Part shown: positions 1 to 64,000 of the stretch, piece after piece
Numbering within the stretch: position 1 is the first letter of the stretch
How the letters are laid out: every line of letters begins with the position of its first letter
Assembly (NCBI GenBank): GCA_937899865.1
Contig: CALBRH010000065.1
Span: 1-64,000 of the forward strand
From: an uncultured euryarchaeote
GTDB taxonomy: Archaea > Thermoplasmatota > Poseidoniia > Poseidoniales > Poseidoniaceae
DNA length: 64,000 nt
Reading direction: 5' to 3'
The notes under the pieces: generated by a model
What the model saw: the letters and a program-made list of their open reading frames with translations, nothing else
What the model was told of the DNA's origin: nothing
Databases searched by the model: none
Made by a program: the position numbers and the translations under genes

Positions 1-67
1 GTCATGATGCTTCGAAATATTATGATTCTAAGTTGTATCAAGGCATTCCCAAAGTTACCGATTTAGG
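1..67 (+). repeat. Direct repeat copy 1 (5' part of the DNA methyltransferase gene); probably continues beyond the window edge
   Basis: Positions 1-55 are identical to 4195-4249. Over 1-67 vs 4195-4261, 64/67 match (mismatches at 56, 59, 63). Confidence 0.95.
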
Positions 68-80
68 TGGCCTATTTTGA
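1..80 (+). pseudogene. Truncated 5' fragment of the DNA methyltransferase
   Basis: The frame from nt 3 reads HDASKYYDSKLYQGIPKVTDLGGLF* (TGA 78-80), versus HDASKYYDSKLYQGIPKVTDVGDPQ... in the intact gene. The upstream part lies outside the window. Confidence 0.75.
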
Positions 81-89
81 AAAATTGAG

Positions 90-1541
90 TTAATTTCTGT
101 TAACCAAATATTCGCCAAACGAACCAACAAGAATTCCATCGGGGTCAAATCTAGATTTAAAATTCATTAATTCCGGCCATAGGGTGTCAAAATGATGGCG
201 CCAAAAATCAATATTTTCTGGTAGTGTATCTGGAAGATAACGTACCCCTCCAACATTTAGAACCCGTTTGTAAAGTGATTCATTGTCATCAATCTGCTCG
301 GAAATTCGCTCTTGAGTTGGTGGATCAGCACGTCGTAACAATCCAAGAAAGAAACTTCGCTCATTTTCGGGTAAACGCAGGTATGGGGCGGTAATATATC
401 TCGAATTTAGCGGGAAAAATAAGACTGGCCCACCTCCTATATCGTCAACAGGATGTATTCTATCAAATTCAGATTTCATCAAATCCAATCCATCATCGCT
501 AAATGGAATAAAAACAGTGAGTTCGGGATGTGGCGCTGCTCCTTGAAGTTGCTCTTCAATAATTAATGGTGGTAATCTAAAGCAAAATTCTTTCCAAGAA
601 ATTTCCCATATGTCAATGCACCCAGAAAGATGATTTAATTGTGATAAATCTACTCTTGGTCCTTTGAATCCTGGTCCTTGTAAGTCTGAAATTTCTAAAT
701 TATAGACCCATTCTCCATCTACTTGTTTAATTGCAGACTCAACAACTTCCAAGTCTAGATTCATTTTATCAGTTGAGTTCATTCTAGTCATTACCGATTC
801 AGGAGTTTTTTCTGCGGCAAATCCGTGTATAAGATCAACTTCGTGATTTCTAGATAATCGATTAATATCATCTAATAAATCCACTACCGATCCATAAGCA
901 GCTTGAACCATTCTTACTGATTTAGGTGCAGGTTCGAGTGGTATTTTCGCTTTGGTAATTATTGCAAATTGTCCATGAGTCGCTCTTACAGCATCAAAAA
1001 TGTCAGAATTTGACGTTGGTGAACAGGTTAGTTTTTCTCCAGTACCAGTGACAATTTCCAATTCTATCAAGTGATCCATTTGAGTTCCACGATGAAATGA
1101 CATAAACCCAAATCCACCCATCGAAACAGTACCACCAATTGAAACACTGAGCCAATCAGTTACTACTGGGGGGGTTCGACCTCTTTCTACTGCTGCTTCC
1201 AATACTTTTGACCAAGCAACTCCACCTTCAACAGAAATAAAGTCATCAGTAATTTCACATATCTTATCTAAAGATTTCATGTCGATTACCAAGCCTCCAC
1301 GAACCATCATTTGGCCACCGGCAGAATGTGCATGCCCTCTGGCGGCCAAAGGAATCTTTTCGGCTCTACAGAAATGTACTGCAGCAACAACATCATTTGA
1401 ATTTGCAGGTTTCAATACCGCAAATGGTCTATGCCTACGCACTTTGCCGAAGTCAAGTTCAGCAATATCTAGCCACTTTCCCTCAATTGCAATTTCACCA
1501 TCAAAATTTGGTAATCTATTAACCCACGAATTATCGAGCAA
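90..1541 (-). CDS. FAD-binding oxidoreductase, VAO/PCMH fold, cytokinin dehydrogenase-like
   Basis: ARGHAHS covalent-FAD His motif, VTDWLSVSIGGT, ELEIVTGTGE, GQFAIIT, PHPELTVFIP and C-terminal KSRFDPDGIL parallel CKX-family motifs. Confidence 0.8.
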   Translation of the reverse strand: MLDNSWVNRLPNFDGEIAIEGKWLDIAELDFGKVRRHRPFAVLKPANSNDVVAAVHFCRAEKIPLAARGHAHSAGGQMMVRGGLVIDMKSLDKICEITDDFISVEGGVAWSKVLEAAVERGRTPPVVTDWLSVSIGGTVSMGGFGFMSFHRGTQMDHLIELEIVTGTGEKLTCSPTSNSDIFDAVRATHGQFAIITKAKIPLEPAPKSVRMVQAAYGSVVDLLDDINRLSRNHEVDLIHGFAAEKTPESVMTRMNSTDKMNLDLEVVESAIKQVDGEWVYNLEISDLQGPGFKGPRVDLSQLNHLSGCIDIWEISWKEFCFRLPPLIIEEQLQGAAPHPELTVFIPFSDDGLDLMKSEFDRIHPVDDIGGGPVLFFPLNSRYITAPYLRLPENERSFFLGLLRRADPPTQERISEQIDDNESLYKRVLNVGGVRYLPDTLPENIDFWRHHFDTLWPELMNFKSRFDPDGILVGSFGEYLVNRN

Positions 1542-1559
1542 ATTTAATCCTCCAATATT

Positions 1560-2978
1560 TCATAGTCTAACATTGTGTACTGCTAAAGCTGCACGCAAAG
1601 CAGATTCCATTGCTCCTTCTATCCATCTATGCTGAATAGAAGCATGTTCTCCCGCGAAGTAAAATCTTCCTTCTGGCGAAATGATTGCCTCATGAAGTTC
1701 TCGTTCTTGATGAGGTTGGAAAAAAGCATATGCTCCGGCGGAAAAAGGGTCTTGACTCCAAACTAACGAATGTCCAGATGCGAGATATTTTTCACAATTT
1801 GGATGGATTACTGCGACATTTTCACGAGCTTGTATCAGTCTTTCTTCGGGAGATAGTGCCCCCCATCGCATCGCATCTTGTCCATGACAATAAGAAGCCA
1901 TCAATACACTTCTTTGGCCATGTGGTTTACGTTCAGGATAGTAGATGTTTCTAATTGCTAAGTCCGTTACAGAAGCGCCTCCATGAATTTCATCGGCCTC
2001 CCAAAATCTTTCAGTTGTCTCAAAAAAGACTCTTGCCGCATCCTCATAGTGCAAATTTCGAATTGCTTTTCTTTTACCCCATGAAAACTCACATAAAATT
2101 TCAATATGTCTCAAGATTGAAAATGGTAATGTACAAATTGCAAAATCTCCTTCAATAATCGAACGACCTCCGATATTCTCAACATGAATCTTTACGCCGT
2201 TTTCATCTTGATCTAAAGCATGTACTCTAGTTCCAAAATTTATACATCCTTCTAGTTCGGGAAGAAAAGCCTTGGGCAACCTATCCATGCCACCTTCAAT
2301 AGTCATGGTATTCGCTCTAAGATCTTGAAGAACCTCTCCTAGAAACTCTGCAGCCGAAGCAGATAGAAGGGTCTCAAAACCTGCCACTAATCCATATAAT
2401 TCTATAGCTGCCTCAGACCATCCAGCGTCTTGCATAAATTCTCTAAGTGAAATACTCTGCAACTCTTCACGTATTCCTGCCCATGATTCCGGATTATCAC
2501 TTACCAGTTGACGATATGGGGCAATCAAATTCTCCCACAGATCTTGCAAAGACGATTTTCTTTCACTCTCAGCAAGTGGGAAATCATGAGGAACTTGACC
2601 AGAAACTATGTCTCCTAAGCGAACTCTATGACTATGACTACAGAACCACGCCTTTGGGTTAAACGACTGGAAGGGGCGCATTTCCAAAGAAAAGTGATTT
2701 GCATATGCTTTTACCAACTGATGAGAATTTGGTACCCTCATTGCTCCAGCTTCTGAGTATTGGCCGGGGCTAAATGGTTCGCGTAGTGTTCTTATGCGGC
2801 CCCCAACCCTCTGGCTTGCTTCAATAATTGTCACATTATGTCCTGCAGCCATAAGTTCCCTTGCAGCAACTAGACCGGAAATTCCTGCACCTAAAATAAT
2901 TACATTCTTTGCCGAGAAATCGTTTTTTGGTAAACCTTGCTCGACTATTTCTACTAGCTCTGGTGCAGTATTATCCAT
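1560..2978 (-). CDS. Flavin monoamine oxidase / L-amino acid oxidase family
   Basis: GAGISGL dinucleotide fold, EASQRVGGRI, EAGAMRVP, FAGEHAS and WIEGAMES. Confidence 0.9.
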   Translation of the reverse strand: MDNTAPELVEIVEQGLPKNDFSAKNVIILGAGISGLVAARELMAAGHNVTIIEASQRVGGRIRTLREPFSPGQYSEAGAMRVPNSHQLVKAYANHFSLEMRPFQSFNPKAWFCSHSHRVRLGDIVSGQVPHDFPLAESERKSSLQDLWENLIAPYRQLVSDNPESWAGIREELQSISLREFMQDAGWSEAAIELYGLVAGFETLLSASAAEFLGEVLQDLRANTMTIEGGMDRLPKAFLPELEGCINFGTRVHALDQDENGVKIHVENIGGRSIIEGDFAICTLPFSILRHIEILCEFSWGKRKAIRNLHYEDAARVFFETTERFWEADEIHGGASVTDLAIRNIYYPERKPHGQRSVLMASYCHGQDAMRWGALSPEERLIQARENVAVIHPNCEKYLASGHSLVWSQDPFSAGAYAFFQPHQERELHEAIISPEGRFYFAGEHASIQHRWIEGAMESALRAALAVHNVRL

Positions 2979-2981
2979 GTT

Positions 2982-3974
2982 TTACAACCCCTTGCGTTGA
3001 TGAATTTCTAGATGCCATTGATTGATTATTTCACTATCTGATTCTGATATTTTATCTGGTGCCCCTTCGACTAAAGCCGCCAAAACATTCAGTTCAGTAC
3101 TGATTATTTTATGCAATTTTTCTTTGTCATTATCTGCAACATTGGATAAATCTGTACTTACAATTACTCCATCATGTTCAGTAGAAATATCCATTCTGAT
3201 AGTTTTTTCAAATCCTTCAAAACTCCATGTATAGCAAACACCATCCGGTTCAGATTCAATCTTTAGATCTATATCCCCGTACATTCTTGACTCAACCAAT
3301 TTGCCGTCAATTTTTCTTACCAATTTATGCCCCGTCCATTTTGGAAGCATTGAGGGGTCAGCCATTACCTTCAACACTTTTTCAACGGATTCAGCAATAA
3401 AAACTGAGGGGTTATTGTCATCTGATTCACTGTTAGAATCTTTTAGATAGTCTTGCATTGTATTTGCTAATGCAGACATGTTATCTTCGACAAACTCTCC
3501 AGCATCAATATTCTCGTTTCTTTCAATTAACTCAACAAAATATCCACAGTACTTCTTGGCGAGAAAAATTTGCTTTAACCCAGAAACAGGGTCTTGAAGA
3601 ATCTCTTCAGAGGTAGTTTCTACCCCATGCTCTCGTAATTTTTCTAAGGTGTCATCAATATTTTCTACTGTATATGCAACATGGTGGACACCTGGGCCAA
3701 ACCTCCACCAATAGCGATGAAATATTGAATCCTCTGTTAATCCTTCAGTTACTACCATTACCTTTTCATCCGAACCAGGTAACCATAGAATATGATTTAG
3801 CATATCATATTCTCCTTCAGGAACTGAACCAGCATTAACCATTTGAACTCTAGCTGGGCGAAAACCTAACACATTTACGTGAAATTCTGCAACAGCACGT
3901 GCATCATCGACAATTAGCGTATAGTGGTCAAATTCCCCGAGTTCAATAGGTGAATTCTGCATTGATAAAGCCAT
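2982..3974 (-). CDS. VOC-family metalloenzyme (HPPD C-terminal-domain-like) fused to an SRPBCC/START-like domain
   Basis: FDHYTL, GPGVHHVAY, LKQIF and FVELIER give a His/His/Glu triad. The C-terminal VFIAESVEKVLKVMADPSMLPKW is SRPBCC-like. Confidence 0.7.
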   Translation of the reverse strand: MALSMQNSPIELGEFDHYTLIVDDARAVAEFHVNVLGFRPARVQMVNAGSVPEGEYDMLNHILWLPGSDEKVMVVTEGLTEDSIFHRYWWRFGPGVHHVAYTVENIDDTLEKLREHGVETTSEEILQDPVSGLKQIFLAKKYCGYFVELIERNENIDAGEFVEDNMSALANTMQDYLKDSNSESDDNNPSVFIAESVEKVLKVMADPSMLPKWTGHKLVRKIDGKLVESRMYGDIDLKIESEPDGVCYTWSFEGFEKTIRMDISTEHDGVIVSTDLSNVADNDKEKLHKIISTELNVLAALVEGAPDKISESDSEIINQWHLEIHQRKGL

Positions 3975-4121
3975 TAAATGTGCATTATTTAATCTACCTA
4001 ACAGATTTAATGTCAGACTTTTTGTAAATCTCTACCGTGCCACAATATACAATAAAAAATATGGGCAAAGGCATGTAATAATGCCGATTGAATTATTAAG
4101 CCGCGCGTCAAAGATGATGAT

Positions 4122-5027
4122 ATGACCGTAGGCAGAGGTTCTAACAAAAAGACCTCTACTACAACCTCAAGTTTCGGCGTCTCCAAGCGTGAGAGTCATG
4201 ATGCTTCGAAATATTATGATTCTAAGTTGTATCAAGGCATTCCCAAAGTCACTGATGTAGGCGATCCACAAGAGTTTCCAGAATTCCTGCGAGATAGCCT
4301 AGTGTGTGGTGATTCACGTGATATGAGTATGATTCCACCCAATAGTGTCCAACTAATGGTCACCTCACCACCGTACAATGTTAGCAAGGAATACGATGAG
4401 GATTTGAGTCTGCAAGAATACTTAGCCATGCTCAAAGACGTCTTTACTGAAACTTATCGCGTCTTAGCCCCGGGTGGGCGAGCAGTAATCAATGTCGCTA
4501 ATGTTGGCCGTAAGCCATACATTCCACTAACCAGTTACATCAACATGATAATGCTCGAAATTGGCTTTTTGATGCGTGGAGAAATAATCTGGGATAAGTC
4601 CGCATCTGCAGGTACAAGTTGTGCTTGGGGCTCATTCAAGTCAGCCTCGAATCCGTGCCTTAGAGATGTGCATGAATACATCCTGGTCTACTGTAAAGGT
4701 GATTTCAAACTCGAGCGCACTAAGCAAGAGCGAGCTGAAGGTCGTGAGGATACTATCGAGAAGCAGGAATTCATTGACTTCACCAAATCCATTTGGCGTT
4801 TCCCTACTGCATCGGCTAAGCGTATCGGTCATCCTGCACCGTTCCCTGAGGAATTACCACGGCGCTGTATCGAGTTTTACACCTTCAAAGGCGATGTCGT
4901 GCTTGACCCATTCATGGGTTCGGGTTCAACCGCACTGGCTGCTAAACATACTGGACGTTCCTACATTGGCTACGATATCAGTCAGGAATATGTTGACTTA
5001 GCCAATCAGCGATTAGCCGATGATTAG
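4122..5027 (+). CDS. Orphan amino-DNA methyltransferase, beta class (N4-C/N6-A)
   Basis: VTSPPYN catalytic motif precedes GHPAPFPEELPRR and the VLDPFMGSGST SAM-binding motif. Confidence 0.92.
   Translation: MTVGRGSNKKTSTTTSSFGVSKRESHDASKYYDSKLYQGIPKVTDVGDPQEFPEFLRDSLVCGDSRDMSMIPPNSVQLMVTSPPYNVSKEYDEDLSLQEYLAMLKDVFTETYRVLAPGGRAVINVANVGRKPYIPLTSYINMIMLEIGFLMRGEIIWDKSASAGTSCAWGSFKSASNPCLRDVHEYILVYCKGDFKLERTKQERAEGREDTIEKQEFIDFTKSIWRFPTASAKRIGHPAPFPEELPRRCIEFYTFKGDVVLDPFMGSGSTALAAKHTGRSYIGYDISQEYVDLANQRLADD
4195..4261 (+). repeat. Direct repeat copy 2, inside the intact methyltransferase gene
   Basis: Matches 1-67 as described for copy 1. Confidence 0.95.
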
Positions 5028-7552
5028 TCATCTAGCAATTCTGCTTCAACTATGCTAGTATCTTTTTCGACCAGCTCAATACCTTCACGACGCATGCTAA
5101 TCTGATAACCAATACCACCAGCAATTAGCATGAATAGAATGATCATTGAGGACATAGCAAAACCATATTGAGAGAAGATTTCACCCAATGCGGAGAAGAA
5201 TCCGTCAGGACCATCATCCTCTTCCATGACCTTTGGTTTGATTAGTTCAACAACCGCTTGTTGGTCGTAAACATTTCTTGTGAAAGTTAGCATGCCATCC
5301 ATAGAAGCATCATAGTTTTCTGATGGAGTTGCTGGGTCTAAGTCAGAATAGTAATCCGGCTTTTGCTCGAAGGCAATATCAATTGGTTCGCTTACATCAA
5401 GAGTAAGAATCACATCAACAGTGTATGGAATTCTTGATTCAAAGAACTCAGGGTCTTCGATGAAACCGAATAGCGTCATTGCTTGACCAGTGACATCGAA
5501 GTGAGCCCACTGACCCCATGCAGATGAATCAACATCCAAGTCATAATACCATGAATCAGCAACTCTGCTACCTTGTCCTTGCGCATCATTACTGCCATCC
5601 TCAGCGAGGTCAATCTCTAATTGCACAGAACCAACTTGACCAGAATCAAGTTCGAATTCAGTAGCAGTAAACATAGCCTCGAGTCTTTCAGTTCCGTTAG
5701 GAATCCAGACATAGTGTGAATCTTCGGTATAGTAAACAGCACCGGTTGCGCCGTTATTGAAGTGGTTCCAGTCACCTTTCCAAGAGTGTCTTACTCTATC
5801 GGTGTCAAGCGAGATGGTTTTGTTAGCCATCATATTTTCATAAATTTCCCAAGCATCCCAAACCGTATACTCCGGGTGGTCAACAATACCGTTACCATCT
5901 TGGTCACGCATTAATTGTAGAGTTCTAGCAAGAGCCACAGCAGCATCGGTATCGGTAAGTCCATGACCGACTCGCCAATCGTGACACTGTCCAGTTGCGC
6001 TCAAGTAGCATTGTTCTGGAATATCATTACAGGAATCATCGCTATTACCATCTTCACAGGAGTTAGCCATGCCCTCATAGACCGCAGTTAGCTCAAGAAT
6101 CAATTCTAATTCGTGAATTCTGCTGAAGTTCTCAGTAGCCCAGTTTTCGAACTGACCGTAGGCTGCAGTGCCTTCACCACCAACCAAACTGTCACCGAAG
6201 TCATGGTCTTCACGGTGGTAATCAGCAACTCCCAATGACGGTGCAATGTCGAGAATCAATCCAGCCATACCGCCAACGTGCGGGGTTGCCATAGAGGTTC
6301 CAGAAATAGACATGTAATACAAATCACCTTGAGTTTTGGTAGTTGCATCAATGGCAGTACCTCTTGGAGCGGTAGCCCAGATATCTCTGCCAGGTGCACC
6401 AACATCTGGCCAAGTGTGTTGTTGGTTCATGCAGCCTCTTGAAGAAAATGAAGTAATTGCTGAACCATCATGAGTTAGTGCGGCAACAGAAATCGCTGAA
6501 GGAGTATTAGCATATACATTGGTTTTCAGTCCACCAGAACATTCTCCACCATTGCCACCGGAGTTTGAGGCAGCAAAGATTACTGCAACGCCATTTTCAA
6601 AGGTCAGCCGGTCGGTTATTTGGGCAATCACACCATTTGGATCGTAGTCACCATCGGTACCCCAGGAGTTAGATACAACTCTAATGTGATACGGGTTTTG
6701 ACCAGGTATTGAATGGATAAATGTCCATTCTAAGCCTTGTTCAGCAGCGAAAATTGAGGCGCCATCACCGGTTCCAAGCGCAACCATTTGACCGCCTTTG
6801 GCAACACCTGCTCGACGACCAGCACTAGCATCACCATTGCCAGCAATAGTGCCGCCAACGTGCGTTCCGTGGCCTGATGTAGTGTCAGAATTTCGTGTTT
6901 CAGTCCACACTCCATCCCACTTTGCTGAGTAAATTACTTTGTCACCAGTCCATGGTTCAAGGTAGTCGAAATCAGGATGACCAGCATCGACACCAGTATC
7001 CAAATCAACGATTGCGGTACCGTCACCATCCCATTCAGTAAATGCCAAATCAACATCGTATTGGACTACTCCTTCAGGTGAAACAATGACTCTGTCCCAG
7101 GCATCAGTAGCTTTCACAACGTGGGTTGTTTCATGCATCATAGCGCTTGGGTCGGTAGGGTCACCGCCCCATTCAGGTGGTAAGTAAAAGAAATCAAGTT
7201 CCTTGTCAAGTTCGAGGTATTCGATTCTATCCCAATTTGAGATTCGACGAACATCTTCTGCCTTGGCTTCGATTAGACCGCCATCTACTAATGGTGCATC
7301 ACCAAGTATGGTGGCACCAAATTCCTCGAGTTGGTTTAGGTCGGAATCGGTTACTGGAGAGTTTAGTTGGAAGATTACAGGAAGCACTGTATCAAATGAC
7401 GAGTCATACAATTCCTGTTGCAAGTCATGATTCATTTTCTCATAGTTACCCATTGGATTAACTTGGTCTGCAAGTGGTGCTGCAGTTGCACCAACCATCA
7501 ACAATTGCAACAATAGTGAAACAAAAATCACAACATTCCTATTGTCACCCAT
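5024..7552 (-). CDS. Membrane-anchored subtilisin-like serine protease (S8)
   Basis: Signal peptide, triad DLDTGVD / GHGTHVGG / GTSMATPHVGG, oxyanion AASNS and a C-terminal TM helix. Confidence 0.92.
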   Translation of the reverse strand: MGDNRNVVIFVSLLLQLLMVGATAAPLADQVNPMGNYEKMNHDLQQELYDSSFDTVLPVIFQLNSPVTDSDLNQLEEFGATILGDAPLVDGGLIEAKAEDVRRISNWDRIEYLELDKELDFFYLPPEWGGDPTDPSAMMHETTHVVKATDAWDRVIVSPEGVVQYDVDLAFTEWDGDGTAIVDLDTGVDAGHPDFDYLEPWTGDKVIYSAKWDGVWTETRNSDTTSGHGTHVGGTIAGNGDASAGRRAGVAKGGQMVALGTGDGASIFAAEQGLEWTFIHSIPGQNPYHIRVVSNSWGTDGDYDPNGVIAQITDRLTFENGVAVIFAASNSGGNGGECSGGLKTNVYANTPSAISVAALTHDGSAITSFSSRGCMNQQHTWPDVGAPGRDIWATAPRGTAIDATTKTQGDLYYMSISGTSMATPHVGGMAGLILDIAPSLGVADYHREDHDFGDSLVGGEGTAAYGQFENWATENFSRIHELELILELTAVYEGMANSCEDGNSDDSCNDIPEQCYLSATGQCHDWRVGHGLTDTDAAVALARTLQLMRDQDGNGIVDHPEYTVWDAWEIYENMMANKTISLDTDRVRHSWKGDWNHFNNGATGAVYYTEDSHYVWIPNGTERLEAMFTATEFELDSGQVGSVQLEIDLAEDGSNDAQGQGSRVADSWYYDLDVDSSAWGQWAHFDVTGQAMTLFGFIEDPEFFESRIPYTVDVILTLDVSEPIDIAFEQKPDYYSDLDPATPSENYDASMDGMLTFTRNVYDQQAVVELIKPKVMEEDDGPDGFFSALGEIFSQYGFAMSSMIILFMLIAGGIGYQISMRREGIELVEKDTSIVEAELLDD

Positions 7553-7583
7553 GAAGAGCCCTACTGGCCTTCATTCAAATGTC

Positions 7584-8066
7584 TTATTCATCATTGTTTG
7601 AGGGTGCAGGTCTTGGAGAACCATCTTCTTTAACGGTGTTTAGTACGACATGGGTAAAGGATCTTGTTACTCCGTCAAGGGTAAATACTGTCTTGGTCAA
7701 ATCATCCAAATCTGCACGATTTTTTACCCTTGCAAGAACGATTGAATCCCAGTCACCAGTTACATCGTAAACGGAGAATACTCTTGGGTCAGCCGCAATT
7801 TTTTGTTGCACATCGATCATCATTCCTTTGGCAATTCTAAGCCCGGCCATGATAGTCATATTCCATCCAACACTTTCAGGGTCAATCACTACACTGTAAC
7901 CTTTGATAATACCTAACTCTTCCATCCTTCGGATTCTATTGGTAATAGTTCCCTGTGCTACTCCGACATCTCTTGACAATTGACGCTGGCTTGCCCGTGC
8001 ATCACTCAGTAGTGAAGCGAGAATCGCCCTGTCGACATCATCCAAATCCATATCAGGCACCATCAT
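7584..8066 (-). CDS. Lrp/AsnC family transcriptional regulator
   Basis: LDDVDRAILASL...SQRQLSRDVGV...RIRRMEELGIIKGY HTH, plus the RAM domain YDVTGDWD. Confidence 0.92.
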   Translation of the reverse strand: MMVPDMDLDDVDRAILASLLSDARASQRQLSRDVGVAQGTITNRIRRMEELGIIKGYSVVIDPESVGWNMTIMAGLRIAKGMMIDVQQKIAADPRVFSVYDVTGDWDSIVLARVKNRADLDDLTKTVFTLDGVTRSFTHVVLNTVKEDGSPRPAPSNNDE

Positions 8067-8105
8067 AGGCTATACTTACACTTCTTCAAACTTCGCTAAT
8101 TTATG

Positions 8106-9257
8106 CTAATCGATGTTTGTTGTAATCGCTAAGAATTGTGTCCAAACTCCTAACTCATCAACTTCTAATTTAATGTGCAATCGGCAATCAGTTGTTTCAG
8201 ATTGTTTGAATTTTAATTCAATATTAACCGATTTGTTTGCTTCAATAAATCGACTTTTGAATCTCGAAGACAGTTTCCATGGCGCGTCTACTTCGAGTGA
8301 TTTTATCTCCATTCGCCGACTTTTTGTAGTAAATTCAACAACTAAACAATTGGCTTTTTCTCGATGCCAATATCCACTAATAATCGGCATACCATGTTCT
8401 TCTTTGTACATATTGCCAAGTATTGTAGTGATTACTATGATGCCAAAAACAATTGCAAAAATAGGCACCAAAAATTGGTCAAGCTCGACATTTTCTTCTT
8501 GAGTCGATAATTCTACTTGATTTAGGTAAAGCAATTGATTGGTATCACTGCCTTCTAATTCGCCAAATAATGCAAATGTTACCGACCAGCCATATGGAGA
8601 CTCAGCAAAATCAACACCTGCAGCGGAAAGGTGTGTTTCGCTTAAAATCCATGTAGTCTCAGTGGAATTATTCTCTTGATTACTAAACCCAAATTCTGGC
8701 TTCATTTCGTAAACTAAATTATTCAAACGCCGATTATGGTCATCAATAGAATATTCTTTGCTTAGATAGATGTACATTATTGTCGAGTCCGATAAATTGA
8801 CCAATGGCGTCATGGTAATTGGAATTTCAACCCTATGTCCATCTAACTCTTCGTATACATTCAATTCACCAGATAGACTGATTACGGGTAATGAATTCTC
8901 GATTTGTTGTCTATTTTCATTCGCTTGTCCGACAGTTAACTCCTCATTAATGACACTGAGTGGATTATTTTGTGAGAGGTTTAGCAATAATTCTCCAGCC
9001 CTTGCTTTAGCATCATCATCTGGCCAGTTTGAGTTTGTCTCATCACTCCACGGCCACCAATTCAACACCAAATCATCTTGTGAATTGATTGCACAATCTT
9101 CAGCAGATATCGAAGTAAAGCACTCAATTAGACTAGTATCAGTGGATTCTACACTATCGATAGCGGTTGATACAACTGCTTCATTCTGTTCCGCAGTAGC
9201 AATTGCAATAGCAGGTGATAGCAGTAATACAACGATGAAAGCAGCGATTTTTTGCAT
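8106..9257 (-). CDS. Hypothetical secreted/membrane protein
   Basis: Signal peptide, acidic extracellular region and a TM (FLVPIFAIVFGIIVITTIL) near the C-terminus. Confidence 0.65.
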   Translation of the reverse strand: MQKIAAFIVVLLLSPAIAIATAEQNEAVVSTAIDSVESTDTSLIECFTSISAEDCAINSQDDLVLNWWPWSDETNSNWPDDDAKARAGELLLNLSQNNPLSVINEELTVGQANENRQQIENSLPVISLSGELNVYEELDGHRVEIPITMTPLVNLSDSTIMYIYLSKEYSIDDHNRRLNNLVYEMKPEFGFSNQENNSTETTWILSETHLSAAGVDFAESPYGWSVTFALFGELEGSDTNQLLYLNQVELSTQEENVELDQFLVPIFAIVFGIIVITTILGNMYKEEHGMPIISGYWHREKANCLVVEFTTKSRRMEIKSLEVDAPWKLSSRFKSRFIEANKSVNIELKFKQSETTDCRLHIKLEVDELGVWTQFLAITTNID

Positions 9258-9258
9258 T

Positions 9259-11034
9259 TCATTCCTCCTCTAATTCATGCTCAAATGGCAACTGTAGTTT
9301 CGCTCTAATTATGTCTTTTTCAGTAGTACCAATCATTAAACTAATCCAATTACCACTCCATGCGGAAATCAATGCTTTATGTCCTTGAATCATACTGCTA
9401 AGAATCAATGGGCCGGAAAAATCCTTGATTTCCTCAGGTAGTAATTCTTGTTTCAAAATCGCTTCATCATTGAGCAATGCGATTACAGTATCATGATCGA
9501 TTTCAACTAAAACATCACCGAGAATATTCTCAATTGCCGGTATGGCTTCCTGTCTGGTACGCCAAGAGCCCTTGTTGTTGACGAAACATGGCATTCCAGC
9601 ATGAATAATCTTCAATGGGTGAAAGGTATCATGTTGCCATAAGTTGCCATCTTTGTTTGGGCACTTAGGATGGTATAATCGCTGGTAAACCGAATATGGC
9701 GTGAGATTCAATCTTCGACCACGTTTCCACCAAAACAGCCCCTCAGTATCTAGTTGGTATTGATTTACAACTTCAGTAATCTCAACTTCATCAGCCGGCA
9801 TCACAGCGTGCCTACCACCAGCCTTAACCTCAAGAACACGAGGTTCCCAGCCAGAATCTCTGTTCAATTTTCTTTTCGGAATGTAGATTCTTGCTTTACC
9901 TTCCGGAGTCGCGTCTTTTTTGTGTCTTAACAAGGCAACATAAAAGCCTCCAGTATCGTTATCCATGTGATATAATCGCTTTGTTAGCTTTAGTTGTTCA
10001 GCAATTTCATCTTCATCTGCTGATGTGACTTCTTCATCAAGTAAGTGACGTAACTTTGGTGGTAGATGAGCTAATTTTAGCCCAGGTAATTTGGGTAATT
10101 CATTAGCTATCTCGACAACTTCTCCATCATCATCAATAATTTCCCATGAACTTAAACCGTCATGCATGATTAGTGAAGGTAGGATTTCACTATCGATTTC
10201 TACCAATTCCATCCATGGGCATTTACGCAATAATTCAGCAACTACTGCTTCATTTTCGATTGGATCAATACTGCATGTTGAATAGACCATTTTCCCGCCG
10301 GGTATTACTCCACGTGCGCCGCGTTCAGCAATACTCAATTGGAGATTAAACAAACTTCGTCCATCCAATGGCCGCCATTTCTGCCAAACTTTGACATTTT
10401 TTCTAGTGGTTGCTGAACCGGAACAGGGTACATCAGCAACGATAGCATCAAACCCAGGTTCTGGCATACGTCCAATATATCGCCCATCTTGTTGGTTGAT
10501 TAGTACGTTGTGTAATGCTAATCTTGCACGATTTGAGATTAGCATATTTGCTCTAGAGGACACTGGTTCGTTAGCGATTACAAATCCGTGAGGAGGTAAT
10601 TTCTCAGCGATTTGTGTGGTTTTCGAACCAGGTGCTGCACACATATCCAATATGACAGTCTCATCATCAATAGCTAAAATTTCAACAGGTAGCATACTTG
10701 CTGCCTCCTGCCGAGTAATCCTACCGCTGTCGTGTAGAATAGTCATCATCCGTTTAGCATAATCGGTTGGCGGTTTACCTCTCAAGAACGGCATCTGCCA
10801 AGCGCTTTCATTAGGCATCCATGGTATGGGTTTACCACCCATTTTGCGTAATTCTTGTTTGGTCCATTCAATGTCACTTCTTGAGGTGGTAACTCTAAGA
10901 GTTTCAGGCAAAACAGAAACCGCTGATGAGACCCATTTCTCAATATCAATATCAAGGGTTTCGACTAATTTTGTCAGCAATGAATCCTTTGCGAGAGTCT
11001 TCAACTCACCCTCTTCCCAAAGGTCATACCCCAT
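9259..11034 (-). CDS. RsmB/NOP2/NSUN family RNA m5C methyltransferase (NSUN2/Trm4-like)
   Basis: RQEAASMLP, LDMCAAPGSKTTQ, DVPCSG (motif IV Cys) and YSTCS (motif VI Cys). Confidence 0.92.
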   Translation of the reverse strand: MGYDLWEEGELKTLAKDSLLTKLVETLDIDIEKWVSSAVSVLPETLRVTTSRSDIEWTKQELRKMGGKPIPWMPNESAWQMPFLRGKPPTDYAKRMMTILHDSGRITRQEAASMLPVEILAIDDETVILDMCAAPGSKTTQIAEKLPPHGFVIANEPVSSRANMLISNRARLALHNVLINQQDGRYIGRMPEPGFDAIVADVPCSGSATTRKNVKVWQKWRPLDGRSLFNLQLSIAERGARGVIPGGKMVYSTCSIDPIENEAVVAELLRKCPWMELVEIDSEILPSLIMHDGLSSWEIIDDDGEVVEIANELPKLPGLKLAHLPPKLRHLLDEEVTSADEDEIAEQLKLTKRLYHMDNDTGGFYVALLRHKKDATPEGKARIYIPKRKLNRDSGWEPRVLEVKAGGRHAVMPADEVEITEVVNQYQLDTEGLFWWKRGRRLNLTPYSVYQRLYHPKCPNKDGNLWQHDTFHPLKIIHAGMPCFVNNKGSWRTRQEAIPAIENILGDVLVEIDHDTVIALLNDEAILKQELLPEEIKDFSGPLILSSMIQGHKALISAWSGNWISLMIGTTEKDIIRAKLQLPFEHELEEE

Positions 11035-11104
11035 GTTTGACCCTCGAGCATCTGCTCTATGTTGATTCCGCCATCCTCAAGGGCTTAATGCCAGTAGCAA
11101 TAGC

Positions 11105-12439
11105 ATGCTGGGAGATTCGTTGCCGCTGTTCTTCCCGGTTTTGATATTCATGCTCTGTCTTTGGCTAGTGGCTGACAAAGTCGACCGTTACTGTAAGCGT
11201 TTTTCTCCTATGGTTGAAAAGCGCTTGATTAGTTCATACCGAATCATACCAATTTTCATGGTATTGTGGTTGATGATTGTTCGGGCTCGTGCTATCATTA
11301 CAAGAGATACAAATCATGTTGAAGTGACTAATCGCTTGGGAGAATCTGATTATGCATTTAGCGATCTTAAATTATTGATTTCAGGTGATGGAGTCGGAGA
11401 ATTCGCGTTACTATTATTGTTGATTTTTTCGTTATGGACGGTGAACCTGCCCAGTATGAGTAAAGCCCCTTATCACATTCGGAAGGCTGTTCAGAACAAG
11501 GTTATGCTATATGTCTCAGCATGTGCATTGTTGACATTTTGGATTTTCTTCCCCGAATCAAATTATTATTCTCCTGAATCATTTCCGATTCAGCCAACTA
11601 TGTCATCAAATGGCGATTATGCAGTAGTTATGGTGATTGCTGCGACCTTAATGGTTGCATTTAGTGCAGAATTATTTGCCATATCTTCTCTACAACAAGA
11701 GGAAGTATTCATCGTGCTGAAAAAGCGAGCTCTTCTCAAGACATACTTGGTAAGTGCAATTGTATTGATTGGATTTTATTTTGGTGATTACTTTGAGTTT
11801 AATTGGGTTTCAGGACAGGTCGATGAAAAAGTAATTGCAACATTGATTTTGTTTTCTCAAGCATTAATTTTAGCACTTATCTGCGTACCAGGAAAACGCT
11901 CAGACAACTTATTGAGAGTTGGCGAGGCAAGAACAAAATCTTTCGCAATCATGTCATTATTGACTTTAGCAATCTTGATTTTCATTACCTCATTCATGCT
12001 GCAAAATACTACCGAATATTCTACAGGCAACCGATATCTTGAGGAATCACTTTGGCTAACTGCTTCATTCACAATTATGCTATCAATTACCCAGATTTTA
12101 CCAAGGTATGGGTTTGATGGGGCGGCAAGACCTGAATATTGGTGGTTGAGAATCACTATATTATTTGCACCAGCCTTGATTTATTGGTTTAACCATTTGG
12201 CGATATTCATAATCCCGGCACTTTGGTGTGTTGCATCATTAACAATTGTACTACCTAACCTCATAGAGCAAGACGCAAAATCCCCTTCAAAACAAGGGAT
12301 TGGATTAATCATAGGCTCAATGATTTTGACATTAATTATCACTTCAGCAACTGCAAATATGCTTGGTTACTTTATCTTGTTCGGTAGTACTTCGATGATA
12401 ATTAGTAATGTTACATCACAATTGATTCCACCACACTGA
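11105..12439 (+). CDS. Multi-pass membrane protein, function unknown
   Basis: 444 aa with about 12 hydrophobic segments. Confidence 0.75.
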   Translation: MLGDSLPLFFPVLIFMLCLWLVADKVDRYCKRFSPMVEKRLISSYRIIPIFMVLWLMIVRARAIITRDTNHVEVTNRLGESDYAFSDLKLLISGDGVGEFALLLLLIFSLWTVNLPSMSKAPYHIRKAVQNKVMLYVSACALLTFWIFFPESNYYSPESFPIQPTMSSNGDYAVVMVIAATLMVAFSAELFAISSLQQEEVFIVLKKRALLKTYLVSAIVLIGFYFGDYFEFNWVSGQVDEKVIATLILFSQALILALICVPGKRSDNLLRVGEARTKSFAIMSLLTLAILIFITSFMLQNTTEYSTGNRYLEESLWLTASFTIMLSITQILPRYGFDGAARPEYWWLRITILFAPALIYWFNHLAIFIIPALWCVASLTIVLPNLIEQDAKSPSKQGIGLIIGSMILTLIITSATANMLGYFILFGSTSMIISNVTSQLIPPH

Positions 12440-12552
12440 CTAATTTATTTCATCCTCAAATCACATTGATAGCGCAGAAAACCATCGCGCTTCTTATTAA
12501 GAAAAGGGAAGCCCTTGAATCGAAGTCAAAGACTTCAGGGGATGGGACCCTT

Positions 12553-12909
12553 ATGACTAGAGCATTTAGAGGCGGTATAGATAGTAGAAAAAAGGCACGC
12601 GCACCAACAAGAATACGTAATTGGAATCCAATCCGAGATCTTAGAGGTTTGAAAACACGAACATCAACAACTGGCAGTGAAATGGGACCTCTTGTCGATG
12701 TTCCTGCAATGATAAGAATTGAAGATGAACACTGGGTTTTCGAGAGAGTAGAAGAAGGTGTACTGCAGAATTTAACTCATCGATTAATCATTCACGATTC
12801 AACTGGTTCAAAGACAATTGGCGCTACTGCAGATATGGATACTGCAATGCAAGTAGCACAAAAAATGGCGACTTTGGAAAACAAAATCGTAATGATTAGG
12901 CCAATTTAG
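12553..12909 (+). CDS. Hypothetical protein (ATG 12553 preferred over TTG 12466)
   Basis: The ORF fills the gap between genes on the expected strand. No family recognised. Confidence 0.55.
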   Translation: MTRAFRGGIDSRKKARAPTRIRNWNPIRDLRGLKTRTSTTGSEMGPLVDVPAMIRIEDEHWVFERVEEGVLQNLTHRLIIHDSTGSKTIGATADMDTAMQVAQKMATLENKIVMIRPI

Positions 12910-13097
12910 AATAGGTTCCAAATCGCTGAAACGACACCTTGGTTAACAAGGTAGAAGAATACCCCAATAATGATACATGCGCTGTATACTTGCATAGGAG
13001 TAATCTTCCAAGCATGCTCTGATTCTTCATCAAAATATCGAATAAGTCCAGCTGCTTGCTGGATTCCACTACCCTCTGATTTCTTCTTTGAAGCCAT
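12906..13097 (-). CDS. secG: Preprotein translocase subunit Sec61beta/SecG
   Basis: AAGLIRYFDEE motif followed by a single TM, 63 aa. Confidence 0.88.
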   Translation of the reverse strand: MASKKKSEGSGIQQAAGLIRYFDEESEHAWKITPMQVYSACIIIGVFFYLVNQGVVSAIWNLF

Positions 13098-13167
13098 TTC
13101 AACCGAACCATCCGAGTAGCATCCCCTTTATCAACGCGACGCGTCAATAAATGAGTGAATTAATTCC

Positions 13168-14070
13168 CTATTCAGCCTCTGTTAAGTCAATTAATGGTAT
13201 TGTTTGGTCTTCTGCTGGATTGATAACCAAGTCCTCATCAAAGCGGATAGTTTCTAGGGATTTATCGATTACCGAGCCACTGTTTTCTTCGTTCATTGCA
13301 TTATCAGGATTAGCCTCTATCAGCGATGCTTCTATCCGAGCAATGGCTCTTTCTACGCTTGGCAGGTTTTGATCTGCAAGGGCTTCTTTAGCGATATTCA
13401 AATCATATTTTGCTGAAGCAATACTAACTTCTGCTTTATTTTTTGACCAGCCCTCTAATTCATCAATTGCATTAGCCTTTTTCTCAACATTTCTTATTGC
13501 AGAATCCATTATTTCAATCATTTCAGTAGTGTTCTTTTTGCATAAATCAACAAAATTAAGCCAAGTTTTTTCATTACTTTCCAATGAAATATGTGGATAT
13601 GATTTTGACATATATTTTCTTGCTGATCGAATATGTTTGAAACGCCATGGTTGCCAAGCAGAAGATGCAACTAAATCAAAAACCAGTCTTGAAATCACGC
13701 TTGGCGGTCCATCTAGTTCAATGATATTCAGATAACCAGAGGTTATTAGGCCAAACCCCCAATATGAATCAGAAGTAATTGTCACACTGAGAGGGCCGCT
13801 CACAGTTTTTAGTTTCCATTTCTGTTCATTGTAGGCAGGTAGTTCAATGAATTCAGGAGTGTCCGGTGATTCTAAAGCAGCAATTATTGCTGAAGCAATA
13901 TTCCCTAAGTATACCACATCACTATTTCCGGGAAACCGCTGATTACGCAGGAGTCGAGTTGATTTCTCAACTCTATGATTCGATTTTGCTTTAGTGACTT
14001 GGCCGAGCAATACAACATTTCCGTTGTTAGAATACTCGGCCATAGCATAGGTGAACAATTCAACAAACAT
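13168..14070 (-). CDS. Hypothetical protein with C-terminal helical/coiled region
   Basis: 300-aa ORF (alternative start ATG 14043). No family recognised. Confidence 0.65.
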   Translation of the reverse strand: MFVELFTYAMAEYSNNGNVVLLGQVTKAKSNHRVEKSTRLLRNQRFPGNSDVVYLGNIASAIIAALESPDTPEFIELPAYNEQKWKLKTVSGPLSVTITSDSYWGFGLITSGYLNIIELDGPPSVISRLVFDLVASSAWQPWRFKHIRSARKYMSKSYPHISLESNEKTWLNFVDLCKKNTTEMIEIMDSAIRNVEKKANAIDELEGWSKNKAEVSIASAKYDLNIAKEALADQNLPSVERAIARIEASLIEANPDNAMNEENSGSVIDKSLETIRFDEDLVINPAEDQTIPLIDLTEAE

Positions 14071-14143
14071 GAAGTAAACGGAAAAATATCCTCAAGAGCA
14101 AGAATTCATTAGTCACTTCTTTTCTCCCGTGTTAGGTGAAACC

Positions 14144-14647
14144 ATGAGTTCGACTACGAAAGGTTCGAAGGCAAGTAAGTTAACTGCAATTCCGGGAGTC
14201 GGTGCTGCTACTGCAAAGAAGTTAGTCGCCGCTAAACTTGACACAGTATCTAAAGTCGCTGCTGCTGGAGCGACAAAATTAGTAAAAGCAGGTATTCAAG
14301 CAGCATTAGCAAAGAAAGTTGCTGCGGCAGCAAAGAAACTTGACAAAGCATCTCAAGCGACAAAGAAAACCGCTACTGCGGCAAAGAAAGCAGCCAAGGC
14401 AGCACCAGCAAAAGCAAAAGCGGCTGCTAAGAAAGCCCCTGCTAAGGCTAAAGCTACCGCTTCCAAAGCAAAAACAGCAACTACAGCAGCTGCAAAGAAA
14501 ACTTCAGAGAAAGCCAAGAATTTGGCAGCTAAGGCTAAGTCCAAAGCCAAACCAAAGGCCAAATCAAAGCCGAAAGATGGCAAAATAGGTCCTTCAAGGA
14601 ACACGCCATTATCGTCATTGTCTTGGTTTAAGAACGCTAAGAAATAA
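14144..14647 (+). CDS. Helix-hairpin-helix protein with Lys/Ala-rich (histone H1-like) tail
   Basis: LTAIPGVGAATAKKL HhH motif and AKKAPAKAK-type repeats. An AGGTGA RBS precedes ATG 14144. Confidence 0.8.
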   Translation: MSSTTKGSKASKLTAIPGVGAATAKKLVAAKLDTVSKVAAAGATKLVKAGIQAALAKKVAAAAKKLDKASQATKKTATAAKKAAKAAPAKAKAAAKKAPAKAKATASKAKTATTAAAKKTSEKAKNLAAKAKSKAKPKAKSKPKDGKIGPSRNTPLSSLSWFKNAKK

Positions 14648-14688
14648 TTCCGCGAATTGTTCAAAGACCGAGTGTACTTTGTCAAATC

Positions 14689-14871
14689 ATGCCTAGAAGG
14701 AAGTACGGCCGTCTTCGTAAGACCGTAGAACTTCCACCGAAGGAAAATTGCTCTCGGTGTCGTTCGGGCAAATATTGTCCAATTCCAGGACATTCAGGCC
14801 AAGAAGTAAAACCTCACAGAGAATGGATGGGCCCGGAAAAAGTTTCGAAGAGGAAAGCCAAGTCGAATTAA
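14689..14871 (+). CDS. Small basic protein with CxxC-x5-C-x4-H putative zinc site
   Basis: MPRRKYGRLRK...CSRCRSGKYCPIPGH. It fills the intergenic gap, starts at ATG and stops 2 nt from the xerA stop. Confidence 0.55.
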   Translation: MPRRKYGRLRKTVELPPKENCSRCRSGKYCPIPGHSGQEVKPHREWMGPEKVSKRKAKSN

Positions 14872-14873
14872 TA

Positions 14874-15962
14874 TCACTCAATACCAGATACGCTGGTAGA
14901 AGGAGTATTTTCTACTAATTCTTCAACAGGTTCATCCACTTCAGCAAGAGCGTTTCTCATATTTTGTGCCCTATTGTATACTTCACGCAATGTCTGATCA
15001 GAAATCTCAAGATATACTCTGGTGGTTGCAATACTACTGTGTCCAAGTAACTTTTGAATTGATACTAAATCAGCACCTCTCTCCAATAATCCTGTGGCAA
15101 AATTATGCCTAAGTACGTGAGGAGTTAACTTTCCTTTTGGTAGGCCCGCTTCAATTGCTAAGGCATCCATTAACCTTTGAACTCCACGAGGCTGTATTCT
15201 TCTTCCCGCTGAGTTTAGCAATAGTGCGTCAAATTCTCCTTTAACTCTAGAATCTCTTACTGGAAGCCAGGCATTAATCATGTTCAATGTTCGTTCTGTG
15301 AATAGGACTAGTCGATCTTTGTCACCTTTTCCACCAATTACTTTAGCTGATTTATCTTGAATATCAAGGTCGCTTAGGTTTAGGTTACATACCTCGCTCA
15401 CCCTAAGTCCAGTATCAAGCATTAAAGTAACAACAACCGATGCTACAGGATTTTCACTGGTTTTAGCAGCCTCTAAAACCATGGTTAACTCTCTTCGAGT
15501 AAGCGTTCTAGGCAATCTTTTCCCGGTTCTTGCACGAGTAAGGTGATCCGGCCATCTGTGGCCAAGCCACTTCAATAGATGACGAGCAGCAGCTAATCTT
15601 GCATTGTAAGTGGTTGGTCTTAAGTCGGAAAGGCTGTGTGTCCATAAATCAATTCGGCCATTTAGTGGCTCCATTCGTTGTGCTAAATCATAAATCGTCA
15701 TAGTATTATATTCAATTTCACTTAACACATCTTCGCCCGGAAGAGTTGTTTCAACATATGACCTCAAACCAGAAATGTAAGATTTCTGAGTATTTTCGGA
15801 TTTGTTTTCAGACTTGAGTTGTTTTTTGTAGCACTCTAACCAAGGAAGTTCTCTAAGATGAAATAGGCGATGAGGAAGAGAAACATCTTCGTCGGTCAAA
15901 CGCATTTGGCTAGGCCTAAGCGCCCTACGTTCTCGAGTAAAACTTCCTCTGCTGTTTTCCAT
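14874..15962 (-). CDS. xerA: Tyrosine recombinase XerA (XerC/D-like)
   Basis: Catalytic R (TGLRVSE), K (GGKGDKDR), HVLRH, LGHSSIATTRVY. A GGTGA RBS precedes ATG 15962 (ORF track extends to TTG 16043). Confidence 0.88.
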   Translation of the reverse strand: MENSRGSFTRERRALRPSQMRLTDEDVSLPHRLFHLRELPWLECYKKQLKSENKSENTQKSYISGLRSYVETTLPGEDVLSEIEYNTMTIYDLAQRMEPLNGRIDLWTHSLSDLRPTTYNARLAAARHLLKWLGHRWPDHLTRARTGKRLPRTLTRRELTMVLEAAKTSENPVASVVVTLMLDTGLRVSEVCNLNLSDLDIQDKSAKVIGGKGDKDRLVLFTERTLNMINAWLPVRDSRVKGEFDALLLNSAGRRIQPRGVQRLMDALAIEAGLPKGKLTPHVLRHNFATGLLERGADLVSIQKLLGHSSIATTRVYLEISDQTLREVYNRAQNMRNALAEVDEPVEELVENTPSTSVSGIE

Positions 15963-15963
15963 T

Positions 15964-16015
15964 GGCGTCACCGCCTCTCGCCGTAGCGAGTGTGCATCCC
16001 GTGCCCCGGAGGGCA
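15964..16015 (-). promoter_or_regulatory. Structured 5' leader of xerA: three tetraloop hairpins
   Basis: TGCCC-TCCG-GGGCA (16015-16002), CTCGC-TACG-GCGAG (15990-15977) and GGCG-GTGA-CGCC (15975-15964). GC is 40/60 over 15961-16020. Confidence 0.6.
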
Positions 16016-16073
16016 AGTAGAGGATATAGGTGTAAGATATCAAACCATCGGGATTTTAGTATCCATCAATGTA

Positions 16074-18326
16074 TCAATTCTTACCATAAGGAATCCATTC
16101 GGAACCATTCCACCACATAATGCTCTGATCTGACATCTGTCGCCATGAATAGCCATTTCCATCGGTCCATTGTTGCAATACTACAGGTTCTAATGTTGGC
16201 ATCGGTATTGCCGGTAGTGGCATAATTGGATCGTTGGATGTACTTTGCATTACGTTATTCTGTGGTGACGACTTCCTACTTCTAATTACCAAAACACCTC
16301 CAACAATAGCAGCAATAACCAAACCTAAAACCACGTATAGCAAGATATTATTTTCCTCAGATTTACTAGAGGTTGCTTCTGCCTCCTGCTGATCATTGCC
16401 ATTATCTTGTAATTCATCATTAGCGTCTTGTTCTAAAATTGTGCAACCAAACTCGTCAACTGCTTCGCCTGGTTTAGTATCAAGACAATTATCTGATGTG
16501 TCTAGAACTCCATCATTATCCACATCAATTTCTAAATTAGTTTGATTATTATCGTCAATTGGGTCAATAGTATTGTTAGTATTATCACTAGAATTATCGG
16601 TATTGTTATCTTGAGAATTATTATTTTGAGTATCATCATTTTGATCATCATTATCTGATGTTTCAGCAAGCTCTAGCGACACCGTCAATATTTGAGAAAT
16701 GCTACTCGAAATTCCAGAAGGGTTGTGAAGTAAACCGATTTCAAAAGATTCTATATTGTTCAATCCCCATGAAGATACCGAGATATCAAGTTTGTAGGTT
16801 GCATCGACATCAACAGGAAGTGAAACACCTTCATCGTCACATGAAGCAAATAAATCAACTATTTCGATATCGATGTTATTTGAACTTGTACAGAAAAGCT
16901 TCCATTCATTTTCAAAGTAGTTGAGTGAACTCAAAGACGAGGTCTCGATAATAGTCTCGAAGGTTTTGGTTTGATCATTCTGCTCAAAACTAATTTTATT
17001 ATCTAGAATTGAGATAATCTGCTTGCTTTCCAAAGGTGAATCAGACAATTTGAAGGAGGTGTTTGTCATTTGATACTTATCAAAAACCACACTTAGTTCA
17101 AGCATAAAGTCAATTATAGTTACATCATAATTGAGATAAATTTCAAAACTAAATTGACCATTTTGTCCGATTTGGGGATTCATTTGATTGAATTGAGACA
17201 ATGTAAGATTCATATTGTCGTAGATAATCCTTAAATCGATTACATTAGAATTTGTTAATAGAGTTAAGTTACTCGAGTAATAACCGCTATTAACAACTTC
17301 ATATGTTGAATTAAACCAAGCTCGCCCTAGAGTAAATATAGTTTCAATTTCATCAAGATTTTGTGAATTTCCATAGAAGTTCTCAGCATAGTTGAATTGT
17401 GAAGATGTTACAGAAACTAGCGGTGATACAATTTGCTCTATTGGGGAGATAGATATAGTGTAATATTCTTGATGAATATATACTAACTCTCCTTCATCAT
17501 TTTCATAGTATATTTCTACGTATAGAGGTTGAATTGATAATTTTCTTCCTTCTTCAAACTCTTCAGTGGGTATCAAAATCAAATTTAAATCAATGCTTTC
17601 TCCGCCAAAAACTTCAATTTCTGTTGTTTCAAAATCATTTTCACCTTCATCTATGCTTATTTCTTTCGAACTTCTCTCTATGATTGTGAAATTCACAAAA
17701 AATCCGTTATCAGAATCACCGGTATTGAGCATTGTGATGGTTATTTCTTTAGATTCACAACCACATACATAGATGAATTCAGAAGAATTATCTGTAGAAA
17801 TTTGGAAATCATATTCGTTGAATAATAACTTTTCAAGAGAACCAGACATTTTTGAACCATCAATTAAATCTAAATTTACTATAAGCGAATAGTTGCCACC
17901 CCATATGTCGGTATTGTAAGTATACAAAATAGTCAAAATAACGCCATTATCGGTAAAGTTTGCTTCATAATCCGTAGAATTGATTTCAAATGACAAAACA
18001 TCAGTAATTTCACCGTTATAGTATCCTTTAACATTTAGCAGGTCTATTTCATCGATACCAAAAATGCCGTCTGCAAACACTGAAATCTGCATTACTCTAT
18101 TTTCTACAAGGTCATTTGGCGACCAGATGTATTCTTGATCATCTTCGAATGAATCTCCTGGTCTGTGAACCTTGATTTCGAGAGTATCATTCTCACTTGA
18201 ATTATTTACAGAAGAATCAGAATTAAGATTAGAGTTGATCATTAAACTCGCTGAATTGGAAATTACAACTAATAGTGTTAGCCAAAGAACTAACCCTAAA
18301 CTCCCTCGACCCTTCATATATATCAA
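16074..18326 (-). CDS. Secreted single-pass surface protein with D/N-rich linker, TSP3-like repeat and Trp-rich cytoplasmic tail
   Basis: Signal peptide, DVDNDGVLDTSDNC, TM ILLYVVLGLVIAAIVGGVLVI, tail WTDGNGYSWRQM...WWNGSEW. Confidence 0.8.
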   Translation of the reverse strand: MIYMKGRGSLGLVLWLTLLVVISNSASLMINSNLNSDSSVNNSSENDTLEIKVHRPGDSFEDDQEYIWSPNDLVENRVMQISVFADGIFGIDEIDLLNVKGYYNGEITDVLSFEINSTDYEANFTDNGVILTILYTYNTDIWGGNYSLIVNLDLIDGSKMSGSLEKLLFNEYDFQISTDNSSEFIYVCGCESKEITITMLNTGDSDNGFFVNFTIIERSSKEISIDEGENDFETTEIEVFGGESIDLNLILIPTEEFEEGRKLSIQPLYVEIYYENDEGELVYIHQEYYTISISPIEQIVSPLVSVTSSQFNYAENFYGNSQNLDEIETIFTLGRAWFNSTYEVVNSGYYSSNLTLLTNSNVIDLRIIYDNMNLTLSQFNQMNPQIGQNGQFSFEIYLNYDVTIIDFMLELSVVFDKYQMTNTSFKLSDSPLESKQIISILDNKISFEQNDQTKTFETIIETSSLSSLNYFENEWKLFCTSSNNIDIEIVDLFASCDDEGVSLPVDVDATYKLDISVSSWGLNNIESFEIGLLHNPSGISSSISQILTVSLELAETSDNDDQNDDTQNNNSQDNNTDNSSDNTNNTIDPIDDNNQTNLEIDVDNDGVLDTSDNCLDTKPGEAVDEFGCTILEQDANDELQDNGNDQQEAEATSSKSEENNILLYVVLGLVIAAIVGGVLVIRSRKSSPQNNVMQSTSNDPIMPLPAIPMPTLEPVVLQQWTDGNGYSWRQMSDQSIMWWNGSEWIPYGKN

Positions 18327-18363
18327 CAGAATATCTATCTTTATTGAACTTTTGAATGACTGA

Positions 18364-19560
18364 TTATGCCTTTTCTTGTTCTTTCTTTATCGCATTAATG
18401 GACTTTTCAGCAACTCCTAATATTGCGTTTTTGAGTGATGCGCGAAGTTGATTTAATTCGCCATAACAAATGATTACATCGTCATATCTTAATTGAACAT
18501 CTGGTTCAGGATTCCATAGTAACTTATTATCTCTTGATAATGCGAAAACTGGAATCTCGTAAGTTGATTTGAATAAATCAGCAATTTTGTTACCCACCAT
18601 CATAGGATGATTTCTAAGTTGCAGTGAAAGTACTCCAGAGCCCGGTACGGTACGAAGCAATTGATCCAAATCCACTTCAGAGAACGCGGTTTCACTCATT
18701 ACATAATCGATGATTGCTCCAGCGACGTTTACTCCACTTGCTTTTTCGATTCCTTCAAGTCCTGGAGATGAATTAACCTCCAAAACCAATGGCCCATTAT
18801 TGCTTTCAAGTAAGTCAACACCAGCAACATTCAGCCCTAATACCCTAGCCGCGCGACAGGCTTGTTCTTCAAATTCTTCACTAATTTCTACTTTCTCAAC
18901 AGTTCCGTTTAGATGGTAATTGCTACGAAATTCTCGTCCACGCGCTTTTCTTCTCATAGCAGCAACTACTCTGTCACCTACTACTAAGGCACGAATATCT
19001 TTACCGTGTGATTCAGCAATGTATTCCTGTACTAACACTGATTTTCCAGTTAATAGCAATCCCTGAATTAAGCTTCTTGATTCATGTACAGTATGTCTAA
19101 GGAATACTCCTTGACCTTGTGTGCCTTGGGTGACTTTGATCACTACTGGCAAACCTCCAACAAAATCAATTGCTGGTTCGACATCAATGATATCTCTAAC
19201 ATAAGTGGTTTTAGGAACTGGGATTTTATTTCTAGCTAATATCTGCGAAGCATGTAATTTATCTCTACTTTGAAGTATACCTTGGCCAGAGTTTGCAGTC
19301 CATATCCCTAATTGTTCCATGTGACGAAGAACAGCAACTCCATGCTTAGTAATAGAATGACCAATACGAGGAATTACAGCATCATGATTAAATGGCTCAC
19401 CCGCATAATGGATGTCTATTGCCCCATCATCGACGAACAGAGAGAACTTCATTGGGTCGGTTACCTCGACATCAATTCCACGGGTTTTAGCCTCTTGAAC
19501 TAGCCGTCGAGTACTGTAGAGCCTAGGGCCTCTTGACAGAACTGCTAGTTTTAGGTCCAT
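18364..19560 (-). CDS. rimK: RimK-family ATP-grasp alpha-L-glutamate ligase fused to a C-terminal TrkA_C (RCK_C) domain
   Basis: LSRGPRLYSTRRL, IPRIG, RDKLHASQIL, GTQGQGV, VQEYI, DIRALVVG, FRSN, EVNSSPGLEGIE. The C-terminal MVGNKIADL...NPEPDVQLRYDDVIICYG is TrkA_C-like. Confidence 0.88.
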   Translation of the reverse strand: MDLKLAVLSRGPRLYSTRRLVQEAKTRGIDVEVTDPMKFSLFVDDGAIDIHYAGEPFNHDAVIPRIGHSITKHGVAVLRHMEQLGIWTANSGQGILQSRDKLHASQILARNKIPVPKTTYVRDIIDVEPAIDFVGGLPVVIKVTQGTQGQGVFLRHTVHESRSLIQGLLLTGKSVLVQEYIAESHGKDIRALVVGDRVVAAMRRKARGREFRSNYHLNGTVEKVEISEEFEEQACRAARVLGLNVAGVDLLESNNGPLVLEVNSSPGLEGIEKASGVNVAGAIIDYVMSETAFSEVDLDQLLRTVPGSGVLSLQLRNHPMMVGNKIADLFKSTYEIPVFALSRDNKLLWNPEPDVQLRYDDVIICYGELNQLRASLKNAILGVAEKSINAIKKEQEKA

Positions 19561-19591
19561 GCGTAATGGTAAACCCTTTACTTTTTGATAT

Positions 19592-19620
19592 CATCGCTAT
19601 AATTGTTGATTATACGACAA
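19592..19620. promoter_or_regulatory. Overlapping divergent promoters / inverted repeat between rimK and the membrane protein gene
   Basis: CATCGCTATAA-TTGTTGA-TTATACGACAA, with TATAAT on both strands. Confidence 0.45.
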
Positions 19621-19633
19621 TAGAGTCTTTGAA

Positions 19634-20764
19634 GTGCTAATTCAACTTCCGCAGTTCATGTCCGAGCAAGAGGTACCTTCTGAGGATGAGCAAATTGAAG
19701 AAATTGCGTCTTCTAATTCTGAATCAGAAGAGACCCATGAAGACAATTCTGTTGAGACATTAAAATCACTGCAAGAATCACTAAAAAAGTCACGTTGGAA
19801 TGTCTTTATGTTTCTCGGTCTTGCGTTCTTGATGTTTGCCTTTGCACTATTTCCAATGCCGATGGATGCTGACTTTGAATATGGTACGGCAGAAAAAGAT
19901 CTAGGATTTGTATGGGGGCCTTCACTAGGTGGAGAAGATTTCATGGATGTGCCCTATGAAGTTTCAGTAAAAGTCAATCAATTACCATCAACCACCGGAA
20001 ATATTACGTTACAAGTTTTCGTTTTAAAAATCGATGATTGTACGAACCCTGAAGTAGCAAGTGAAGCAGAATCTAAAGCGCAATCAGGCGGAAATCATGA
20101 CTATCAATATCAGTATATTTCTTCACCCGTTGAAGGCAAGACATATACATTTGATTTTGATTTAGACATGGGTCAATATTGTCTTAATGCTAAAGCAGTT
20201 GGACAGGGTGGAACAATTGTCGATCCTAGTCGAACTGATTTGGTAGTAACTGGTAAATTATGGCCTAACCAAGTCATTGCAGGCGTTCCAGGATTGGTAT
20301 TCTTAGGATTGTCAACCTTTGCATTTGTTGGGGCTCAGAAAATTGGTAAGAAAGTAAAAGCTATCTTAGAAGATGAAAAAGTTACTGAAGAACAATTAGT
20401 TTTGGAAGAGGCCAGGAGGCAGAAAATAGTCGCTGGTCCTGGCGGCCCTCCAAAGCCTGTAGCAGGGCCAGGCGGCCCACCACCTGCAGTTGCAGGTCCA
20501 ACGGGTGCGCCGCCAACTCAAACTACTTCAGGCCCAGCAAATGTTGCAGATAGCCCTACCGAGTCAGTTAGATCTGGCCCTCCACCTACAACCTCAACAG
20601 TAGTTGAGCCACAAGTTGCAGAATCTCCACCTCAACAAGATGATGGCTCGACATTTGAAGATGCAGGTAATGGCTACTTCTATCGAAAGATGGCTGACGG
20701 CACATATGAACAGCAAATCTACATTAAAGACGCATCAGGACAATATGTAATATATCAAGCGTGA
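19634..20764 (+). CDS. Two-TM membrane protein with Pro/Gly-rich cytoplasmic linker and C-terminal aromatic module
   Basis: TMs VFMFLGLAFLMFAFALF and VPGLVFLGLSTFAFVG, GPGGPP repeats, C-terminal DAGNGYFYRKMADG. Alternative start ATG 19658. Confidence 0.75.
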   Translation: MLIQLPQFMSEQEVPSEDEQIEEIASSNSESEETHEDNSVETLKSLQESLKKSRWNVFMFLGLAFLMFAFALFPMPMDADFEYGTAEKDLGFVWGPSLGGEDFMDVPYEVSVKVNQLPSTTGNITLQVFVLKIDDCTNPEVASEAESKAQSGGNHDYQYQYISSPVEGKTYTFDFDLDMGQYCLNAKAVGQGGTIVDPSRTDLVVTGKLWPNQVIAGVPGLVFLGLSTFAFVGAQKIGKKVKAILEDEKVTEEQLVLEEARRQKIVAGPGGPPKPVAGPGGPPPAVAGPTGAPPTQTTSGPANVADSPTESVRSGPPPTTSTVVEPQVAESPPQQDDGSTFEDAGNGYFYRKMADGTYEQQIYIKDASGQYVIYQA

Positions 20765-20845
20765 ATGTTATTCAAGTGGTATTCAATTAGACATTTGATG
20801 AAACAAAACATGAGATGATTGAAAGGGTAAAACGATAACGGGCAT

Positions 20846-23014
20846 GTGGTGAAGAGATTGTCTGACGACTTGAAATCTAGTCTAACAGCAGCCAAACTCA
20901 AAGCCCTTTGTGTACTCAACGATTTGCCGACTAGTGGCAATAAATCGGACCTTGTATCACGATTATTGGATTCTGGCTTATCAAGAACTGAGTTAGGAAT
21001 TGAGGTTGAATCCGTAGTAGAGAAAGCCGTTGATGCGACTTTTGAAGAAGAAGTAATTCAGCCATCACTGTCCTTAGAAGATGAAGATACTTTGACACCA
21101 GAAGTAGAACCAGAAGTGGTACAGCCCGTGGCTGAAGCAATTATTGAACAAGCAGATGACGATGTTCTTGATGCAGAGGTACTCGATGCTGAGTTTGTCA
21201 GTTTAGAAGAAGAGGTAAAAGCGCCTAAATCTCCAGAAACGGAAGTGACATCAAAGAAAACAAGTAGTGATGCTAAAACATTATTGGAAATGGTAAAACA
21301 ACCAAAAATTGCTGCTGCATTTGTCGTGATTTTAATTCTTGGCGCCGGCACATGGTATTACTTCAATAATCAACTTGAACCATTTACTGCAGACACATTA
21401 CGTTATGGCGACGAGATGACTTATACGATTTCGGATGGCGATTTTATGGCGAGTGAAGGTTTTCTAGATTTAGTACTCGACCAAATCGAGACTGAAGAGG
21501 ACATCTGTAAACTACGTCTATTATTCGATGGTATTGGTGAAGTTTCCATCACCGAAGGAGATAGTAGTCAATTAGTTTCGCAATCATCATTGGATAGGAT
21601 GGGTGCGATTAGTGCCAAAGGTGGCCAAGGCATGGATTGGCTAACTGTTGAATCTGTTTCAGAGTATGATTTTAGTGCATTTACCATCCAAAGACATCTA
21701 AGGTCTAGTATACCTGGTTCTGATGCTTGTTCAGATTTCCCTGCAAGTGTAAGTGGCACTGCAGATTTAACATCAACACAGTGGACTGAACTAAGAGATA
21801 GGGCCTCTATCGGTACAGCTGTTGATTGGAACCTAAATGTTGAAGACACCTACCAAGGGAATCTGATGACTTTTGGAGTGGGCGGAATACTTGGTGATTT
21901 GGACACTTTGTCACCAGGATTTTCCATGCTTTTACAGCCTGTTGAACTTCAAGAATTACTCGCTAATGACTACATCGATGATGGAGCATCAGGATCTAGA
22001 TTAGGTTGGGATTGGCGTGTCCTTGGAACCGAGACTCTTGGCAGCACAGATATGTGGAAAATTGTTGCGACCAATCAAGATATCCAAGAGCTATGTTTAG
22101 GTTCTGCCAGTATGACTCTTTTAGTGGAAGAAGGTAATCCATGGGCTACCAAGCAAACAGTAAATGTCGTGATTTCAGGCAGTGACAGCAATCGACAGGG
22201 TTGTTCAACCACAACTAAATTACTCGGAGATTATGTTTTACCAGATGGTGAATTAACAATGAGCCACATTTTCCAAAAATCCTCTTTGACAAGAGGTTCC
22301 AAAGGTTTGGAATTTGGGCTCTCTTATGATGCAAGACCTCAAGCAAATGAATTGTCTCCAAGTGATAGTGATTTGAATGATTGGGGGCCTAATGGTGAGC
22401 ATATGCCAGATGAGTCATCATTTAGAACCTACAATCTTGAATCGGCCTTAGATTGTCTTGATTATCTTCAATCTTCAGCATCTGGTGCGGTAGCTGCTCT
22501 TGACGATGGAGGATATGTGTGGCGAGCAATAGACCAACAATTTGGTGAAAATACCCAATGGAATATTTCTTGGATAGCAACTGATGATATTGCAGGTTGG
22601 GTCACATTCAATATGACAGGCACACCGAGTCAAGAAAATTGTCAGTTTGATCAAAAAGGTAGTTATGATGAGACCGTATCTTATAATCGAGATTTTATTC
22701 CTAAAGTACTCAATATAAGTACAATAGAAGAATCCTTACTTGACTCATCTAGATTCCCCTCTCTAACTTCTAGTCAAGGAATATTCAGTAGTTCAGGAGC
22801 CTACCATCCAGAAACTAGAGTTGGCTATCTAGTAGTAGTACCAGGTAGCGGAATAAATTCAATACTTACCAATATAGGTGATGCTACCGAAGGTGCATGT
22901 ACTGTTGATATCTCCAGAGATTGGACAGATGATGGCTGGAATAAGCGATTCAACCTTATTGCTGATGCGACCGATGGTCGGATTATCGGTTGGAATTATG
23001 TAATGAATACTTGA
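20846..23014 (+). CDS. SAP/HeH-domain single-pass membrane protein
   Basis: LTAAKLKALCVLNDLPTSGNKSDLVSRL matches the SAP consensus. Then an acidic linker, a TM (IAAAFVVILILGAGTWYYF) and a large C-terminal domain. Confidence 0.8.
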   Translation: MVKRLSDDLKSSLTAAKLKALCVLNDLPTSGNKSDLVSRLLDSGLSRTELGIEVESVVEKAVDATFEEEVIQPSLSLEDEDTLTPEVEPEVVQPVAEAIIEQADDDVLDAEVLDAEFVSLEEEVKAPKSPETEVTSKKTSSDAKTLLEMVKQPKIAAAFVVILILGAGTWYYFNNQLEPFTADTLRYGDEMTYTISDGDFMASEGFLDLVLDQIETEEDICKLRLLFDGIGEVSITEGDSSQLVSQSSLDRMGAISAKGGQGMDWLTVESVSEYDFSAFTIQRHLRSSIPGSDACSDFPASVSGTADLTSTQWTELRDRASIGTAVDWNLNVEDTYQGNLMTFGVGGILGDLDTLSPGFSMLLQPVELQELLANDYIDDGASGSRLGWDWRVLGTETLGSTDMWKIVATNQDIQELCLGSASMTLLVEEGNPWATKQTVNVVISGSDSNRQGCSTTTKLLGDYVLPDGELTMSHIFQKSSLTRGSKGLEFGLSYDARPQANELSPSDSDLNDWGPNGEHMPDESSFRTYNLESALDCLDYLQSSASGAVAALDDGGYVWRAIDQQFGENTQWNISWIATDDIAGWVTFNMTGTPSQENCQFDQKGSYDETVSYNRDFIPKVLNISTIEESLLDSSRFPSLTSSQGIFSSSGAYHPETRVGYLVVVPGSGINSILTNIGDATEGACTVDISRDWTDDGWNKRFNLIADATDGRIIGWNYVMNT

Positions 23015-23020
23015 CTACTT

Positions 23021-26000
23021 CTATTTCTTATCAAACATTGATAAATCGGGAGCAGATCTCACATCAGAATATTTTTCCTGTGATTGTTCATAACGATATT
23101 GTGGCACATTTTGCTCAAATAATTGCGCTGGTGGAGGGCTTGATGGAATGTTCTGTGACTTGTTTTGACGTAATCTAATTGCCAGCAGTAACAATACTAA
23201 AGCAGATAAAATCCCAATAATTACGTTCATCATATTTTCACTTAGAGCATCAACAATTTGGGAAACAGTAGATGGATCTTCTGCTTCTACAACTTCAGGA
23301 GGATGCCAAACGAAATACGTAATGTTCCATGTATATTCTGCTGAACCATATTCATCTATAGCAACTGCTTTTATTGTATATGGTCCAATAGTTCCATTAC
23401 CTGCACAAAGTAAACCGCCAAAGCCAAATTCAGTTGTTGTGCAATTATACGGGCCGTCTTCGAAACTACTATTGCGAGATAATAGTGTACTGTTTCTATA
23501 CCAGTATAATTCCAAGCCAATATTTTCAATTTCTTCATCGGTTAGATCAATAGTCATGCTGAGAGAAAGAGTATCTTTTGTCGCATTTATCGTTGAATTA
23601 ATTAGAGAAGAGAAGGCGATATAATCAAATCTATTCACTTCATCATCAACAAGTTCGTTACAATTGTCATCAATTGCATTCCATATTTCATCAGCATCGG
23701 GATTTATTGAGATATCATCATCATTACATTCCTCAAACCATCTGAAACCATCACCGTCTTCGTCTAGATCAGGTATACGAGGATTGGTATTCGTTTCTAG
23801 AACTTCAACTCCGTCGCTTAAACCATCACCATCCGTATCGAACATAGTTGGTTCACTACCAACTGTTAGTATCTCAAAACCATCTTCTAGGCCATCATCA
23901 TCTGTATCATTGTCTAAAGGATCGGTATTCATGGTGTAAAATTCGACAAGGTCTGGTAACTGGTCATTATCACGGTCAAGGTCAACGAAGTCCTCATCGA
24001 TTAGTTCATCACAATCATTGTCGATAGCATCGAGTAATTCTACTGCATTTGGATTGATTTGATCATTGGTATCATTACAGTCTTGGAACCAATAAAACCC
24101 ATCTAAATCAGTATCATTATCATAGAATAACGGATCTGATTGATACTGCAAAATTTCTTCACCATCATCGAGCATATCGCCATCAGTGTCTTGTAAATTG
24201 TAATCGGTTCCATAGACGTGGAACTCCTCATAATCATTCAAGGAATCAGCATCGCTATCAGTTTGGTTAAACCCTTCATCCCACAGGCCATCACAATCAT
24301 CGTCAACATAGTTTAGAATCTCGGGAGCATTAGGGTAAATTTGGTCATTGGTGTCATTGCAATCTTGGAACCAATAGAAGCTATCAGAATCAGCGTCTGG
24401 GTCTGCAATCAACGGATTTGTATAGTGTATATCTACTTCAGCTCCGTCAAGTAAACCATCATCATCAGTATCATTGTCTAGTGGGTCAGTGCCATTTACC
24501 AAAATCTCACGACCATCTTCCAAATCATCGTCATCAGTATCTATCGATAGAGGATCTGTGCCGTAAATGTTAATCTCTTCTCCATCATTGATTTGGTCAT
24601 CATCAGTGTCAATATCATCAGGGTCAGTACCGTAGATTGTAACTTCATCATTATTGGTTAGTCCATCTCCGTCACGGTCAGTGTTCAATTCAGTCCCATA
24701 GATGTTTAATTCCCAATCAAGTAGTGTACCAGTATCGCCATTACCTTGGTCTTCAATCGATAGTGTCCATTCGCCAAAACTATCCTCATCCCAATGATGA
24801 ACCGAAGTAAACATCCAATTATTCCAATCATTACCATTATCCTCGTGCTTTTCCGATAGGATACTCTGAGTTCCTGCTGGGCTTGTAAGTATGATTTCTA
24901 AGTCGCCACGATAAGAGTGGTCAATATCGACAATGACTTCAACATGCTCAATTTTGATAGAGTCGGGAACTTGAGTTGTTTCAGTAATTCCCGGTGCTGA
25001 GTTATCAGGTATTTGTCGATCAGCGATATCAATTAATCCGGATTGATAATTAATCACAGGTTCAACATTGACCCAAGTTTCAGCCAAATCAACTGCTGCA
25101 CTAGCATCAATCACTCCAAAGCCATATTTGTGGCTGACATCATGTCCAGCACCATTGACATTCCATGAACTATCGCCGGCATCATTCTTTCTCGCACTAT
25201 TAGCAATGATATGCTCAACATCTCGATAAGTTAAGTTAGGATTGGCTTCTAGGATTAACGCAATAACGCCAGAAACTAATGGAGTAGCAGATGAAGTACC
25301 ACCAAAGTCGTCATTATAGTCTCCATTATTATAGCCGCCACCGCCTTCAATATCAGTGGTTGTAATGCCTTCACCATTACCGTCAGAGGGTGCAGCTACC
25401 AATATGTTAGCACCCGGTTCTGCATACCAAGATTGCACTCCATAATGAGTCACTGCAGTAACAGCAATTGTATTTCGACTATTGGCGTATCCGTCGTAAT
25501 TTGAATTATCATCGTCATCAAGACCGTTACCTGCAGCCCAAGTGATGATATTTCCAAGCCCACCTCTACCTTGTGCTACATCATCTTCAAAGGCAGCAAG
25601 CATCAATGGACCAGGTGCTTCCACGGTTTTGCCATTATCACTTGGACCCCAAGAGTTTGAATAGATGTCAATATTTTGGCGCTCGTGTGATAAAGAGTTA
25701 CTTTCTCTAACATCGGTTGTACTACATGCGATTAGTAACAGACCAGCAAGACCTGCTCTTGGTGCAGCACCAGAAACTCCAATGGTATTGTTTCCTGCAG
25801 CAGCAGCAACTCCTGCAGCAGAAGTGCCATGGCCGTCATAGTAACTCGGAGTGGGGTCTCCATCGTTGTTACAGTAATCATAATCTAGAGTATCTTCGTA
25901 GTAATTATCTAAATCAGCATGATTCCAATCCACACCATCATCTACGATTCCAATAACTACGCCATTGCCGCGATAGTCATCCCATGCAGTAGTAATGTTT

Positions 26001-26476
26001 GCATCCTCTCCCGCATTACCACCAGTTTGCCCAGTATTCTGCAAATGCCATTGGTCACCAAATTTTGCATCATTTGGAATCCACTTTTTTGACATTGTCT
26101 TAGCGATTAGCGGATATGCTACCTCGATTTTCCCCTCATATTGTAATATGGCTAAATCCCTAGCACCATTGTCAAAATCTGCATCAATAATGTATGTATT
26201 CAACAGATGAGGAGTAGGAGTTCCAATCATATTTGGACTAACTACGACCCATTGTTCAACAGATTTTTTTTCCTCAAGGGAATATTGAGTAAGATCACTG
26301 GTTCTAGCAAAAGCGGCTCTTATCGCGGGAGAAAATTCGTAGGTCAGGGGTGCATCTTCAGGGTTGTCTGATAATACAGCACCAAACCCGTAATCAATAT
26401 TTGAACTTACATCGGCACTTACCATCGGAGCAAGTAGTGTCGTTAGTAAAATTACAACGATACCTCTCGCAGCCAT
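23021..26476 (-). CDS. Kexin/furin-like S8 protease with P domain, TSP3-like and CNDxNDxIxPxAxExxxxxDDxC repeats, and a C-terminal TM
   Basis: IVDDG, GHGTSAAG, SNSWGP, AAGNG, GGTSSATP; P domain EHVEVIVDIDHSYRGDLEIILTSPAG. Confidence 0.9.
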   Translation of the reverse strand: MAARGIVVILLTTLLAPMVSADVSSNIDYGFGAVLSDNPEDAPLTYEFSPAIRAAFARTSDLTQYSLEEKKSVEQWVVVSPNMIGTPTPHLLNTYIIDADFDNGARDLAILQYEGKIEVAYPLIAKTMSKKWIPNDAKFGDQWHLQNTGQTGGNAGEDANITTAWDDYRGNGVVIGIVDDGVDWNHADLDNYYEDTLDYDYCNNDGDPTPSYYDGHGTSAAGVAAAAGNNTIGVSGAAPRAGLAGLLLIACSTTDVRESNSLSHERQNIDIYSNSWGPSDNGKTVEAPGPLMLAAFEDDVAQGRGGLGNIITWAAGNGLDDDDNSNYDGYANSRNTIAVTAVTHYGVQSWYAEPGANILVAAPSDGNGEGITTTDIEGGGGYNNGDYNDDFGGTSSATPLVSGVIALILEANPNLTYRDVEHIIANSARKNDAGDSSWNVNGAGHDVSHKYGFGVIDASAAVDLAETWVNVEPVINYQSGLIDIADRQIPDNSAPGITETTQVPDSIKIEHVEVIVDIDHSYRGDLEIILTSPAGTQSILSEKHEDNGNDWNNWMFTSVHHWDEDSFGEWTLSIEDQGNGDTGTLLDWELNIYGTELNTDRDGDGLTNNDEVTIYGTDPDDIDTDDDQINDGEEINIYGTDPLSIDTDDDDLEDGREILVNGTDPLDNDTDDDGLLDGAEVDIHYTNPLIADPDADSDSFYWFQDCNDTNDQIYPNAPEILNYVDDDCDGLWDEGFNQTDSDADSLNDYEEFHVYGTDYNLQDTDGDMLDDGEEILQYQSDPLFYDNDTDLDGFYWFQDCNDTNDQINPNAVELLDAIDNDCDELIDEDFVDLDRDNDQLPDLVEFYTMNTDPLDNDTDDDGLEDGFEILTVGSEPTMFDTDGDGLSDGVEVLETNTNPRIPDLDEDGDGFRWFEECNDDDISINPDADEIWNAIDDNCNELVDDEVNRFDYIAFSSLINSTINATKDTLSLSMTIDLTDEEIENIGLELYWYRNSTLLSRNSSFEDGPYNCTTTEFGFGGLLCAGNGTIGPYTIKAVAIDEYGSAEYTWNITYFVWHPPEVVEAEDPSTVSQIVDALSENMMNVIIGILSALVLLLLAIRLRQNKSQNIPSSPPPAQLFEQNVPQYRYEQSQEKYSDVRSAPDLSMFDKK
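23640..24690 (-). repeat. Intragenic tandem acidic repeats (TSP3-like alternating with Cys-containing metal-binding-like units)
   Basis: Protein repeats DTDDDxLxDGxE and FYWFQDCNDTNDQI. DNA near-duplicates around 24081 and 24362 (tcttggaaccaata). Confidence 0.8.
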
Positions 26477-26568
26477 GATTAATCCTCATTTTAGATATCT
26501 ATTATCAGTATTGGTGTGCTGATTAAGTAATAATCACTTAACTTATGTCTTAAACAGTTGTTTCAGAT

Positions 26569-28437
26569 TTACAATTTAATATCTGCTGAAAAAGTGATTT
26601 TTTCGCTATTTTTTACTGCAACAAGAGCTGAGATATTGTGTTCATCACGCAACTTTTGTGGTGCTTCTGCAATCTTAACTTTTGTTTGAGCAATAGCAAT
26701 ATTTTGGCCACTAGAAACCTGGTAATCTCCATCTGGTAACCAAAATGCAACAACTCCAAGTTCACTATGTTGGCCCACGATTAAGGTTTCAGCATTATCT
26801 GTTGTAACTTGTCTAAGAACATTGAATGTAGCTGAACTTGGAAATACTTCACTTGCATCAATCCAGTTTTCTGAGGTCTCGAGTGGCTTAGCCATTACTT
26901 CTGCTTGCTTCTCGATTTCACTAATTTTTTTCTCGAACTCCTCTGAACTTGCTTGTTCAATGGTATTGATGTCATCAAGATATTTTCGAAGGCCATGATA
27001 TTGTTGAGAATCACTCTCTGTCAATGCATTGTTTGCTAAGACTAAGTATTCAGCTAATTTTTCTGTTAAATTAGAATCTTGACCGTCAATTGCGCATTCC
27101 ATCGCCTCATCAAGGACTTCAATCGCCAACCCAGCCTCATCCATTGCCAGCATGGTTTTACCAAGCAAAAACAGTTCTTGACCAGCCTTTACGATATCAT
27201 CACCAACCAATGTTTGAGCACTTGTAAGATGTTTATTTGCTACAGACTCATCACCATTTAAGAATCGAGCCATGCCTGCACAAACAACATAGCTAAGGCG
27301 TGGACTTTTTGTTGCCTGCGCTTGACGGTCTGCGGTTTCAAATAAATCCGCAGCTCTCTCCCATCTATTTCTCACCAAAGCAAGTAATCCAAGTTGATTG
27401 GTTGCCAACATTTCTGCTCCTTCGTCATCAATTAGTGTTGCATAGTGCAATGCTCTGGACAAATGGAGCCGAGCATCGATCAAGTTACCATTCATTTTTG
27501 CCAACATAGCAAGACAAGATTCCATTCTGTACAAATGTCCAGCCATTGCCCTATGGGCTATTTCTGCCATCTCTTCATCTAAGGGGGCCAGACCAAGACC
27601 AACTCTTTCAAGTACAGAACTTATTTTTTCAATTCCTTCAGCATATTTCTCATCAACAATTACTGAATCGCTTTTAGATATTTGATCAAGATATTCGTCA
27701 AGTTCACTAACAGGTTGGCAAATTTCAGGTAGACCGCCTAATGCGTTAATGTGAGATTTCTTTGGCACACCACCGAGTAAGAACTTTCTCAAAGCCCGAA
27801 TCAATTTCTGTTCTGAACTCTTTTCTTGCTGTGGTTCTGATGATTTTTCTTTAGGCTTGTTATCAATAAGTGAGTCTACCATCCAAGTTAATTTGGCTTG
27901 AATATCGTATTCATTTACTCTGCTGATAGCATAACGCATTTCGGCTGCCCTTGTCCGTCTAGATAAGCTTCTAAATCTCGATTTACATGCATTGGGTCCG
28001 GTTTCGGATAGCCTCTGTAAGAAGGTGGATGGTGGACATGTGGTGAAGCCAAGGTTGACTTTTTGGCTGGTAGTAGTCATTTTGAAATCATCAGTAACCA
28101 AGGTGACATCACGACCTTCCCTTGATAATTTACTAGCCAGTACCATTAGCGATAAATCAACATCTTGAGGGGCTGCTCTTTCACCGATTTGGCTTGCTAA
28201 ACCTTTAATCTGATCATCATCAACAGCAATTGTTGTCAGTATTGGCTTCATTTTATCAAGCAGATTAGGCTTGTTTTTCCATCTTTGAAATCGTACAGTT
28301 CTAACTTCATTATGCACTCCTGGAGTTACGAATATGCCTTCCGGGATGCTCTTCGATAAATCTTCAATTAAGTTGTCTTGAGCCATTGAACCCATATGAA
28401 TGAAACAATTTGAGTCCACAACCCAAGTAGTTGCCAT
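26569..28437 (-). CDS. NOB1-like PIN nuclease domain fused to TPR-like helical repeats
   Basis: WVVDSNCFI, HNEV, QDVDLSLMVLA and LVTDDF give the acidic tetrad, followed by TPR-like repeats (ARLHLSRAL, AADLFETA, AIEVLDEAM). ATG 28437 preferred. Confidence 0.7.
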   Translation of the reverse strand: MATTWVVDSNCFIHMGSMAQDNLIEDLSKSIPEGIFVTPGVHNEVRTVRFQRWKNKPNLLDKMKPILTTIAVDDDQIKGLASQIGERAAPQDVDLSLMVLASKLSREGRDVTLVTDDFKMTTTSQKVNLGFTTCPPSTFLQRLSETGPNACKSRFRSLSRRTRAAEMRYAISRVNEYDIQAKLTWMVDSLIDNKPKEKSSEPQQEKSSEQKLIRALRKFLLGGVPKKSHINALGGLPEICQPVSELDEYLDQISKSDSVIVDEKYAEGIEKISSVLERVGLGLAPLDEEMAEIAHRAMAGHLYRMESCLAMLAKMNGNLIDARLHLSRALHYATLIDDEGAEMLATNQLGLLALVRNRWERAADLFETADRQAQATKSPRLSYVVCAGMARFLNGDESVANKHLTSAQTLVGDDIVKAGQELFLLGKTMLAMDEAGLAIEVLDEAMECAIDGQDSNLTEKLAEYLVLANNALTESDSQQYHGLRKYLDDINTIEQASSEEFEKKISEIEKQAEVMAKPLETSENWIDASEVFPSSATFNVLRQVTTDNAETLIVGQHSELGVVAFWLPDGDYQVSSGQNIAIAQTKVKIAEAPQKLRDEHNISALVAVKNSEKITFSADIKL

Positions 28438-28549
28438 AGACAGACCAAGGAGAGTCATTGATTGAGGTTTACGCTGATAAGCCGCATAACCGAGAACATA
28501 AGCCGTTACAACCAAAAGAATCAGACTACTGGCATATACTGGTGGAGAT

Positions 28550-28954
28550 ATGAGTTCAAAAGATTCAAAGTCCAGAGATTTTGACCATCTTATAGAACAA
28601 AACTCTACTGAACTATCCTTCTTGTCAGCCTATGGTGGCTTGACTAGTGATACTGCGGATTCCACAGGTATATTTTCTGCAATCAAGCGATTTTTGGCAG
28701 CAGGCGGAGTGGAATTTTCTGAATCTAAAGAAAAATTAGAATTTGAATTTGGCTATGTCAAGATTGTTGATAATGGCGTCAAGGTGCACGTTAAAGGTAA
28801 GTCACTCCCATTAGTTGCAAGTGATTTAACCCAAGCTGGATTTGTTGATGGTAAGTTGCCAGCCCGTCGCGGGTCTTGCACAGTTACCTTGCAGGATTGG
28901 GATATTGAACAGCGTCGATTTGTTGAGCGTATAGTCGAACATTTGTGCCGTTAA
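28550..28954 (+). CDS. Hypothetical protein
   Basis: GGAGA before ATG, 134 aa, 4-nt convergent overlap with the next gene. Confidence 0.6.
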   Translation: MSSKDSKSRDFDHLIEQNSTELSFLSAYGGLTSDTADSTGIFSAIKRFLAAGGVEFSESKEKLEFEFGYVKIVDNGVKVHVKGKSLPLVASDLTQAGFVDGKLPARRGSCTVTLQDWDIEQRRFVERIVEHLCR

Positions 28955-29481
28955 GACTCCATTTCCCACAACTCATCGCCAAACCAATGCAAAGTTTTGA
29001 TGCCTTTGCCTTTACTTGCTTCAGCCATTTCACTACCGGCCATAATTGACCAACCGATCGCTAATGGTTTTTTATGAGTCATATCTCTAATCCAGACCAA
29101 CTCTCCTTTCTCAATAGTCTCATCAGCAGCTTGAACTCCTGCTACCATACAATCAGCACCATTCATCAAAAACGGTATTGCACCATGGTCAACTTCAACC
29201 CATTTTGCCGCATCATTATGTTCGAGAAATCCTCGGAGTGTTAAGAAAGCGAAACGTTCATTGTCATCATTTTTGACCTCGATTGCTATGGCCACCTTGT
29301 TAACAAATACCATCTGCCATGGACCATATTCTGCCATTTCAAGAAACGCACCATCAACCGAAAGGTCAATTCCCAGTGATTGTTCAAGTGCCTTTAGCAA
29401 TGGGGCAATATGTTTTCTGCGCACCGGACGTCGCTTTCGGATACTCCAATCCTTGCTCATCATGGGGGCCTCTTTGTACAA
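28951..29481 (-). CDS. PUA-domain RNA-binding protein (DUF1947/MCT-1-like)
   Basis: FLTLRG...VEVDHGAIPFLMNGADCMVAGV...KPLAIG...KGKGIKTLHWFGDELW. The start is probably ATG 29463 or 29460. Confidence 0.88.
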   Translation of the reverse strand: MYKEAPMMSKDWSIRKRRPVRRKHIAPLLKALEQSLGIDLSVDGAFLEMAEYGPWQMVFVNKVAIAIEVKNDDNERFAFLTLRGFLEHNDAAKWVEVDHGAIPFLMNGADCMVAGVQAADETIEKGELVWIRDMTHKKPLAIGWSIMAGSEMAEASKGKGIKTLHWFGDELWEMES

Positions 29482-29505
29482 GTCTTTGACAGTTATCGCT
29501 AGCGA

Positions 29506-30141
29506 GTGATTGATGAGCCGGTTAATACTGGCAGTAGCATGGCTCTATGGTGTTCAATCCGCACATTTGCTAAACATGCCAAAGAATTGGGTAACGAGCA
29601 ACCTACAGAGCCAGTATTTTTTGTTAAACCCAATAATTGCATACAACGTAGTGGCCCAATACAAGTCTCCGCACATCCTGGAAGCGTCCATCATGAAATT
29701 GAATGTGTCATCAAATTAGGTAATGATTTGCAACCAGAAGCAATTGCAGTAGGATTGGATTTAACCGATCGAGAAACTCAGTCACAACTGCGTACAGATC
29801 AACTACCTTGGTCAAAAGGCAAGTGTTTCAAAGGCAGTGGAGTAATTGGAGGATTGCATCCTTTTACAGGTGATTTTGATGAAATTTGTAATGGCCAATT
29901 CTCACTCAAGTTATTGGTCAATGGTGAACTTCGCCAATCAGCAAATCTCTCGTCAATGAGCATATCTCCAAGCCAACAAATGACCAGCTTGCAATCATGG
30001 GCGCCGGTAATGGCTGGTGATTTTTTATTCACAGGGACTCCTTCAGGAGTGGCTCAATTATTTGCTGGCGACAAGGTAGAAGCGATACTTGAAATGATTG
30101 ATGGCACGATAATTTCTCAGATAATCACAGTATGTGAATGA
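29506..30141 (+). CDS. Fumarylacetoacetate hydrolase family protein
   Basis: RTFAKHAKEL, PVFFVKP, HHEIE, GLDLTDR, WSKGKCF, GDFLFTGTPSGV. Confidence 0.9.
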   Translation: MIDEPVNTGSSMALWCSIRTFAKHAKELGNEQPTEPVFFVKPNNCIQRSGPIQVSAHPGSVHHEIECVIKLGNDLQPEAIAVGLDLTDRETQSQLRTDQLPWSKGKCFKGSGVIGGLHPFTGDFDEICNGQFSLKLLVNGELRQSANLSSMSISPSQQMTSLQSWAPVMAGDFLFTGTPSGVAQLFAGDKVEAILEMIDGTIISQIITVCE

Positions 30142-30196
30142 GGGTTGCTTTCATATATGCCTCGCCAGTCGGTGTGTTCTGCAAGGAGACAACACA

Positions 30197-30577
30197 ATGG
30201 CTCAATGGCATGGAATTTCACGCAGAAAACCAAGTGGTGGAAGATTGGTAAAGGCTCGCGGTAAGCGCTCTACTGAAATCTCTACAGAAAAGCAAATCGC
30301 TCAAATTGGAGAGCCAAAGAGAAAGATTTACCGCAGAACTGGCGGTAATACTCTAGTTCGTGTTCTATCTGAAAATAGAGTCTCAATCAATGACCCAAAG
30401 ACTGGAAAGACCACAATGGGAACTATTGAGAATGTTGTTGAGAACGAATCAGACCCTAACTATGTGCGTCGAAACGTACTGGTCAAGGGTGCTATCATCG
30501 AAACCGACAAAGGTCGTGTTCGAGTTACTTCTCGTCCAGGTAAGGACGGTGTCATCAACGGCGTGCTAATCGAGTGA
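30197..30577 (+). CDS. rps8e: 30S ribosomal protein S8e
   Basis: MAQWHGISRRKPSGG...YVRRNVLVKGAII...TSRPGKDGVING, with an AGGAG RBS. Confidence 0.96.
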   Translation: MAQWHGISRRKPSGGRLVKARGKRSTEISTEKQIAQIGEPKRKIYRRTGGNTLVRVLSENRVSINDPKTGKTTMGTIENVVENESDPNYVRRNVLVKGAIIETDKGRVRVTSRPGKDGVINGVLIE

Positions 30578-30611
30578 ACGCAGGTTGCGTTCTTTGCGCC
30601 AAGGTGAAACA

Positions 30612-31079
30612 ATGGACCACAATCCTGACCGAATTTGTGTTTGGCCTGGATATTTTGATGCCAAGACTTCACGTCGTAGTGGTCGCAGAGTTCCAAGAGA
30701 TTCTTCAGTTCTAAAACCTGATCTTGAAGGATTATTCTATGCTGCAAGACGAGTTGGTTTAAAGAAAATCAAGCGTGAGGAGAATATTTCTCATCCAAAG
30801 AGGCCATATGGTAAAGAAGGCAGATTATGGGTTTCACGCTCAGGTGCCAAACAATCTATTGGTGCTAGCAATAAAGAAGAATTGCTCCAAATGATTGGTG
30901 GTCAATGGCGCCAAATACAAAAAGATGCCAAAGAAAACGAAGCACAGAGAGTTGCTGAAGGTCCTAAAACTGGTGATAAGCGAGGACGTTCTCAACGAAA
31001 ATCACGTGGACAAAAATCATCTGGACAACAAAAATCACGGTCAAGTTTCAAGAAGCGTTCAGGCTTCAAGAAGCGTTAA
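30612..31079 (+). CDS. srp19: Signal recognition particle subunit SRP19 with basic C-terminal extension
   Basis: VWPGYFDAKTSRRSGRRVP and HPKRPYGKEGRL. An AGGTGA RBS precedes ATG 30612. Confidence 0.88.
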   Translation: MDHNPDRICVWPGYFDAKTSRRSGRRVPRDSSVLKPDLEGLFYAARRVGLKKIKREENISHPKRPYGKEGRLWVSRSGAKQSIGASNKEELLQMIGGQWRQIQKDAKENEAQRVAEGPKTGDKRGRSQRKSRGQKSSGQQKSRSSFKKRSGFKKR

Positions 31080-32099
31080 TCAAAGCGGTACTTCGTGCAG
31101 CCAACCGAAGATATCTTCTTCAGTTTCATTTTGAATTCCAACCAACTGATTGTATAATCTCTCAGTCATTGGGCCAGGCTTTCCATCACCATAAGTGGCT
31201 TTGACATCGCCTTTAGTAATCGAGCCAATCGGTGAGATAACAGCTGCAGTTCCGCAACAGAAAGCCTCATCTGCACTCATAGCAAATTCAGCAGTAACTT
31301 TAGTTTCATGCACTTCTATTCCAGCATGTCGAGCAAGTTGAATAATACTGTCACGAGTTATTCCAGGTAAAATTGTACCAGTTAACTCAGGCGTATACAA
31401 TACACCATCTTTGACGCAGAAGAAGTTAGCAGCACCTACTTCTTCGATACAAGTATGAGTTTCAGCGTCCAAGTAAATTATCTCAGCATAGCCTTTTGAT
31501 TTAGCATCCTTGCTTGGCATCATACCAGGTGCATAGTTGCCAATTGCTTTGACTCCACCAGAGCCACCGGGTGCAGCTCTGTGATAAATATCTGAAATTA
31601 GTAAATCAATCGTTTTCACTCCACCTTTGAAGTAAGGGCCAACAGGAGTGACATAGACTAAGAATCGATAAGATGGAGCAGGTGCAACACCTAGAATTGG
31701 ACCAGAACCCATCAGCAGAGGCCGTACATACATTGCACCTCTGCCCATTGGCGGCAACCATCTAAGATTTGCTTGTACACATTGTTCAACCGCATCGACA
31801 AATATTGATTCTGGTACTGGAGGCATTTTCAATCGATCTGCTCCTCGCTGCATTCGTCGAGCATTTTCTTCAGGTCTAAAGAAAACTACTCGGTTCTTGG
31901 ATGTACGATAAGCTTTCATTCCTTCGAATAATCCTTGGCCATAATTCAATACTCCAGCCGCTGGAGAGATTTTCATATCACCATATGGTAATAAATCGCC
32001 TGGCATCCATGCATCGTCTATACCGGTTTCAGTGATATACATAGTATCGGTTGGAGTTAGGGAAAAGGTTAGACTATCCCAGTCAATTTCCTCACTCAT
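31080..32099 (-). CDS. ilvE: Branched-chain amino acid aminotransferase (class IV PLP)
   Basis: LNYGQGLFEGMKAY, VKAIGNY (PLP Lys), EVGAANFF, ILPGITRDS, CGTAAVISPI. Confidence 0.95.
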   Translation of the reverse strand: MSEEIDWDSLTFSLTPTDTMYITETGIDDAWMPGDLLPYGDMKISPAAGVLNYGQGLFEGMKAYRTSKNRVVFFRPEENARRMQRGADRLKMPPVPESIFVDAVEQCVQANLRWLPPMGRGAMYVRPLLMGSGPILGVAPAPSYRFLVYVTPVGPYFKGGVKTIDLLISDIYHRAAPGGSGGVKAIGNYAPGMMPSKDAKSKGYAEIIYLDAETHTCIEEVGAANFFCVKDGVLYTPELTGTILPGITRDSIIQLARHAGIEVHETKVTAEFAMSADEAFCCGTAAVISPIGSITKGDVKATYGDGKPGPMTERLYNQLVGIQNETEEDIFGWLHEVPL

Positions 32100-32227
32100 G
32101 ATATACCCTCGGCATTTTTAGCCATAGAAATTCGGCTTTCAATCATTACTGTCAAATGCGACAAGGAAAATTGCCATTTCTCGAGTAAATATCATTACTT
32201 ATCCTCGACTCGATATTTCTGTTTAGC

Positions 32228-32911
32228 ATGAATATTGAGCAACTTTCGAGTCAACTTTCGTTGAAACTCGAAGAACTTGGCTTCTCTGCTGCAATACCTA
32301 TTGCTTTACTCTCTGCTCTACTTTTTACACAAGGTTATCGAAGGTTACAAATTGTAACATTGATGGTAGGCGGGGCGATTGGTTATGTGCTTGCACCAGA
32401 AATTATTCCGGTTGTAAATGAATTAGGGCTAGCACTAAATCCTCTACAAATTACTGCAATTGTTTGTTTCGCTTTCGGTTTAATACTTTCAACTTCGGTT
32501 CTTCTTTCAGCCCGCTTACTTACTTCAGCATTTATTTTCATCACTTTTTCAACTGGAATTGAGACATTGAATAACTATGGTTTTGATGTTGAGCGTAGTG
32601 AGTTATGGAGCGGTATTGCCGCATTATTTGCGTTATTTTTTACGATGGGAATTAACAAAATGCTTCCAGCGGTTTTCTCTGCAATTTTTGCCGCATACGG
32701 TTTTGTTATTGCCGGATTATTATTCACTGGTAATCAATTAACTATCTATGAGCCAGTTGATGTAAAGACCTTTGTCTTGATATTGCCATTAGCGATTTTT
32801 TCATTGATGTTACAAAATATGGACAAAGCAAAACAAGAAGAAAAAGAACTTGCCAAATATGATACAGACCCTAAAACAATTGAAACCCAACAACATTTTT
32901 TGAAACTGTAA
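32228..32911 (+). CDS. Integral membrane protein (DUF4203-like, tentative)
   Basis: About 7 hydrophobic segments with small-residue GxxxG patterns. Confidence 0.65.
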   Translation: MNIEQLSSQLSLKLEELGFSAAIPIALLSALLFTQGYRRLQIVTLMVGGAIGYVLAPEIIPVVNELGLALNPLQITAIVCFAFGLILSTSVLLSARLLTSAFIFITFSTGIETLNNYGFDVERSELWSGIAALFALFFTMGINKMLPAVFSAIFAAYGFVIAGLLFTGNQLTIYEPVDVKTFVLILPLAIFSLMLQNMDKAKQEEKELAKYDTDPKTIETQQHFLKL

Positions 32912-32968
32912 TCAATTGAAACAATTTGTAGGAAAAATGTTGATAATCTTTCGTACTGTACGAACGAC

Positions 32969-35900
32969 ATGCGCACCGGCCACGTAAAGAGAATAAGAGA
33001 GTTAAGAGAAGAAGATGCGGTAAGCCCAGTTATTGCAACCATATTGATGGTAGCAATTACAGTAGTACTTGCTGGAACATTATACGTTTGGGCAGCAAAC
33101 CTCGCTGAATCAAATACAGATGGAGATTTAGATTTGTATACTTTTGATAGTAATGATGCTGCAGGTTCGCCATCTACGGCCGCAGATGACAATCTTGCCA
33201 TCACTACGATGACCCAAGGTGAAAGCATTGGTTGGGCTAGTCTGGCAGTCTCAGTTTCAGTCGATGGTGCAGCAGCAGTACAGTGTGCGCTTCCGGGTCA
33301 GACTGATGGCGCCTGCATAGTCGTTGAAAGCGAAACTAACGATGGTGGCGTTTGGTCAATGGGCGAAGATATTACGATTCAAGAAAATGGAGTTGATTTG
33401 TGTAATGCCGCATTATGTGATTTGTCAATAACTATCACGAATGTTCGTGCAGGCAAGTCACTTGGAACAACAACAACTGTTAGCGAACAAGGAGGTTCTT
33501 TAGTAGCATTGCCAAGAATGGCTACCCAAACCATAGGTGCAGACGGTGGCTCAATATCTATTCAAGGTGCAACCATTACTATTCCAGCCGGAGCACTTGC
33601 AGCTGATACTGAATTGACATTCGAAGCATTAACTGCAGCAGATGTTAACGACCAAGATGTTAGTGGCTACGATATCCCAACCACTTTCCTGAAACTCACA
33701 CCTCATGGTACAACTTTCTCACAACCTGTTACTGTAACTATCGCAGCAACATCTGGCATGCCAGACAACCCAACAATCTATACCAAGGCTAATGATAACG
33801 CAGAGTGGGAAGAATTTAACGACCAAATCACCGTCAATACCAATACAATTACTTTCCAGATTTACAGTTTTAGTTACTATTTCGGTACTGATGCAACACC
33901 TGATGATGTTCCAAGAATCTCTTACTGGTGGGGTAAGGTAAACCAACATATTGAGAATGGCCAGTGGACTACTGACCCAGACGGCTCATCCGGTGCAAAC
34001 TTAGACATGTTACAATATTGTCAAAAGTGGTATCCAGATACCGTATCAGTAGTTGAACTACCAGAGCGTGAAGCAATCGTATTCTATAATGCTGGTAACA
34101 ATGGATATTTCCCGACTATCAAGCCAGTATTCGAATGTGTACAACCAGATGATGGAACAGGTGGCGGTGGCTCTGGCGGTGGCGATCCAAATGCCTGTTG
34201 GGTTTGGGCAGATTGTATGGCTGGGGGGTATTGCCTGAATGGCGTCTGCGTTTATGACGACCAAGATATGGATGGTATACCAGATGACCAAGACAACTGT
34301 CCAACCAACGCTAATGCTGACCAAGCAAACGCAGATGGTGATGTGTATGGAGATGCCTGTGATGCATATCCAAATACCAATTTTGATCCAGACGATCCTT
34401 GTACTAGCGAATTCAATCCTGTGTGTGGTATTGACGGAAATACCTATGGTAATCCATGCGAAGCAATGAAAGCTAATGTTCAAGTTGATTACAACGGACA
34501 ATGTGGCAACTGCGTTCCAGATTGCGCAGGTTGTGAATGTGGCGATGATGGCTGTGGCGGTAGTTGTGGAACTTGTTCAAATGGAGAAATATGTAACTAT
34601 AACCAGATTTGCGTAGAATGTACTTCTGATGCAGTTTGTCCATCAGGTACTCCTCTATGTAATCCGACTGGTGAATGTGTAGAGTGCACAAGCAATGCTT
34701 GGTGCGCTACTGGTTATTGTGTTGATTATGAATGTGTGGATTGCATGACTGATGCAGACTGTCCATCAGGCATGATGTGTGATGGTAATGGCGAGTGTGG
34801 CACAGGCTATTCTCCTACTCATTACATCGACATCGAAAATATGGAATTTGGTGATAGTGTTGATGCCATGCTCGCCACAGATGTGGCTTGGGGAGACGTT
34901 GATGGTGATGGCGACCTTGATTTGGCTATTAGTGGCGATGGCTCTGATGGTTCTAAGACGAAATTATACATTAATGACGGAACCACTCTATCTACTACGC
35001 CAATTTGGGAAATCGGTGGTACCTCAAGTGAATCGTTCTATGGATTAGATTGGGGTGATTTGGATGGTGATGGTGATTTAGACCTTGCATTAGCGAATTC
35101 CCAAGGTTCAAACCAAGTCTACCTAAATACTGGAACAACGCTCGATACAACTCCTGCATGGTCGAACAATGGTCCTTCCTTCGACGTTAAATGGGGAGAC
35201 ATCGATGGTGATGGAGATCTGGACTTAGCGTTTGCTAATATTGCTGGTCCAGATGAAGTGTTTTTGAACAATGGCAATAGTCTATCATCAACACCATATT
35301 GGACAAGTCCAACTAATGGTGGGTCAATGGAAATCGAGTGGGGCGACCTTAATGGAGACGGTGCGCTTGATTTAGTAGTTGGATATTCGAATCTTGCCAC
35401 TGAGATTTTCTACAACCTTGGTACTACATTAGATACTAATGTTGGTTGGACACCGAACATTGCATATGATTCTTTTAACGTTGAATTAGGAGATATTGAC
35501 GGCGATGGAGATTTAGACATCGTATTAGGCCATAATTCTGGTAAAATTACCATGCACAAAAACTTAGGCAGTTCAATCGATACTAATCCAGCATGGACAT
35601 ATCAACACGGTTCCAGCATAGCCGTTTATTGGGCACTTGACTTATCCTCCGATGGGAAATTATTGACTGGCGGATATTCGGTCGGCATAGTCGAGATATT
35701 CGAACCAGATATGATGCAACACGGAAACCAAATTTGGGGTAACTCACCTGATATACAAATCCAAGATGGCAATACTACATATGGCATGGCTTGGGCTGAT
35801 ATTGATGGTGATAGCGACTTAGATTTTGCAATGGCTCGCAATACAGGCGGTAATCAATTGGCACCAGAGATATATATATTCACACAAATAAACTACAACA

Positions 35901-36160
35901 CAAATGAAGTGGGTTATGTTGGTAGCTGGTCAAACACAATAATCATTTCTGGTTCTGACACAATTGTTTGGATGAATCTAGATTCCGTCACTCATAGTGT
36001 AAAGGAAGGCACTCCGACAGGTAGCCCGCTTTTCTATTCAGGTGATTTAACAAATGGTCAAACATACTCATGGACATTTTCAGAATCACAAAGTAGGGTT
36101 ATCACTTACATTTGTTTGCAGCATAATTCTATGATTGGTACTATCATCATTAGTATTTGA
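32969..36160 (+). CDS. Giant mosaic type IV pilin-like adhesin (Pilin_N, ZU5, TSP3, Kazal, Cys-rich repeats, FG-GAP propeller, cupredoxin)
   Basis: Class III signal EEDA/VSPVIATILMVAITVVLAG; ZU5-like TIGADGGSI...TPHGTTFSQPV; CTSEFNPVCGIDGNTYGNPC; six GDxDGDGDLD-type repeats; H...YICLQHNSM. Confidence 0.85.
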   Translation: MRTGHVKRIRELREEDAVSPVIATILMVAITVVLAGTLYVWAANLAESNTDGDLDLYTFDSNDAAGSPSTAADDNLAITTMTQGESIGWASLAVSVSVDGAAAVQCALPGQTDGACIVVESETNDGGVWSMGEDITIQENGVDLCNAALCDLSITITNVRAGKSLGTTTTVSEQGGSLVALPRMATQTIGADGGSISIQGATITIPAGALAADTELTFEALTAADVNDQDVSGYDIPTTFLKLTPHGTTFSQPVTVTIAATSGMPDNPTIYTKANDNAEWEEFNDQITVNTNTITFQIYSFSYYFGTDATPDDVPRISYWWGKVNQHIENGQWTTDPDGSSGANLDMLQYCQKWYPDTVSVVELPEREAIVFYNAGNNGYFPTIKPVFECVQPDDGTGGGGSGGGDPNACWVWADCMAGGYCLNGVCVYDDQDMDGIPDDQDNCPTNANADQANADGDVYGDACDAYPNTNFDPDDPCTSEFNPVCGIDGNTYGNPCEAMKANVQVDYNGQCGNCVPDCAGCECGDDGCGGSCGTCSNGEICNYNQICVECTSDAVCPSGTPLCNPTGECVECTSNAWCATGYCVDYECVDCMTDADCPSGMMCDGNGECGTGYSPTHYIDIENMEFGDSVDAMLATDVAWGDVDGDGDLDLAISGDGSDGSKTKLYINDGTTLSTTPIWEIGGTSSESFYGLDWGDLDGDGDLDLALANSQGSNQVYLNTGTTLDTTPAWSNNGPSFDVKWGDIDGDGDLDLAFANIAGPDEVFLNNGNSLSSTPYWTSPTNGGSMEIEWGDLNGDGALDLVVGYSNLATEIFYNLGTTLDTNVGWTPNIAYDSFNVELGDIDGDGDLDIVLGHNSGKITMHKNLGSSIDTNPAWTYQHGSSIAVYWALDLSSDGKLLTGGYSVGIVEIFEPDMMQHGNQIWGNSPDIQIQDGNTTYGMAWADIDGDSDLDFAMARNTGGNQLAPEIYIFTQINYNTNEVGYVGSWSNTIIISGSDTIVWMNLDSVTHSVKEGTPTGSPLFYSGDLTNGQTYSWTFSESQSRVITYICLQHNSMIGTIIISI

Positions 36161-36225
36161 GACTAATTATGAATCAATACGAAGGGCAATAACAGGGCTG
36201 TGCCCTGTAGTGTTTGGGCAGAGCC

Positions 36226-38907
36226 ATGCAGTTCGACGGCAGACTCGGGATAATCAGTGGACGGTACCACTCTCTCGATGGTTCTGAAGGTGTCAAAGAG
36301 CACCAAACAATCCTCGAAGTATTTGGCCGTTGTGAAGATGGCCGTTCGATTTGTCTGCTCATCAAAGGTTTACAGCCGAGTTTTGAAATTTCTCCATTAC
36401 TTGCCTGGAAAGTAGGTCAAGAAATACCTCAACATACTAAAGATTCAATTCAGAAGATAGCTGAAAAGGAAGATGTTGTCAAGATTGAAGGTCCAACAAT
36501 GAAACTCACCGATCTCGGCATGCGACCAATTTGGCAGGTCACTACGCGCCAACCATATGTGGTGCCAAACTTGCGTAAATCGCTAGAAAAGCAGGGCTGG
36601 GGTGTTTACTCTGGCGACATTCCGTTTCTCAATCGGCTATTCTTAGATTTGGATTTGAGTATGCATATCCACGCTAAGGGTAAGATAATCGATACCATTG
36701 ATGCACCCAATAATGACATGCAGCAAACTATCAAAGTGCGGGCTGCTGGTGGTGCCGGGCGCTACAGTGTTGACATAACTGTGGCCTGTACAATCGATGA
36801 CTTATCCGATACTGATGCATTTCAAGTGCCGTTCAAGGTATTCTCATTTGACCTCGAAACCAGTATCAAAGATGAATCAGTCTTATGTGCTGCAGCATGG
36901 ATTGAAGATATGGGGACTGGAATCCGACAGAAGTACGCACTGGAAGGTGAAGAAGGACATATTTTGGAGCAACTGACCCTTATTGTTCGCTCTCAAGACC
37001 CTGACATAATCACCGGTTATAACATTGATAATTTCGACTTACCAAGGCTTAAAGACAGGGCTGATGAACTCAGTAAAAGAGGTGGCTGGCGTCGTAAAGC
37101 CGCCTTATTTGGCTGGGGTAGGGTAGAGCAATCCGAGCAAGAAATCAAGCGTACTCGAACCGGACTAATACCTCGTCGGCAAAGCAATCGTGCTTGGAAT
37201 TTGGCTGGAAGAAGCGTAGTCGATGCTTGGTGGCAAACTCGTATGACCATTAGGCCACAGCGTGAAACCCTGTCCTATGTGGCAAAGTTACTATTTCCAG
37301 ATGATGAAGATAGACACAAAATGGATGTTGATGCTTCAAAGATGGATGAGGAATGGGCGGCACGACCAGATGTTGTGATGGAATATTGTATTCGAGATGC
37401 AGAATTGCCGTTAGATATTCTTGAAGAATTACAAGTGATTAGACGAAAGGAAGCAACTGCAGCAGTTGCAAAAGTTAGTTTTGATACTGCGGCAAATGGT
37501 AGTTCAAGCCAACTGGTTGATTCCTTGATAATCCGACTAGCAGATAACGAAAATGTTGCTGTACCTCTTACCGGTTCGGCAGAACCAAAGGAAGGACAAA
37601 TCACTGGCGGTTATGTTCACGATGTTGATGCTGGACTGCATCCATGGATTGCTGTTCTGGATTTCAAAAGTATGTATCCGTCAATCATGATTGGTAGTAA
37701 CGTCTGCTATACGACAAGAATAGATCCAATTCAATCAGACCAACCAGCAGAGGATGAGCCTGTTCACGTTGCACCAACAGGTGCTAGGTTCCGTCATCAA
37801 AGTGTTCGCAAAGGCTTGGTGCCGAACCTACTTGAAAATTTGATGGCGCAACGTGATGTTCACAAGAGCGCTCTCAAGCAAGCTAAGCAAGACAAGGATT
37901 CAGCAGGAATAATGTTTCATGATTCGATGCAATATGCGGTTAAAATTCTCATGAATACTTTCTATGGAGTCTTTGCTAGTGGTTTTTATCGCTTTACCCA
38001 TCGCGATTTGGGCTCTTCAATTACCGCTTGGGCACGCTTCAATATCAAAGATATAATCGCGCAATTAGAAGCCGAGGGACACCATGTAGTCTACTCTGAC
38101 ACAGATTCAATTTTTGTTCGCTCACCAGTACCAGAGGGCTCACCGTCAACCATTAGACCGGATGAGCAAGATGCAGCAGACGCTGGTGATGAGACTGCAT
38201 TGGCTAAAGTTGAAGCCTGGCATATAGCCAAGCAGAGTATGATTGATTTCGGCATAGAAATTGCTGAGCGATATAGTAAGGACTCTGCGGTATTAGAGTA
38301 TGAAAAAGGCTTGTCAGTATTCTTTTCTCATGGTGCTAAAAAGCGCTATGTCGGGCAAGTGGTCTATCCTAGCGAAGAGATGTTAATTCGTGGGTATGAG
38401 ACTCAGAGGACTGACTCGTTTGCTTATCTAACCAAGACCATGAAGGAATTATTCACCTTTGCTTTGGCAGATCAAGAGGCAGAATTAGTCAAATGTGCAT
38501 TGGAACGAGTCAAAGCACTAAGAAATAACGAAGTTGACCCAACCGAGTTAATTTTGGCTAAATCATGTAAGGGGACGGTAAGAAAAGACGGTAGTGTTGA
38601 TTTTTCCAAGGCTTATGCCAATCCAGATAGTATGGCACAGGTAAGAGTTGCTAGGGCAAGAATTGAACTCGGACTTGGCTTTACCTCAGGTATGAAAGTC
38701 TCCTATGTGGTGACCGATGCCTCACGTTCACCGATGGTAGTAGAGCCTTGGTTAGAATCAGAAGAAGATGGTGGAATTTCTGAATATGATGGTAAGTTCT
38801 ACGCTGAGCGTTTAGCGGCTGCATTGGGCCGAATTACCGAAGCATTTGGCTGGAATGCCAAGGAATTGCTAGCAGGAAACAAGCAGAGTTCACTATTTTC
38901 CTTTTAA
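36226..38907 (+). CDS. polB: Family B DNA polymerase
   Basis: Exonuclease FDLETS, GYNIDNFD, YCIRDAE; polymerase DFKSMYPS, KILMNTFYG, YSDTDS, KKRYVG. No intein. Confidence 0.95.
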   Translation: MQFDGRLGIISGRYHSLDGSEGVKEHQTILEVFGRCEDGRSICLLIKGLQPSFEISPLLAWKVGQEIPQHTKDSIQKIAEKEDVVKIEGPTMKLTDLGMRPIWQVTTRQPYVVPNLRKSLEKQGWGVYSGDIPFLNRLFLDLDLSMHIHAKGKIIDTIDAPNNDMQQTIKVRAAGGAGRYSVDITVACTIDDLSDTDAFQVPFKVFSFDLETSIKDESVLCAAAWIEDMGTGIRQKYALEGEEGHILEQLTLIVRSQDPDIITGYNIDNFDLPRLKDRADELSKRGGWRRKAALFGWGRVEQSEQEIKRTRTGLIPRRQSNRAWNLAGRSVVDAWWQTRMTIRPQRETLSYVAKLLFPDDEDRHKMDVDASKMDEEWAARPDVVMEYCIRDAELPLDILEELQVIRRKEATAAVAKVSFDTAANGSSSQLVDSLIIRLADNENVAVPLTGSAEPKEGQITGGYVHDVDAGLHPWIAVLDFKSMYPSIMIGSNVCYTTRIDPIQSDQPAEDEPVHVAPTGARFRHQSVRKGLVPNLLENLMAQRDVHKSALKQAKQDKDSAGIMFHDSMQYAVKILMNTFYGVFASGFYRFTHRDLGSSITAWARFNIKDIIAQLEAEGHHVVYSDTDSIFVRSPVPEGSPSTIRPDEQDAADAGDETALAKVEAWHIAKQSMIDFGIEIAERYSKDSAVLEYEKGLSVFFSHGAKKRYVGQVVYPSEEMLIRGYETQRTDSFAYLTKTMKELFTFALADQEAELVKCALERVKALRNNEVDPTELILAKSCKGTVRKDGSVDFSKAYANPDSMAQVRVARARIELGLGFTSGMKVSYVVTDASRSPMVVEPWLESEEDGGISEYDGKFYAERLAAALGRITEAFGWNAKELLAGNKQSSLFSF

Positions 38908-38959
38908 TTGGCGCAATTCGTGGAAGCACTTTTGATGGATAAACTCCCCAGTCCAACCG

Positions 38960-40162
38960 ATGAAGTCCACATATCAGCCCCTGATGATTGTGCTATTAAT
39001 GGTCTGTGCTAGCCTATCTGGCTGTATATTTTCGAGTGATGAAGACAGTGAAGTAAAGGTTACTGCGGTGTTTGATTACTCGCCAAAAAACGATATTCGG
39101 ACCGGCGATAGTGTTGATTTAGATGCATCAAGTTCACTGCCACAAGATGGTTCGCTAACCTATAGTTGGGATTGTGATGGCGATGGTGCTACAGACAAGA
39201 CCGGACAACAGGTATCTTGTAGTTGGGAGCTTGAAGGCACATATACCGTTACATTGACTGTAGTTTCAGGTACTAAGAGCAGTTCACAAAGCAAAGATAT
39301 TACCGTTTCTGAAGCCCCTGTTGGCTCTCCTACTGCTGAAATCACTCAATATACCGATGAAGAAGACTGTCTATACGATGAGATAGATAATACTCGAGAT
39401 ATTGAGCTATGGATTTGTGCGATGGACAAAGATCCGGGCTCTGATAGAGAAATACAAGATACCAGAGATGTAATGCTCGATGCTGTTGACTCGGATGCTG
39501 GCGGCGATGACCAATATATTACTGAGTTCAACTGGGACCTTGACTTAGAGGTTGATTCTGATGGTGATGGCAACACAGAGAATGATGCAGACCTAACCGG
39601 TGAATCAGTCGAATGGAAAGATGTTGCACCTGGAGAATATCAAATCAATCTCTCAGTAGTAAATAGTGCAGGTAAGATGGACGGAGATAAAATCAAAGTT
39701 TATGTCTCATTTTATGGCCATTGGTCAGATAGCGATTGGCAAATCTCTGGTGGTAATTCCAACGACCCAGAAGAGATTAGATTTGACATGCCGGTTGTTT
39801 ATGATAAAGACCAAGGTAATACTATTAGGAAAGTCGAATTGATTTTGACTTATCCACAAATTGATGATGACTGCCAAGATGTTACTCCTGGTGAAGGCAA
39901 TAACTGTCGTAATAAATTGGACATATATGCTTACAATGAAGAGGATGAAGAGGCAAGAAATACTAGTGAGACTCCATTAGAAAATCGTGATTATGATGAT
40001 TGCGATGATGATAACGATTGTTTACAATTATTGCTTAGCTCATACATGTTTACTGAAACCGAATCGACATTCGGTGATGGAGAGTGGGTTGTAGCGATTC
40101 ACAATGAGAAGTTAAATGACCAAAAAATCGAATCATTTGTTATTATTCTACATTACAAGTGA
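38960..40162 (+). CDS. Lipoprotein with PKD domains
   Basis: Lipobox LSGC; PKD-like VDLDASSS...YSWD...GTYTVTLTV; acidic Ca-binding-like loops. Confidence 0.8.
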   Translation: MKSTYQPLMIVLLMVCASLSGCIFSSDEDSEVKVTAVFDYSPKNDIRTGDSVDLDASSSLPQDGSLTYSWDCDGDGATDKTGQQVSCSWELEGTYTVTLTVVSGTKSSSQSKDITVSEAPVGSPTAEITQYTDEEDCLYDEIDNTRDIELWICAMDKDPGSDREIQDTRDVMLDAVDSDAGGDDQYITEFNWDLDLEVDSDGDGNTENDADLTGESVEWKDVAPGEYQINLSVVNSAGKMDGDKIKVYVSFYGHWSDSDWQISGGNSNDPEEIRFDMPVVYDKDQGNTIRKVELILTYPQIDDDCQDVTPGEGNNCRNKLDIYAYNEEDEEARNTSETPLENRDYDDCDDDNDCLQLLLSSYMFTETESTFGDGEWVVAIHNEKLNDQKIESFVIILHYK

Positions 40163-40170
40163 TTTTTTTT
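40163..40170 (+). terminator. Oligo-T archaeal terminator
   Basis: T8 directly after the stop codon. Confidence 0.5.
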
Positions 40171-40184
40171 GTTATAGAAAGCCC

Positions 40185-40190
40185 TTTGAT
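40185..40190 (+). promoter_or_regulatory. TATA-like box (TTTGAT) of pyk, preceded by purine-rich BRE-like GAAAG
   Basis: It lies 21 nt before the ATG. The same box at the same spacing recurs at several other genes. Confidence 0.5.
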
Positions 40191-40211
40191 GGGTAGCCAT
40201 GAGGATTAACC

Positions 40212-41663
40212 ATGCGAAGAACTCGTATCGTCGCAACAATCGGTCCTGCATCCAGTGATGATAAGACCTTACTTTCCCTGTTGAAGAGCGGAGTTAACGT
40301 ATGCCGCTTGAATTATTCTCATGGTGAGCCAGAACAAAAAACTGAGTTATATCAAAGAATTAGAGCGTTAGAATCACAAATAGGTCGCCCAACTTGTATC
40401 TTAGCAGATTTACCTGGTCCTAAACTAAGGTTGGGAGAATTCGAGGGAATTCATGTCTTAGGTATGAGGAAAAAAGTCGAATTGCATTGTGGCATGGCGT
40501 ATATGGAAGATGCAAGTAACAAGAAATTACCAGTACAATATGATGGTTTGTCTGCTGAATTGAAGAAAGGCGACCCAGTATTATTGTCGGATGGTCTAAT
40601 CCGCTTGAAAGTTCTTTCAACAACTGGAAAACCAGGTGGAGTAGTAACTTGTCGAATTCAAGATGGAGGCCCAATTAGTTCAAGAAAAGGTATCAACGTA
40701 CCGGGAACTTTGGTTGATTTACCAGCGATTGGACCAAAAGATGAGCGCGCTTTAGCACATGCACTTGATACAGGAGCAGATGTTGTTGCAGTATCATATG
40801 TTAGAACAGCAAAGGATTTGCAACCAGCCAAGGAGACCATCAAGAAGCGAGGTCTCTCGACATGGGTTGTCGCTAAGATAGAACACCCAATGGCCTTAGA
40901 TCATCTTGATGAAATTTTAGATGTAGCTGATGCAGTAATGGTAGCAAGAGGAGATTTGGGAGTAGAAATACCGCTTGAAGAAGTACCGATTGCCCAACAA
41001 AAAATCATCGATAGCGCACTTGAGCGAGGAATGCCAGTAATTGTTGCCACTCAAATGCTTGAAACCATGACAGTCAATCCAAGACCAACTCGTGCTGAAG
41101 TTAGCGATATTTCAACCGCGATAAGGCAAGGAGCAACCGGTGTAATGTTGTCTGGAGAAACAGCCTCAGGTAAATATCCAGTAAAATCTGTCCAAACAAT
41201 GGCCAAAATAGCCGAATCAACCGAACAAGGCTTGGAATCAAGTAATCTTACACCTGAATCAGTATCTCGCTACAAATCAACTAGAGCGGTTGCTCACGCC
41301 GGAGTTGAGTTGGCAAAGATGTCTAATGCTGCACGAATTTTAGTAGCGACAGAAAGAGGCAATGCACCGCGCTTAGTCTCATCATATCGCCCAGGGATTC
41401 CAGTCACTGCGGTAACAAATAGTATTGAGACAGCAAGGAAAGTCCAAATTTTGCCGGGTATAGATAGTATCTTGGTTGAAGAATATGATAGAGGTTCTAA
41501 GACAATGCAGAATGCACTTTCTCTTCAAGTAGAATCAGGAGAAGTCAAGCCAGGACAGAAGATTGTTGCAATTTCAGGTTCTCCAAAAGCGATAAGTGGC
41601 CTAACCAGTACTGCGAGATTGTACAAAGTTTCCAAAGCGGGCGAAATAGTTGGCACAGAATGA
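40212..41663 (+). CDS. pyk: Pyruvate kinase
   Basis: RTRIVATIGPAS, RLNYSHG, DLPGPKLR, AKIE, MVARGDLGVE, ATQMLETM, MLSGETASG. Confidence 0.97.
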   Translation: MRRTRIVATIGPASSDDKTLLSLLKSGVNVCRLNYSHGEPEQKTELYQRIRALESQIGRPTCILADLPGPKLRLGEFEGIHVLGMRKKVELHCGMAYMEDASNKKLPVQYDGLSAELKKGDPVLLSDGLIRLKVLSTTGKPGGVVTCRIQDGGPISSRKGINVPGTLVDLPAIGPKDERALAHALDTGADVVAVSYVRTAKDLQPAKETIKKRGLSTWVVAKIEHPMALDHLDEILDVADAVMVARGDLGVEIPLEEVPIAQQKIIDSALERGMPVIVATQMLETMTVNPRPTRAEVSDISTAIRQGATGVMLSGETASGKYPVKSVQTMAKIAESTEQGLESSNLTPESVSRYKSTRAVAHAGVELAKMSNAARILVATERGNAPRLVSSYRPGIPVTAVTNSIETARKVQILPGIDSILVEEYDRGSKTMQNALSLQVESGEVKPGQKIVAISGSPKAISGLTSTARLYKVSKAGEIVGTE

Positions 41664-41671
41664 AATCAATC

Positions 41672-41701
41672 CTCAATATGGCGTACAGTATTGGGTTTTT
41701 T
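41672..41701 (+). terminator. Stem-loop plus T6 after pyk
   Basis: CTCAATA/TATTGGG stem (one G.U pair) followed by TTTTTT. Confidence 0.4.
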
Positions 41702-41780
41702 GCTGGCAAATAGATAATTTATCATGCGTCGCTTTCAAATAGGGGTTGTTTGTCGGAAGGCTCGATAAGGAGTTATTAAT

Positions 41781-43076
41781 ATGCCAGCTCAATGGGAAGA
41801 TAAGAGTAAGCCACACCGTAATATTGTATTCGTAGGTCACGTAGATCACGGAAAGTCGACAACCGTAGGACGTCTACTTCTGGACTCAGGCCATATCGAA
41901 GAACACGTAATTGAAAAGAACGAAAAGTTAGCAGCAGAAGCCGGTAAGGCTGGTTTTGGTCTAGCATACGTTATGGACGGATTGAAGGAAGAGAGAGAGC
42001 GTGGAATTACCATCGACGTTGCTCACAAAGAATTCTTCACACCTAAGTACTACTGGACTATCATCGATGCTCCAGGTCACCGTGACTTCGTAAAGAACAT
42101 GATTACTGGTGCTTCACAAGCTGACACAGCAGTTCTTCTATGTGCTGCTAACGACGGTGTTAACGCACAAACCAAGGAACACGCTTTCCTAGCAAAGGTA
42201 CTTGGTGTAAAGGAACTTATTGTCCACGTAAACAAGATGGACATTTCCGGTGTTGACTGGTCAGAAGACAAGTACAAGGCTGCTTGCACAGAAGTTTCTA
42301 ACCTACTAAAGATGGCTGGATTCGGTTCTCAACTTGATAAGATACCAATGATCCCTGCATCTTCTTTGAAGGGTGACAACGTATTCCACAAGAGTGACAA
42401 CACACCATGGTACAATGGACCAACACTTTTCGAAGCTATCGACGCTGCTGCAATGCCAGACAAGCCAGTCGACAAGCCTCTAAGACTGCCTATCCAAGAT
42501 GTGTACAAGATTTCCGGTATCGGTACTGTACCAGTCGGTAAGATTGAAACAGGTACTCTAAACGTTGGTAAGACAGTTGTTTTCAACCCATCACAAAAGT
42601 CTGCTGAAGTTAAGTCAATTGAAATGCACCACACAATGGTACCAAAGGCTGAGCCAGGTGACAACGTTGGTTTCAACGTTCGTGGTCTAGCTGCTGATGA
42701 CATCCGCCGTGGTGACGTTGCAGGTTATTCTGACAGTGAACCAACATATGTTAGACATGATGAGCACTTCGTTGGACAAATCCAATTGATGGACATTCCA
42801 AAGGCTGTTTCCGTAGGATACACTCCAGTATTCCACGCACACACTGCACAAGTTGCTGTCAAGTTCATGGAACTTCTAGAAAAGACCAACAAGTCCGGAA
42901 AGGAAGCAAACCCATCATTCTTGAAGACTGGTGACGCATGTCTAATCCGTTTCCAACCAACCAAGCCTCTTGCTATCGAGCAGATGGACACATTCCCAGA
43001 ACTGTCCCGTTTCGCTATCCGTGACATGGGTAAGACAGTAGCTGCTGGTGTCTGTTTGAAGATCGAAAAGAAGTAG
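41781..43076 (+). CDS. tuf: Translation elongation factor EF-1alpha
   Basis: GHVDHGKST, ERERGITID, DAPGHRDF, VNKMD, RFAIRDMGKTVA. Confidence 0.98.
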   Translation: MPAQWEDKSKPHRNIVFVGHVDHGKSTTVGRLLLDSGHIEEHVIEKNEKLAAEAGKAGFGLAYVMDGLKEERERGITIDVAHKEFFTPKYYWTIIDAPGHRDFVKNMITGASQADTAVLLCAANDGVNAQTKEHAFLAKVLGVKELIVHVNKMDISGVDWSEDKYKAACTEVSNLLKMAGFGSQLDKIPMIPASSLKGDNVFHKSDNTPWYNGPTLFEAIDAAAMPDKPVDKPLRLPIQDVYKISGIGTVPVGKIETGTLNVGKTVVFNPSQKSAEVKSIEMHHTMVPKAEPGDNVGFNVRGLAADDIRRGDVAGYSDSEPTYVRHDEHFVGQIQLMDIPKAVSVGYTPVFHAHTAQVAVKFMELLEKTNKSGKEANPSFLKTGDACLIRFQPTKPLAIEQMDTFPELSRFAIRDMGKTVAAGVCLKIEKK

Positions 43077-43114
43077 ATCTAAGATTTGAGGTTTGACGGG
43101 TTGGAGGATTAAAT

Positions 43115-43444
43115 TTGGCTGCGGTAACAATCATCAAATTGACTGGTGAAAATCACCAAGATATCGATAGAGTTGCTAGCCAAATAAAGACAATCTGTGA
43201 CGCTGGTGGAATTTCTCTTAGAGGTCCAATTCCGCTACCAACTAGAAGATTGGTTGTACCAGTTAGAAAAGCACCAGATGGTGAAGGTAGTGAGACATAC
43301 GATCACTGGGAACTACGAGTTCACAAGCGTTTGTTAGAGATGGACATTAATTCCGGTAAGGATGAGTCTGCACTCAGACAAGTAACCAGAATCGAAATTC
43401 CAGACACTGTTAGTATTGAACTATCAATGAGAGTTGCAAACTAA
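43115..43444 (+). CDS. rpsJ: 30S ribosomal protein S10 (uS10)
   Basis: GPIPLPTRRL...RKAPDGEGSETYDHWELRVHKRL. TTG start with a GGAGG RBS at 43103. Confidence 0.96.
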   Translation: MAAVTIIKLTGENHQDIDRVASQIKTICDAGGISLRGPIPLPTRRLVVPVRKAPDGEGSETYDHWELRVHKRLLEMDINSGKDESALRQVTRIEIPDTVSIELSMRVAN

Positions 43445-43446
43445 AG

Positions 43447-44475
43447 TTAGAGATTCTCTACCTCTGCAACACCTGATTCGACTAACCAATCAGCCGTGTC
43501 TTTGTCAATAAAGTGTATATCATCTTCTTCTAAGATGATTTCCATACCATCGCCAAGCATAATTGGGTCTGGTAATGATTGAATTATTTTGATACGAATC
43601 ATTTCATCATTATCTTTAGCAACGGTTTCTTGTTCGACTTCAAGTTCTGTATCTTCTTCAAAATCTACAGGAGTTTCTTCAGTATTTTTGCTGGCCTTTT
43701 TCTTAGAAGGTGCTAATTCCATTGCTGCCATATGCTTCTCAGTTTTTTCAGCGGACTTTTCGATCGTTTCAGTTGATTCATCGCTTGGAGTTTCAAGCCC
43801 AGATTTAACATATTCATCGATATCTGGCCATTCTTCATTGTAGATTCTTTCTTCATCATCATATTGTGAGTCAGCAATTTCAATGTCTGGTTCATCATCT
43901 TCAATAATCAATTCTGGTGGTGATTGACCAGTCAAACCCTCTGGACTTTCAATAAACGAATCCAGTTGCATAGTGCCTTTTGAGTGCTTTCTTCTTTCAA
44001 TCACACCTTCTCCAAGTATGCCTCTTTGCATCGATTCCCAGTCAATTTCTTTCTTAAAGCGGTCCATTTGAGTAACAATTCCGGAGTAAAATGCCTTCTC
44101 AGCAGGATCATGACGAGCCCAATCCATCGGTGGCAAATCTTGATTGGTTCCTAATTGAGAATCTGTTCTTAATGACTGGCTAGCAAGATATTGCATCATC
44201 GTAACCAAGCGTTTACGAGATAACTCCGAGGCAATTCTTCGAATATTTGCTTGACGCTTCTGAGCATTTTGCAGGCGTAATCCAGTAATTCCATTCATTA
44301 GCATATCTTGGATTTCATCGTCTATTCCAGCGAGTAATTTTCCGACCATTTCCCAAAAATTTTGTCGAGGTAAAGGGACAGGCATATGTCTTGATGCCTG
44401 TTGTCTTCTAGTGGCAAATAATTCCTCTTCAATATCTCGCGCTTGCGCTTTGTCGAGATATCTATCCTCCGCCAT
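43447..44475 (-). CDS. GINS15-type replication protein (A domain, long acidic linker, B domain)
   Basis: Helical N-domain (LP..NFWE, R..ELSRKRL, DPAEKAFY). The C-terminal MIRIKIIQSLPDPI..GDG.EI.LEEDDI..ID..TA.WLV.SGVAE is typical of a GINS B domain. Confidence 0.65.
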   Translation of the reverse strand: MAEDRYLDKAQARDIEEELFATRRQQASRHMPVPLPRQNFWEMVGKLLAGIDDEIQDMLMNGITGLRLQNAQKRQANIRRIASELSRKRLVTMMQYLASQSLRTDSQLGTNQDLPPMDWARHDPAEKAFYSGIVTQMDRFKKEIDWESMQRGILGEGVIERRKHSKGTMQLDSFIESPEGLTGQSPPELIIEDDEPDIEIADSQYDDEERIYNEEWPDIDEYVKSGLETPSDESTETIEKSAEKTEKHMAAMELAPSKKKASKNTEETPVDFEEDTELEVEQETVAKDNDEMIRIKIIQSLPDPIMLGDGMEIILEEDDIHFIDKDTADWLVESGVAEVENL

Positions 44476-44550
44476 ATCTAAGGCTCAATTATGAAAGGAC
44501 TTGAACATTCATACTCAAACATCTCATCAACTGGTTCATAATCAAAGACC

Positions 44551-44571
44551 TCACCTCGCGCAGCGAGGTGA
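44551..44571 (+). promoter_or_regulatory. Perfect 9-bp hairpin sequestering the Shine-Dalgarno sequence
   Basis: TCACCTCGC-GCA-GCGAGGTGA. The SD GAGGTGA ends 6 nt before ATG 44578. Confidence 0.6.
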
Positions 44572-44577
44572 TATGAG

Positions 44578-47500
44578 ATGGCAAGCCAATTAGCATCACA
44601 GAATCGTCGAGTAGGAGGGATAATCTCAATTCTACTCGTCGCTTTAATGATTGGTACACCACTGGCAAATTTTGTTAGCGGTAACTCTCAAGCATGGTCT
44701 CCTAATGAAGAGAATAGTTGGGATAGTGAAGTATCATTTTCACCCAATGGCAATCTAACTTATGTCAATGAAACAAACAGTGATATGTTTCAAGTCCCAG
44801 CTAACCACACTATTACAGAAGCCAACCTTTCTCTGTCATCTTTTTGGAATCCTGTTACATATCAAAACAGCACATTTGGTAGCAATCAATCTCTACAATG
44901 GAATGGCACTCTAATTGATACAGAGATTAAAACAAATAATCAACACTTAACTTTAGAGAAAGTCAATACTGCCAATAATGTTGACGATTTTGAAATTGTT
45001 TCAACAGTTCCAAGTGGAGGCTGGTTAACCAATGGCATTGATGGCGAGGTATGGACAATCGTGCAGAATAATACTACTCTAACGAGTAGTTCAAACATGA
45101 ATTTGCCCATAAGCGGCTTTGAAAACACCTCATTTTTATCTACTACTGGAAAAGGAGATCTGCAGTCAGATGTCGATGCATGTATCAGAAGTCCAATAAT
45201 TGATTTACCTCGAGTAATCAACAATTATTCACTAACATTCCAACATTGGTTAGCATTAGATACAACAGATACAATTAGTTTAAAATTTCTTGATGAGAAT
45301 AATATTTGGACAGAACTACCATTTTCCAGTACTATAGCGATAAATGGCAATAGTGATAAATGGCAAAGTGTAAATATCTCGCTTGACAATCATTTTAGTC
45401 AATACCTAACAACAACATACCTTCAGTTTTGTATACAAACCAGCCAATTACCCTCATTACGTGGAGGATGGTTTATTGATGAGCTGAGTTTATTTAATGA
45501 GGGAGATCAAAAAGGTGCTTGGTTCCACGGTAATTTCTCTGGTAACTATTTGCCTAATGCAGTTTCTGAATTTATTATCCCTGCAAATCTATCGAGTTTT
45601 CCTTATCTCGATGAACTTGAAATCAATGCAAATTGGGATATTCAAGGATATTTACATGATTATCTTGTTGTTGAATTTTCATTTGATAATGGCTCATCAT
45701 GGAATGTCATATCTGGGAATTACGGAATACCTGGCCTAGGAGTCTGGCATAATGGCAATTTGTACTATGCTGAATCTAGAGGGTGGGTGCCAATTTATTT
45801 GCCAATAGTTCATAATTTCACTAATTCAGGTGGATTAAATCATACCTTATTCAAATTCACTGTTTACACCAATGCTGGGATAAATTATGGTGGTTCGTCA
45901 TCTTCAGGATGGGAAGGTATTGCGATTGACCAATTGGTTTTCCATCATAATAGAGGTAGTAGCCAAAGTCAAAAATATGTATTCAAAGATTTCAATTCAG
46001 CACCTTTACTTGGATTTAATTCGCCTGACGGTTGGTTGCGGACTAAATCATTAACACCTAATGAGTGGCAATGGACACAGGATATGGGTTTGAGTGCTCA
46101 GCAATTTCAAGTATTTTCATTCAATGATTATGACGAATTACCATCAGGTTGGGCAATATCATCTAATGATAACAATAAATGGCAATATGGACAAATACCG
46201 AGTACTGCAATCTACGGTCCTAACCATTGGAATTCTGGGCAGTATGGACTTGGAATCGCTTTACAAGGGAAATATACCAATGAAATGTATACTCATTTGA
46301 TATCTCCTGAATATTCAATCCCATCTAGTGCGTCATCTAGATTGTCATTCAACAGTTGGGTCTGTACAGAGGCAAATTGGGATGGAGGTGCGATTTCTGC
46401 ATCGACAGACGGAGGTATTAACTGGTGGTATTTACCACCACAAATTGGTACCTTTCACGACCAAATTTCAACAGCAAATACCAATTCTCCATTTTACGGA
46501 GAAGGAATTTTTGATGGTTCAAATATTGCTAACGGATGTCGAAACTCCTCATTACCTTTCCAACTTAAGCAGTATGACATCTCTAATTTATCAGGTCAAG
46601 AAGTTAGATTTAGATACAGTTTCTTTTCTGACCAATTAATCGAATTAGATGGTTGGTATCTTGATGATGTTGGTATTGAAATAGATTTATTCAAACAGAG
46701 TGGAACTTGGCTTTCTCAACCGATTTATCCAGATTCAAACTTTGGCTGGGCAAAAATCGATGGCTTGGTTAAAGAGCCAACAGGTACCGAGGTTCTATTC
46801 GACATCATAGATACTTCATCAGGAGAATTAATCGATGGTTATGCCAATTTAACGTTACCAATTGAGTTATTGTTCAATCCGTCAGAAATCAATAGTATTC
46901 AAGTCAAAGCAAAATTATCTAGCAATAATCAATTTGTCACTCCATCAATTGAGAAAATTGAAATGGGCGTAGCATCTTATTTTGACTGGTATCACGTAAA
47001 ACATGGGCAACCAGAATTATTTAATAATCAACTATTATTTGTTGACGAAAATAGTGAATTAACTGCTAACTCTCAACTGGAGGTCGCTTTCAATACTAAT
47101 CCAGTATGCCCCTCAATAGATACAACAATAACTAGTATAGGTGCTAATATATCTTATCAATCTGCTTATTTTACTTTTGATTATGATTATCAAGGGTCTA
47201 ATTCAATAGTTAGTGAATTTCAGAATAGTTTTTCAGTACCAACTCTATCTGATAATGTCACAATTTCTTTAGATCGCAATTCAAACTTGTTGAATTTTCA
47301 TTATATGCCACAATGCGTATTGCCGAGCAAAAATATCAGTGTTGGTTTAATTGACGAAACCAATATGATATATTCAGATCCAATGATAACTGGATTAAAC
47401 ACAATTTTCGCTACAGAATCTTTCTCAACAGTTACCGCTGATGATATTGTCTATTTGCCAGATAATCATGGAAACTATATTCTAACACTACAACCTAACC

Positions 47501-50500
47501 AAGTGTTAAATTTGAGTTATTATTTGTTGAACCACGATATATATCATAATTCAGTTGATAATACCGGTCTGAGCATTTATGCTGAAATTGAATCAACAAT
47601 AGCTGGCGAATTACAGATTTATGGCAATAATGAGATAGTTGCAGAATATTCCGATACTGCGATAATCCATAACATAATGACAAATGAACAGTGTCAAAAT
47701 AGTCAACTAAGTTCCAATTTAATCGGAATCAATGTTGGAATTGCATCTTGCACATTATCACTTCACTCAACCACAGAAATCGATTTGAAAATTAATAATT
47801 TCAAGGCTATTTCCTCAGTTAGTGAAATCCTAATCGACTTAGATCCTTACTATATTAATTCAATAAAACACCAAGTTGAGAACAATACAAATGAAGATGT
47901 AATTAATTTACCAGTTTTGATTAAAACAGATTATGGATCTACCACGACAAATCTTGCTTACAAATCTTATCAACATCAAATTGACCGAGTAGAAAATATT
48001 GACCAAATTCAGTGGTTACCTGGTCAAGAATTAACCATTCAAACCTCACACGTACGGTTTAATCCAATTACCATGAGTGAAAACGGATTTGAATTTGATA
48101 GTGTAGAGTTGATTGCTTCAATAGATTCAACAATTACCGGAGCACAATTTGTTATTGAAGTCTCCAATCTATATTCAAATACAGTCTCATTTAATACCAA
48201 AATCGGTGCAAATAAAATTATACTGAATCAAGCAAAATCAAATGTCAACTGTAATGAGGGATATTGTATAATCAATTGGACATTACAGAGCACCTGGCAT
48301 CTTGATGATGTCGATGATGTTGTTTGGATGGTTATTGCTAGAGATTCTGATGGTTTACAAACCGGTCCAGCAACTATGATTAGAGAAACACAGTTCAATG
48401 AAATTGAAAACGACTTAGAAGTGTTTGAGTTATCAGTATTTGATTTGTCAAATAATCAAATTAACGATTGGACCAATCCAAATTGGCCTTATCGATTATC
48501 CGAACAAAATACCCTATTGGTAGATGGTTCAGTAAGATTTGAAGGAATAACTAATTCGCAAATCAATCAAGGTGATGCGGAAATAGAAATTAGATTAACT
48601 GCAATTCCACCAATAAATAACTCAGGGGGTCCAAATGAGTGGTCTAATGAAGAGGTCAATTGGACTATGTCATGGTTCACGGAAGTAGGCCACCAAGGGC
48701 TATTCTCAAGTGAAATTGAAACTCCTGATGTTGGTTCTGTACCATCCAATACTACAATTGAATTATCAGTACATATTTCGAGAGTTGGTCCAAATATGTC
48801 ATCCAATGAATTCGCAATTGACCAAACATCTTCCAATATGAAAACCCGCTTCATCTACGATTTTTCCAGCCCTCATGTTGCTTCTATCAGTATTTATGAC
48901 CCATCGGGACTAACTCCGGCAGATGGACATATTTGGACATTGAATCAAGATATTCCGCTTCAAGTAATAATCGAAGATGTTGAAGGACTTAGTACTGAAT
49001 TAATAGTCTATACTTGGGCTGAATATGCCGATGATGCCAATGGTGATACAGTGATGGACTTAGAGGAATATCGAACAACGACTGTATCGGTTAACTATGC
49101 CTCAAATGTCGCAGTATTAGACATACCAGCAATCTCTTGGCAGGAAATAAAAGGGCCTTTTGAATCAGGCAGATTAAGCATTGTTCTTGCCATAGATGAT
49201 TTAGCGGGTAATGAATTACTTAATGGTGGAGATTTTGGTGAACAAAATGATGCTGCAACGATTATTGTTCAGGATCAACTTCAGACACTGATGGATTCAT
49301 CAGCCCTATCATTAGATTTAGTAAATGACAATTTGTTGCCATCCCATCAACATACATTCATTTATTCATTGACAGATTATAATGGAATTGAATCACTTGA
49401 TAAAATCAGTATAGCGTTGGTAGGAAGAGATTCACCTGGCCAATGTAATATCGATTATTATCCAAGATTCAACTCGGTAGATTATGATGCAAATTGCTTC
49501 TCTAGCCAGCCAATTGTAGAGGTTTCAAAGGTGTCGGGCATGCAAAAATGGTTTGTTGAGACTAAATTTATCATCAGTTGGTCAGCTGTTTATTCAAATT
49601 CAGAACTATCAGGGATTCCATCTCTAAAAATCTTTGATGATGGTCAAGACTTACAACTCGGAACATCATTTATCAGAGGTTTGTCTTGGAATATAAACGA
49701 TGTAATTTCTGTTGATGACATCGAATTTAGCGACACTATTAGTCCAATAGGAGTGTCGACAAATGCTGAAATTTGGGCCAATCCAAATGACATAATCATT
49801 GCATCTAGTACTCTAATTTACAATGACACCAATGTGGCGCTAAGTAGTCTTTCAAAATATGACCAAATCGGTTGTAAAGTCAATTCTGAAGTCCAACCAA
49901 CCGATTCGATTCAATTTTTTGATGGGAAATTAATGTGCCAGTACATGATTCCAAGCAATTCCAACATCGACATTTATGATATTGAATTGTGGGCTTTATC
50001 TAGTAATGGACAACAAAATAATACTCAAACTGGAATCATTTTTGTCGATAAAGAAAGCCCAGTATTGGCCTTGGAGTTAAAGGATTTATTACGTTTAAAT
50101 TCTAACCAATTAAGCAATGTTTTGTTTGAAGGAGTTGTAAAGGAATCATCAACTGTTATCGAACAGCAACTGATAGTTAACTGGAATATACTAAGGAATG
50201 ATGTTGTTATCAATGATAGCCCATTTACTCACAATATATCTATTATTCAAAACAATGATGATGGATATGAATTTGCTGATCTTGTCAATTTAAACAATAC
50301 TGAGGATTACATACTTTCTGAAGGTGATGAACTCATCATTTGGCTTTCATTTGCCGATAACTCAGGTCAAGAATTAATTGGCTTCGCAACAGAAAGTGAA
50401 CCATTAATGCCACGAATTACATGGTTTGACTTTGACCCGATGATCAGTTTAATCGAGTTGAAAAGCGAAAATCCAGTCAATGGAGAATCATTGATTATTG

Positions 50501-50934
50501 TTACTAGAATATTGAATGCTGGCTTAGAATCTGGCAATGTTACCATCATCTTATCAGATAACTCAGGGAAGTTTTTGGATAGTCAAGAAATACAACTCGA
50601 TGGCGGTAAATGGCAATTGGTGGAGTGGGAGATAGAAGCCTGGACTACCGGTGATATTGAAATTACAGTTTCATTAGAAAATTACTCAGAATCACAATTA
50701 CTGTTGATTGAGGATGTTGAAGAATTTGAATCGAAACAGCAGGACTTGATGGGAACCATAGGACTAGTAATTGTTTTCTTGATTGTAGTAGTTGGAGGAT
50801 TTTCCTATGCTTACCTTCAAAGGTCAAAAGAATTGGAGCAGTATACAAAACATCATCTCGCTCAAATAGCAATTAAGAAGCGAGAAAGACAGCGAAATAT
50901 GCAAGAATCTACTGACCCTTCTCAAGAGGAATAG
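44578..50934 (+). CDS. Giant (2118 aa) surface protein with tandem jelly-roll (immune inhibitor A/MAM/cleaved-adhesin-like) modules, CARDB-like domain and C-terminal TM
   Basis: Signal anchor; repeated SP.I...L.F..W ... GW(F/Y)(I/L)D(E/D) modules; TM IGLVIVFLIVVVGGFSYAYL. Confidence 0.8.
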   Translation: MASQLASQNRRVGGIISILLVALMIGTPLANFVSGNSQAWSPNEENSWDSEVSFSPNGNLTYVNETNSDMFQVPANHTITEANLSLSSFWNPVTYQNSTFGSNQSLQWNGTLIDTEIKTNNQHLTLEKVNTANNVDDFEIVSTVPSGGWLTNGIDGEVWTIVQNNTTLTSSSNMNLPISGFENTSFLSTTGKGDLQSDVDACIRSPIIDLPRVINNYSLTFQHWLALDTTDTISLKFLDENNIWTELPFSSTIAINGNSDKWQSVNISLDNHFSQYLTTTYLQFCIQTSQLPSLRGGWFIDELSLFNEGDQKGAWFHGNFSGNYLPNAVSEFIIPANLSSFPYLDELEINANWDIQGYLHDYLVVEFSFDNGSSWNVISGNYGIPGLGVWHNGNLYYAESRGWVPIYLPIVHNFTNSGGLNHTLFKFTVYTNAGINYGGSSSSGWEGIAIDQLVFHHNRGSSQSQKYVFKDFNSAPLLGFNSPDGWLRTKSLTPNEWQWTQDMGLSAQQFQVFSFNDYDELPSGWAISSNDNNKWQYGQIPSTAIYGPNHWNSGQYGLGIALQGKYTNEMYTHLISPEYSIPSSASSRLSFNSWVCTEANWDGGAISASTDGGINWWYLPPQIGTFHDQISTANTNSPFYGEGIFDGSNIANGCRNSSLPFQLKQYDISNLSGQEVRFRYSFFSDQLIELDGWYLDDVGIEIDLFKQSGTWLSQPIYPDSNFGWAKIDGLVKEPTGTEVLFDIIDTSSGELIDGYANLTLPIELLFNPSEINSIQVKAKLSSNNQFVTPSIEKIEMGVASYFDWYHVKHGQPELFNNQLLFVDENSELTANSQLEVAFNTNPVCPSIDTTITSIGANISYQSAYFTFDYDYQGSNSIVSEFQNSFSVPTLSDNVTISLDRNSNLLNFHYMPQCVLPSKNISVGLIDETNMIYSDPMITGLNTIFATESFSTVTADDIVYLPDNHGNYILTLQPNQVLNLSYYLLNHDIYHNSVDNTGLSIYAEIESTIAGELQIYGNNEIVAEYSDTAIIHNIMTNEQCQNSQLSSNLIGINVGIASCTLSLHSTTEIDLKINNFKAISSVSEILIDLDPYYINSIKHQVENNTNEDVINLPVLIKTDYGSTTTNLAYKSYQHQIDRVENIDQIQWLPGQELTIQTSHVRFNPITMSENGFEFDSVELIASIDSTITGAQFVIEVSNLYSNTVSFNTKIGANKIILNQAKSNVNCNEGYCIINWTLQSTWHLDDVDDVVWMVIARDSDGLQTGPATMIRETQFNEIENDLEVFELSVFDLSNNQINDWTNPNWPYRLSEQNTLLVDGSVRFEGITNSQINQGDAEIEIRLTAIPPINNSGGPNEWSNEEVNWTMSWFTEVGHQGLFSSEIETPDVGSVPSNTTIELSVHISRVGPNMSSNEFAIDQTSSNMKTRFIYDFSSPHVASISIYDPSGLTPADGHIWTLNQDIPLQVIIEDVEGLSTELIVYTWAEYADDANGDTVMDLEEYRTTTVSVNYASNVAVLDIPAISWQEIKGPFESGRLSIVLAIDDLAGNELLNGGDFGEQNDAATIIVQDQLQTLMDSSALSLDLVNDNLLPSHQHTFIYSLTDYNGIESLDKISIALVGRDSPGQCNIDYYPRFNSVDYDANCFSSQPIVEVSKVSGMQKWFVETKFIISWSAVYSNSELSGIPSLKIFDDGQDLQLGTSFIRGLSWNINDVISVDDIEFSDTISPIGVSTNAEIWANPNDIIIASSTLIYNDTNVALSSLSKYDQIGCKVNSEVQPTDSIQFFDGKLMCQYMIPSNSNIDIYDIELWALSSNGQQNNTQTGIIFVDKESPVLALELKDLLRLNSNQLSNVLFEGVVKESSTVIEQQLIVNWNILRNDVVINDSPFTHNISIIQNNDDGYEFADLVNLNNTEDYILSEGDELIIWLSFADNSGQELIGFATESEPLMPRITWFDFDPMISLIELKSENPVNGESLIIVTRILNAGLESGNVTIILSDNSGKFLDSQEIQLDGGKWQLVEWEIEAWTTGDIEITVSLENYSESQLLLIEDVEEFESKQQDLMGTIGLVIVFLIVVVGGFSYAYLQRSKELEQYTKHHLAQIAIKKRERQRNMQESTDPSQEE

Positions 50935-50966
50935 TCAAGAATGAAATGTTCCACCGTCTGCATACT

Positions 50967-51051
50967 GGCGAGGTTCCCGAGCGGTCAAAGGGGGTGGACT
51001 CAAGATCCTCTGCGTAAAGCTTCGCAGGTTCGAATCCTGCCCTCGCCACCA
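50967..51051 (+). tRNA. tRNA-Leu (anticodon CAA), intronless, CCA encoded
   Basis: Acceptor GGCGAGG/CCTCGCC-A-CCA, D-arm CCC/GGG, anticodon loop CTCAAGA, long variable arm, T-arm GCAGG-TTCGAAT-CCTGC. Confidence 0.95.
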
Positions 51052-51055
51052 CTCA

Positions 51056-51955
51056 TCAACTATTGTTATGATTACTCTTTGTCGGTCTAAATTGTACAAT
51101 TAACGACAACCAACCAATTATGATTATCCAACTTAACCAATTATATCCATTGAACCGCGTAACAGTCCACAATCCAAGATAAAATAATGCTATACTACTA
51201 GCAAGTCCAACGGCAAATATGGGAGCAATTTTAGGCTTAGGATGTAAGAAACTGTAAACAAAATATCCACCGCTAAAATATGCTAATTGATAGGCGAATG
51301 AAATATAGAGAACACCAAATAATAATCCAAAAATAGCAAAATCAGGTTGTAGATCTGGTTGAACAATTAACATTTCAAAGGCGAAGAAGATTGCAGCAAA
51401 GTTATGCATGATTTGTTCATGGAAAAGAAACATATGTCCATGTTCACGTCCGATTTTTACTTCATCTGGTAAAATTATGTATCTTACTACAGTTGCAGTC
51501 AGAAAAGACATTGAAATCCCAGCGACGAAAATAATCATTTGCCAAGAATATAACCATGATATAGCGTTAACTTTCAGCAATTCCATAGTTTGATTTATTA
51601 TAGCAATTAAGAAATATCCAAGGCACATTAACAATGTCCAAGAAGAAAAAGTGACGAACTTTTTGATACCTATTGGATTAAGAATAAATTCTTTGTTTTC
51701 ATCTAAGGTAACTACTCGCATATTCCCTGGTCCACAAGTAAACATGTACCTTATTGCATAAACACATACAGAAAAAAATGCTAGACGATAGATCAAAACG
51801 ATTGAAGAAGAACTAGAGAAACTCTCCGATTTTTCTGAAATAATTTGCCCGATATTTGAAAACAAAAAATATAGTATTATTATGAATGAAATACTCACAA
51901 TTGTAGCGATGGTGATTTTGGTATAGTCTCCACCGTTAATGTTGTTTTGTTGCAT
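51056..51955 (-). CDS. AT-rich integral membrane protein
   Basis: About 8 hydrophobic segments. Weak resemblance to Pr6Pr/AIG1-like proteins (FVTFSSWT, QIMHN), not confirmed. Confidence 0.65.
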   Translation of the reverse strand: MQQNNINGGDYTKITIATIVSISFIIILYFLFSNIGQIISEKSESFSSSSSIVLIYRLAFFSVCVYAIRYMFTCGPGNMRVVTLDENKEFILNPIGIKKFVTFSSWTLLMCLGYFLIAIINQTMELLKVNAISWLYSWQMIIFVAGISMSFLTATVVRYIILPDEVKIGREHGHMFLFHEQIMHNFAAIFFAFEMLIVQPDLQPDFAIFGLLFGVLYISFAYQLAYFSGGYFVYSFLHPKPKIAPIFAVGLASSIALFYLGLWTVTRFNGYNWLSWIIIIGWLSLIVQFRPTKSNHNNS

Positions 51956-52013
51956 GATTTTTCCCCTAATTAATAGTGCTAAGAAAGTTCGTTTAATTTA
52001 CGATTCGAGTTGT

Positions 52014-52727
52014 TCAATCCAATATGGCATCCACCAGTGGTTTTATTGTTTCACCATGAGGGAATGGGGATGCGACATCAGCGGCCTGAGTGACGTAAGC
52101 AAACGCACCTCCAACTGCAACTGACCATTTAGCAATCTCAAACATCGAAAGGTCGTTCGGGGCATCACCAACGCATAGTAAATCATCCGGAGTTAGTCCC
52201 ATTTTGTTTAGAATAATTTTCAGACCAGAGCCTTTTGACAACTGCGGCTCCATCAAATGAATAGCAAAACCAGTACGTATGATAGATAGATGCGACCACT
52301 CACTTTCTTTGATCAATTGAGTAATTCTTTCCAAATCTTCATCTGGATTTAGGCACCACTCGCTTTCTCGCCATTGATTTGTTTCGATACCTTCCCATTT
52401 CAATCCATCAATTTTAGTTGCCAGCCATTGTGCAGCAGCTTTTGCTTCACTGCCATCAGCTCGATAATTGGTTTCACCCCAGTCGGGATGCCACAAAACA
52501 CCACCATTTTCACAACAAATTGGCCCACTTAGGTTCAAAAATCGCCATAATCCGTAGGTAATTGCTCTTACATTACCAGTTGCCAAAATCACTGGTATTC
52601 CAGCAGCTTCAAGTCTTTGTAATGCATCTATGACAGAGGGTTCAATCAACTTGTTCTCATTGGTTAGCGTGCCATCAATATCGACTGCAACTACTTTTGG
52701 CTTCCAGTTGTCGGGAAGCCACATCAT
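52014..52727 (-). CDS. Archaeal phosphoglycolate phosphatase (HAD, Cof/SPP subfamily)
   Basis: DIDGTLT, LATGN, CENGG, SKGSGL, VGDAPNDLSMF. Confidence 0.9.
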   Translation of the reverse strand: MMWLPDNWKPKVVAVDIDGTLTNENKLIEPSVIDALQRLEAAGIPVILATGNVRAITYGLWRFLNLSGPICCENGGVLWHPDWGETNYRADGSEAKAAAQWLATKIDGLKWEGIETNQWRESEWCLNPDEDLERITQLIKESEWSHLSIIRTGFAIHLMEPQLSKGSGLKIILNKMGLTPDDLLCVGDAPNDLSMFEIAKWSVAVGGAFAYVTQAADVASPFPHGETIKPLVDAILD

Positions 52728-52821
52728 AATTAGGCCTAAGAGAATTGTTTCATCAATTTTCGCATTGTTAAAGGTTAGAATGTGGGAGATAATTCATCAA
52801 CATTAACCACTACCATAGAGT

Positions 52822-55563
52822 ATGGCGGGCAAGGATGAAGAAGAATCCTTCTTGTCTTTAGAAGATGAAGAGCCTAAATCCAAAAAGCCAAAAAAGGCTA
52901 AAAAACCAAAACCAAAGCAACAATCGAAACCTAAAGCACAAACAAAACAGCCCGAAATTATTGATGCTGAGATCGTTGATAATACAGTAATTGAACAGGC
53001 CGGTGGCAAGTATGAAGTTGAATGGCCATTAATTGGTATGGATTGCCCAGATTGTGCATCTAAAGCAATGCGCGGCCTCTCTCATCTAAAGCAGGTTGTT
53101 GAGCCAGAAATTTCTGCGACAGCGGGTGAGATAAAACTCACAGTAGATTTAGATCAAGGCCTACTTTCTCAAGTCTCAACAGTAATGAAATCTCTTGGGC
53201 ATCCGCCAAATGTCCCGCTAAATTTGTTATCATCAACCAATGCAGAGGTGGTTGCTAAGCGGAATAGCATTTTGAAGAAAGATGTCAAAAAACTGTTCAT
53301 GCGTCAACCAGGTATTCTTGACGTTGAGATAAGTAAAGATGATGAAATTTTACTTCAATTAGTACCAGCCCCAAGAAAAGAATTACGGGAACTTAGAAAC
53401 CGTTCACTTTCACAAGTAATTGGCTTTGAGCCAAAATTTGTTGAGGCTTCAACCAGCCGACTTCGTCCTGACCAATGGCGTTTGTTTGGAGGAACTATCG
53501 CAATACCAATTTTATTGATTATTTTCCTTGGAGATTTACTTGGATGGTCTCCTATAATATTAGGGCTAATTGGCGCTTACGGTGTTATGATTGGTGGATT
53601 ACAAATGTTCCATGAGGCTGTTGCGAGTTTGTTGTCTAAACAAATGGGATTCCAAGTACTTACTAGTATTGCAGTGATTGGTGCATCGATACTTGGAATG
53701 TGGGAAGAAGCACTAATGGTGGTAATTTTGGTAGCAATCGCTGGACATTTAGAGACTAGCGCGTTGGAAAATGCTCGTGAGTTAATGCAAGGTGGACTTG
53801 ATAGAATCCCTAGAACTGCGAGAAAGGTTTTGAATCCATCAATAAAATTATCTCAAACCGAACAATTTACCACATTCTCATTTCAACCGGTTTCAACAAC
53901 ACTTCAACCATTGGAAGCGCCACAAATAAATAATGATAAATCAGTTGAAGAGCATGAGATAATATCATTAGATTTAGTAAATATTGGAGATATTTTGGAA
54001 GTACGAAGTGGTGAATTAATTCCAGCAGATGGAATTATTGTTGATGGTTTTGGAGCCTTAGACAAAGCACCTTTGACCGGGGAATCCGCTCCAGTAGAAG
54101 TTGAGAAAGGAGATGAGCTAAATGCTGGCTTAGTCCTATCGCGTGGCCCTGTATTGATTGAAGTAACCGCGGTTGGAGAAGATTCGCGTTTATCTGGTTT
54201 GATTGATGCGATTCATAGTTTCAAAGAACAAAAAGCACCAATTCAAAATCAAATCGAAAAGTTCACAGCCATTTGGGTGCCAATTGTATTATTTGGTGCA
54301 TTAGTGGTTTGGTACTTCTTTTTCCCAACAAATAATTGGAAGATAATTCTACTACTTTGGGTAGTTGCTTGCCCATGCGCACTATTACTTGCTGCTGCGA
54401 TGCCACACGCTGCTGCTCTAAGTAGAGCGTCAAGAATGGGCGCCATAGTAAGGGGCGGAAATATTCTTGAAAGACTCTCTAAAGTCAATCATGTTCTGCT
54501 TGATAAAACAGGTACTTTGACCTCAGGAAAACCAACGATTGGCTCAATTATAATCGCTAAAGGGCGTCAAAGAAAATCGTCTTTAGCTTTGGCAGGAGGC
54601 TTGGAAAAGCGTTCATCACACCCTTATGCTATTGCCGTTCTAGAATATTTGAAGAGTGAATCAATCAAACCTACTTCGGTCGCTGGAATCACAGATATTG
54701 AAGCAGGAGTCAAAGGGTTTGCTAGCGGAAACGAGGTGTCATTTATTCGTGCTGACATGGCTAGTAAGCACAAAATAACGGTGCCAGATGATCTTGTTGA
54801 TGCAATTAAACAAGCTAAACAAGAAGGTCTTGGAGCAAGCGTATTAACCAAGGATTCATCTGCAATCGCGTTGTTTACCTTCGTTCATGATGATACAAGA
54901 GAGGGAAGTAAAGAATTGATTCACAGCCTTATTGCTCGAGGAATTAGTGTTGAAATAATATCTGGCGATCAACAATCATCGGTTACTGCTTTTGCCAATA
55001 GTGTCGGCCTACCAGAATCTTCTGCTCTTGGTGAATTATCGCCAGAAGACAAAGTTAGATGGGTTGAGGACCGTTCAAAAAGCCATGTCACAATGATGGT
55101 AGGAGACGGTTTCAACGATTCTGCAGCTTTAGCAGTGGCTGATATTGGTATTGCAGTTGGAACCGGAGAATCGGTAAATTTGGAGGCTGCAGACATAATG
55201 TTCCCTGGTGATGAGCCAAAGATGTTAGTTGACTTATACGATCTATCGGTAAAAATGAACCGAGCACTAATCGGTAACATCCTCATGTCTGTTTCTATTA
55301 CCATGATTCTAGTGGTTTCAGTTATCAATCAGTTTTACGATCAACTTTGGGTCGGCGTACTAATACATGAGGGGTCAGTTCTATTGGTTATTCTAAATGG
55401 GGCAAGACTTTCTGGTAAAGGAAATATGTTTTCTATGCTGTATCTAACAATGAAGAATTTATGGTTTGATATTGTTCAATTGTTTAAACAATTAAGAGAA
55501 CATTACTTTGGCGGCGATTCATCAAATCTTATTTTGCCAAACCAAAATCACGCGACATCTTAA
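52822..55563 (+). CDS. Heavy-metal P1B-type ATPase
   Basis: HMA GMDCPDC, LTGES, CPC, DKTGTLT, SSHP, MVGDGFND, HEGS in the last TM. Confidence 0.93.
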   Translation: MAGKDEEESFLSLEDEEPKSKKPKKAKKPKPKQQSKPKAQTKQPEIIDAEIVDNTVIEQAGGKYEVEWPLIGMDCPDCASKAMRGLSHLKQVVEPEISATAGEIKLTVDLDQGLLSQVSTVMKSLGHPPNVPLNLLSSTNAEVVAKRNSILKKDVKKLFMRQPGILDVEISKDDEILLQLVPAPRKELRELRNRSLSQVIGFEPKFVEASTSRLRPDQWRLFGGTIAIPILLIIFLGDLLGWSPIILGLIGAYGVMIGGLQMFHEAVASLLSKQMGFQVLTSIAVIGASILGMWEEALMVVILVAIAGHLETSALENARELMQGGLDRIPRTARKVLNPSIKLSQTEQFTTFSFQPVSTTLQPLEAPQINNDKSVEEHEIISLDLVNIGDILEVRSGELIPADGIIVDGFGALDKAPLTGESAPVEVEKGDELNAGLVLSRGPVLIEVTAVGEDSRLSGLIDAIHSFKEQKAPIQNQIEKFTAIWVPIVLFGALVVWYFFFPTNNWKIILLLWVVACPCALLLAAAMPHAAALSRASRMGAIVRGGNILERLSKVNHVLLDKTGTLTSGKPTIGSIIIAKGRQRKSSLALAGGLEKRSSHPYAIAVLEYLKSESIKPTSVAGITDIEAGVKGFASGNEVSFIRADMASKHKITVPDDLVDAIKQAKQEGLGASVLTKDSSAIALFTFVHDDTREGSKELIHSLIARGISVEIISGDQQSSVTAFANSVGLPESSALGELSPEDKVRWVEDRSKSHVTMMVGDGFNDSAALAVADIGIAVGTGESVNLEAADIMFPGDEPKMLVDLYDLSVKMNRALIGNILMSVSITMILVVSVINQFYDQLWVGVLIHEGSVLLVILNGARLSGKGNMFSMLYLTMKNLWFDIVQLFKQLREHYFGGDSSNLILPNQNHATS

Positions 55564-55597
55564 ACCATAGTAGCACTTCTACCATTTAGGTGCGAGG

Positions 55598-56068
55598 ATG
55601 AGTCGAGTAAGAGCAGACCCGATTACCGCCGCTCTCGCACACCCTACTCGACGAAGTTTGTACATTTCTTTGAGCAACACACCAGAGATGAGTACTGTAC
55701 AGTTACAGAACATAGTAGAAGTTGATAGGTATAATCTCTATCACCATCTAAAGAAACTGACATCATTAGGTTTAATCGAGAATCATCGTGATGAAGGTAG
55801 AGCTCGCTGGTGGAAAATTGCTCAAACAGTAGACTTACCAGAAATTTTGTCAATCTCAACAACCAATTCTACTCCTGCTCCGATTACAACTCAAGTAGCG
55901 CCTTTAGATTTGGATGGACAAAACGCACATGTCATTTCGCTTGAAGGCTCAAGAGATCGAGTTGGAGCAAAGTTACTGTTAGAAAAAATAGCACAAGAAC
56001 TTGGAATCGAACTAAATTTACCATGGAATTTTGTTCCTGAAAAAATAGCCTTAATTAGCGAAGATTAG
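55598..56068 (+). CDS. ArsR-family winged-helix regulator
   Basis: ALAHPTRRSLY...NLYHHLKKLTSLGLIE. Confidence 0.82.
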   Translation: MSRVRADPITAALAHPTRRSLYISLSNTPEMSTVQLQNIVEVDRYNLYHHLKKLTSLGLIENHRDEGRARWWKIAQTVDLPEILSISTTNSTPAPITTQVAPLDLDGQNAHVISLEGSRDRVGAKLLLEKIAQELGIELNLPWNFVPEKIALISED

Positions 56069-56076
56069 GTGAGATA

Positions 56077-56469
56077 ATGACAGAAGAATTATTTGTTGAA
56101 TCTAGGATTTCTCCTCCAGCTTTGTCTTGCCCAAAATGTGATGAGATGTTGCCACTTGAACTCGGTGAAGTTCAATGTGAAATGTGTTCTGCACGAGTTA
56201 AAATTGAACATCAAGGTACTAGAAATAAATGGCTCGAAGAGAAGGTAAGTTGTCCTGGATGCGATAAAGTGCTAATTGTTGGAGTTGATTCAAGGCCGGC
56301 TAATTTACAATGTGCATCTTGTGATTGTCAGTTTATTGTTAAACCTAATATTCCTAAAATTGAAATTGAATGCCCTGCTTGTGAGCGCCGATTAAGGATG
56401 AAGAAAAAGCCAGGTAGGCGAGAGATAGACTGTCCTGCTTGCGACAAGAAATTTTTCATAAAATTTTAG
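56077..56469 (+). CDS. Triple zinc-ribbon protein
   Basis: Six CxxC pairs (CPKC, CEMC, CPGC, CASC, CPAC, CPAC), with an AGGTGA RBS. Confidence 0.8.
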   Translation: MTEELFVESRISPPALSCPKCDEMLPLELGEVQCEMCSARVKIEHQGTRNKWLEEKVSCPGCDKVLIVGVDSRPANLQCASCDCQFIVKPNIPKIEIECPACERRLRMKKKPGRREIDCPACDKKFFIKF

Positions 56470-56563
56470 TCAATTCTTACAATTTTGGTGTTGGAAAAAT
56501 ACTGTCAAAATCGTTGTCTCATGAGCCAAAATCATCGCGCTCCTTATGTATGATTAGAAGCGG

Positions 56564-58957
56564 ATGAGTACTCGGATGGGTACTATGAGTGTGAGCGATA
56601 GCAAGAAGGAAACATCTCTGGATTCAACTCGCAGCAATAGAGAAAACGGTGACAGAATGTCATTATCTGCTTTGCGATCTCAATTCACTAGAAGTACATC
56701 TCCATCGGTTAGTCAAAGTGAAATGACTAGTGCTCGTTTCCGAAATGAAGAACGTCTTCGTTCAGATATTCGACGTGAGCGTAGATTGAGGCAGCAAGCG
56801 ATTAATGAGAGAGTTATCGCAATGCAAGAAAATCTTGCTGCTGATTTAGCTGTTCAACATGAATTAACAATCGATACTTTAGAAAAAGAACTCCGCGAAC
56901 ATATGGAATTAGAATTGGCTAATATGGAAAAGGAGTCACTTGTTCAAGAAGAAGCCAGATTGAGGTCTGAATATGAGGTTCGCCTTAATCGAAAGGTAGA
57001 AACATTGCAAGAGCAATTTGAACTTGAGCAAGATATTAGGATTCAAGAGCATAAGGAAAAACTCAAGGAACAGATAGGTTCTGAATTGCAAAAAGAACAT
57101 AAACAGCGTTTAGAAATACAAAAAGAACGTATTGCATTAGAATTTAACCAACATTTGCAACACAGAATTCGTGATATGGAAGCGTCATTAACAGATGAAA
57201 TGGAATCTCGTTTCAAAGAAATGGAAACTCATGAACTAAACCGACTTGAAGAGAGCCATGCGGCAAAACTTTCTGAACGAGAAGAGCAATTGCGAAGAGG
57301 TATTAGAACTCGATTAGAACAGCAATTAAGGGCACGATTAAAGCAACGTGAGGCACGATTAAAATCAGAATATGATCGTAGAAGTCTTCGCTTAGAAGAA
57401 GATATTGCACAACAAATCCAGGCTGAATTAGAGAACCGTCTACGCCAGGAAACTGAAGATCTTGAAGAGCAAATGCGTGAAGATGTGGAACTTGCAATTG
57501 CTAGAAGAAAGGATGAATTACGAGTTGAAATTGAAAATCAACTTGAATCAAGACACGCTGAACGTTTGGCTGGTAGGAAATCAAGACTCCGAGAGAAATA
57601 TGACATCACCTTCTCCAAAGCGATTGACGACATTTCCAAGACACTCAAGCAAGATATTGAAACCGAACTTGAAAAGAGAATGGAATCAGATTACACCAGT
57701 TACAGAAGTGCAAGAGAAGCGGAAATACAGAACCGATTGGCTCGTTTCCGTTACGAGCGTGAAAATGAATTACGTGATCAACTTGAGGCGCAATATGATT
57801 CCAAAAAGACAGAATGGGCAGAACGGTTGGAATTGGAATTCCAATCTAGAGAATCCGCAGCAAGAAAGGCTATCATGTCTGAAATTGATGCAGGTTTACG
57901 TAACGAGCGTCTAACCTTTGAGACACATCTAGAATTACTAAAGGAAGAAACTGCACTGGAACTCGAAGTCAATATGGAAGACCGCTTAGAAGAATTCAAG
58001 CAACGCAAGGAAGAAGAAGTATCCTCACAACTTGAGAGACAACTGGACAAGCGAGAAGAAATTATGCGCAACAAGGCTCTAATTGAAATTAGGAAGCGAG
58101 AAGCATTAATCCGTGCAGAAATTGAAGCGCAATTAGGTTTAAAGCGTGCTGAAATTAGAGATAGATTACAAAATCTGACCGATAAGATGGATAATTTCAA
58201 GGAGACTGCAGAAATCAAGATGCGAGAAGCTGTTGAAAAGCAAATACAAGGTGAAATAGATTCTGAAGAGACGGAATTCAAGGCTCGTCAAGAAGAGTTT
58301 AGAGAACTACAAAACTTGGATACGAAGGCTGAAAAGCGTCAAATGTGGATGCAATCTATTTCTGGTCAAGATAGAAAGCAACCAATAACATTACCAGATC
58401 CATCAACTCTTGGAGCGAAGGCAACTTCACTTGGTGCAACAGGTGGCAGGCCTATGCGTGGTATCCTTGGTGGTAGTACTAATCAAGACCCACCTCAAGC
58501 AAATATCGGACTTGCAGGTATGAGGGCTCCTACTTCAAGTGCAAAGCCATTAACTCCAACCTCTCCATTAATTAGACCAGTAAAATCACCAATCAGCAGT
58601 GATGTGAAGCCAGCTACAGCAACAATATTACCGAGACCAATAAAGAAATTGGGAACTCCAGAAGTTTCACCGTCAACAGAGGAATTAGTGCCAGAACCAA
58701 TGTCTGAGGAGATTGCTGAAGAAATAGCAGAAGAAGTTCTAACGCCTCAAGAGCAAGATGAAGCTGAAATAGTTCAAGAAACTCAAGATGTTGCCTCATT
58801 AAGGCCAATTACTAAAACTATGATTCCACAACAACAATCCAGCACTAATGTCGCAAAATTAACTCCAGTAAAACATATTTTAGAGCCAGCCAAGAAGGCA
58901 CGAGGCCCTCCACCATCCAAGGATTTGGGAACAAAGAAATCTGACAGCGATGAGTGA
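56564..58957 (+). CDS. Long coiled-coil protein with 19-residue periodicity and Pro-rich tail
   Basis: E/R/Q/L-rich central region of about 470 aa that aligns in 19-mers. No TM. Confidence 0.8.
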   Translation: MSTRMGTMSVSDSKKETSLDSTRSNRENGDRMSLSALRSQFTRSTSPSVSQSEMTSARFRNEERLRSDIRRERRLRQQAINERVIAMQENLAADLAVQHELTIDTLEKELREHMELELANMEKESLVQEEARLRSEYEVRLNRKVETLQEQFELEQDIRIQEHKEKLKEQIGSELQKEHKQRLEIQKERIALEFNQHLQHRIRDMEASLTDEMESRFKEMETHELNRLEESHAAKLSEREEQLRRGIRTRLEQQLRARLKQREARLKSEYDRRSLRLEEDIAQQIQAELENRLRQETEDLEEQMREDVELAIARRKDELRVEIENQLESRHAERLAGRKSRLREKYDITFSKAIDDISKTLKQDIETELEKRMESDYTSYRSAREAEIQNRLARFRYERENELRDQLEAQYDSKKTEWAERLELEFQSRESAARKAIMSEIDAGLRNERLTFETHLELLKEETALELEVNMEDRLEEFKQRKEEEVSSQLERQLDKREEIMRNKALIEIRKREALIRAEIEAQLGLKRAEIRDRLQNLTDKMDNFKETAEIKMREAVEKQIQGEIDSEETEFKARQEEFRELQNLDTKAEKRQMWMQSISGQDRKQPITLPDPSTLGAKATSLGATGGRPMRGILGGSTNQDPPQANIGLAGMRAPTSSAKPLTPTSPLIRPVKSPISSDVKPATATILPRPIKKLGTPEVSPSTEELVPEPMSEEIAEEIAEEVLTPQEQDEAEIVQETQDVASLRPITKTMIPQQQSSTNVAKLTPVKHILEPAKKARGPPPSKDLGTKKSDSDE

Positions 58958-58994
58958 TTTTTGGGCAAATCAACGCTGTTTTCATATTCTTTGA

Positions 58995-61436
58995 ATGGTT
59001 GGGATGACTATGAAGCGAACATTTGCATTAATTTGCGTGTTTCTGTTTGCAGCATCTGTTAGTATTATTCCTCATGCTAACGCATCAAGTGGCCTAGTTG
59101 AATCAGGAATCTCTCAAGAGTTTAAATCTGAAATCATATATTGTAAAGTTTTAGATGATGACACTGTATTAATTGTTACACAAGCAGGAGAGATCTCTTC
59201 CAATACATTATCTGAAGGTATTTTAACACCTCTTTGGATTTTTGACATAAACATGACTGCAAATTATGCAAAAATCGATCCTGGACAAAAAGTCATTGCA
59301 TTAATTCATGATTTTGGATTCCTTACATTCAACATCGATACAGAGACAATCGAACAAAATAAATCACTGAGTTCAATACCAGATTCATTAGATTGGGATA
59401 TGGATGGAGATATTTGGATTGCATATCATAGTGGAATAAGGAAAGCAAAGGAATACTCAGATGGAGTATTTAGTGGAGTACAGACAAGCCAAATTTCTTC
59501 AGGATTTTTTTCATTTGAGATAACTGAAAATAATGATTTAGTTATGGGTGGTTTTGATTCCAAACTGCATATATTTAATCAACAAGGAGTGTTAGTTACT
59601 CAAAAATCTGAGCCATTAAGTTATCTTAGTTCTTTGAAAGATTTTGGCAATGGGATTTTAGTCGCAGGCTCTGGGGATGGTTCACTACATTTCTATGATT
59701 ATAATAATACATGGTCTCACTCATATTTGTCAATAAGTTCTCAGCAAATCACTCATATCGATGATTTCAATGAAAACTCATACTTTGCTATTGATGGCAA
59801 TGATGAGATATATTTTATTGATAATTCTTCTAATCTTGTGACAAGTTCTTTTTCATCTAATTTAGGTGCAAAATATGTTTTAGGTGAATTGAGCGGTCAA
59901 ATATCAGTAATTTTCAACGTCGAGTCAAATAGTAAGATTTTATTTTATGATTTAGATGGAGATGGGGATGGAATAAGTGATACATTGGACGACTTTCCAA
60001 CAGATGCGACTCAACAAGTAGATTCGGACGATGATGGATATGGAGATAATGTAGATGGAATTAATGGAGATTTCTTCCCAAATAATCCGGAACAACATGC
60101 TGATTCAGATGGCGATGGTTATGGCGATAATGAATTGGGTGAACAAGGAGATGTGTTCCCAAATAACCCTGAACAATGGGCTGACTTAGATGGCGATGGA
60201 TATGGTGATAATTCGGATGGTTTGATGGGCGACCAATTCATCGAAGATCCAACACAATGGAATGATACAGATGGTGACGGATATGGCGATAATCCATTAG
60301 GTAATTCTCCAGACGCATGCCCTGAAGTATCAGGATTTTCTAAACTTGATAGATTTGGTTGTATTGATACTGATTTTGATTTTTATTCTAATCCTGATAG
60401 CATTTTTACTGCTCAAGACGGAGCCGATGCTTTACCAAATGATGGAACGCAATGGAGTGATTTAGATGGAGATGGTTTCGGTGATAATCCCGCTCCGGCA
60501 ACAAATCCTGATTCATGTCCATCTGTAGCTGGTAATTCAACGAAAGAAATTCGACTTGATGGCACAATAATTGAGAAATTAGGCTGTCTAGATTCTGATG
60601 GAGATTCATTTGAAGACTTAAGCGATGAATTCCCTTCTGATGCAACGGAATGGTTTGATTCCGATGGAGATGGAGTTGGCTCTAATTCTGATTATGATGA
60701 TTCAGAATTACTAATTATTACTCAAGAAGATTATTGCCGTATCTCTGGCAATCAATCTAATTCTTGTAAATCATGGAACGATTTAGATTATCAAGAATAT
60801 CTTGCAAGAGATAAAGCCGATGGAGAAAATGACTTGTCTTATGCAGCTTGGTTGGCACAAAAAGAGGCTGGGCTATTAGATGAAGATGATAGTTTAATGT
60901 CGGCTGTAAAAGATGTCGCCATTGTCGGAGGGGGAGTATTCATTATAGCAACTGTACTGATAATTTTGGTCAGTTTTGTTGCCAAAAGACGAAAACTGAA
61001 CGATTTAGTAAAGCGCTATGGCGTCCCATTCAAACCCAAAGAAAAGACTGCAAATGAAGAAGCGCTTGAAGGTTCAGCAGGGCTATCAGCAACAGGCGGG
61101 ATCGAATCGGATGATTCTTGGGATGATGAGGTTAAAGCAATGGATTTCACTGAAAAATCAGAAGAGTTAGAAGAAATTGAGACCAATGTTATTTCTGCTG
61201 AAGAGTTGTATGATGATGAATCTGATATGGGCGAATTAGCTGGTATAGAGATGTCACCAACAGAAACAATTGAAGAAGACGTATCTGCTATGTTACAAGA
61301 TAAACCTCAAGATTCATCCGACGAAAAACCAAGCAATCCACCGCCAATTCCAGAATCTGGCCTTCCAGAAGGATGGACTATGGAGCAATGGGAATGGTAT
61401 GGCCACGAATGGCTTGCCAAAGTTGGCAATAAGTGA
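58995..61436 (+). CDS. Surface protein: beta-propeller-like domain, TSP3-like repeats, TM, acidic tail ending in LPEGWTMEQW module
   Basis: Signal peptide, WD40-like strands, about 10 DxDGDGxGD repeats, TM IVGGGVFIIATVLIILVSFV. Confidence 0.82.
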   Translation: MVGMTMKRTFALICVFLFAASVSIIPHANASSGLVESGISQEFKSEIIYCKVLDDDTVLIVTQAGEISSNTLSEGILTPLWIFDINMTANYAKIDPGQKVIALIHDFGFLTFNIDTETIEQNKSLSSIPDSLDWDMDGDIWIAYHSGIRKAKEYSDGVFSGVQTSQISSGFFSFEITENNDLVMGGFDSKLHIFNQQGVLVTQKSEPLSYLSSLKDFGNGILVAGSGDGSLHFYDYNNTWSHSYLSISSQQITHIDDFNENSYFAIDGNDEIYFIDNSSNLVTSSFSSNLGAKYVLGELSGQISVIFNVESNSKILFYDLDGDGDGISDTLDDFPTDATQQVDSDDDGYGDNVDGINGDFFPNNPEQHADSDGDGYGDNELGEQGDVFPNNPEQWADLDGDGYGDNSDGLMGDQFIEDPTQWNDTDGDGYGDNPLGNSPDACPEVSGFSKLDRFGCIDTDFDFYSNPDSIFTAQDGADALPNDGTQWSDLDGDGFGDNPAPATNPDSCPSVAGNSTKEIRLDGTIIEKLGCLDSDGDSFEDLSDEFPSDATEWFDSDGDGVGSNSDYDDSELLIITQEDYCRISGNQSNSCKSWNDLDYQEYLARDKADGENDLSYAAWLAQKEAGLLDEDDSLMSAVKDVAIVGGGVFIIATVLIILVSFVAKRRKLNDLVKRYGVPFKPKEKTANEEALEGSAGLSATGGIESDDSWDDEVKAMDFTEKSEELEEIETNVISAEELYDDESDMGELAGIEMSPTETIEEDVSAMLQDKPQDSSDEKPSNPPPIPESGLPEGWTMEQWEWYGHEWLAKVGNK

Positions 61437-61691
61437 TTATCTCCAAACAATTGGTAAAGATTTTTTCAATCTACCTAATTCTTCTCCACTGTAAATTGGT
61501 TTACCACCTTCAACTAAGGTGTTCATTATTAGCCACAATATAGCATTCCAAGATTTAGATCTAGCAAATAATTCGATATATCCTGCATTAGCTGCATCAA
61601 GTAATTGTCCTTCAGCAGTATTTTCATCGAATAATGCCCGAATTAGATTATTTGTATCGAAAAGGTATCCCTTTGGACGCCATTCCATCAT
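61437..61691 (-). CDS. Short/truncated PIN-domain (VapC-like) protein
   Basis: YLFDTNNLIRALF...LLDAANAGYIEL resembles the N-terminal half of PIN toxins. Only 84 aa, and the C-terminal acidic residues are missing. Confidence 0.55.
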   Translation of the reverse strand: MMEWRPKGYLFDTNNLIRALFDENTAEGQLLDAANAGYIELFARSKSWNAILWLIMNTLVEGGKPIYSGEELGRLKKSLPIVWR

Positions 61692-61695
61692 GCTT

Positions 61696-61938
61696 TCACA
61701 CCCTGAATGGAGATAGATTCAATCTGTCAACCAAGTGTTCTACATCCACATCTGCAACAGCTTTCATACGTTCACGGAGAGTTTCAATTTCACCATTCAT
61801 TTTGGTGATTTTGTGGGCTCTAATTAAGTCATTAAGAAATTCATTTACACTTTTATATCCGCTTAATGTACGAAGTGTGTTTAATTGTCTGCGGACTTCA
61901 TAACTTACGCTAATCGATGTCATTCCTTCTGCTGTCAT
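61696..61938 (-). CDS. Ribbon-helix-helix / antitoxin-like DNA-binding protein
   Basis: MTSISVSYEVRRQLNTLRTLSGYKSVNEFLNDLI. Ends 4 nt before the PIN ORF. Confidence 0.65.
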   Translation of the reverse strand: MTAEGMTSISVSYEVRRQLNTLRTLSGYKSVNEFLNDLIRAHKITKMNGEIETLRERMKAVADVDVEHLVDRLNLSPFRV

Positions 61939-62036
61939 GCCTTATCCCGAGATGCGTGTAATCAAAGGAATACTTAATCTACGCGAAAGAAAGTAATCTT
62001 CTAACGCTGTTTTTTTGAGTAAAATAACCCAGCCGC

Positions 62037-62993
62037 TTATCGGTTTCTTTCAAGTAATAATCGTGGTTGTTCATTTACTCCAAACTCACGACGCATGACC
62101 ATTACCCTTTGATGAAACTCTTTTGCTAAGGTCCAATATTCTAGTGAACCAGCACCAGCACCAGAATTTGTAGGTTTGTTGAGTAAAACGGTAGGTGCGC
62201 CAGACCAAGGGGCTTCAGCAACCTTGACCAAACGTCTAATTGTGGTTTTGAATAATTTTTTTGGCATTTTGGTATTGACTTGATCACAAACGTGGCGACT
62301 AAGTTTTGACCTTGCATCAACCATAGTCATTGCTACGCCAAAGATCTTTAGATTACGATTAATTCTTCTTTGAATCATCTTTATCGAATTCATCAACATG
62401 CTGAAACCTTCTAATGCATAATATTCAGCCTGCACCGGCACCATTACCCAATTAGCTGCACACATTGCATTTATTGACAATAATCCAAGAGAAGGGGGTG
62501 TATCGATAATAATATAGTCAAAATTGTCAATTATTGGCATCAAAGCCTCTCTCAATCTTGTTTCTCTACCAATTTTGTGACTGAGTTCAATTTCAGCACC
62601 AGAAAGATGTATGTCACTTGGGAGTAACCACAGATTGTCAACAGTGAGATTTTCTGGAGCAGATTTTCCTCCGTTACGCATACTCCAGGCTTCTTGCATA
62701 CTCTCAGTAAGTGCTTTTGGTGGAATTAAGTATTCATCCATTAACGGTAAATCTTCGCCACCATCATTTGTCAACAAATCATATGCTGTTCTCTTAACTT
62801 TCTTTTTTTCAACACCAAATGACGTTGCGCAATTGCCTTGAGGGTCTAAATCGATTAGTAGGACTTTAGCCGGTGGCAGTTTTTGGCGCTTTGAGCCTTT
62901 GGAAAGTGCAGCTGCTAAATTCACCGCAGTAGTAGTCTTTGCACAACCACCTTTTTGGTTGGCTACAGCAATGACCATCTTATACGGATTCAT
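62037..62993 (-). CDS. parA: ParA/Soj-family ATPase
   Basis: NQKGGCAKTTT deviant Walker A, LIDLDPQGN, IIDTPPSLG, VPVQAEYYALEG, AEAP. Confidence 0.9.
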   Translation of the reverse strand: MNPYKMVIAVANQKGGCAKTTTAVNLAAALSKGSKRQKLPPAKVLLIDLDPQGNCATSFGVEKKKVKRTAYDLLTNDGGEDLPLMDEYLIPPKALTESMQEAWSMRNGGKSAPENLTVDNLWLLPSDIHLSGAEIELSHKIGRETRLREALMPIIDNFDYIIIDTPPSLGLLSINAMCAANWVMVPVQAEYYALEGFSMLMNSIKMIQRRINRNLKIFGVAMTMVDARSKLSRHVCDQVNTKMPKKLFKTTIRRLVKVAEAPWSGAPTVLLNKPTNSGAGAGSLEYWTLAKEFHQRVMVMRREFGVNEQPRLLLERNR

Positions 62994-63066
62994 GATTCAC
63001 AACTCCTCGGACATTTGTAGCCACGGAGGAACTCCCCTTTCAATGCAAGGTTTAGTTCAGTCATTT

Positions 63067-64000
63067 TCACATTGGTTGAATGACTGGCACTGGTACTTCA
63101 GAAAGAATTTTTCTTACTATATGCATGCCAGTAATTCCTCGAATCTTTGCTTCTGGCTTCATGTTGATTCTGTGTGAAATGATTTGCAAAGCAATGCCCT
63201 TAACATCATCAGGAATAACATAGTTTCTTCCTGCAATAGCAGCAGCAGCCCTACCAGTCTTGAATAGTGATTGGCTTGCACGTGGTGATGCGCCATTGAC
63301 AACTCTGTGGTCCTCTCTAGTTCTTTGAACAATCTCTACAATGTAAGACAAGATAGCAGGATCAACATGTACTGTTTCTAGTGCTTTTTGCATTGCAACA
63401 ACTTTCTTAGGAGAAGTTACTTGTTCTACATCGTGGTTATCCTTTCCACGCAGTTTCCTTCTTGCAAGAATTGCTTTTTCTTCAGAACGGTCAGGATAGC
63501 CCATGGACATCTTCATCAAGAAACGGTCCATTTGAGCTTCAGGGAGCGGATATGTTCCTTCTTGCTCAATTGGGTTTTGAGTTGCCAAAACAACGAACGG
63601 AGCCGGTAATTTGTGAGTAATACCTTCGATGGTAACTTGCTTTTCTTCCATAGCTTCCAATAGAGCAGCCTGAGTTTTTGGCGGTGCCCTGTTAATTTCA
63701 TCAGCCAACAATATGTTAGAGAATAGTGGACCCGCTCTTAATTTGAATTCACCAGACTTTTGGTCATACATGTAAGTTCCCATGATATCAGACGGTAGCA
63801 AATCAGGAGTGAATTGAACACGCTTAAATTTACATCCCAACGCTCTTGCGAAAGTGTTGGCAAGTAGAGTTTTTGCTAGACCTGGGAAATCCTCCAACAA
63901 CATATTACCATTTGATAGAATACCAACAGTGACTCTTCGTAAGTTTTCGTTTTTACCAATGATGACTTTGCTTACCTCACCCATCAAACTATTGGAGATG
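63067..64000 (-). CDS. moxR: MoxR-family AAA+ ATPase (5' end probably outside the window)
   Basis: FPGLAKT, RVQFTPDLLPSDI, DEINRAPPKTQAALLEAMEE, ATQNPIEQEGTYPLPEAQMDRF. The frame stays open to the window edge. Confidence 0.93.
   Translation of the reverse strand, partial: ISNSLMGEVSKVIIGKNENLRRVTVGILSNGNMLLEDFPGLAKTLLANTFARALGCKFKRVQFTPDLLPSDIMGTYMYDQKSGEFKLRAGPLFSNILLADEINRAPPKTQAALLEAMEEKQVTIEGITHKLPAPFVVLATQNPIEQEGTYPLPEAQMDRFLMKMSMGYPDRSEEKAILARRKLRGKDNHDVEQVTSPKKVVAMQKALETVHVDPAILSYIVEIVQRTREDHRVVNGASPRASQSLFKTGRAAAAIAGRNYVIPDDVKGIALQIISHRINMKPEAKIRGITGMHIVRKILSEVPVPVIQPM

Follow-up and report, generated by a model that had tools for sequence, protein, structure and literature searches.

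The window analysed here, a stretch of 64,000 nucleotides from an uncultured euryarchaeote, exhibits close to its first letter three genes that share the minus strand and lie between two direct repeats, next to an intact DNA methylase gene:

1..67, plus strand: left direct-repeat copy, a truncated 5' methylase fragment (codons 26–47, then a stop)
90..1541, minus strand: gene 3, 483 aa, TTG start; cytokinin oxidase/dehydrogenase (CKX)-family VAO/PCMH flavoprotein
1549–1553, minus strand: GGAGG Shine-Dalgarno-like site, located within the 18-nt spacer and 7 nt ahead of the gene 3 TTG
1560..2978, minus strand: gene 2, 472 aa; FAD-dependent flavoprotein of the L-amino-acid-oxidase (LAAO) type
2982..3974, minus strand: gene 1, 330 aa; VOC and SRPBCC fusion
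about 2985–3422 (aa about 185–330), minus strand: predicted SRPBCC helix-grip domain of gene 1
about 3438–3947 (aa about 10–179), minus strand: single VOC domain of gene 1, probably of the HPPD/hydroxymandelate synthase catalytic-domain type
3975..4121, no strand: divergent intergenic region that separates gene 1 from the DNA methylase gene, with homology to the relatives' empty site from about 4084
4195..4261, plus strand: right direct-repeat copy (64 of 67 positions identical), which lies within the intact N6/N4 DNA methylase gene (4122–5027)

Only 3 nt (2979–2981) separate genes 1 and 2 and 18 nt (1542–1559) genes 2 and 3, and these short gaps together with the Shine-Dalgarno-like site argue for an operon. 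The original prediction had described three co-oriented genes with gaps of this size, and we confirmed these genes and gaps, on the minus strand.

Comparison with other organisms supports the view that the trio works as one unit, conserved both in bacteria and in archaea: the CKX-like gene adjoins a homologous VOC gene in 28 of 31 distinct loci, and hence the trio is no chance neighbourhood, its arrangement lying far beyond chance. The original prediction was to be refuted if the three genes never occurred together elsewhere, and this refutation fails. The third gene, encoding either a LAAO or a HisC-like PLP aminotransferase, is present in 25 of the 28 loci, with LAAO found in 11 loci (fusions counted) and the aminotransferase in 15. 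The genes are also joined in several ways: LAAO and CKX form a single ORF of about 955 aa in six distinct Myxococcota/Polyangia MAG loci, CKX and VOC are fused once (826-aa protein, P0140/L020), and some bacteria exhibit LAAO fused to ankyrin repeats. Hosts of the module include Myxococcota, Bacteroidota, Planctomycetota and other bacteria, with versions present in the cultured Flavobacterium amniphilum and Hyalangium rubrum; we did not find a description of the module in the literature. All ORFs of 34 loci were clustered in a search for conserved neighbours such as transporters and regulators: besides the aminotransferase and lineage-specific small ORFs, the recurrent clusters examined were antisense shadow ORFs. 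The small ORFs encode a TerB-like protein of 122 aa and an unknown protein of 157 aa.

Gene 2 matches the Pfam Amino_oxidase family over its full length (E 4e-74, 250.9 bits) and aligns end to end with solved LAAO structures (best E 1e-78, residues 5–470, identity in the 38% range), the GAMRVP and NIYYP motifs of gene 2 aligning with GAMRIP and FIYYP. The Arg and Tyr residues of these motifs we take to be binders of the substrate alpha-carboxylate, as in the LAAO of C. rhodostoma, and their retention, together with the identity to vertebrate-type LAAO, agrees with the amine oxidase of L-amino acid oxidase type that had been predicted. Alignment extends across vertebrate and snake-venom LAAOs and the Streptomyces L-glutamate oxidase (E 1e-78 to 1e-63); in contrast to these enzymes, gene 2 lacks a signal peptide as judged from sequence, has Arg in place of the Gly before a conserved Trp, and in some bacteria has counterparts that share one protein with the CKX-like enzyme or with ankyrin repeats. 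The exchange of LAAO for a HisC-like aminotransferase between lineages indicates an amino acid to 2-oxo acid step; the keto acid step anticipated by the original prediction fits both this replacement and the LAAO identity.

In case of gene 1, Pfam recognises Glyoxalase/Glyoxalase_4 on residues 15–125, and structural comparison of the VOC domain with VIA-align gave hydroxymandelate synthase as the top match (2r5v_B, residues 154–348, Z 16.5, 25% identity), with methylmalonyl-CoA epimerases following at Z 13.6–14.1. The family profile likewise matches R-HMS/HPPD best (E 6e-14), and its alignment takes in the HPPD/HMS catalytic signature (DHY, G-V-(H/Q)-H-V-A, L-x-Q-I-F, F-I-E-L-I-E-R and F...N-M..L) including the C-terminal helix, which epimerases lack; the motifs align with residues 174–285 and 316–359 of 7yvv. 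Three residues that are invariant in the family, H17, H98 and E148, would form a 2-His-1-Glu metal site. A resemblance of the VOC domain to the catalytic half of hydroxymandelate synthase/HPPD is thus supported by predicted fold and motifs, in agreement with the enzyme type originally proposed. Other comparisons are less uniform. HPPD and HMS possess two tandem VOC domains within about 350 aa, whereas gene 1 has only one; in a single-sequence HMM search the HPPD model TIGR01263 scored 31.9 bits (cut-off 277) and aligned with its N-terminal, non-catalytic half; the best NCBIfam match of the domain is an epimerase model; and a Foldseek search of the PDB that used the full gene 1 model ranked methylmalonyl-CoA epimerases first (E 5e-11, TM 0.76–0.78), with matches confined to the VOC domain. 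An invariant Glu77 occupies the place of the fourth metal ligand of glyoxalase I and the epimerases. Furthermore, gene 1 has Met and Ala in place of the two aromatic residues found in the C-terminal helix of HPPD (GNF, LF), and therefore an aromatic substrate is not assured.

The C-terminal half of gene 1 gave no Pfam match with the window's own sequence. Its homologues do match Polyketide_cyc2/AHSA1, one of them above the Pfam cut-off (30.1 vs 27.4 bits), and the predicted model of residues 185–308 shows a helix-grip fold at pLDDT >90 with a VIA-align Z of 13.7 to 2qpv and of 8.5–11 to about 25 SRPBCC, START, Aha1 and aromatase-cyclase chains. Model and homologues support an SRPBCC helix-grip domain, whose putative pocket exhibits conserved polar residues (WTGH, E228, R230, D234). 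Complex prediction for the CKX-like and VOC-SRPBCC proteins returned a score of 0.00, which is evidence neither way.

For gene 3 the original prediction had named a generic VAO-type oxidase: the VAO/PCMH superfamily stands, but the protein belongs specifically to the CKX family, as shown by matches to both FAD_binding_4 (97 bits, cut-off 26.4) and Cytokin-bind (60.3 bits, cut-off 23) and by full-length alignment with plant CKX (E 7e-57). To our knowledge, CKX enzymes have been described almost exclusively in the degradation of plant hormones. Gene 3 shares with the plant and Rhodococcus fascians enzymes both domains as well as the motifs found throughout its clade (His of GHS, Asp of TD(Y/W)L, Tyr of YLP, HF(G)), and His72 (AHS; covalent FAD), Asp129 (TDW) and Tyr435 (YLP) are invariant in 23 clade members. 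However, identity is only about 30% and the pocket differs: the cytokinin-pocket motif PHPWLN reads PHPELT with an invariant Glu340 in place of Trp, Tyr170 is replaced by Trp, and gene 3 has an aligned His where the plant enzymes have the Glu of DYVEGF, which from the numbering we estimate to be Glu288 of the Asp169–Glu288 pair. The protein is moreover cytoplasmic and always tied to the VOC-SRPBCC protein and an amino-acid-deaminating enzyme, and in the tree the cassette clade is separate from rhizobial and plant sequences. Another prokaryotic family member with no demonstrated cytokinin role is NoCKX1 from Nostoc PCC 7120, in which both the His for flavinylation and the Asp of the active site are missing and which binds no FAD and is inactive (PMC4574047), whereas the cassette protein retains both residues. 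In a survey from 2020, <2.5% of the bacterial genomes contained CKX homologues, and no archaeal ones were found (PMC7049301). With a distinct clade tied to an HPPD/HMS-like-SRPBCC protein and a deaminating enzyme, the CKX family gains what is likely a non-cytokinin function.

Sequence and structural models together suggest that the cassette most likely turns an amino acid, by way of its keto acid, into a small molecule in oxidised form. In the first step, which is well supported, the LAAO-type flavoprotein would convert an L-amino acid into the 2-oxo acid, NH3 and H2O2, a role that would fall to the HisC-like aminotransferase elsewhere. In the second step, to which fold and motifs point, the VOC domain would do by itself what the catalytic C-terminal domain does in HMS/HPPD, with His17, His98 and Glu148 as putative ligands, and use Fe(II) and O2 for oxidative decarboxylation of the 2-oxo acid and hydroxylation of the product; the fused SRPBCC domain may accommodate a hydrophobic and probably aromatic side chain, either as a pocket or as a second active site. 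The substrate and the third step we infer: the CKX-family enzyme, with covalent FAD and an Asp-centred site, would dehydrogenate the new C-OH or C-N bond, affording an aryl-glyoxylate-type compound. The proposal as a whole, a mobile operon that encodes these three steps of a self-contained oxidative L-amino-acid pathway and that came as a cassette from a marine Myxococcota-like bacterium, we rate at somewhat better than even. The original prediction is supported in part, in the conserved trio and in the enzyme types of genes 1 and 2; a hydroxy acid as product, its oxidation by the CKX-like enzyme, an aromatic substrate and a link to algal auxin or cytokinin are hypotheses. Against it count the alignment of the HPPD model to the non-catalytic half and the epimerases as close seconds by fold. 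Glu77 as a fourth metal ligand would favour proton-transfer over O2 chemistry, although the conserved Glu of the HPPD NEP motif aligns with this position too; the invariant Glu340 makes gene 3 a poor fit to an anionic substrate, and the CKX enzymes known to us act on secondary amines rather than hydroxy acids. A standard tyrosine-catabolic reading was dropped, since the 91%-complete genome gave no match to homogentisate dioxygenase (HgmA) and no canonical HPPD. The three predicted enzymes are soluble, and this compact, uncharacterised pathway is directly testable.

The logic of the proposed pathway parallels two known systems that use different protein families. HmaS-Hmo-HpgT is the route to L-p-hydroxyphenylglycine in glycopeptide and CDA antibiotic clusters; as in the proposed pathway, one of its enzymes links amino acid and 2-oxo acid, one of the HPPD family performs an oxidative decarboxylation with Fe(II) and O2, and a flavin oxidase acts on the resulting hydroxy acid. 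HmaS is the best structural match of the VOC domain (2r5v), but exhibits two VOC domains and no SRPBCC domain, where gene 1 has one of each; Hmo is an FMN alpha-hydroxyacid oxidase, while its cassette counterpart would be a covalent-FAD enzyme of CKX type, and in the archaeal cassette LAAO replaces the aminotransferase and the peptide-synthetase context is absent. In bacterial and plant lysine catabolism, HglS (DUF1338, VOC fold) is an Fe(II)/O2 enzyme that converts a 2-oxo acid into a 2-hydroxy acid shorter by one carbon, upon which D-2-hydroxyglutarate dehydrogenase, a VAO/PCMH FAD enzyme, acts. The rice HglS-type enzyme 6w1k is among the VIA-align fold matches of the VOC domain (Z 11.0), although the latter is of a different subfamily; the dehydrogenase carries an FAD-oxidase_C rather than a Cytokin-bind cap, and the genes of the HglS route form no fixed cassette.

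An alternative order of reactions, in which the CKX-like enzyme acts first, fares best among the other explanations, though we consider it unlikely. Oxidative cleavage of a secondary amine would here free an amino acid for deamination by LAAO or the aminotransferase and leave an aldehyde or keto-acid fragment to the VOC-SRPBCC protein; candidate substrates are N-substituted, opine-like, N-prenyl or N-alkyl amino acids and N6-substituted adenines, cytokinins among them. All CKX residues for amine chemistry (covalent-FAD His, Asp, Tyr) are kept, Glu340 would suit a cationic amine and the LAAO-CKX fusion fits two amine-oxidising steps on one molecule. However, the cytokinin-contacting PHPWLN motif is changed, as is the Glu of DYVEGF, no IPT/LOG-type genes occur in any examined locus, and the strictly coupled HPPD/HMS-like domain has no role in known cytokinin degradation: due to these obligatory partners and the altered pocket motif, simple cytokinin degradation is ranked low.

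Slightly less likely, in our view, is that the VOC domain is no oxygenase at all, but works as a metal-dependent epimerase, tautomerase or isomerase whose substrate would be the 2-oxo acid, its enol or a cyclic imine from step 1, with the CKX-like enzyme then dehydrogenating the isomer, for example by aromatising a cyclic imine derived from a basic amino acid. The Foldseek ranking and the best NCBIfam match speak for this, and the conserved H17-E77-H98-E148 matches the H-E-H-E metal-ligand pattern of glyoxalase I, but VIA-align clearly favours the catalytic domain of hydroxymandelate synthase (Z 16.5 vs about 14), the family profile prefers HMS/HPPD, and the ELIER...F..N-M..L helix signature, situated past the end of epimerase chains, is specific to HPPD/HMS. 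More doubtful still is a portable cassette, passed back and forth by marine bacteria and Marine Group II archaea, that makes from an aromatic amino acid, or breaks down, a diffusible signal or alkaloid-like compound, and in which the CKX-family enzyme would act on a C-N bond and the SRPBCC pocket would be a second catalytic site; the compound might then be of auxin, cytokinin or carboline type and play a role in phytoplankton-microbe interactions. We regard as distinctly improbable an analogue of HmaS-Hmo-HpgT that makes a hydroxyphenylglycine-like aryl-glycine, and hence a non-proteinogenic amino acid, as end product: the three-step logic is the same and the partner aminotransferase of 15 loci could both start and finish the cycle, but none of the examined loci has an NRPS or another consumer in its vicinity, and the window version has an irreversible oxidase instead of the aminotransferase, so that the archaeal cassette alone cannot make the final amino acid.

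The cassette is horizontally acquired by the marine archaeon, a point that the original prediction had not raised. The trio represents an insertion of about 4 kb in the 5' end of the DNA methylase gene with direct repeats on both sides; the contig begins inside the left repeat, which therefore probably extends further left. Three congeners exhibit the empty site (CutA1-methylase), and searches for the VOC gene in 300 other genomes from the order, and for the CKX-like gene in 40 relatives, found neither. In the tree, the archaeal clade (SH-aLRT 100) lies inside bacterial sequences, beside marine 'Deltaproteobacteria' contigs. Another Poseidoniales contig carries the cassette at a second insertion site, after SRP54. 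Thus a 4-kb unit has moved into Marine Group II archaea, abundant heterotrophs of the surface ocean, as a clean example of the transfer of a metabolic cassette between domains. That the cassette is an artefact of a chimeric contig end, or a decaying, functionless hitch-hiker, is highly improbable: it does lie at the very start of a contig that begins inside a repeat, and a related 720-kb contig (L081) has its LAAO gene broken into two parts, but in the window all three ORFs are intact with conserved catalytic residues, and two independent assemblies (L081, L082) carry the same cassette at the same site with 80–89% DNA identity.

The window takes in the initial 64 kb of contig C65, which measures 95.6 kb and belongs to a 2.0-Mb genome that is 91% complete, and at its start three open reading frames (ORFs) lie on the minus strand, with a methylase gene upstream of them:

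2982-3974, minus strand: gene 1, ORF of 330 aa, VOC domain plus SRPBCC domain
1560-2978, minus strand: gene 2, ORF of 472 aa, L-amino-acid oxidase (LAAO) type
90-1541, minus strand: gene 3, ORF of 483 aa with TTG start, like cytokinin oxidase/dehydrogenase (CKX)
4122-5027, divergent from the trio: N6/N4 DNA methylase gene

The original prediction had described this locus as co-oriented genes for a VOC-SRPBCC protein, an amine oxidase and a VAO-type oxidase separated by gaps of 3 nt and 18 nt, which is correct: genes 1 and 2 are joined by TAA-aac-ATG, and the 18-nt spacer between genes 2 and 3 contains GGAGG 7 nt ahead of the TTG start. Beyond the methylase gene lie a subtilase gene and then a gene for an Lrp/AsnC regulator.

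The same trio does occur elsewhere. A search with protein 1 gave 122 homologues at E<=1e-3, which were traced to contigs and species-representative genomes. In 34 loci, of which 31 are distinct, the ORFs were set against the three window proteins: the CKX-like gene adjoins the VOC gene in 28 of the 31, the exceptions being one VOC gene at a contig end and two loci with a short VOC protein only. A gene for the interconversion of amino acid and 2-oxo acid, either an oxidase or a transaminase, is present in 25 of these 28 loci.

Gene orders of the cassette and where they occur
VOC > LAAO > CKX: the window, another Poseidoniales contig and marine 'Deltaproteobacteria' contigs
VOC > small ORF > LAAO-CKX fusion (one protein, ~955 aa): six distinct Myxococcota/Polyangia MAG loci
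CKX > VOC > aminotransferase: Flavobacteriales and related MAGs
VOC > 157-aa ORF > CKX > aminotransferase: Flavobacterium spp. and one Limnohabitans MAG
LAAO-ankyrin > VOC > CKX: one locus
CKX-VOC single fused protein (P0140, 826 aa): locus L020

The aminotransferases of these cassettes are Aminotran_1_2 proteins of the HisC-like group; Flavobacterium amniphilum has a cluster of this aminotransferase type, and Hyalangium rubrum is another carrier of the module. What speaks most strongly for a single pathway, and for a step in it from amino acid to 2-oxo acid, is the non-orthologous displacement between LAAO and transaminase along with the two kinds of fusion. The small ORFs between VOC and CKX genes are lineage-specific (a TerB-like 122-aa ORF in Myxococcota, and the 157-aa ORF of Flavobacterium, for which there is no Pfam match; L011:9003-9371, L012:8941-9414) and have no counterpart in the window cassette. 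In the ankyrin-bearing locus, an ORF of 914 aa (L021:111-2852) encodes an LAAO with ankyrin repeats fused at its C-terminus. One CKX > VOC > aminotransferase locus, from a MAG labelled Nitrosopumilus sp. (L029), falls among Flavobacteriales in the tree (96 with L022), and its contig is probably mis-binned; the label Enterobacteriaceae for L020 is also doubtful.

We propose that the module would convert an L-amino acid into a 2-oxo acid, then into an oxidatively decarboxylated and hydroxylated product and finally into a dehydrogenated product. The first step, that of the LAAO, is supported by homology and by the displacement with transaminases. Protein 2 matches Pfam Amino_oxidase (E 4e-74), and its alignments with L-amino-acid oxidases of vertebrate type (E 1e-78) and with L-glutamate oxidase (E 1e-63) run from end to end; its GAMRVP and NIYYP correspond to the LAAO motif stretches with the Arg and Tyr that bind the substrate carboxylate. 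By the full-length alignment and these motifs it is an enzyme of alpha-amino-acid oxidase type rather than a generic amine oxidase.

The CKX-like enzyme would act last, on the chemical reasoning that an Asp-centred site with covalent FAD could take hydride from a carbon beside either O-H or N-H. Protein 3 matches Pfam FAD_binding_4 and Cytokin-bind, and its alignment with plant cytokinin oxidases/dehydrogenases is full-length (E 7e-57 to 1e-41). Conserved in it are the covalent-FAD His of GHS, the Asp of TDYL (TDW in this protein), the Tyr of YLP and the HF of HFG. It thus has residues that are missing from a Nostoc CKX homologue, an inactive protein without the covalent-FAD His and the active-site Asp (PMC4574047). 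A rival reading, to which this conservation would also be suited, is a C-N cleavage pathway in which the CKX-like enzyme acts first; however, compared with plant CKX, the cytokinin-pocket motif PHPWLN is replaced by PHPEL(T), its Glu being invariant. In addition, the Glu of the DYVEGF stretch aligns with His in protein 3, and from its numbering we tentatively equate this Glu with Glu288 of the Asp-Glu pair. In CKX, the substrate amine is polarised by an Asp-Glu pair (PMC9340367).

For the second step, the fold and motifs of the VOC domain suggest that it would use Fe(II) and O2. The AlphaFold2 model of protein 1 shows two domains (mean pLDDT 86), of which the first includes the match to Pfam Glyoxalase/Glyoxalase_4 (residues 15-125). 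The second (residues 185-330) is predicted to be a helix-grip fold, with VIA-align Z scores of 13.7 against 2qpv and 8.5-11 against many START/Aha1/aromatase-cyclase/PYL chains; this half of the window's own protein has no Pfam match, and Polyketide_cyc2/AHSA1 is matched by its homologues, one above cut-off. A non-oxygenase role of the VOC domain, as an isomerase, is the rival reading here: methylmalonyl-CoA epimerases rank first in Foldseek, Glu77 is invariant at the position of the fourth ligand of glyoxalase I, and the single-sequence match to the HPPD model covers its N-terminal half and lies far under cut-off. In the VIA-align comparison, by contrast, the leading match by a clear margin is the catalytic C-terminal domain of hydroxymandelate synthase (HMS; 2r5v_B 154-348, 25% identity, with Z 16.5 and an rmsd of 2.7 across 161 residues), and epimerases reach a Z of about 14, and a 19-member family profile likewise has its best matches in R-hydroxymandelate synthase and HPPDs (E 6e-14 to 2e-12; epimerases 1e-10). 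This alignment spans DH(Y/F), G-V-(Q/H)-H-(I/V)-A, L-x-Q-I-F, F-(L/I)-E-L-I-E-R and F...N-(I/M)..L; this final motif lies on a C-terminal helix that is absent from the epimerase chains. His17, His98, Gln135, Glu148, Arg152, Phe161 and Asn165 are invariant across the family. We thus favour, with moderate confidence, a stand-alone HMS/HPPD-like catalytic domain. Fusions of Glyoxalase with SRPBCC domains (Polyketide_cyc2 or AHSA1) also form several other large uncharacterised ESM Atlas clusters, bacterial and archaeal, and the pairing thus recurs outside the cassette family.

Hydroxyphenylglycine is made by HmaS-Hmo-HpgT, and in lysine catabolism HglS acts together with D-2-hydroxyglutarate dehydrogenase, a VAO-family enzyme following a VOC-fold oxygenase. 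The proposed scheme is modelled on both. Aryl-glycine synthesis itself is a further rival reading. In the proposed scheme the side chain may be aromatic or bulky in some other way, to judge from the HisC-like transaminases and the hydrophobic pocket of the SRPBCC domain, although the HPPD lid helix has two aromatic residues that the protein 1 family does not keep. Entry of the product into the standard tyrosine route was dropped, since neither a canonical HPPD (TIGR01263 above cut-off) nor a homogentisate 1,2-dioxygenase domain was found in the 91%-complete genome. The pathway is predicted to be cytoplasmic, as no N-terminal signal sequence can be read in any of the three proteins. Each family by itself is known, as is the logic of the pathway. 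The combination is not described, namely an HMS-like enzyme of one domain joined to SRPBCC, a third enzyme of CKX type, LAAO and transaminase replacing each other, and cassette transfer into archaea, and our literature search found no paper that deals with the module. One survey records CKX genes from land plants, one excavate and <2.5% of bacterial genomes, with none in archaea, Bacteroidota or Planctomycetota (PMC7049301). All three enzymes are predicted to be soluble.

Searches of 24 genomes of the genus and 16 of the order did not find the CKX-like gene, and a search of 300 further genomes of the order, from 26 genera, found no VOC gene; the nearest copies, by database names and an Atlas cluster, lie in Thermoplasmatota/Poseidoniales. 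The cassette is flanked by a direct repeat (positions 1-67 and 4195-4261, the latter inside the methylase gene; 64/67 identical), whose left copy encodes methylase residues 26-47 followed by a stop; 67 nt is the extent visible in a contig that begins inside the repeat. A 5.4-kb NCBI contig (L082, 88.6% identical to the window) extends past this start: its repeat (L082:5062-5245) comprises 184 nt, corresponds to window 4078-4261 and contains the methylase upstream region and first 47 codons. The cassette is thus a ~4.0-kb insertion, bordered at one end by a shortened 5' piece of the methylase gene and at the other by the intact gene. Three congeners have the empty site, where a small ORF (CutA1 by eye) and a ~890-aa ORF directly precede the methylase gene; their counterparts in L081, a 720-kb contig of a relative, match Pfam CutA1 and PDH_E1_M/Transketolase_C_1. 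L081 (about 80% identity) carries the trio at the same site, with its LAAO gene in two pieces (232 aa and 248 aa), and directly after the CKX-like gene a resolvase (serine recombinase) gene and about 9 kb more of island genes (L081:11527-12243 on to about 20800), namely small ORFs and Z1/DUF4420 and DNA_methylase fragments, up to CutA1. An artefact, which the contig start within the repeat might suggest, is hard to reconcile with these two further contigs. In another Poseidoniales lineage the insertion place is different, the trio following SRP54.

When 42 CKX-family proteins were placed in a tree (plant outgroup, quick search, no bootstrap), the seven sequences of archaeal type came out as a single clade (SH-aLRT 100). 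It is nested among cassette sequences of bacteria, its neighbours being marine 'Deltaproteobacteria' contigs (71-73% identity), and the whole cassette clade (34 rows, support 99) stands apart from rhizobial and plant CKX sequences. The simplest reading of these sequences would be one transfer from bacterium to archaeon, followed by spread within Marine Group II. Several same-genus contigs (G012:C22, G021:C64, G046:C41, G041:C18) end within the stretch matching the methylase-subtilase query, G012:C22 inside the methylase gene near the repeat, and this region may be variable or hard to assemble in the genus.

Follow-up and report, generated by a model that had tools for sequence, protein, structure and literature searches.

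A conserved structured RNA leader precedes the xerA recombinase gene in Poseidoniales

Directly upstream of xerA in an uncultured member of the Poseidoniaceae lies what is very likely (probability of about 0.9) a real structured leader RNA, conserved across Poseidoniales and previously undescribed. Comparison of orthologous loci delimits a core kept throughout the order, which consists of a predicted first hairpin (H1), the unpaired sequence GGGAUGCAC, a predicted second hairpin (H2), and a Shine-Dalgarno (SD)-like GGCG. Such a leader would most likely control the amount of XerA made. All coordinates below refer to the window, i.e., the whole stretch of 64,000 nucleotides that was analyzed.

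The leader sits in a 111-nt intergenic gap on the minus strand, between the stop codon of a 750-aa gene (16074) and the xerA start codon (Table 1). The original prediction had described three tetraloop hairpins at this site, in a stretch of 67% GC within an AT-rich genome, and this description proved accurate to the base. RNAfold returned exactly H1, H2, and a third hairpin (H3), which together span 16015-15964 (minus strand) directly 5' of the xerA AUG, with a minimum free energy of -26 kcal/mol and a z score of -2.3; the GC content of the leader is 0.67, versus 39.7% for the genome. The spacer between H3 and the AUG is a single nucleotide (A15963). Dinucleotide shuffles folded as well as the leader in 6 of 200 cases, and the predicted fold of this one sequence is suggestive, not decisive, evidence for a structured RNA. 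It is conservation with covariation across Poseidoniales, rather than the single-sequence fold, that sets the leader above chance. A long-range CGGG-CUCG pairing with the coding sequence, also drawn by RNAfold, was discarded because it is not kept in relatives. The 750-aa gene (16074-18326, minus strand), immediately upstream of the xerA promoter, encodes an Asn/Asp/Ser-rich protein with hydrophobic segments near its N and C termini and no Pfam match.

Table 1. Features of the xerA leader region in the window
Feature	Position	Strand	Basis
BRE-like purine-containing stretch CCCGATGG, just 5' of the TATA-like box	16045..16052	-	BRE role putative
TATA-like box TTTGATAT	16037..16044	-	fixed spacing to H1 in orthologous loci
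Hairpin 1 (H1), U-GCCC(UCCG)GGGC-A; predicted 5'-terminal hairpin of the transcript	16002..16015	-	RNAfold
Linker C-GGGAUGCAC-A, unpaired stretch	16001-15991	-	predicted unpaired by RNAfold
Near-invariant linker GGGAUGCAC, after A16002 and C16001	15992..16000	-	conservation
Hairpin 2 (H2), CUCGC(UACG)GCGAG	15977..15990	-	RNAfold and covariation
Single nucleotide between H2 and H3 (A15976)	15976	-	
Hairpin 3 (H3), GGCG(GUGA)CGCC; part of the SD inside	15964..15975	-	RNAfold
SD-like GAGGCGGUGA (GAGG plus GGUGA)	15968..15977	-	16S 3' end and SD enrichment
xerA-type tyrosine recombinase gene, 362 aa; ATG 15962-15960	14874..15962, stop included	-	Pfam and XerA relatives

The product of xerA carries a Pfam Phage_integrase catalytic domain (6.4e-38). 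Its best-scoring models are XerC and archaeal XerA, both under the equivalog cut-offs (187.7 bits versus 220 for NCBIfam XerA_Arch, NF040815), and its closest solved relatives are the XerA proteins of T. acidophilum (5HXY, the best match) and Pyrococcus abyssi (PDB structures 5HXY and 4A8E). A single xerA orthologue was found in 39 of 41 relatives, and the start assigned to the gene is supported by a conserved N terminus and by orthologue start codons at the same place. The first ~25 residues of the protein are basic in Poseidoniaceae, a feature that is not kept in the second large family of the order; a basic N-terminal peptide conserved order-wide was looked for among the orthologues and not found. 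Ahead of the core-binding domain lies an N-terminal extension of ~45 aa, which is absent from the Xer-like genes of other Thermoplasmatota. Xer-like genes outside Poseidoniales (L288-L309) have frames of mostly 270-400 aa that align only from about residue 100-150. The extension thus appears specific to Poseidoniales, as is the leader, and this single co-occurrence within one order is weak evidence for a link between XerA and its leader. In the window, xerA is monocistronic and the next gene (14129-14647, plus strand) is convergent. The latter encodes a protein of 172 aa, in which an N-terminal helix-hairpin-helix segment (Pfam HHH_5, 26.5 bits, under the cut-off of 27) precedes a long tail rich in Lys and Ala.

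The upstream regions of 29 xerA orthologues contain the element with obvious compensatory changes. A covariance model, R1, was built and run on 151 Poseidoniales genomes, of which 117 gave exactly one strong match each; by family, matches came from 72 of 74 genomes in the family of the window (Poseidoniaceae) and from 44 of the 74 that represent the second large family. A further model, R2, likewise returned one match per genome and recovered the leader in 49 of the 101 genomes of the second family. With its filters off, R2 also gave weak matches at the expected site in four genera that had been model negative (g6, g9, g11, and g20). By eye, model-negative genera have H1, then (A/U)GGGAU with a few variable bases, and then H2. 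On account of these variants, the leader looks ancestral to Poseidoniales. The covariance-model search of 45 genomes from the other order of the class (the other two families) gave 0 matches, and R2 with filters off found no match beside the Xer-like genes of other Thermoplasmatota. Second weak matches in two genomes (G117 and G075, E of about 0.007) fall in coding-looking sequence and were taken as chance.

Linkage of the leader to the recombinase gene is strict. There is one copy in the genome of the window, and xerA lies downstream on the same strand in 69 of 69 genomic copies. A pattern scan of metagenomes, aimed at transcript-like contigs beginning at H1, yielded at least 120 matching stretches. 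Among the matches listed, the covariance model confirmed 22 of 80 metagenomic loci as true copies; of these independent copies, 22 of 22 immediately precede a same-strand xerA and none is at a contig end.

Covariation was assessed on 69 aligned copies comprising 68 distinct sequences. In this alignment, which was fitted to the model and therefore inflates pairing somewhat, 97.5% of H1 cells are paired across the 68 distinct sequences, with double changes in three of five pairs. The corresponding values for H2, where the second family is imperfectly aligned, are 87.5% and five of five, so double changes affect 8 of the 10 pairs of both hairpins. None of 500 column shuffles reached the observed covariation score, and sliding the 3' partners as a control lowered pairing from 88.9% to 24-57%. 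H1 was recovered independently, with zero broken pairs, by RNAalifold on a MAFFT alignment of 29 sequences. The stem of H1 occurs as GUCC/GGAC (37 copies), GCCC/GGGC (13), GCUC/GAGC (10), CCCC/GGGG, and UGCC/GGCA, with UNCG or GNRA loops on top in 40 of 69 copies, and that of H2 exists in more than 10 different versions. Cells of H2 hold 35 G.U combinations versus 6 A.C; this excess indicates that the functional strand is the xerA sense strand. Compensatory changes in H1 and H2, the single copy per genome, and the constant location 5' of xerA bear out the selection on RNA structure that the original prediction had proposed; it had named two outcomes that would speak against it, conserved translation from TTG 16043 and stems lacking compensatory changes; the TTG frame is not conserved, and both stems covary.

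No part of the leader is more conserved than the linker. The sequence GGGAUGCAC is exact in 63 of 69 copies, and GGGAUGCGC, GGGAUGUAC, and GGGACGCAG are the variants seen in this set; GGGA and G28 are invariant in alignment A1. XerA identity between the two families is about 50%, and the linker is thus more conserved than the protein. Since six genera of the second family have variant linkers (GGGAUUGCAG, GGGAUAGCC, and GGGACGCAG), the recognized core may be only (A/U)GGGAY. One sub-clade of this family (L103 in g11, L102 in g4, L026/L027 in g3, and L155 in g19) shows an H1 3' strand of GGGGAU followed directly by the conserved GGGAU. Two pairing registers are possible there for the H1 5' strand, which is impossible in the genus of the window. 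An alternative H1 register involving GGGAU was rejected as feasible in some lineages only.

The leader is also in register with its promoter. In nearly all of the 69 orthologous loci, a box reading TTTGATAT, TTGATAA, CTTCATAT, or CATTCAAG is found 22 nt upstream of H1, counted to its first G, and the sequence of the 21 nt between box and hairpin is unconserved. Archaeal TATA boxes are typically centered near -26/-27. Together with this usual geometry, the constant spacing places +1 at the base of H1 and favors transcription initiation at about 16014-16016, in agreement with the start near 16016 that had been predicted from the same box. Beside the promoter box, a C-G-R-T-G-G pattern is kept within the same genus, and the second family has GAGAAGC there. 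A CTTGG is kept between the TATA-like box and H1 in the second family only (L025, L029, and L099-L101, among others), about 5-9 nt before H1; it may represent an initiator, a promoter-proximal element, or a slightly earlier transcription start.

On its other side, the leader keeps its distance to the start codon. An ATG or TTG start lies 35-46 nt past the linker (GGGAUGCA) in 66 of 69 copies, with TTG in much of the second family. After H2, the copies have GAGGCGGUGA or GAGGCGAGG as the SD-like sequence, of which GGCG is kept order-wide. The 16S 3' end in the genome of the window is the standard anti-SD GGAUCACCUCCU, and GAGGT, AGGTG, and GGAGG are enriched 5' of ATG starts in this genome. The sequence GGATCACCTCCT occurs at two sites of the genome. 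At one of them, contig C23:1-50, it forms the 3' terminus of the 16S gene, and the sequence 3.5 kb downstream looks protein coding; at the other, C55:70276, the surroundings do not look rRNA-like.

As a unit, the three hairpins first described do not extend over the order: H1, the linker, H2, and GGCG do, and H3 is an addition at the family level. Most Poseidoniaceae genera carry H3, whose stem has a single compensatory variant (GGUG/CACC, seen in L066 and L067) and whose loop varies to GUGAA, GGGAA, and AAUUU. H3 is absent from two genera of this family (g14 and g16) and from the second family (f3), in which the SD is simply single stranded after H2. In silico, the stability of H3 is -6.0 kcal/mol at 37°C and -8.9 kcal/mol at 15°C, and the unpaired probability of its stem stays at or below 0.01 from 4 to 37°C and at or below 0.09 at 60°C, so that half of the SD is held paired from 4 to 60°C. 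This predicted pairing argues for constitutive damping of translation by H3 rather than for a thermometer.

As the original prediction had indicated, the leader belongs to no known RNA family in Rfam. A scan of the window with Rfam 15 at gathering thresholds found only a tRNA at 50967 and nothing at the leader, a relaxed scan of 15900-16100 gave only a subthreshold match to the C/D-box sRNA sR19 (RF01142; 17.4 bits versus a gathering score of 45, E = 0.03 on 201 nt), and a scan of L001 added nothing. The leader resembles sR19 in length, and GGGAUGCA and GGCGGUGA align loosely with the C and C' boxes, respectively. However, it lacks the RUGAUGA/CUGA boxes and a terminal stem, and its hairpins have no counterpart in C/D sRNAs. 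With boxes absent and the score under threshold, a C/D-box sRNA was rejected. A K-turn was likewise discarded upon inspection, as there is no GA on the partner strand. In the literature, we found no leader RNA described for XerA or any Xer recombinase and no structured RNA for Poseidoniales/Marine Group II.

Among characterized systems, the leader shares most with autoregulatory mRNA leaders, such as the archaeal L7Ae K-turn, the Methanococcus L1 site, and the operators of bacterial r-proteins and thrS. In common with these, it is a short structured 5' untranslated region (UTR) with a single target, in which covarying helices display conserved recognition nucleotides against the SD and the start codon. 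In contrast to these, it has neither a K-turn nor rRNA or tRNA mimicry, neither its complementarity nor its similarity to 16S rRNA exceeds that of shuffles, and its gene product is a DNA recombinase for which binding is only proposed. A stable hairpin at the predicted +1 is further reminiscent of the 5' stabilizer stem-loops of Escherichia coli ompA and of Bacillus subtilis aprE and ermC. These bacterial elements need no invariant single-stranded sequence, whereas the archaeal xerA leader keeps a 9-mer and a second hairpin. Another conserved structured nucleic acid motif found by Xer-type integrase genes is the bacterial STAXI motif, made of tandem pseudoknot repeats near XerDC-type integrase genes and possibly acting as single-stranded DNA (Weinberg et al. 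2010, PMC2864571). Unlike the leader, STAXI is not fixed in the 5' UTR, and no Rfam STAXI match was found at the xerA leader. By analogy, the leader would work most like an autogenous mRNA operator combined with a 5' stabilizer hairpin, and we place it in no described family.

The full arrangement, i.e., TATA-like box, 22 nt, H1, A(N)GGGAUGCAC, H2, SD-like (A)GGCG, and a start codon at a fixed distance, keeps the leader in fixed register with both promoter and start codon. It also places the leader where an autogenous operator is expected, on the mRNA of the regulator itself and at the ribosome binding site. The reading that we favor, at somewhat less than even odds, is a cis-acting 5' UTR of ~52 nt in which a 5' stabilizing hairpin is combined with a protein operator gating translation initiation. 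A stable hairpin at +1 is the classic protection against 5'-end-dependent decay, and H1, at the extreme 5' end, would shield the mRNA in this way. Given their generic tetraloops and freely changing stems, H1 and H2 look like scaffolds, which would expose the unpaired GGGAUGCAC as the operator for a trans-acting RNA-binding protein. This protein, sitting on the linker and H2 by the SD, 13-16 nt 5' of the start codon, would prevent or gate 30S binding. In Poseidoniaceae, H3 would add constitutive damping of translation, and the net outcome would be tight, low expression of the recombinase. Of the cis-regulatory candidates originally put forward, a cis-acting xerA leader stands and a protein operator is favored, and the thermometer is disfavored by an H3 that stays paired in silico from 4 to 60°C.

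A protein is the simplest partner for the linker because neither an RNA partner in the genome or in 16S rRNA nor an alternative pairing came to light. A search of the own genome (91% complete) for antisense partners of the linker (10-mer, at most 1 mismatch) retrieved only scattered sites in or near coding-looking sequence, none in a C/D-box context. With 16S rRNA, the best duplex reached -13.8 kcal/mol, within the range of shuffles (mean, -13.0 ± 1.6 kcal/mol), and no conserved alternative pairing of the leader was found. A global regulator would have several targets, and the one target per genome thus favors XerA itself, i.e., autogenous control, or a dedicated partner as the simplest candidates for the bound protein. 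That XerA itself binds the leader, either as an RNA-binding autorepressor or by using its own 5'-UTR RNA as a cofactor, is nonetheless doubtful. We know of no tyrosine recombinase acting as a specific RNA binder or translational repressor, and an order-wide RNA without a matching order-wide basic peptide argues against XerA as the binder. Alternatively, tertiary folding, a ligand, or the ribosome could be what keeps the linker invariant.

A less probable but serious alternative is a purely cis-acting, constitutive leader, whose 5' hairpin stabilizes the mRNA and whose SD hairpins fix translation at a low level with no trans factor involved. Recombinases are typically expressed at low levels, which such a device would deliver; in addition, H1 begins at the predicted +1, the three hairpins are very stable under their UNCG/GNRA caps, and H3 pairs half of the SD at all physiological temperatures in silico. 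Stability alone, however, does not explain a near-invariant unpaired 9-mer amid freely changing stems, and many lineages that keep the core lack H3.

Much less probable is a small riboswitch in which the linker and the helix ends form a ligand pocket that changes SD accessibility. The 5'-UTR site, conserved unpaired nucleotides between covarying helices, and a fixed distance to the SD would suit it. It would nevertheless be built of neither a multihelix junction nor a pseudoknot and carry generic, varying tetraloops. Moreover, we detected neither a conserved alternative pairing nor an expression platform, H3 is not order-wide, the leader precedes a single gene per genome without a metabolic link, and no Rfam riboswitch matched the window at 15900-16100 with E up to 10.

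We grant similarly small odds to a trans-acting small RNA or XerA RNA cofactor, released as the leader or as a processed 5' fragment and loosely comparable to the IS110 bridge RNA. The latter is a guide carried within a recombinase 5' UTR; it is much larger than the xerA leader, has two programmable loops, and serves a DEDD recombinase. The analogy lies in a recombinase 5'-UTR RNA that exposes single-stranded segments, and the exclusive, tight linkage to a recombinase gene and the invariant single-stranded 9-mer on show are in its favor. XerA is, in contrast, a tyrosine recombinase, and no target complementarity was found for the leader. There is neither a terminator nor a T-run on the 3' side of H3 in the window, no complementary target in the 91%-complete genome, and no inverted motif pair hinting at a DNA target site. 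Furthermore, relatives of XerA need no RNA for their action on dif (PMC2958812).

Less probable still is an element acting at the DNA level, be it a dif/XerA site beside its own gene, a transcription factor site, or folded single-stranded DNA. Its promoter-proximal position at a DNA recombinase gene is suggestive, and bacterial Xer modules with an adjacent site exist, as exemplified by difSL, which adjoins xerS. However, dif/Xer sites are defined by two conserved inverted arms of ~11 bp separated by a 6-8-bp spacer (PMC2958812), whereas the arms of the leader measure 4-5 bp and vary by compensation. Thermococcales dif sites, with 11-bp inverted arms and a 6-bp spacer, lie away from xerA (PMC2958812). 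Both the bias toward UNCG/GNRA loops and the preponderance of G.U over A.C are marks of an RNA. A search of the own genome for dif sites produced 101 generic palindromes, among which no inverted motif pair stood out.

An RNA thermometer, releasing the SD at higher temperature, has little to recommend it beyond an SD lying partly within H3 and adjoining the AUG: H3, with four G-C pairs and a GNRA loop and paired in silico from 4 to 60°C, lacks the weak pairs that thermometers usually have, and it is missing in much of the order. Finally, a coding origin, as an N-terminal extension translated from TTG 16043 or as an upstream open reading frame (ORF) from the AUG inside GGGAUGCAC, is negligible, since the TTG frame, open in this genome, meets an in-frame stop within the element at roughly half of the orthologous loci and is shifted by length differences in the loops and H2, which makes its openness here accidental, and the 9-codon ORF AUG CAC ... 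UGA is conserved in neither frame nor length and is lost in variant linkers without AUG.

Marine Group II is among the most abundant archaeal groups of the surface ocean, and structured cis-regulatory RNAs are, to our knowledge, scarce in archaea. Small, at about 50 nt, and well delimited, the xerA leader shows covariation of a strength that would warrant an Rfam-style family. Should XerA bind it, the Poseidoniales-specific extension of the protein and the leader would have arisen together, and a tyrosine recombinase would have acquired an unexpected RNA-binding role. The leader provides a concrete handle on the control of the chromosome dimer resolvase in an uncultured archaeon.

What the first reader, a model, noticed from the sequence alone, without database searches (positions are those of the whole stretch)
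32969..36160. Multi-tool giant pilin: seven module types on one class III signal peptide
Seen, in order: prepilin motif and pilin head; ZU5-like domain (~33518-33880); a YWWGKVNQH...YCQKWYP domain; TSP3 unit; Kazal (34400-34504); CxxDxxC Cys-rich repeats; 7-blade FG-GAP-type propeller (~34820-35880); cupredoxin. Established: archaeal pilins are usually 150-250 aa, and ZU5, Kazal and FG-GAP are best known from eukaryotic extracellular and receptor proteins. Inference: a minor or tip pilin that displays adhesion, protease-inhibition and redox functions, built by domain shuffling on a conserved pilin base. It may be one member of a variable cassette family used for particle or host attachment.
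Basis: partly seen in the sequence, partly recalled or inferred. Interest (0 to 1): 0.8.

Follow-up and report, generated by a model that had tools for sequence, protein, structure and literature searches.

The report
Giant modular archaeal pilin, swappable cargo
A marine archaeon (Marine Group IIa) carries a 1063-residue protein that has a pilus-subunit head followed by a chain of adhesion-type domains ending in a copper-binding domain. Close relatives keep the head at the same chromosomal spot but have swapped the outer domains, so this looks like a fast-changing attachment device in one of the ocean's most abundant archaea.

Summary
Window 32969-36160 (+) is one intact 1063-aa ORF.

One correction: the propeller is nested inside the cupredoxin, after its first strand.

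The host is a Ca. Poseidoniaceae (MGIIa) MAG. The domain-shuffling idea holds:
- At the same slot (aminotransferase, 227-aa TM gene, pilin, polB), relatives carry alleles with the same N-terminal ~465-610 aa but different middles: RCC1, LTD, MopE, HYR/Ig, with or without the nested propeller.
- All complete alleles end in a cupredoxin, and the His/Cys/His/Met ligands are invariant in 19 aligned alleles.
- A relative with ~94% nucleotide identity loses homology exactly at 34366 (end of TSP3) and regains it 14 nt after the stop codon.
- The gene is absent from this slot in 8 of 17 scorable species representatives.
- The genome also holds a bare 154-aa pilin and cargo-bearing paralogues with a nearly identical N-terminal helix, a FlaK/PibD-like peptidase and two pilus machineries.

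Filament incorporation, adhesion, protease inhibition and redox function remain inference.

The scan noted this same stretch in an overlapping window, not on other DNA.

The parts
32969..36160 (+). Whole ORF, 1063 aa: modular pilin
32969..33019 (+). Leader of the class III signal peptide (residues 1-17, basic then acidic, ending ...EEDA). Predicted cut is before VSPVIAT.
   Evidence: Read from the sequence. TIGR02537 and Pilin_N matches start at residue 16. The cleavage site itself is inferred.
33020..33112 (+). Hydrophobic N-terminal helix (residues 18-48). Almost every residue from 17 to 50 is invariant across 30 alleles and paralogues.
   Evidence: Model helix 20-48; invariant columns
33113..33493 (+). 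Beta-rich pilin head (residues 49-175), homologous to the stand-alone 154-aa pilin on contig C9
   Evidence: hits to archaellins and archaeal type IV pili
33518..33886 (+). ZU5-like beta domain (residues 184-306)
   Evidence: Pfam 26.2 bits; Foldseek ankyrin ZU5 E 1e-7
33887..34162 (+). APP_N-like domain (residues ~307-398; growth-factor-like, heparin-binding domain of amyloid precursor protein)
   Evidence: Pfam 27 bits. PDB phmmer N-APP E 8e-6. 1305 cluster representatives carry the domain, and Pfam calls APP_N in 7 of 8 tested.
34163..34243 (+). Gly-rich linker and small 4-Cys knot (residues 399-425)
   Evidence: Read from the sequence; conserved in both allele groups
34244..34369 (+). Thrombospondin type 3 calcium-binding repeat(s) (residues 426-467). 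Its end is the commonest recombination junction.
   Evidence: (COMP, TSP-2)
34394..34504 (+). Kazal-like domain with 4 Cys (residues 476-512). Reactive-loop motif CTSEFNPVCG.
   Evidence: Kazal_1 36.4 bits; aligned to ovomucoid third domain
34505..34804 (+). Cys-rich stalk (residues 513-612, 21 Cys, three CV[ED]C...C..G repeats)
   Evidence: No Pfam family; weak TIGR04201.
34817..34852 (+). Displaced first strand of the cupredoxin (residues 617-628, THYIDIENMEF)
   Evidence: An uninterrupted counterpart lies on contig C56.
34871..35878 (+). Seven-blade FG-GAP propeller (residues 635-970) nested in the cupredoxin. Five blades keep a full D-x-[DN]-G-D-[GS] calcium-type motif.
   Evidence: D1-D3
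35930..36154 (+). Remainder of the cupredoxin (residues 988-1062)
35993..36133 (+). Type-1 copper ligand codons: His1009 (35993-35995), Cys1049 (36113-36115), His1052 (36122-36124), Met1055 (36131-36133)
   Evidence: Aligned to plastocyanin/amicyanin ligands. Invariant in 19 alleles. Codons His1052 and Met1055 read.
34367..36173 (+). Replaced segment relative to a ~94%-identical relative: homology ends at 34366 and resumes at 36174
32228..32911 (+). Context: conserved 227-aa multi-pass membrane protein upstream. It is kept even where the pilin is absent, so it is probably not part of the system.
36214..38907 (+). Context: family B DNA polymerase immediately downstream

Best explanation
This is a modular archaeal type IV pilin of a Marine Group IIa (Ca. 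Poseidoniaceae) archaeon.

Shown:
[quoted passage not shown] In order these are ZU5-like, APP_N-like, TSP3, Kazal-like and a Cys-rich stalk, then a type-1-copper cupredoxin with a 7-blade FG-GAP propeller nested after its first strand.
- The gene sits in a fixed slot next to polB.
- The segment distal to the TSP3 repeat, or in other alleles distal to the pilin head or to the Cys-rich stalk, is exchanged between lineages at domain boundaries. The whole gene is also repeatedly gained or lost.

Inferred mechanism:
- The FlaK/PibD-like peptidase of the genome removes the 17-residue leader.
- The helix, nearly identical to that of the bare 154-aa pilin and of two cargo-bearing paralogues, lets the protein enter the same pilus. 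One of the two TadC/ATPase systems would build that pilus.
- Because of its bulk, it would sit as a rare or tip subunit.
- The displayed modules would bind particle, algal or cell surfaces. Their turnover would be driven by changing ligands and/or by viruses that use the pilus.
- The strictly conserved copper site implies a copper-dependent role at the distal end whose nature is unknown.
For: Pilin identity:
- Pilin_N and TIGR02537 score above their cut-offs.
- The model has helix 20-48 plus a beta head that hits the Halobacterium, Methanococcus and Aeropyrum archaella and the Haloferax and Natrinema type IV pili.

Machinery in the same genome:
- A FlaK/PibD-like protein on C47 scores Arc_PepC_II 31.3 bits (cut-off 29.9) and carries MDHKERRV and GGADAK motifs.
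- There are two non-archaellum ATPase + TadC loci, on C1 and C63, and a separate archaellum operon with true archaellins on C25.

Co-assembly hint: nearly every residue from 17 to 50 is invariant across 30 alleles and paralogues, including a 154-aa bare pilin.

Cargo swapping:
- The same syntenic slot was found in all 6 alleles looked up.
- BLAST break points fall at residues ~182, 464-505 and 610, and the middle domains differ.
- Nucleotide identity is 94.6% up to 34366 and 94.0% from 36174, with no homology between except a 67% stretch in the propeller.
- Cargo type changes at least 12 times on the tree of the constant region. The window's N-terminus is closest to an RCC1 allele (93%), while its cargo is closest (91%) to an allele whose N-terminus is only 78% identical.
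- Presence or absence changes at least 6 times on the tree of the flanking gene.

Copper site: His, Cys, His and Met are invariant in 19 alleles that are only 29-38% identical to the window's cupredoxin, and they align to the plastocyanin/amicyanin ligands.
Against: - No direct evidence exists for cleavage, for incorporation into a filament, or for any binding, inhibitory or redox activity.
- The gene is not next to pilus assembly genes.
- PF01478 (the A24 catalytic domain) does not match the candidate peptidase. No match reached the family cut-off in 21 Poseidoniales genomes, only four weak sub-threshold hits.
- An ~890-aa cargo is far larger than in any modular pilin shown experimentally to be in a filament.
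- The models are poor for residues 315-520. They do not resolve the displaced cupredoxin strand.
- The Kazal-like domain lacks two of the six canonical cysteines.
- The APP_N match covers only about half of the profile.
Confidence: 0.6

Rival explanations
1. It is a cell-surface protein that uses the pilin-like N-terminus only as a secretion signal and membrane anchor, as the class III signal peptides of Sulfolobus sugar-binding 'bindosome' proteins do. It is never polymerised into a pilus.
For: The gene is isolated from assembly genes. The cargo is very large. In the same genus a 4,500-5,500-aa surface protein also carries this pilin module, at its C-terminus after a membrane hairpin. That suggests the module can serve as a general anchoring device.
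Against: The full globular pilin head, not just the signal peptide, is conserved (54-62% identity to the paralogues). The helix is kept nearly identical to that of a bare pilin. That is expected if the helices must pack together in one filament and is unnecessary for a simple anchor.
Confidence: 0.22
2. The main role is redox. The pilin base and stalk hold a blue-copper centre away from the cell for extracellular electron transfer, copper or iron reduction and uptake, or supply of electrons to extracellular oxidative enzymes. The variable domains only target it.
For: The cupredoxin is the one distal module present in every complete allele, and all four ligands are invariant. Another protein in the genome ends with the same Cys-rich stalk plus cupredoxin.
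Against: No partner redox protein is encoded nearby. A single copper centre at the end of a ~900-aa non-redox chain has no evident electron path to the cell. Some alleles on contigs of about 1.6 Mb (525 and 556 aa) have no copper-domain family listed.
Confidence: 0.1
3. The variable cargo serves strain-specific cell-cell recognition or virus evasion rather than particle attachment. This would resemble the species-specific Ups pili of Sulfolobales, or replacement islands selected by phage pressure.
For: The replacement is sharp between ~94%-identical genomes, and the gene is repeatedly gained and lost. Contigs often break inside the gene: 5 of 9 species representatives that carry it. Replacement islands in aquatic microbes encode exposed structures and are linked to phage predation (PMC4033161).
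Against: The modules (propellers, TSP3, LTD, Ig/HYR, APP_N-like) are generic ligand binders, and nothing shows self-recognition. This reading is also compatible with the main explanation rather than opposed to it.
Confidence: 0.07
4. It is an assembly chimera or a decaying gene.
For: MAG origin; many relatives' contigs end inside the gene.
Against: The identical 1063-aa protein is on 5 contigs from independent sources. Two variants differ at one residue. There is an 80%-identical colinear homologue. The frame is open throughout.
Confidence: 0.01

Closest known systems
Bacterial modular type IV pilins (Streptococcus sanguinis PilB with a vWA module, PilC with a lectin module; Raynaud et al. 2021, PMC8179133)
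   Same: A small N-terminal pilin module carries grafted functional module(s) on a linker. These pilins are proposed to be tip-exposed and to mediate adhesion. Many architectures exist (264 reported).
   Different: That survey used the bacterial N-methylation signature, and the paper does not mention archaea. Here the pilin is the archaeal PF07790 type. The cargo has eight segments and is about 890 aa long. The cargo is exchanged between close relatives at one locus, and a copper domain is always at the end.
Haloferax volcanii PilA1-6 adhesion pilins (DUF1628/PF07790 family with a conserved hydrophobic N-terminus; Esquivel et al. 2013, known to me and cited in PMC5069720)
   Same: Same Pfam family. 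Several paralogues in one genome share an almost identical hydrophobic helix. They are stand-alone genes away from the assembly operon. The Haloferax pilus subunit 8fj5 is a fold hit.
   Different: PilA1-6 are small, head-only pilins. Here the same head carries 340-890 aa of cargo in at least three paralogues.
Replacement flexible genomic islands of aquatic prokaryotes (Lopez-Perez et al. 2014, PMC4033161)
   Same: Same chromosomal position, conserved flanks, non-homologous content, sharp boundaries, an exposed cell structure, and exchange by homologous recombination between lineages.
   Different: The replaced unit here is the distal part of a single gene (about 1.8 kb), with its left junction inside the reading frame at a domain boundary. 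It is not a multi-gene island.
VARTIG hypervariable Ig-domain protein module of Thermococcales (Makarova et al. 2021, PMC8416519)
   Same: An archaeal large surface protein whose C-terminal part is hypervariable through recombination between lineages.
   Different: Here there are no downstream variable partner genes and no polymorphic-toxin-like organisation. The carrier is a pilin. Whole domains of different folds are swapped, rather than one Ig domain diversifying.
Neisseria pilE/pilS pilin antigenic variation
   Same: A constant pilin N-terminus with a variable C-terminal part generated by recombination.
   Different: No silent donor copies of other cargo types exist in this genome. The variation is therefore between lineages, not a within-cell switching system.
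Amicyanin / plastocyanin / halocyanin (type-1 blue copper proteins, PF00127)
   Same: His ... Cys-x2-His-x2-Met ligand set with amicyanin-like loop spacing. Sequence matches to plastocyanin 1bxu and amicyanin 1id2 align the ligands.
   Different: It is fused to the distal end of a pilin instead of being a small soluble or lipid-anchored carrier. In five alleles the domain is split by a nested 340-aa propeller.

Membership tests
Archaeal type IV pilin (PilA type, Pfam PF07790 / TIGR02537) | Class III signal peptide: short charged leader, small residue at -1, then a ~30-residue hydrophobic helix | tested here: met
   Leader of 17 residues ending EEDA, then VSPVIATILMVAITVVLAG.... PF07790 34.2 bits (cut-off 25.2); TIGR02537 44.3 bits (cut-off 20). 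Model helix 20-48.
Archaeal type IV pilin (PilA type, Pfam PF07790 / TIGR02537) | Beta-sandwich head with the archaeal pilin/archaellin fold | tested here: met
   Foldseek hits 9eq7 (TM 0.48 by target), 7txi, 5z1l, 8fj5 and 8gi2, probability 0.99-1.0. pLDDT is 70-83 over the head.
Archaeal type IV pilin (PilA type, Pfam PF07790 / TIGR02537) | Cognate prepilin peptidase and ATPase/TadC assembly genes in the genome | tested here: met
   C47 protein: Arc_PepC_II 31.3 bits (cut-off 29.9), with Asp-containing motifs; PF01478 itself does not match. T2SSE/T2SSF pairs on C1 and C63, apart from the archaellum operon on C25.
Archaeal type IV pilin (PilA type, Pfam PF07790 / TIGR02537) | Processed and polymerised into a filament | not testable with these tools
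   Needs biochemistry or imaging.
Modular type IV pilin (sense of Raynaud et al. 2021) | N-terminal pilin module plus at least one non-pilus domain fused C-terminally | tested here: met
Modular type IV pilin (sense of Raynaud et al. 2021) | Extra module directly mediates a pilus function such as adhesion | not testable with these tools
   Inference from domain types only.
Type-1 copper cupredoxin (PF00127) | His, Cys, His, Met ligand set in the canonical positions | tested here: met
   His1009, Cys1049, His1052 and Met1055 align to the plastocyanin/amicyanin ligands and are invariant in 19 alleles.
Type-1 copper cupredoxin (PF00127) | Contiguous Greek-key beta-sandwich | tested here: inconclusive
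   Pfam is only just above cut-off (22.1 vs 21.2) and starts at profile position 17. The first strand lies 360 residues upstream. Model pLDDT is 50-80 and the displaced strand is not resolved.
Kazal-type serine protease inhibitor (PF00050) | Six cysteines forming three disulfides | tested here: not met
   Only four Cys (478, 486, 497, 512). Those corresponding to Kazal Cys1 and Cys5 are missing. It is therefore filed as Kazal-like.
Kazal-type serine protease inhibitor (PF00050) | Reactive-site loop and core motif C-T-x-E-x-x-P-V-C-G-x-D-x-x-T-Y | tested here: met
   CTSEFNPVCGIDGNTYGNPC aligns to [20 protein letters not shown] of ovomucoid third domain. Kazal_1 36.4 bits. The residue at the ovomucoid P1 position is Ser480; that Leu18 is the ovomucoid P1 residue is from my own knowledge.
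FG-GAP / integrin-alpha-type seven-blade propeller | Seven FG-GAP repeats closing into a propeller, with Ca-type D-x-D-x-D-G loops | tested here: met
   7 FG-GAP_3 stretches, 136 bits. pLDDT above 90 for five blades. Hits to ITFG2, CRTAC1, BBS and integrin alpha.
ZU5 domain (PF00791) | ZU5 beta-sandwich | tested here: met
   26.2 bits vs cut-off 21. Foldseek ankyrin ZU5 E 1e-7 to 1e-5, TM 0.55-0.57 by target.
APP_N (growth-factor-like domain of amyloid precursor protein, PF02177) | Full-length match to the domain and its disulfide pattern | tested here: inconclusive
   27 bits vs cut-off 22.1, but only profile positions 2-57 of 100. phmmer to N-APP gives E 8e-6. Only two Cys lie in the segment. 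The model is unreliable here. Prokaryotic relatives score up to 62 bits.
Pilin antigenic variation with silent cassettes (pilE/pilS type) | Promoterless donor copies of alternative variable regions in the same genome | tested here: not met
   tblastn of seven alternative cargo regions against the 2.0-Mb, 91%-complete genome found no donor copies.
Replacement flexible genomic island | Same position, conserved flanks, non-homologous content and sharp boundaries between close relatives | tested here: met
   presence/absence

The most novel reading that the evidence does not exclude
Marine Group IIa archaea display a strictly conserved blue-copper redox centre at the far end of a pilus subunit. 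A ligand-binding propeller is nested inside the copper domain, so substrate binding and electron transfer would be physically coupled outside the cell. Lineages re-tool this device by swapping whole domains at one hot locus. That would be a new kind of extracellular redox and adhesion appendage in oxic seawater.
Probability: 0.1. Interest if true: 0.9.

Novelty: new variant of a known kind. Interest (0 to 1): 0.62.

Why it matters
Marine Group II archaea are among the most abundant surface-ocean microbes and are uncultured. How they attach to particles and phytoplankton is inferred mainly from 'flagella' and thrombospondin genes (PMC6461757).

This locus gives a concrete, testable candidate: a pilin that carries its own adhesion modules. 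It extends the 'modular pilin' idea from bacteria to archaea in an extreme form. It also shows domain-level replacement inside one gene between ~94%-identical genomes, which can serve as a marker of strain-level surface diversity in metagenomes.

The invariant copper site, and the propeller nested in a cupredoxin, are unexpected structural features with no assigned function.

Tried and rejected
- **Silent-cassette model:** tblastn of seven alternative cargo regions against the own genome found no donors.
- **Flanking direct repeat:** a 19-nt repeat lies near the two ends of the variable segment (34194 and 36204, D6). The left copy is absent from the closest alleles, so it is treated as chance.
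- **Upstream gene as peptidase or partner:** the 227-aa membrane gene has no supporting family, and it stays in place where the pilin is absent.
- **PF01478 search:** no match above the family cut-off in the own genome or in 20 relatives. The candidate peptidase was found through weak hits, then tblastn and PF06847.
- **Archaellin reading:** true archaellins (PF01917) sit in a separate operon on C25.
- **Structure of residues 315-520 and of the displaced cupredoxin strand:** the models were too uncertain to use.
- **Literature:** searches for an earlier description of MGII modular pilins, or of a pilin fused to a cupredoxin, found none in the held library. Esquivel et al. 2013 is not held.
- **Not attempted:** a complex prediction, because filaments are a poor use of that tool.


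Full report
**What is there**

Window 32969-36160 (+) is a single open frame of 1063 codons. The neighbours are archaeal housekeeping genes: ribosomal protein S8e, SRP19, a class IV aminotransferase, family B DNA polymerase, pyruvate kinase and EF-1alpha. The window is the first 64 kb of a 95.6-kb contig of a 2.01-Mb, 91%-complete genome. Record titles of the closest loci name Candidatus Poseidoniaceae, 'MGIIa-L1'.

**Domain anatomy**

On the whole protein and on sub-sequences, Pfam and NCBIfam give the following:

| Module | Residues | Score (cut-off) |
|---|---|---|
| Pilin_N | 16-99 | 34.2 (25.2) |
| TIGR02537 | 16-42 | 44.3 (20) |
| ZU5 | 186-259 | 26.2 (21) |
| APP_N | 315-363 | 27.0 (22.1) |
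| TSP_3 | 426-452 | 34.1 (25) |
| Kazal_1 | 476-512 | 36.4 (21) |
| FG-GAP_3 | within 635-970, seven stretches | 136 |
| Copper-bind | 989-1061 | 22.1 (21.2) |

- Residues 513-612 hold 21 cysteines in three CV[ED]C...C..G repeats, with no Pfam family.
- The model of residues 1-520 is usable only for 20-310. Its best matches are ankyrin ZU5 domains (E 1e-7) and archaellin or archaeal type IV pilus subunits, including those of Halobacterium, Methanococcus, Haloferax and Natrinema.
- The model of 505-1063 has a propeller at pLDDT above 90. It matches seven-blade propellers such as ITFG2, BBS proteins, CRTAC1 and integrin alpha.
- Sequence search of the PDB aligns the TSP3 repeat to COMP and thrombospondin-2. 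It aligns the Kazal loop CTSEFNPVCG to [10 protein letters not shown] of ovomucoid third domain, residues 315-363 to the N-terminal domain of amyloid precursor protein (E 8e-6), and the C-terminus to plastocyanin and amicyanin with the copper ligands in register.
- The Kazal-like domain has four cysteines, not six.
- The APP_N-like domain is a common prokaryotic surface module. It matched 1305 cluster representatives, often in several copies and combined with CARDB, fn3, subtilase and bacterial TSP3.

**A correction to the linear order**

In all alleles without an FG-GAP propeller, the cupredoxin begins with a strand reading ...IHNI[ND]IQNMA[YF]SPS..., which runs straight into the rest of the domain. 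In the five FG-GAP alleles the same strand (THYIDIENMEF in the window, residues 617-628) is followed by the propeller, and the cupredoxin resumes about 360 residues later.

An HMM built from uninterrupted cupredoxins matches those alleles in one piece (positions 1-85). It matches the FG-GAP alleles in two pieces: positions 1-33 before the propeller and 16-85 after it. For the first piece, i-E is 2e-7 and 9e-7 in two alleles and 0.0018 in the window, in a 7-sequence search.

This agrees with Pfam, which starts at profile position 17 in FG-GAP alleles and at 6-7 in the others. A contig-end ORF on C56 has the window-type strand directly continuous with a cupredoxin.

The propeller is therefore nested in the cupredoxin. 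The structure model does not resolve this.

**The same locus in relatives**

Twenty-odd homologues share residues 1 to ~465, ~505 or ~610 at 64-91% identity, and the last ~90 residues at 34-47%. They differ in between. The middles are:

- FG-GAP;
- RCC1-like propeller plus FG-GAP;
- RCC1-like alone;
- MopE-type metal motifs;
- lamin-tail domain;
- unassigned sequence.

A second group keeps only the head (69% identity) and the TSP3 region. It carries HYR, bacterial Ig-like and cadherin-like domains. It is the most common form among the longer homologues listed from metagenomes.

All six alleles whose contigs I fetched lie in the same slot: PUA, FAA hydrolase, S8e, SRP19, aminotransferase, 227-230-aa membrane protein, pilin, polB, PKD protein, pyruvate kinase, EF-1alpha.

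The closest one (flanking membrane protein 98% identical) is 94.6% identical in DNA from 26969 to 34366 and 94.0% from 36174 onward. Identity stays at 92-96% in 300-nt windows across the constant part of the pilin. Between 34367 and 36173 there is no homology apart from a 67% stretch in the propeller. The left junction is the last codons of the TSP3 repeat (GDACD). The right junction is 14 nt past the stop codon.

**Evidence that the parts move independently**

- On a tree of the constant 470 residues, cargo type changes at least 12 times for 8 states.
- The window's N-terminus is closest to an RCC1 allele (93%). Its cargo is closest (91%) to an allele whose N-terminus is 78% identical and sits in another well-supported clade.
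- The whole gene is dispensable at this slot. Five more distant same-genus genomes have the aminotransferase directly beside polB.
- Among 18 species representatives with the membrane gene, 8 have no pilin and 9 have one (five of those are cut by a contig end inside the gene). One contig ends too early to tell.
- On the tree of the membrane protein, presence changes at least 6 times. Single-gene trees of recombining loci are rough guides only.

**The conserved end**

Every allele that is not cut by a contig end finishes with a cupredoxin carrying C-x2-H-x2-M. In an alignment of 19 alleles, His1009, Cys1049, His1052 and Met1055 are invariant, although the window's domain is only 29-38% identical to most others.

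**Paralogues and machinery in the same genome**

Seven Pilin_N matches exist:

- a 154-aa pilin that is essentially the head alone (C9);
- a 490-aa form with three copies of an unassigned repeat (C28);
- a 492-aa form with a lamin-tail domain (C60);
- the window's gene;
- a divergent 164-aa pilin on the same contig (C63) as a TadC-TadC-ATPase cluster, about 5 kb downstream of its ATPase;
- a 5514-aa ORF with the pilin module at its C-terminus (C55);
- a seventh, weak match below the family cut-off on C44, which was not examined.

Nearly every residue from 17 to 50 of the helix is invariant across 30 alleles and paralogues.

The genome has a FlaK/PibD-like protein that passes PF06847 and carries Asp motifs, although PF01478 misses it. 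It has two non-archaellum ATPase/TadC loci. It also has a separate archaellum operon with PF01917 archaellins.

**How it most likely works**

Shown: the protein is a member of the archaeal adhesion-pilin family with a long, modular, lineage-variable ectodomain and a conserved copper site.

Inferred, by analogy with bacterial modular pilins, which are proposed to sit at pilus tips and bind ligands directly (PMC8179133):

- The leader is cut before Val18.
- The helix enters a pilus made mainly of the 154-aa pilin.
- The bulky cargo is displayed at the tip or sparsely along the filament.
- The modules bind sulfated or other glycans (APP_N-like), calcium-dependent ligands (TSP3 and the propeller) and perhaps proteases (Kazal-like). 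The window itself encodes two secreted subtilases.

The sharp, repeated replacement fits the pattern of replacement flexible islands of aquatic microbes, which are linked to phage pressure on exposed structures (PMC4033161). What the copper centre does is open.

**Comparison with what is known**

Modular pilins are established in bacteria, but that survey did not cover archaea. The census of archaeal type IV pili that I searched mentions large adhesin or minor-pilin candidates, but no such fusion family and no Marine Group II. The MGII genome survey discusses flagella and thrombospondin genes for adhesion, not pilins. A DUF1628 pilin-type gene was among the most transcribed MGII genes in the Red Sea.

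I found no description of this locus or of a pilin-cupredoxin fusion in the held library. I therefore rate it a new variant of a known kind, not a new category.

Noticed in passing
Own genome contig C55 (L052:1596-18140, minus strand), outside the window: A 5514-aa ORF with no Pfam match over its first ~4,800 aa. It ends in a TM helix, an RRDDDEEE... loop, then the AVSPVIATILMV pilin helix and a ~180-aa pilin head. The junction is conserved without stops in 34 of 41 same-genus genomes, inside open frames of 4,500-5,500 aa. A prepilin-peptidase cut would split it into an anchored giant protein and a free pilin.
   Followed up: partly
window 34634-34636 (residue 556): Three otherwise identical 1063-aa versions of the protein differ only at residue 556 (Val, Asn or Ala), in the Cys-rich stalk.
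   Followed up: no
Own genome contig C56:5949-6425 (minus strand), outside the window: A contig-end ORF ends with Cys-rich repeats and an uninterrupted cupredoxin (C-x2-H-x2-M). Its first strand (THYIDIADMEY) matches the strand displaced in the window's protein. It may be the tail of another surface protein of the same kind.
   Followed up: partly
Own genome contig C47:16569-17561, outside the window: The candidate FlaK/PibD-type peptidase has GGAD where I recall GxGD in the canonical enzymes. It is missed by PF01478, which gave no match above cut-off in 21 Poseidoniales genomes. Only the C-terminal PF06847 domain is recognised.
   Followed up: partly
window 33887-34162, and proteins P0125-P0269: The APP_N-like domain, known from animal amyloid precursor protein, has at least 1305 cluster representatives. 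They are often multi-copy and sit in large secreted proteins with CARDB, fn3, subtilase and TSP3 domains.
   Followed up: partly
window 23021-26476 (-), 5024-7552 (-), 44578-50934 (+): Other large secreted proteins lie nearby. One is a subtilase with P-domain, MopE motifs and bacterial TSP3 repeats. The second is another subtilase. The third is a 2118-aa protein with an InhA-like MAM domain. MopE and TSP3 modules also occur in alleles of the pilin.
   Followed up: no
window 36194-36208: A 6-bp stem with a 3-nt loop (CAGGGC tgt GCCCTG) lies between the pilin stop codon and the polB start. Its 3' arm lies in a polB-upstream 19-mer that is also found in the two closest relatives.
   Followed up: no
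window 32228-32911: A conserved 227-aa multi-pass membrane protein of unknown family (weak TM7S3/TM198-like lead only). It is present in the sub-clade that can carry the pilin and absent, together with the pilin, from more distant same-genus genomes.
   Followed up: partly
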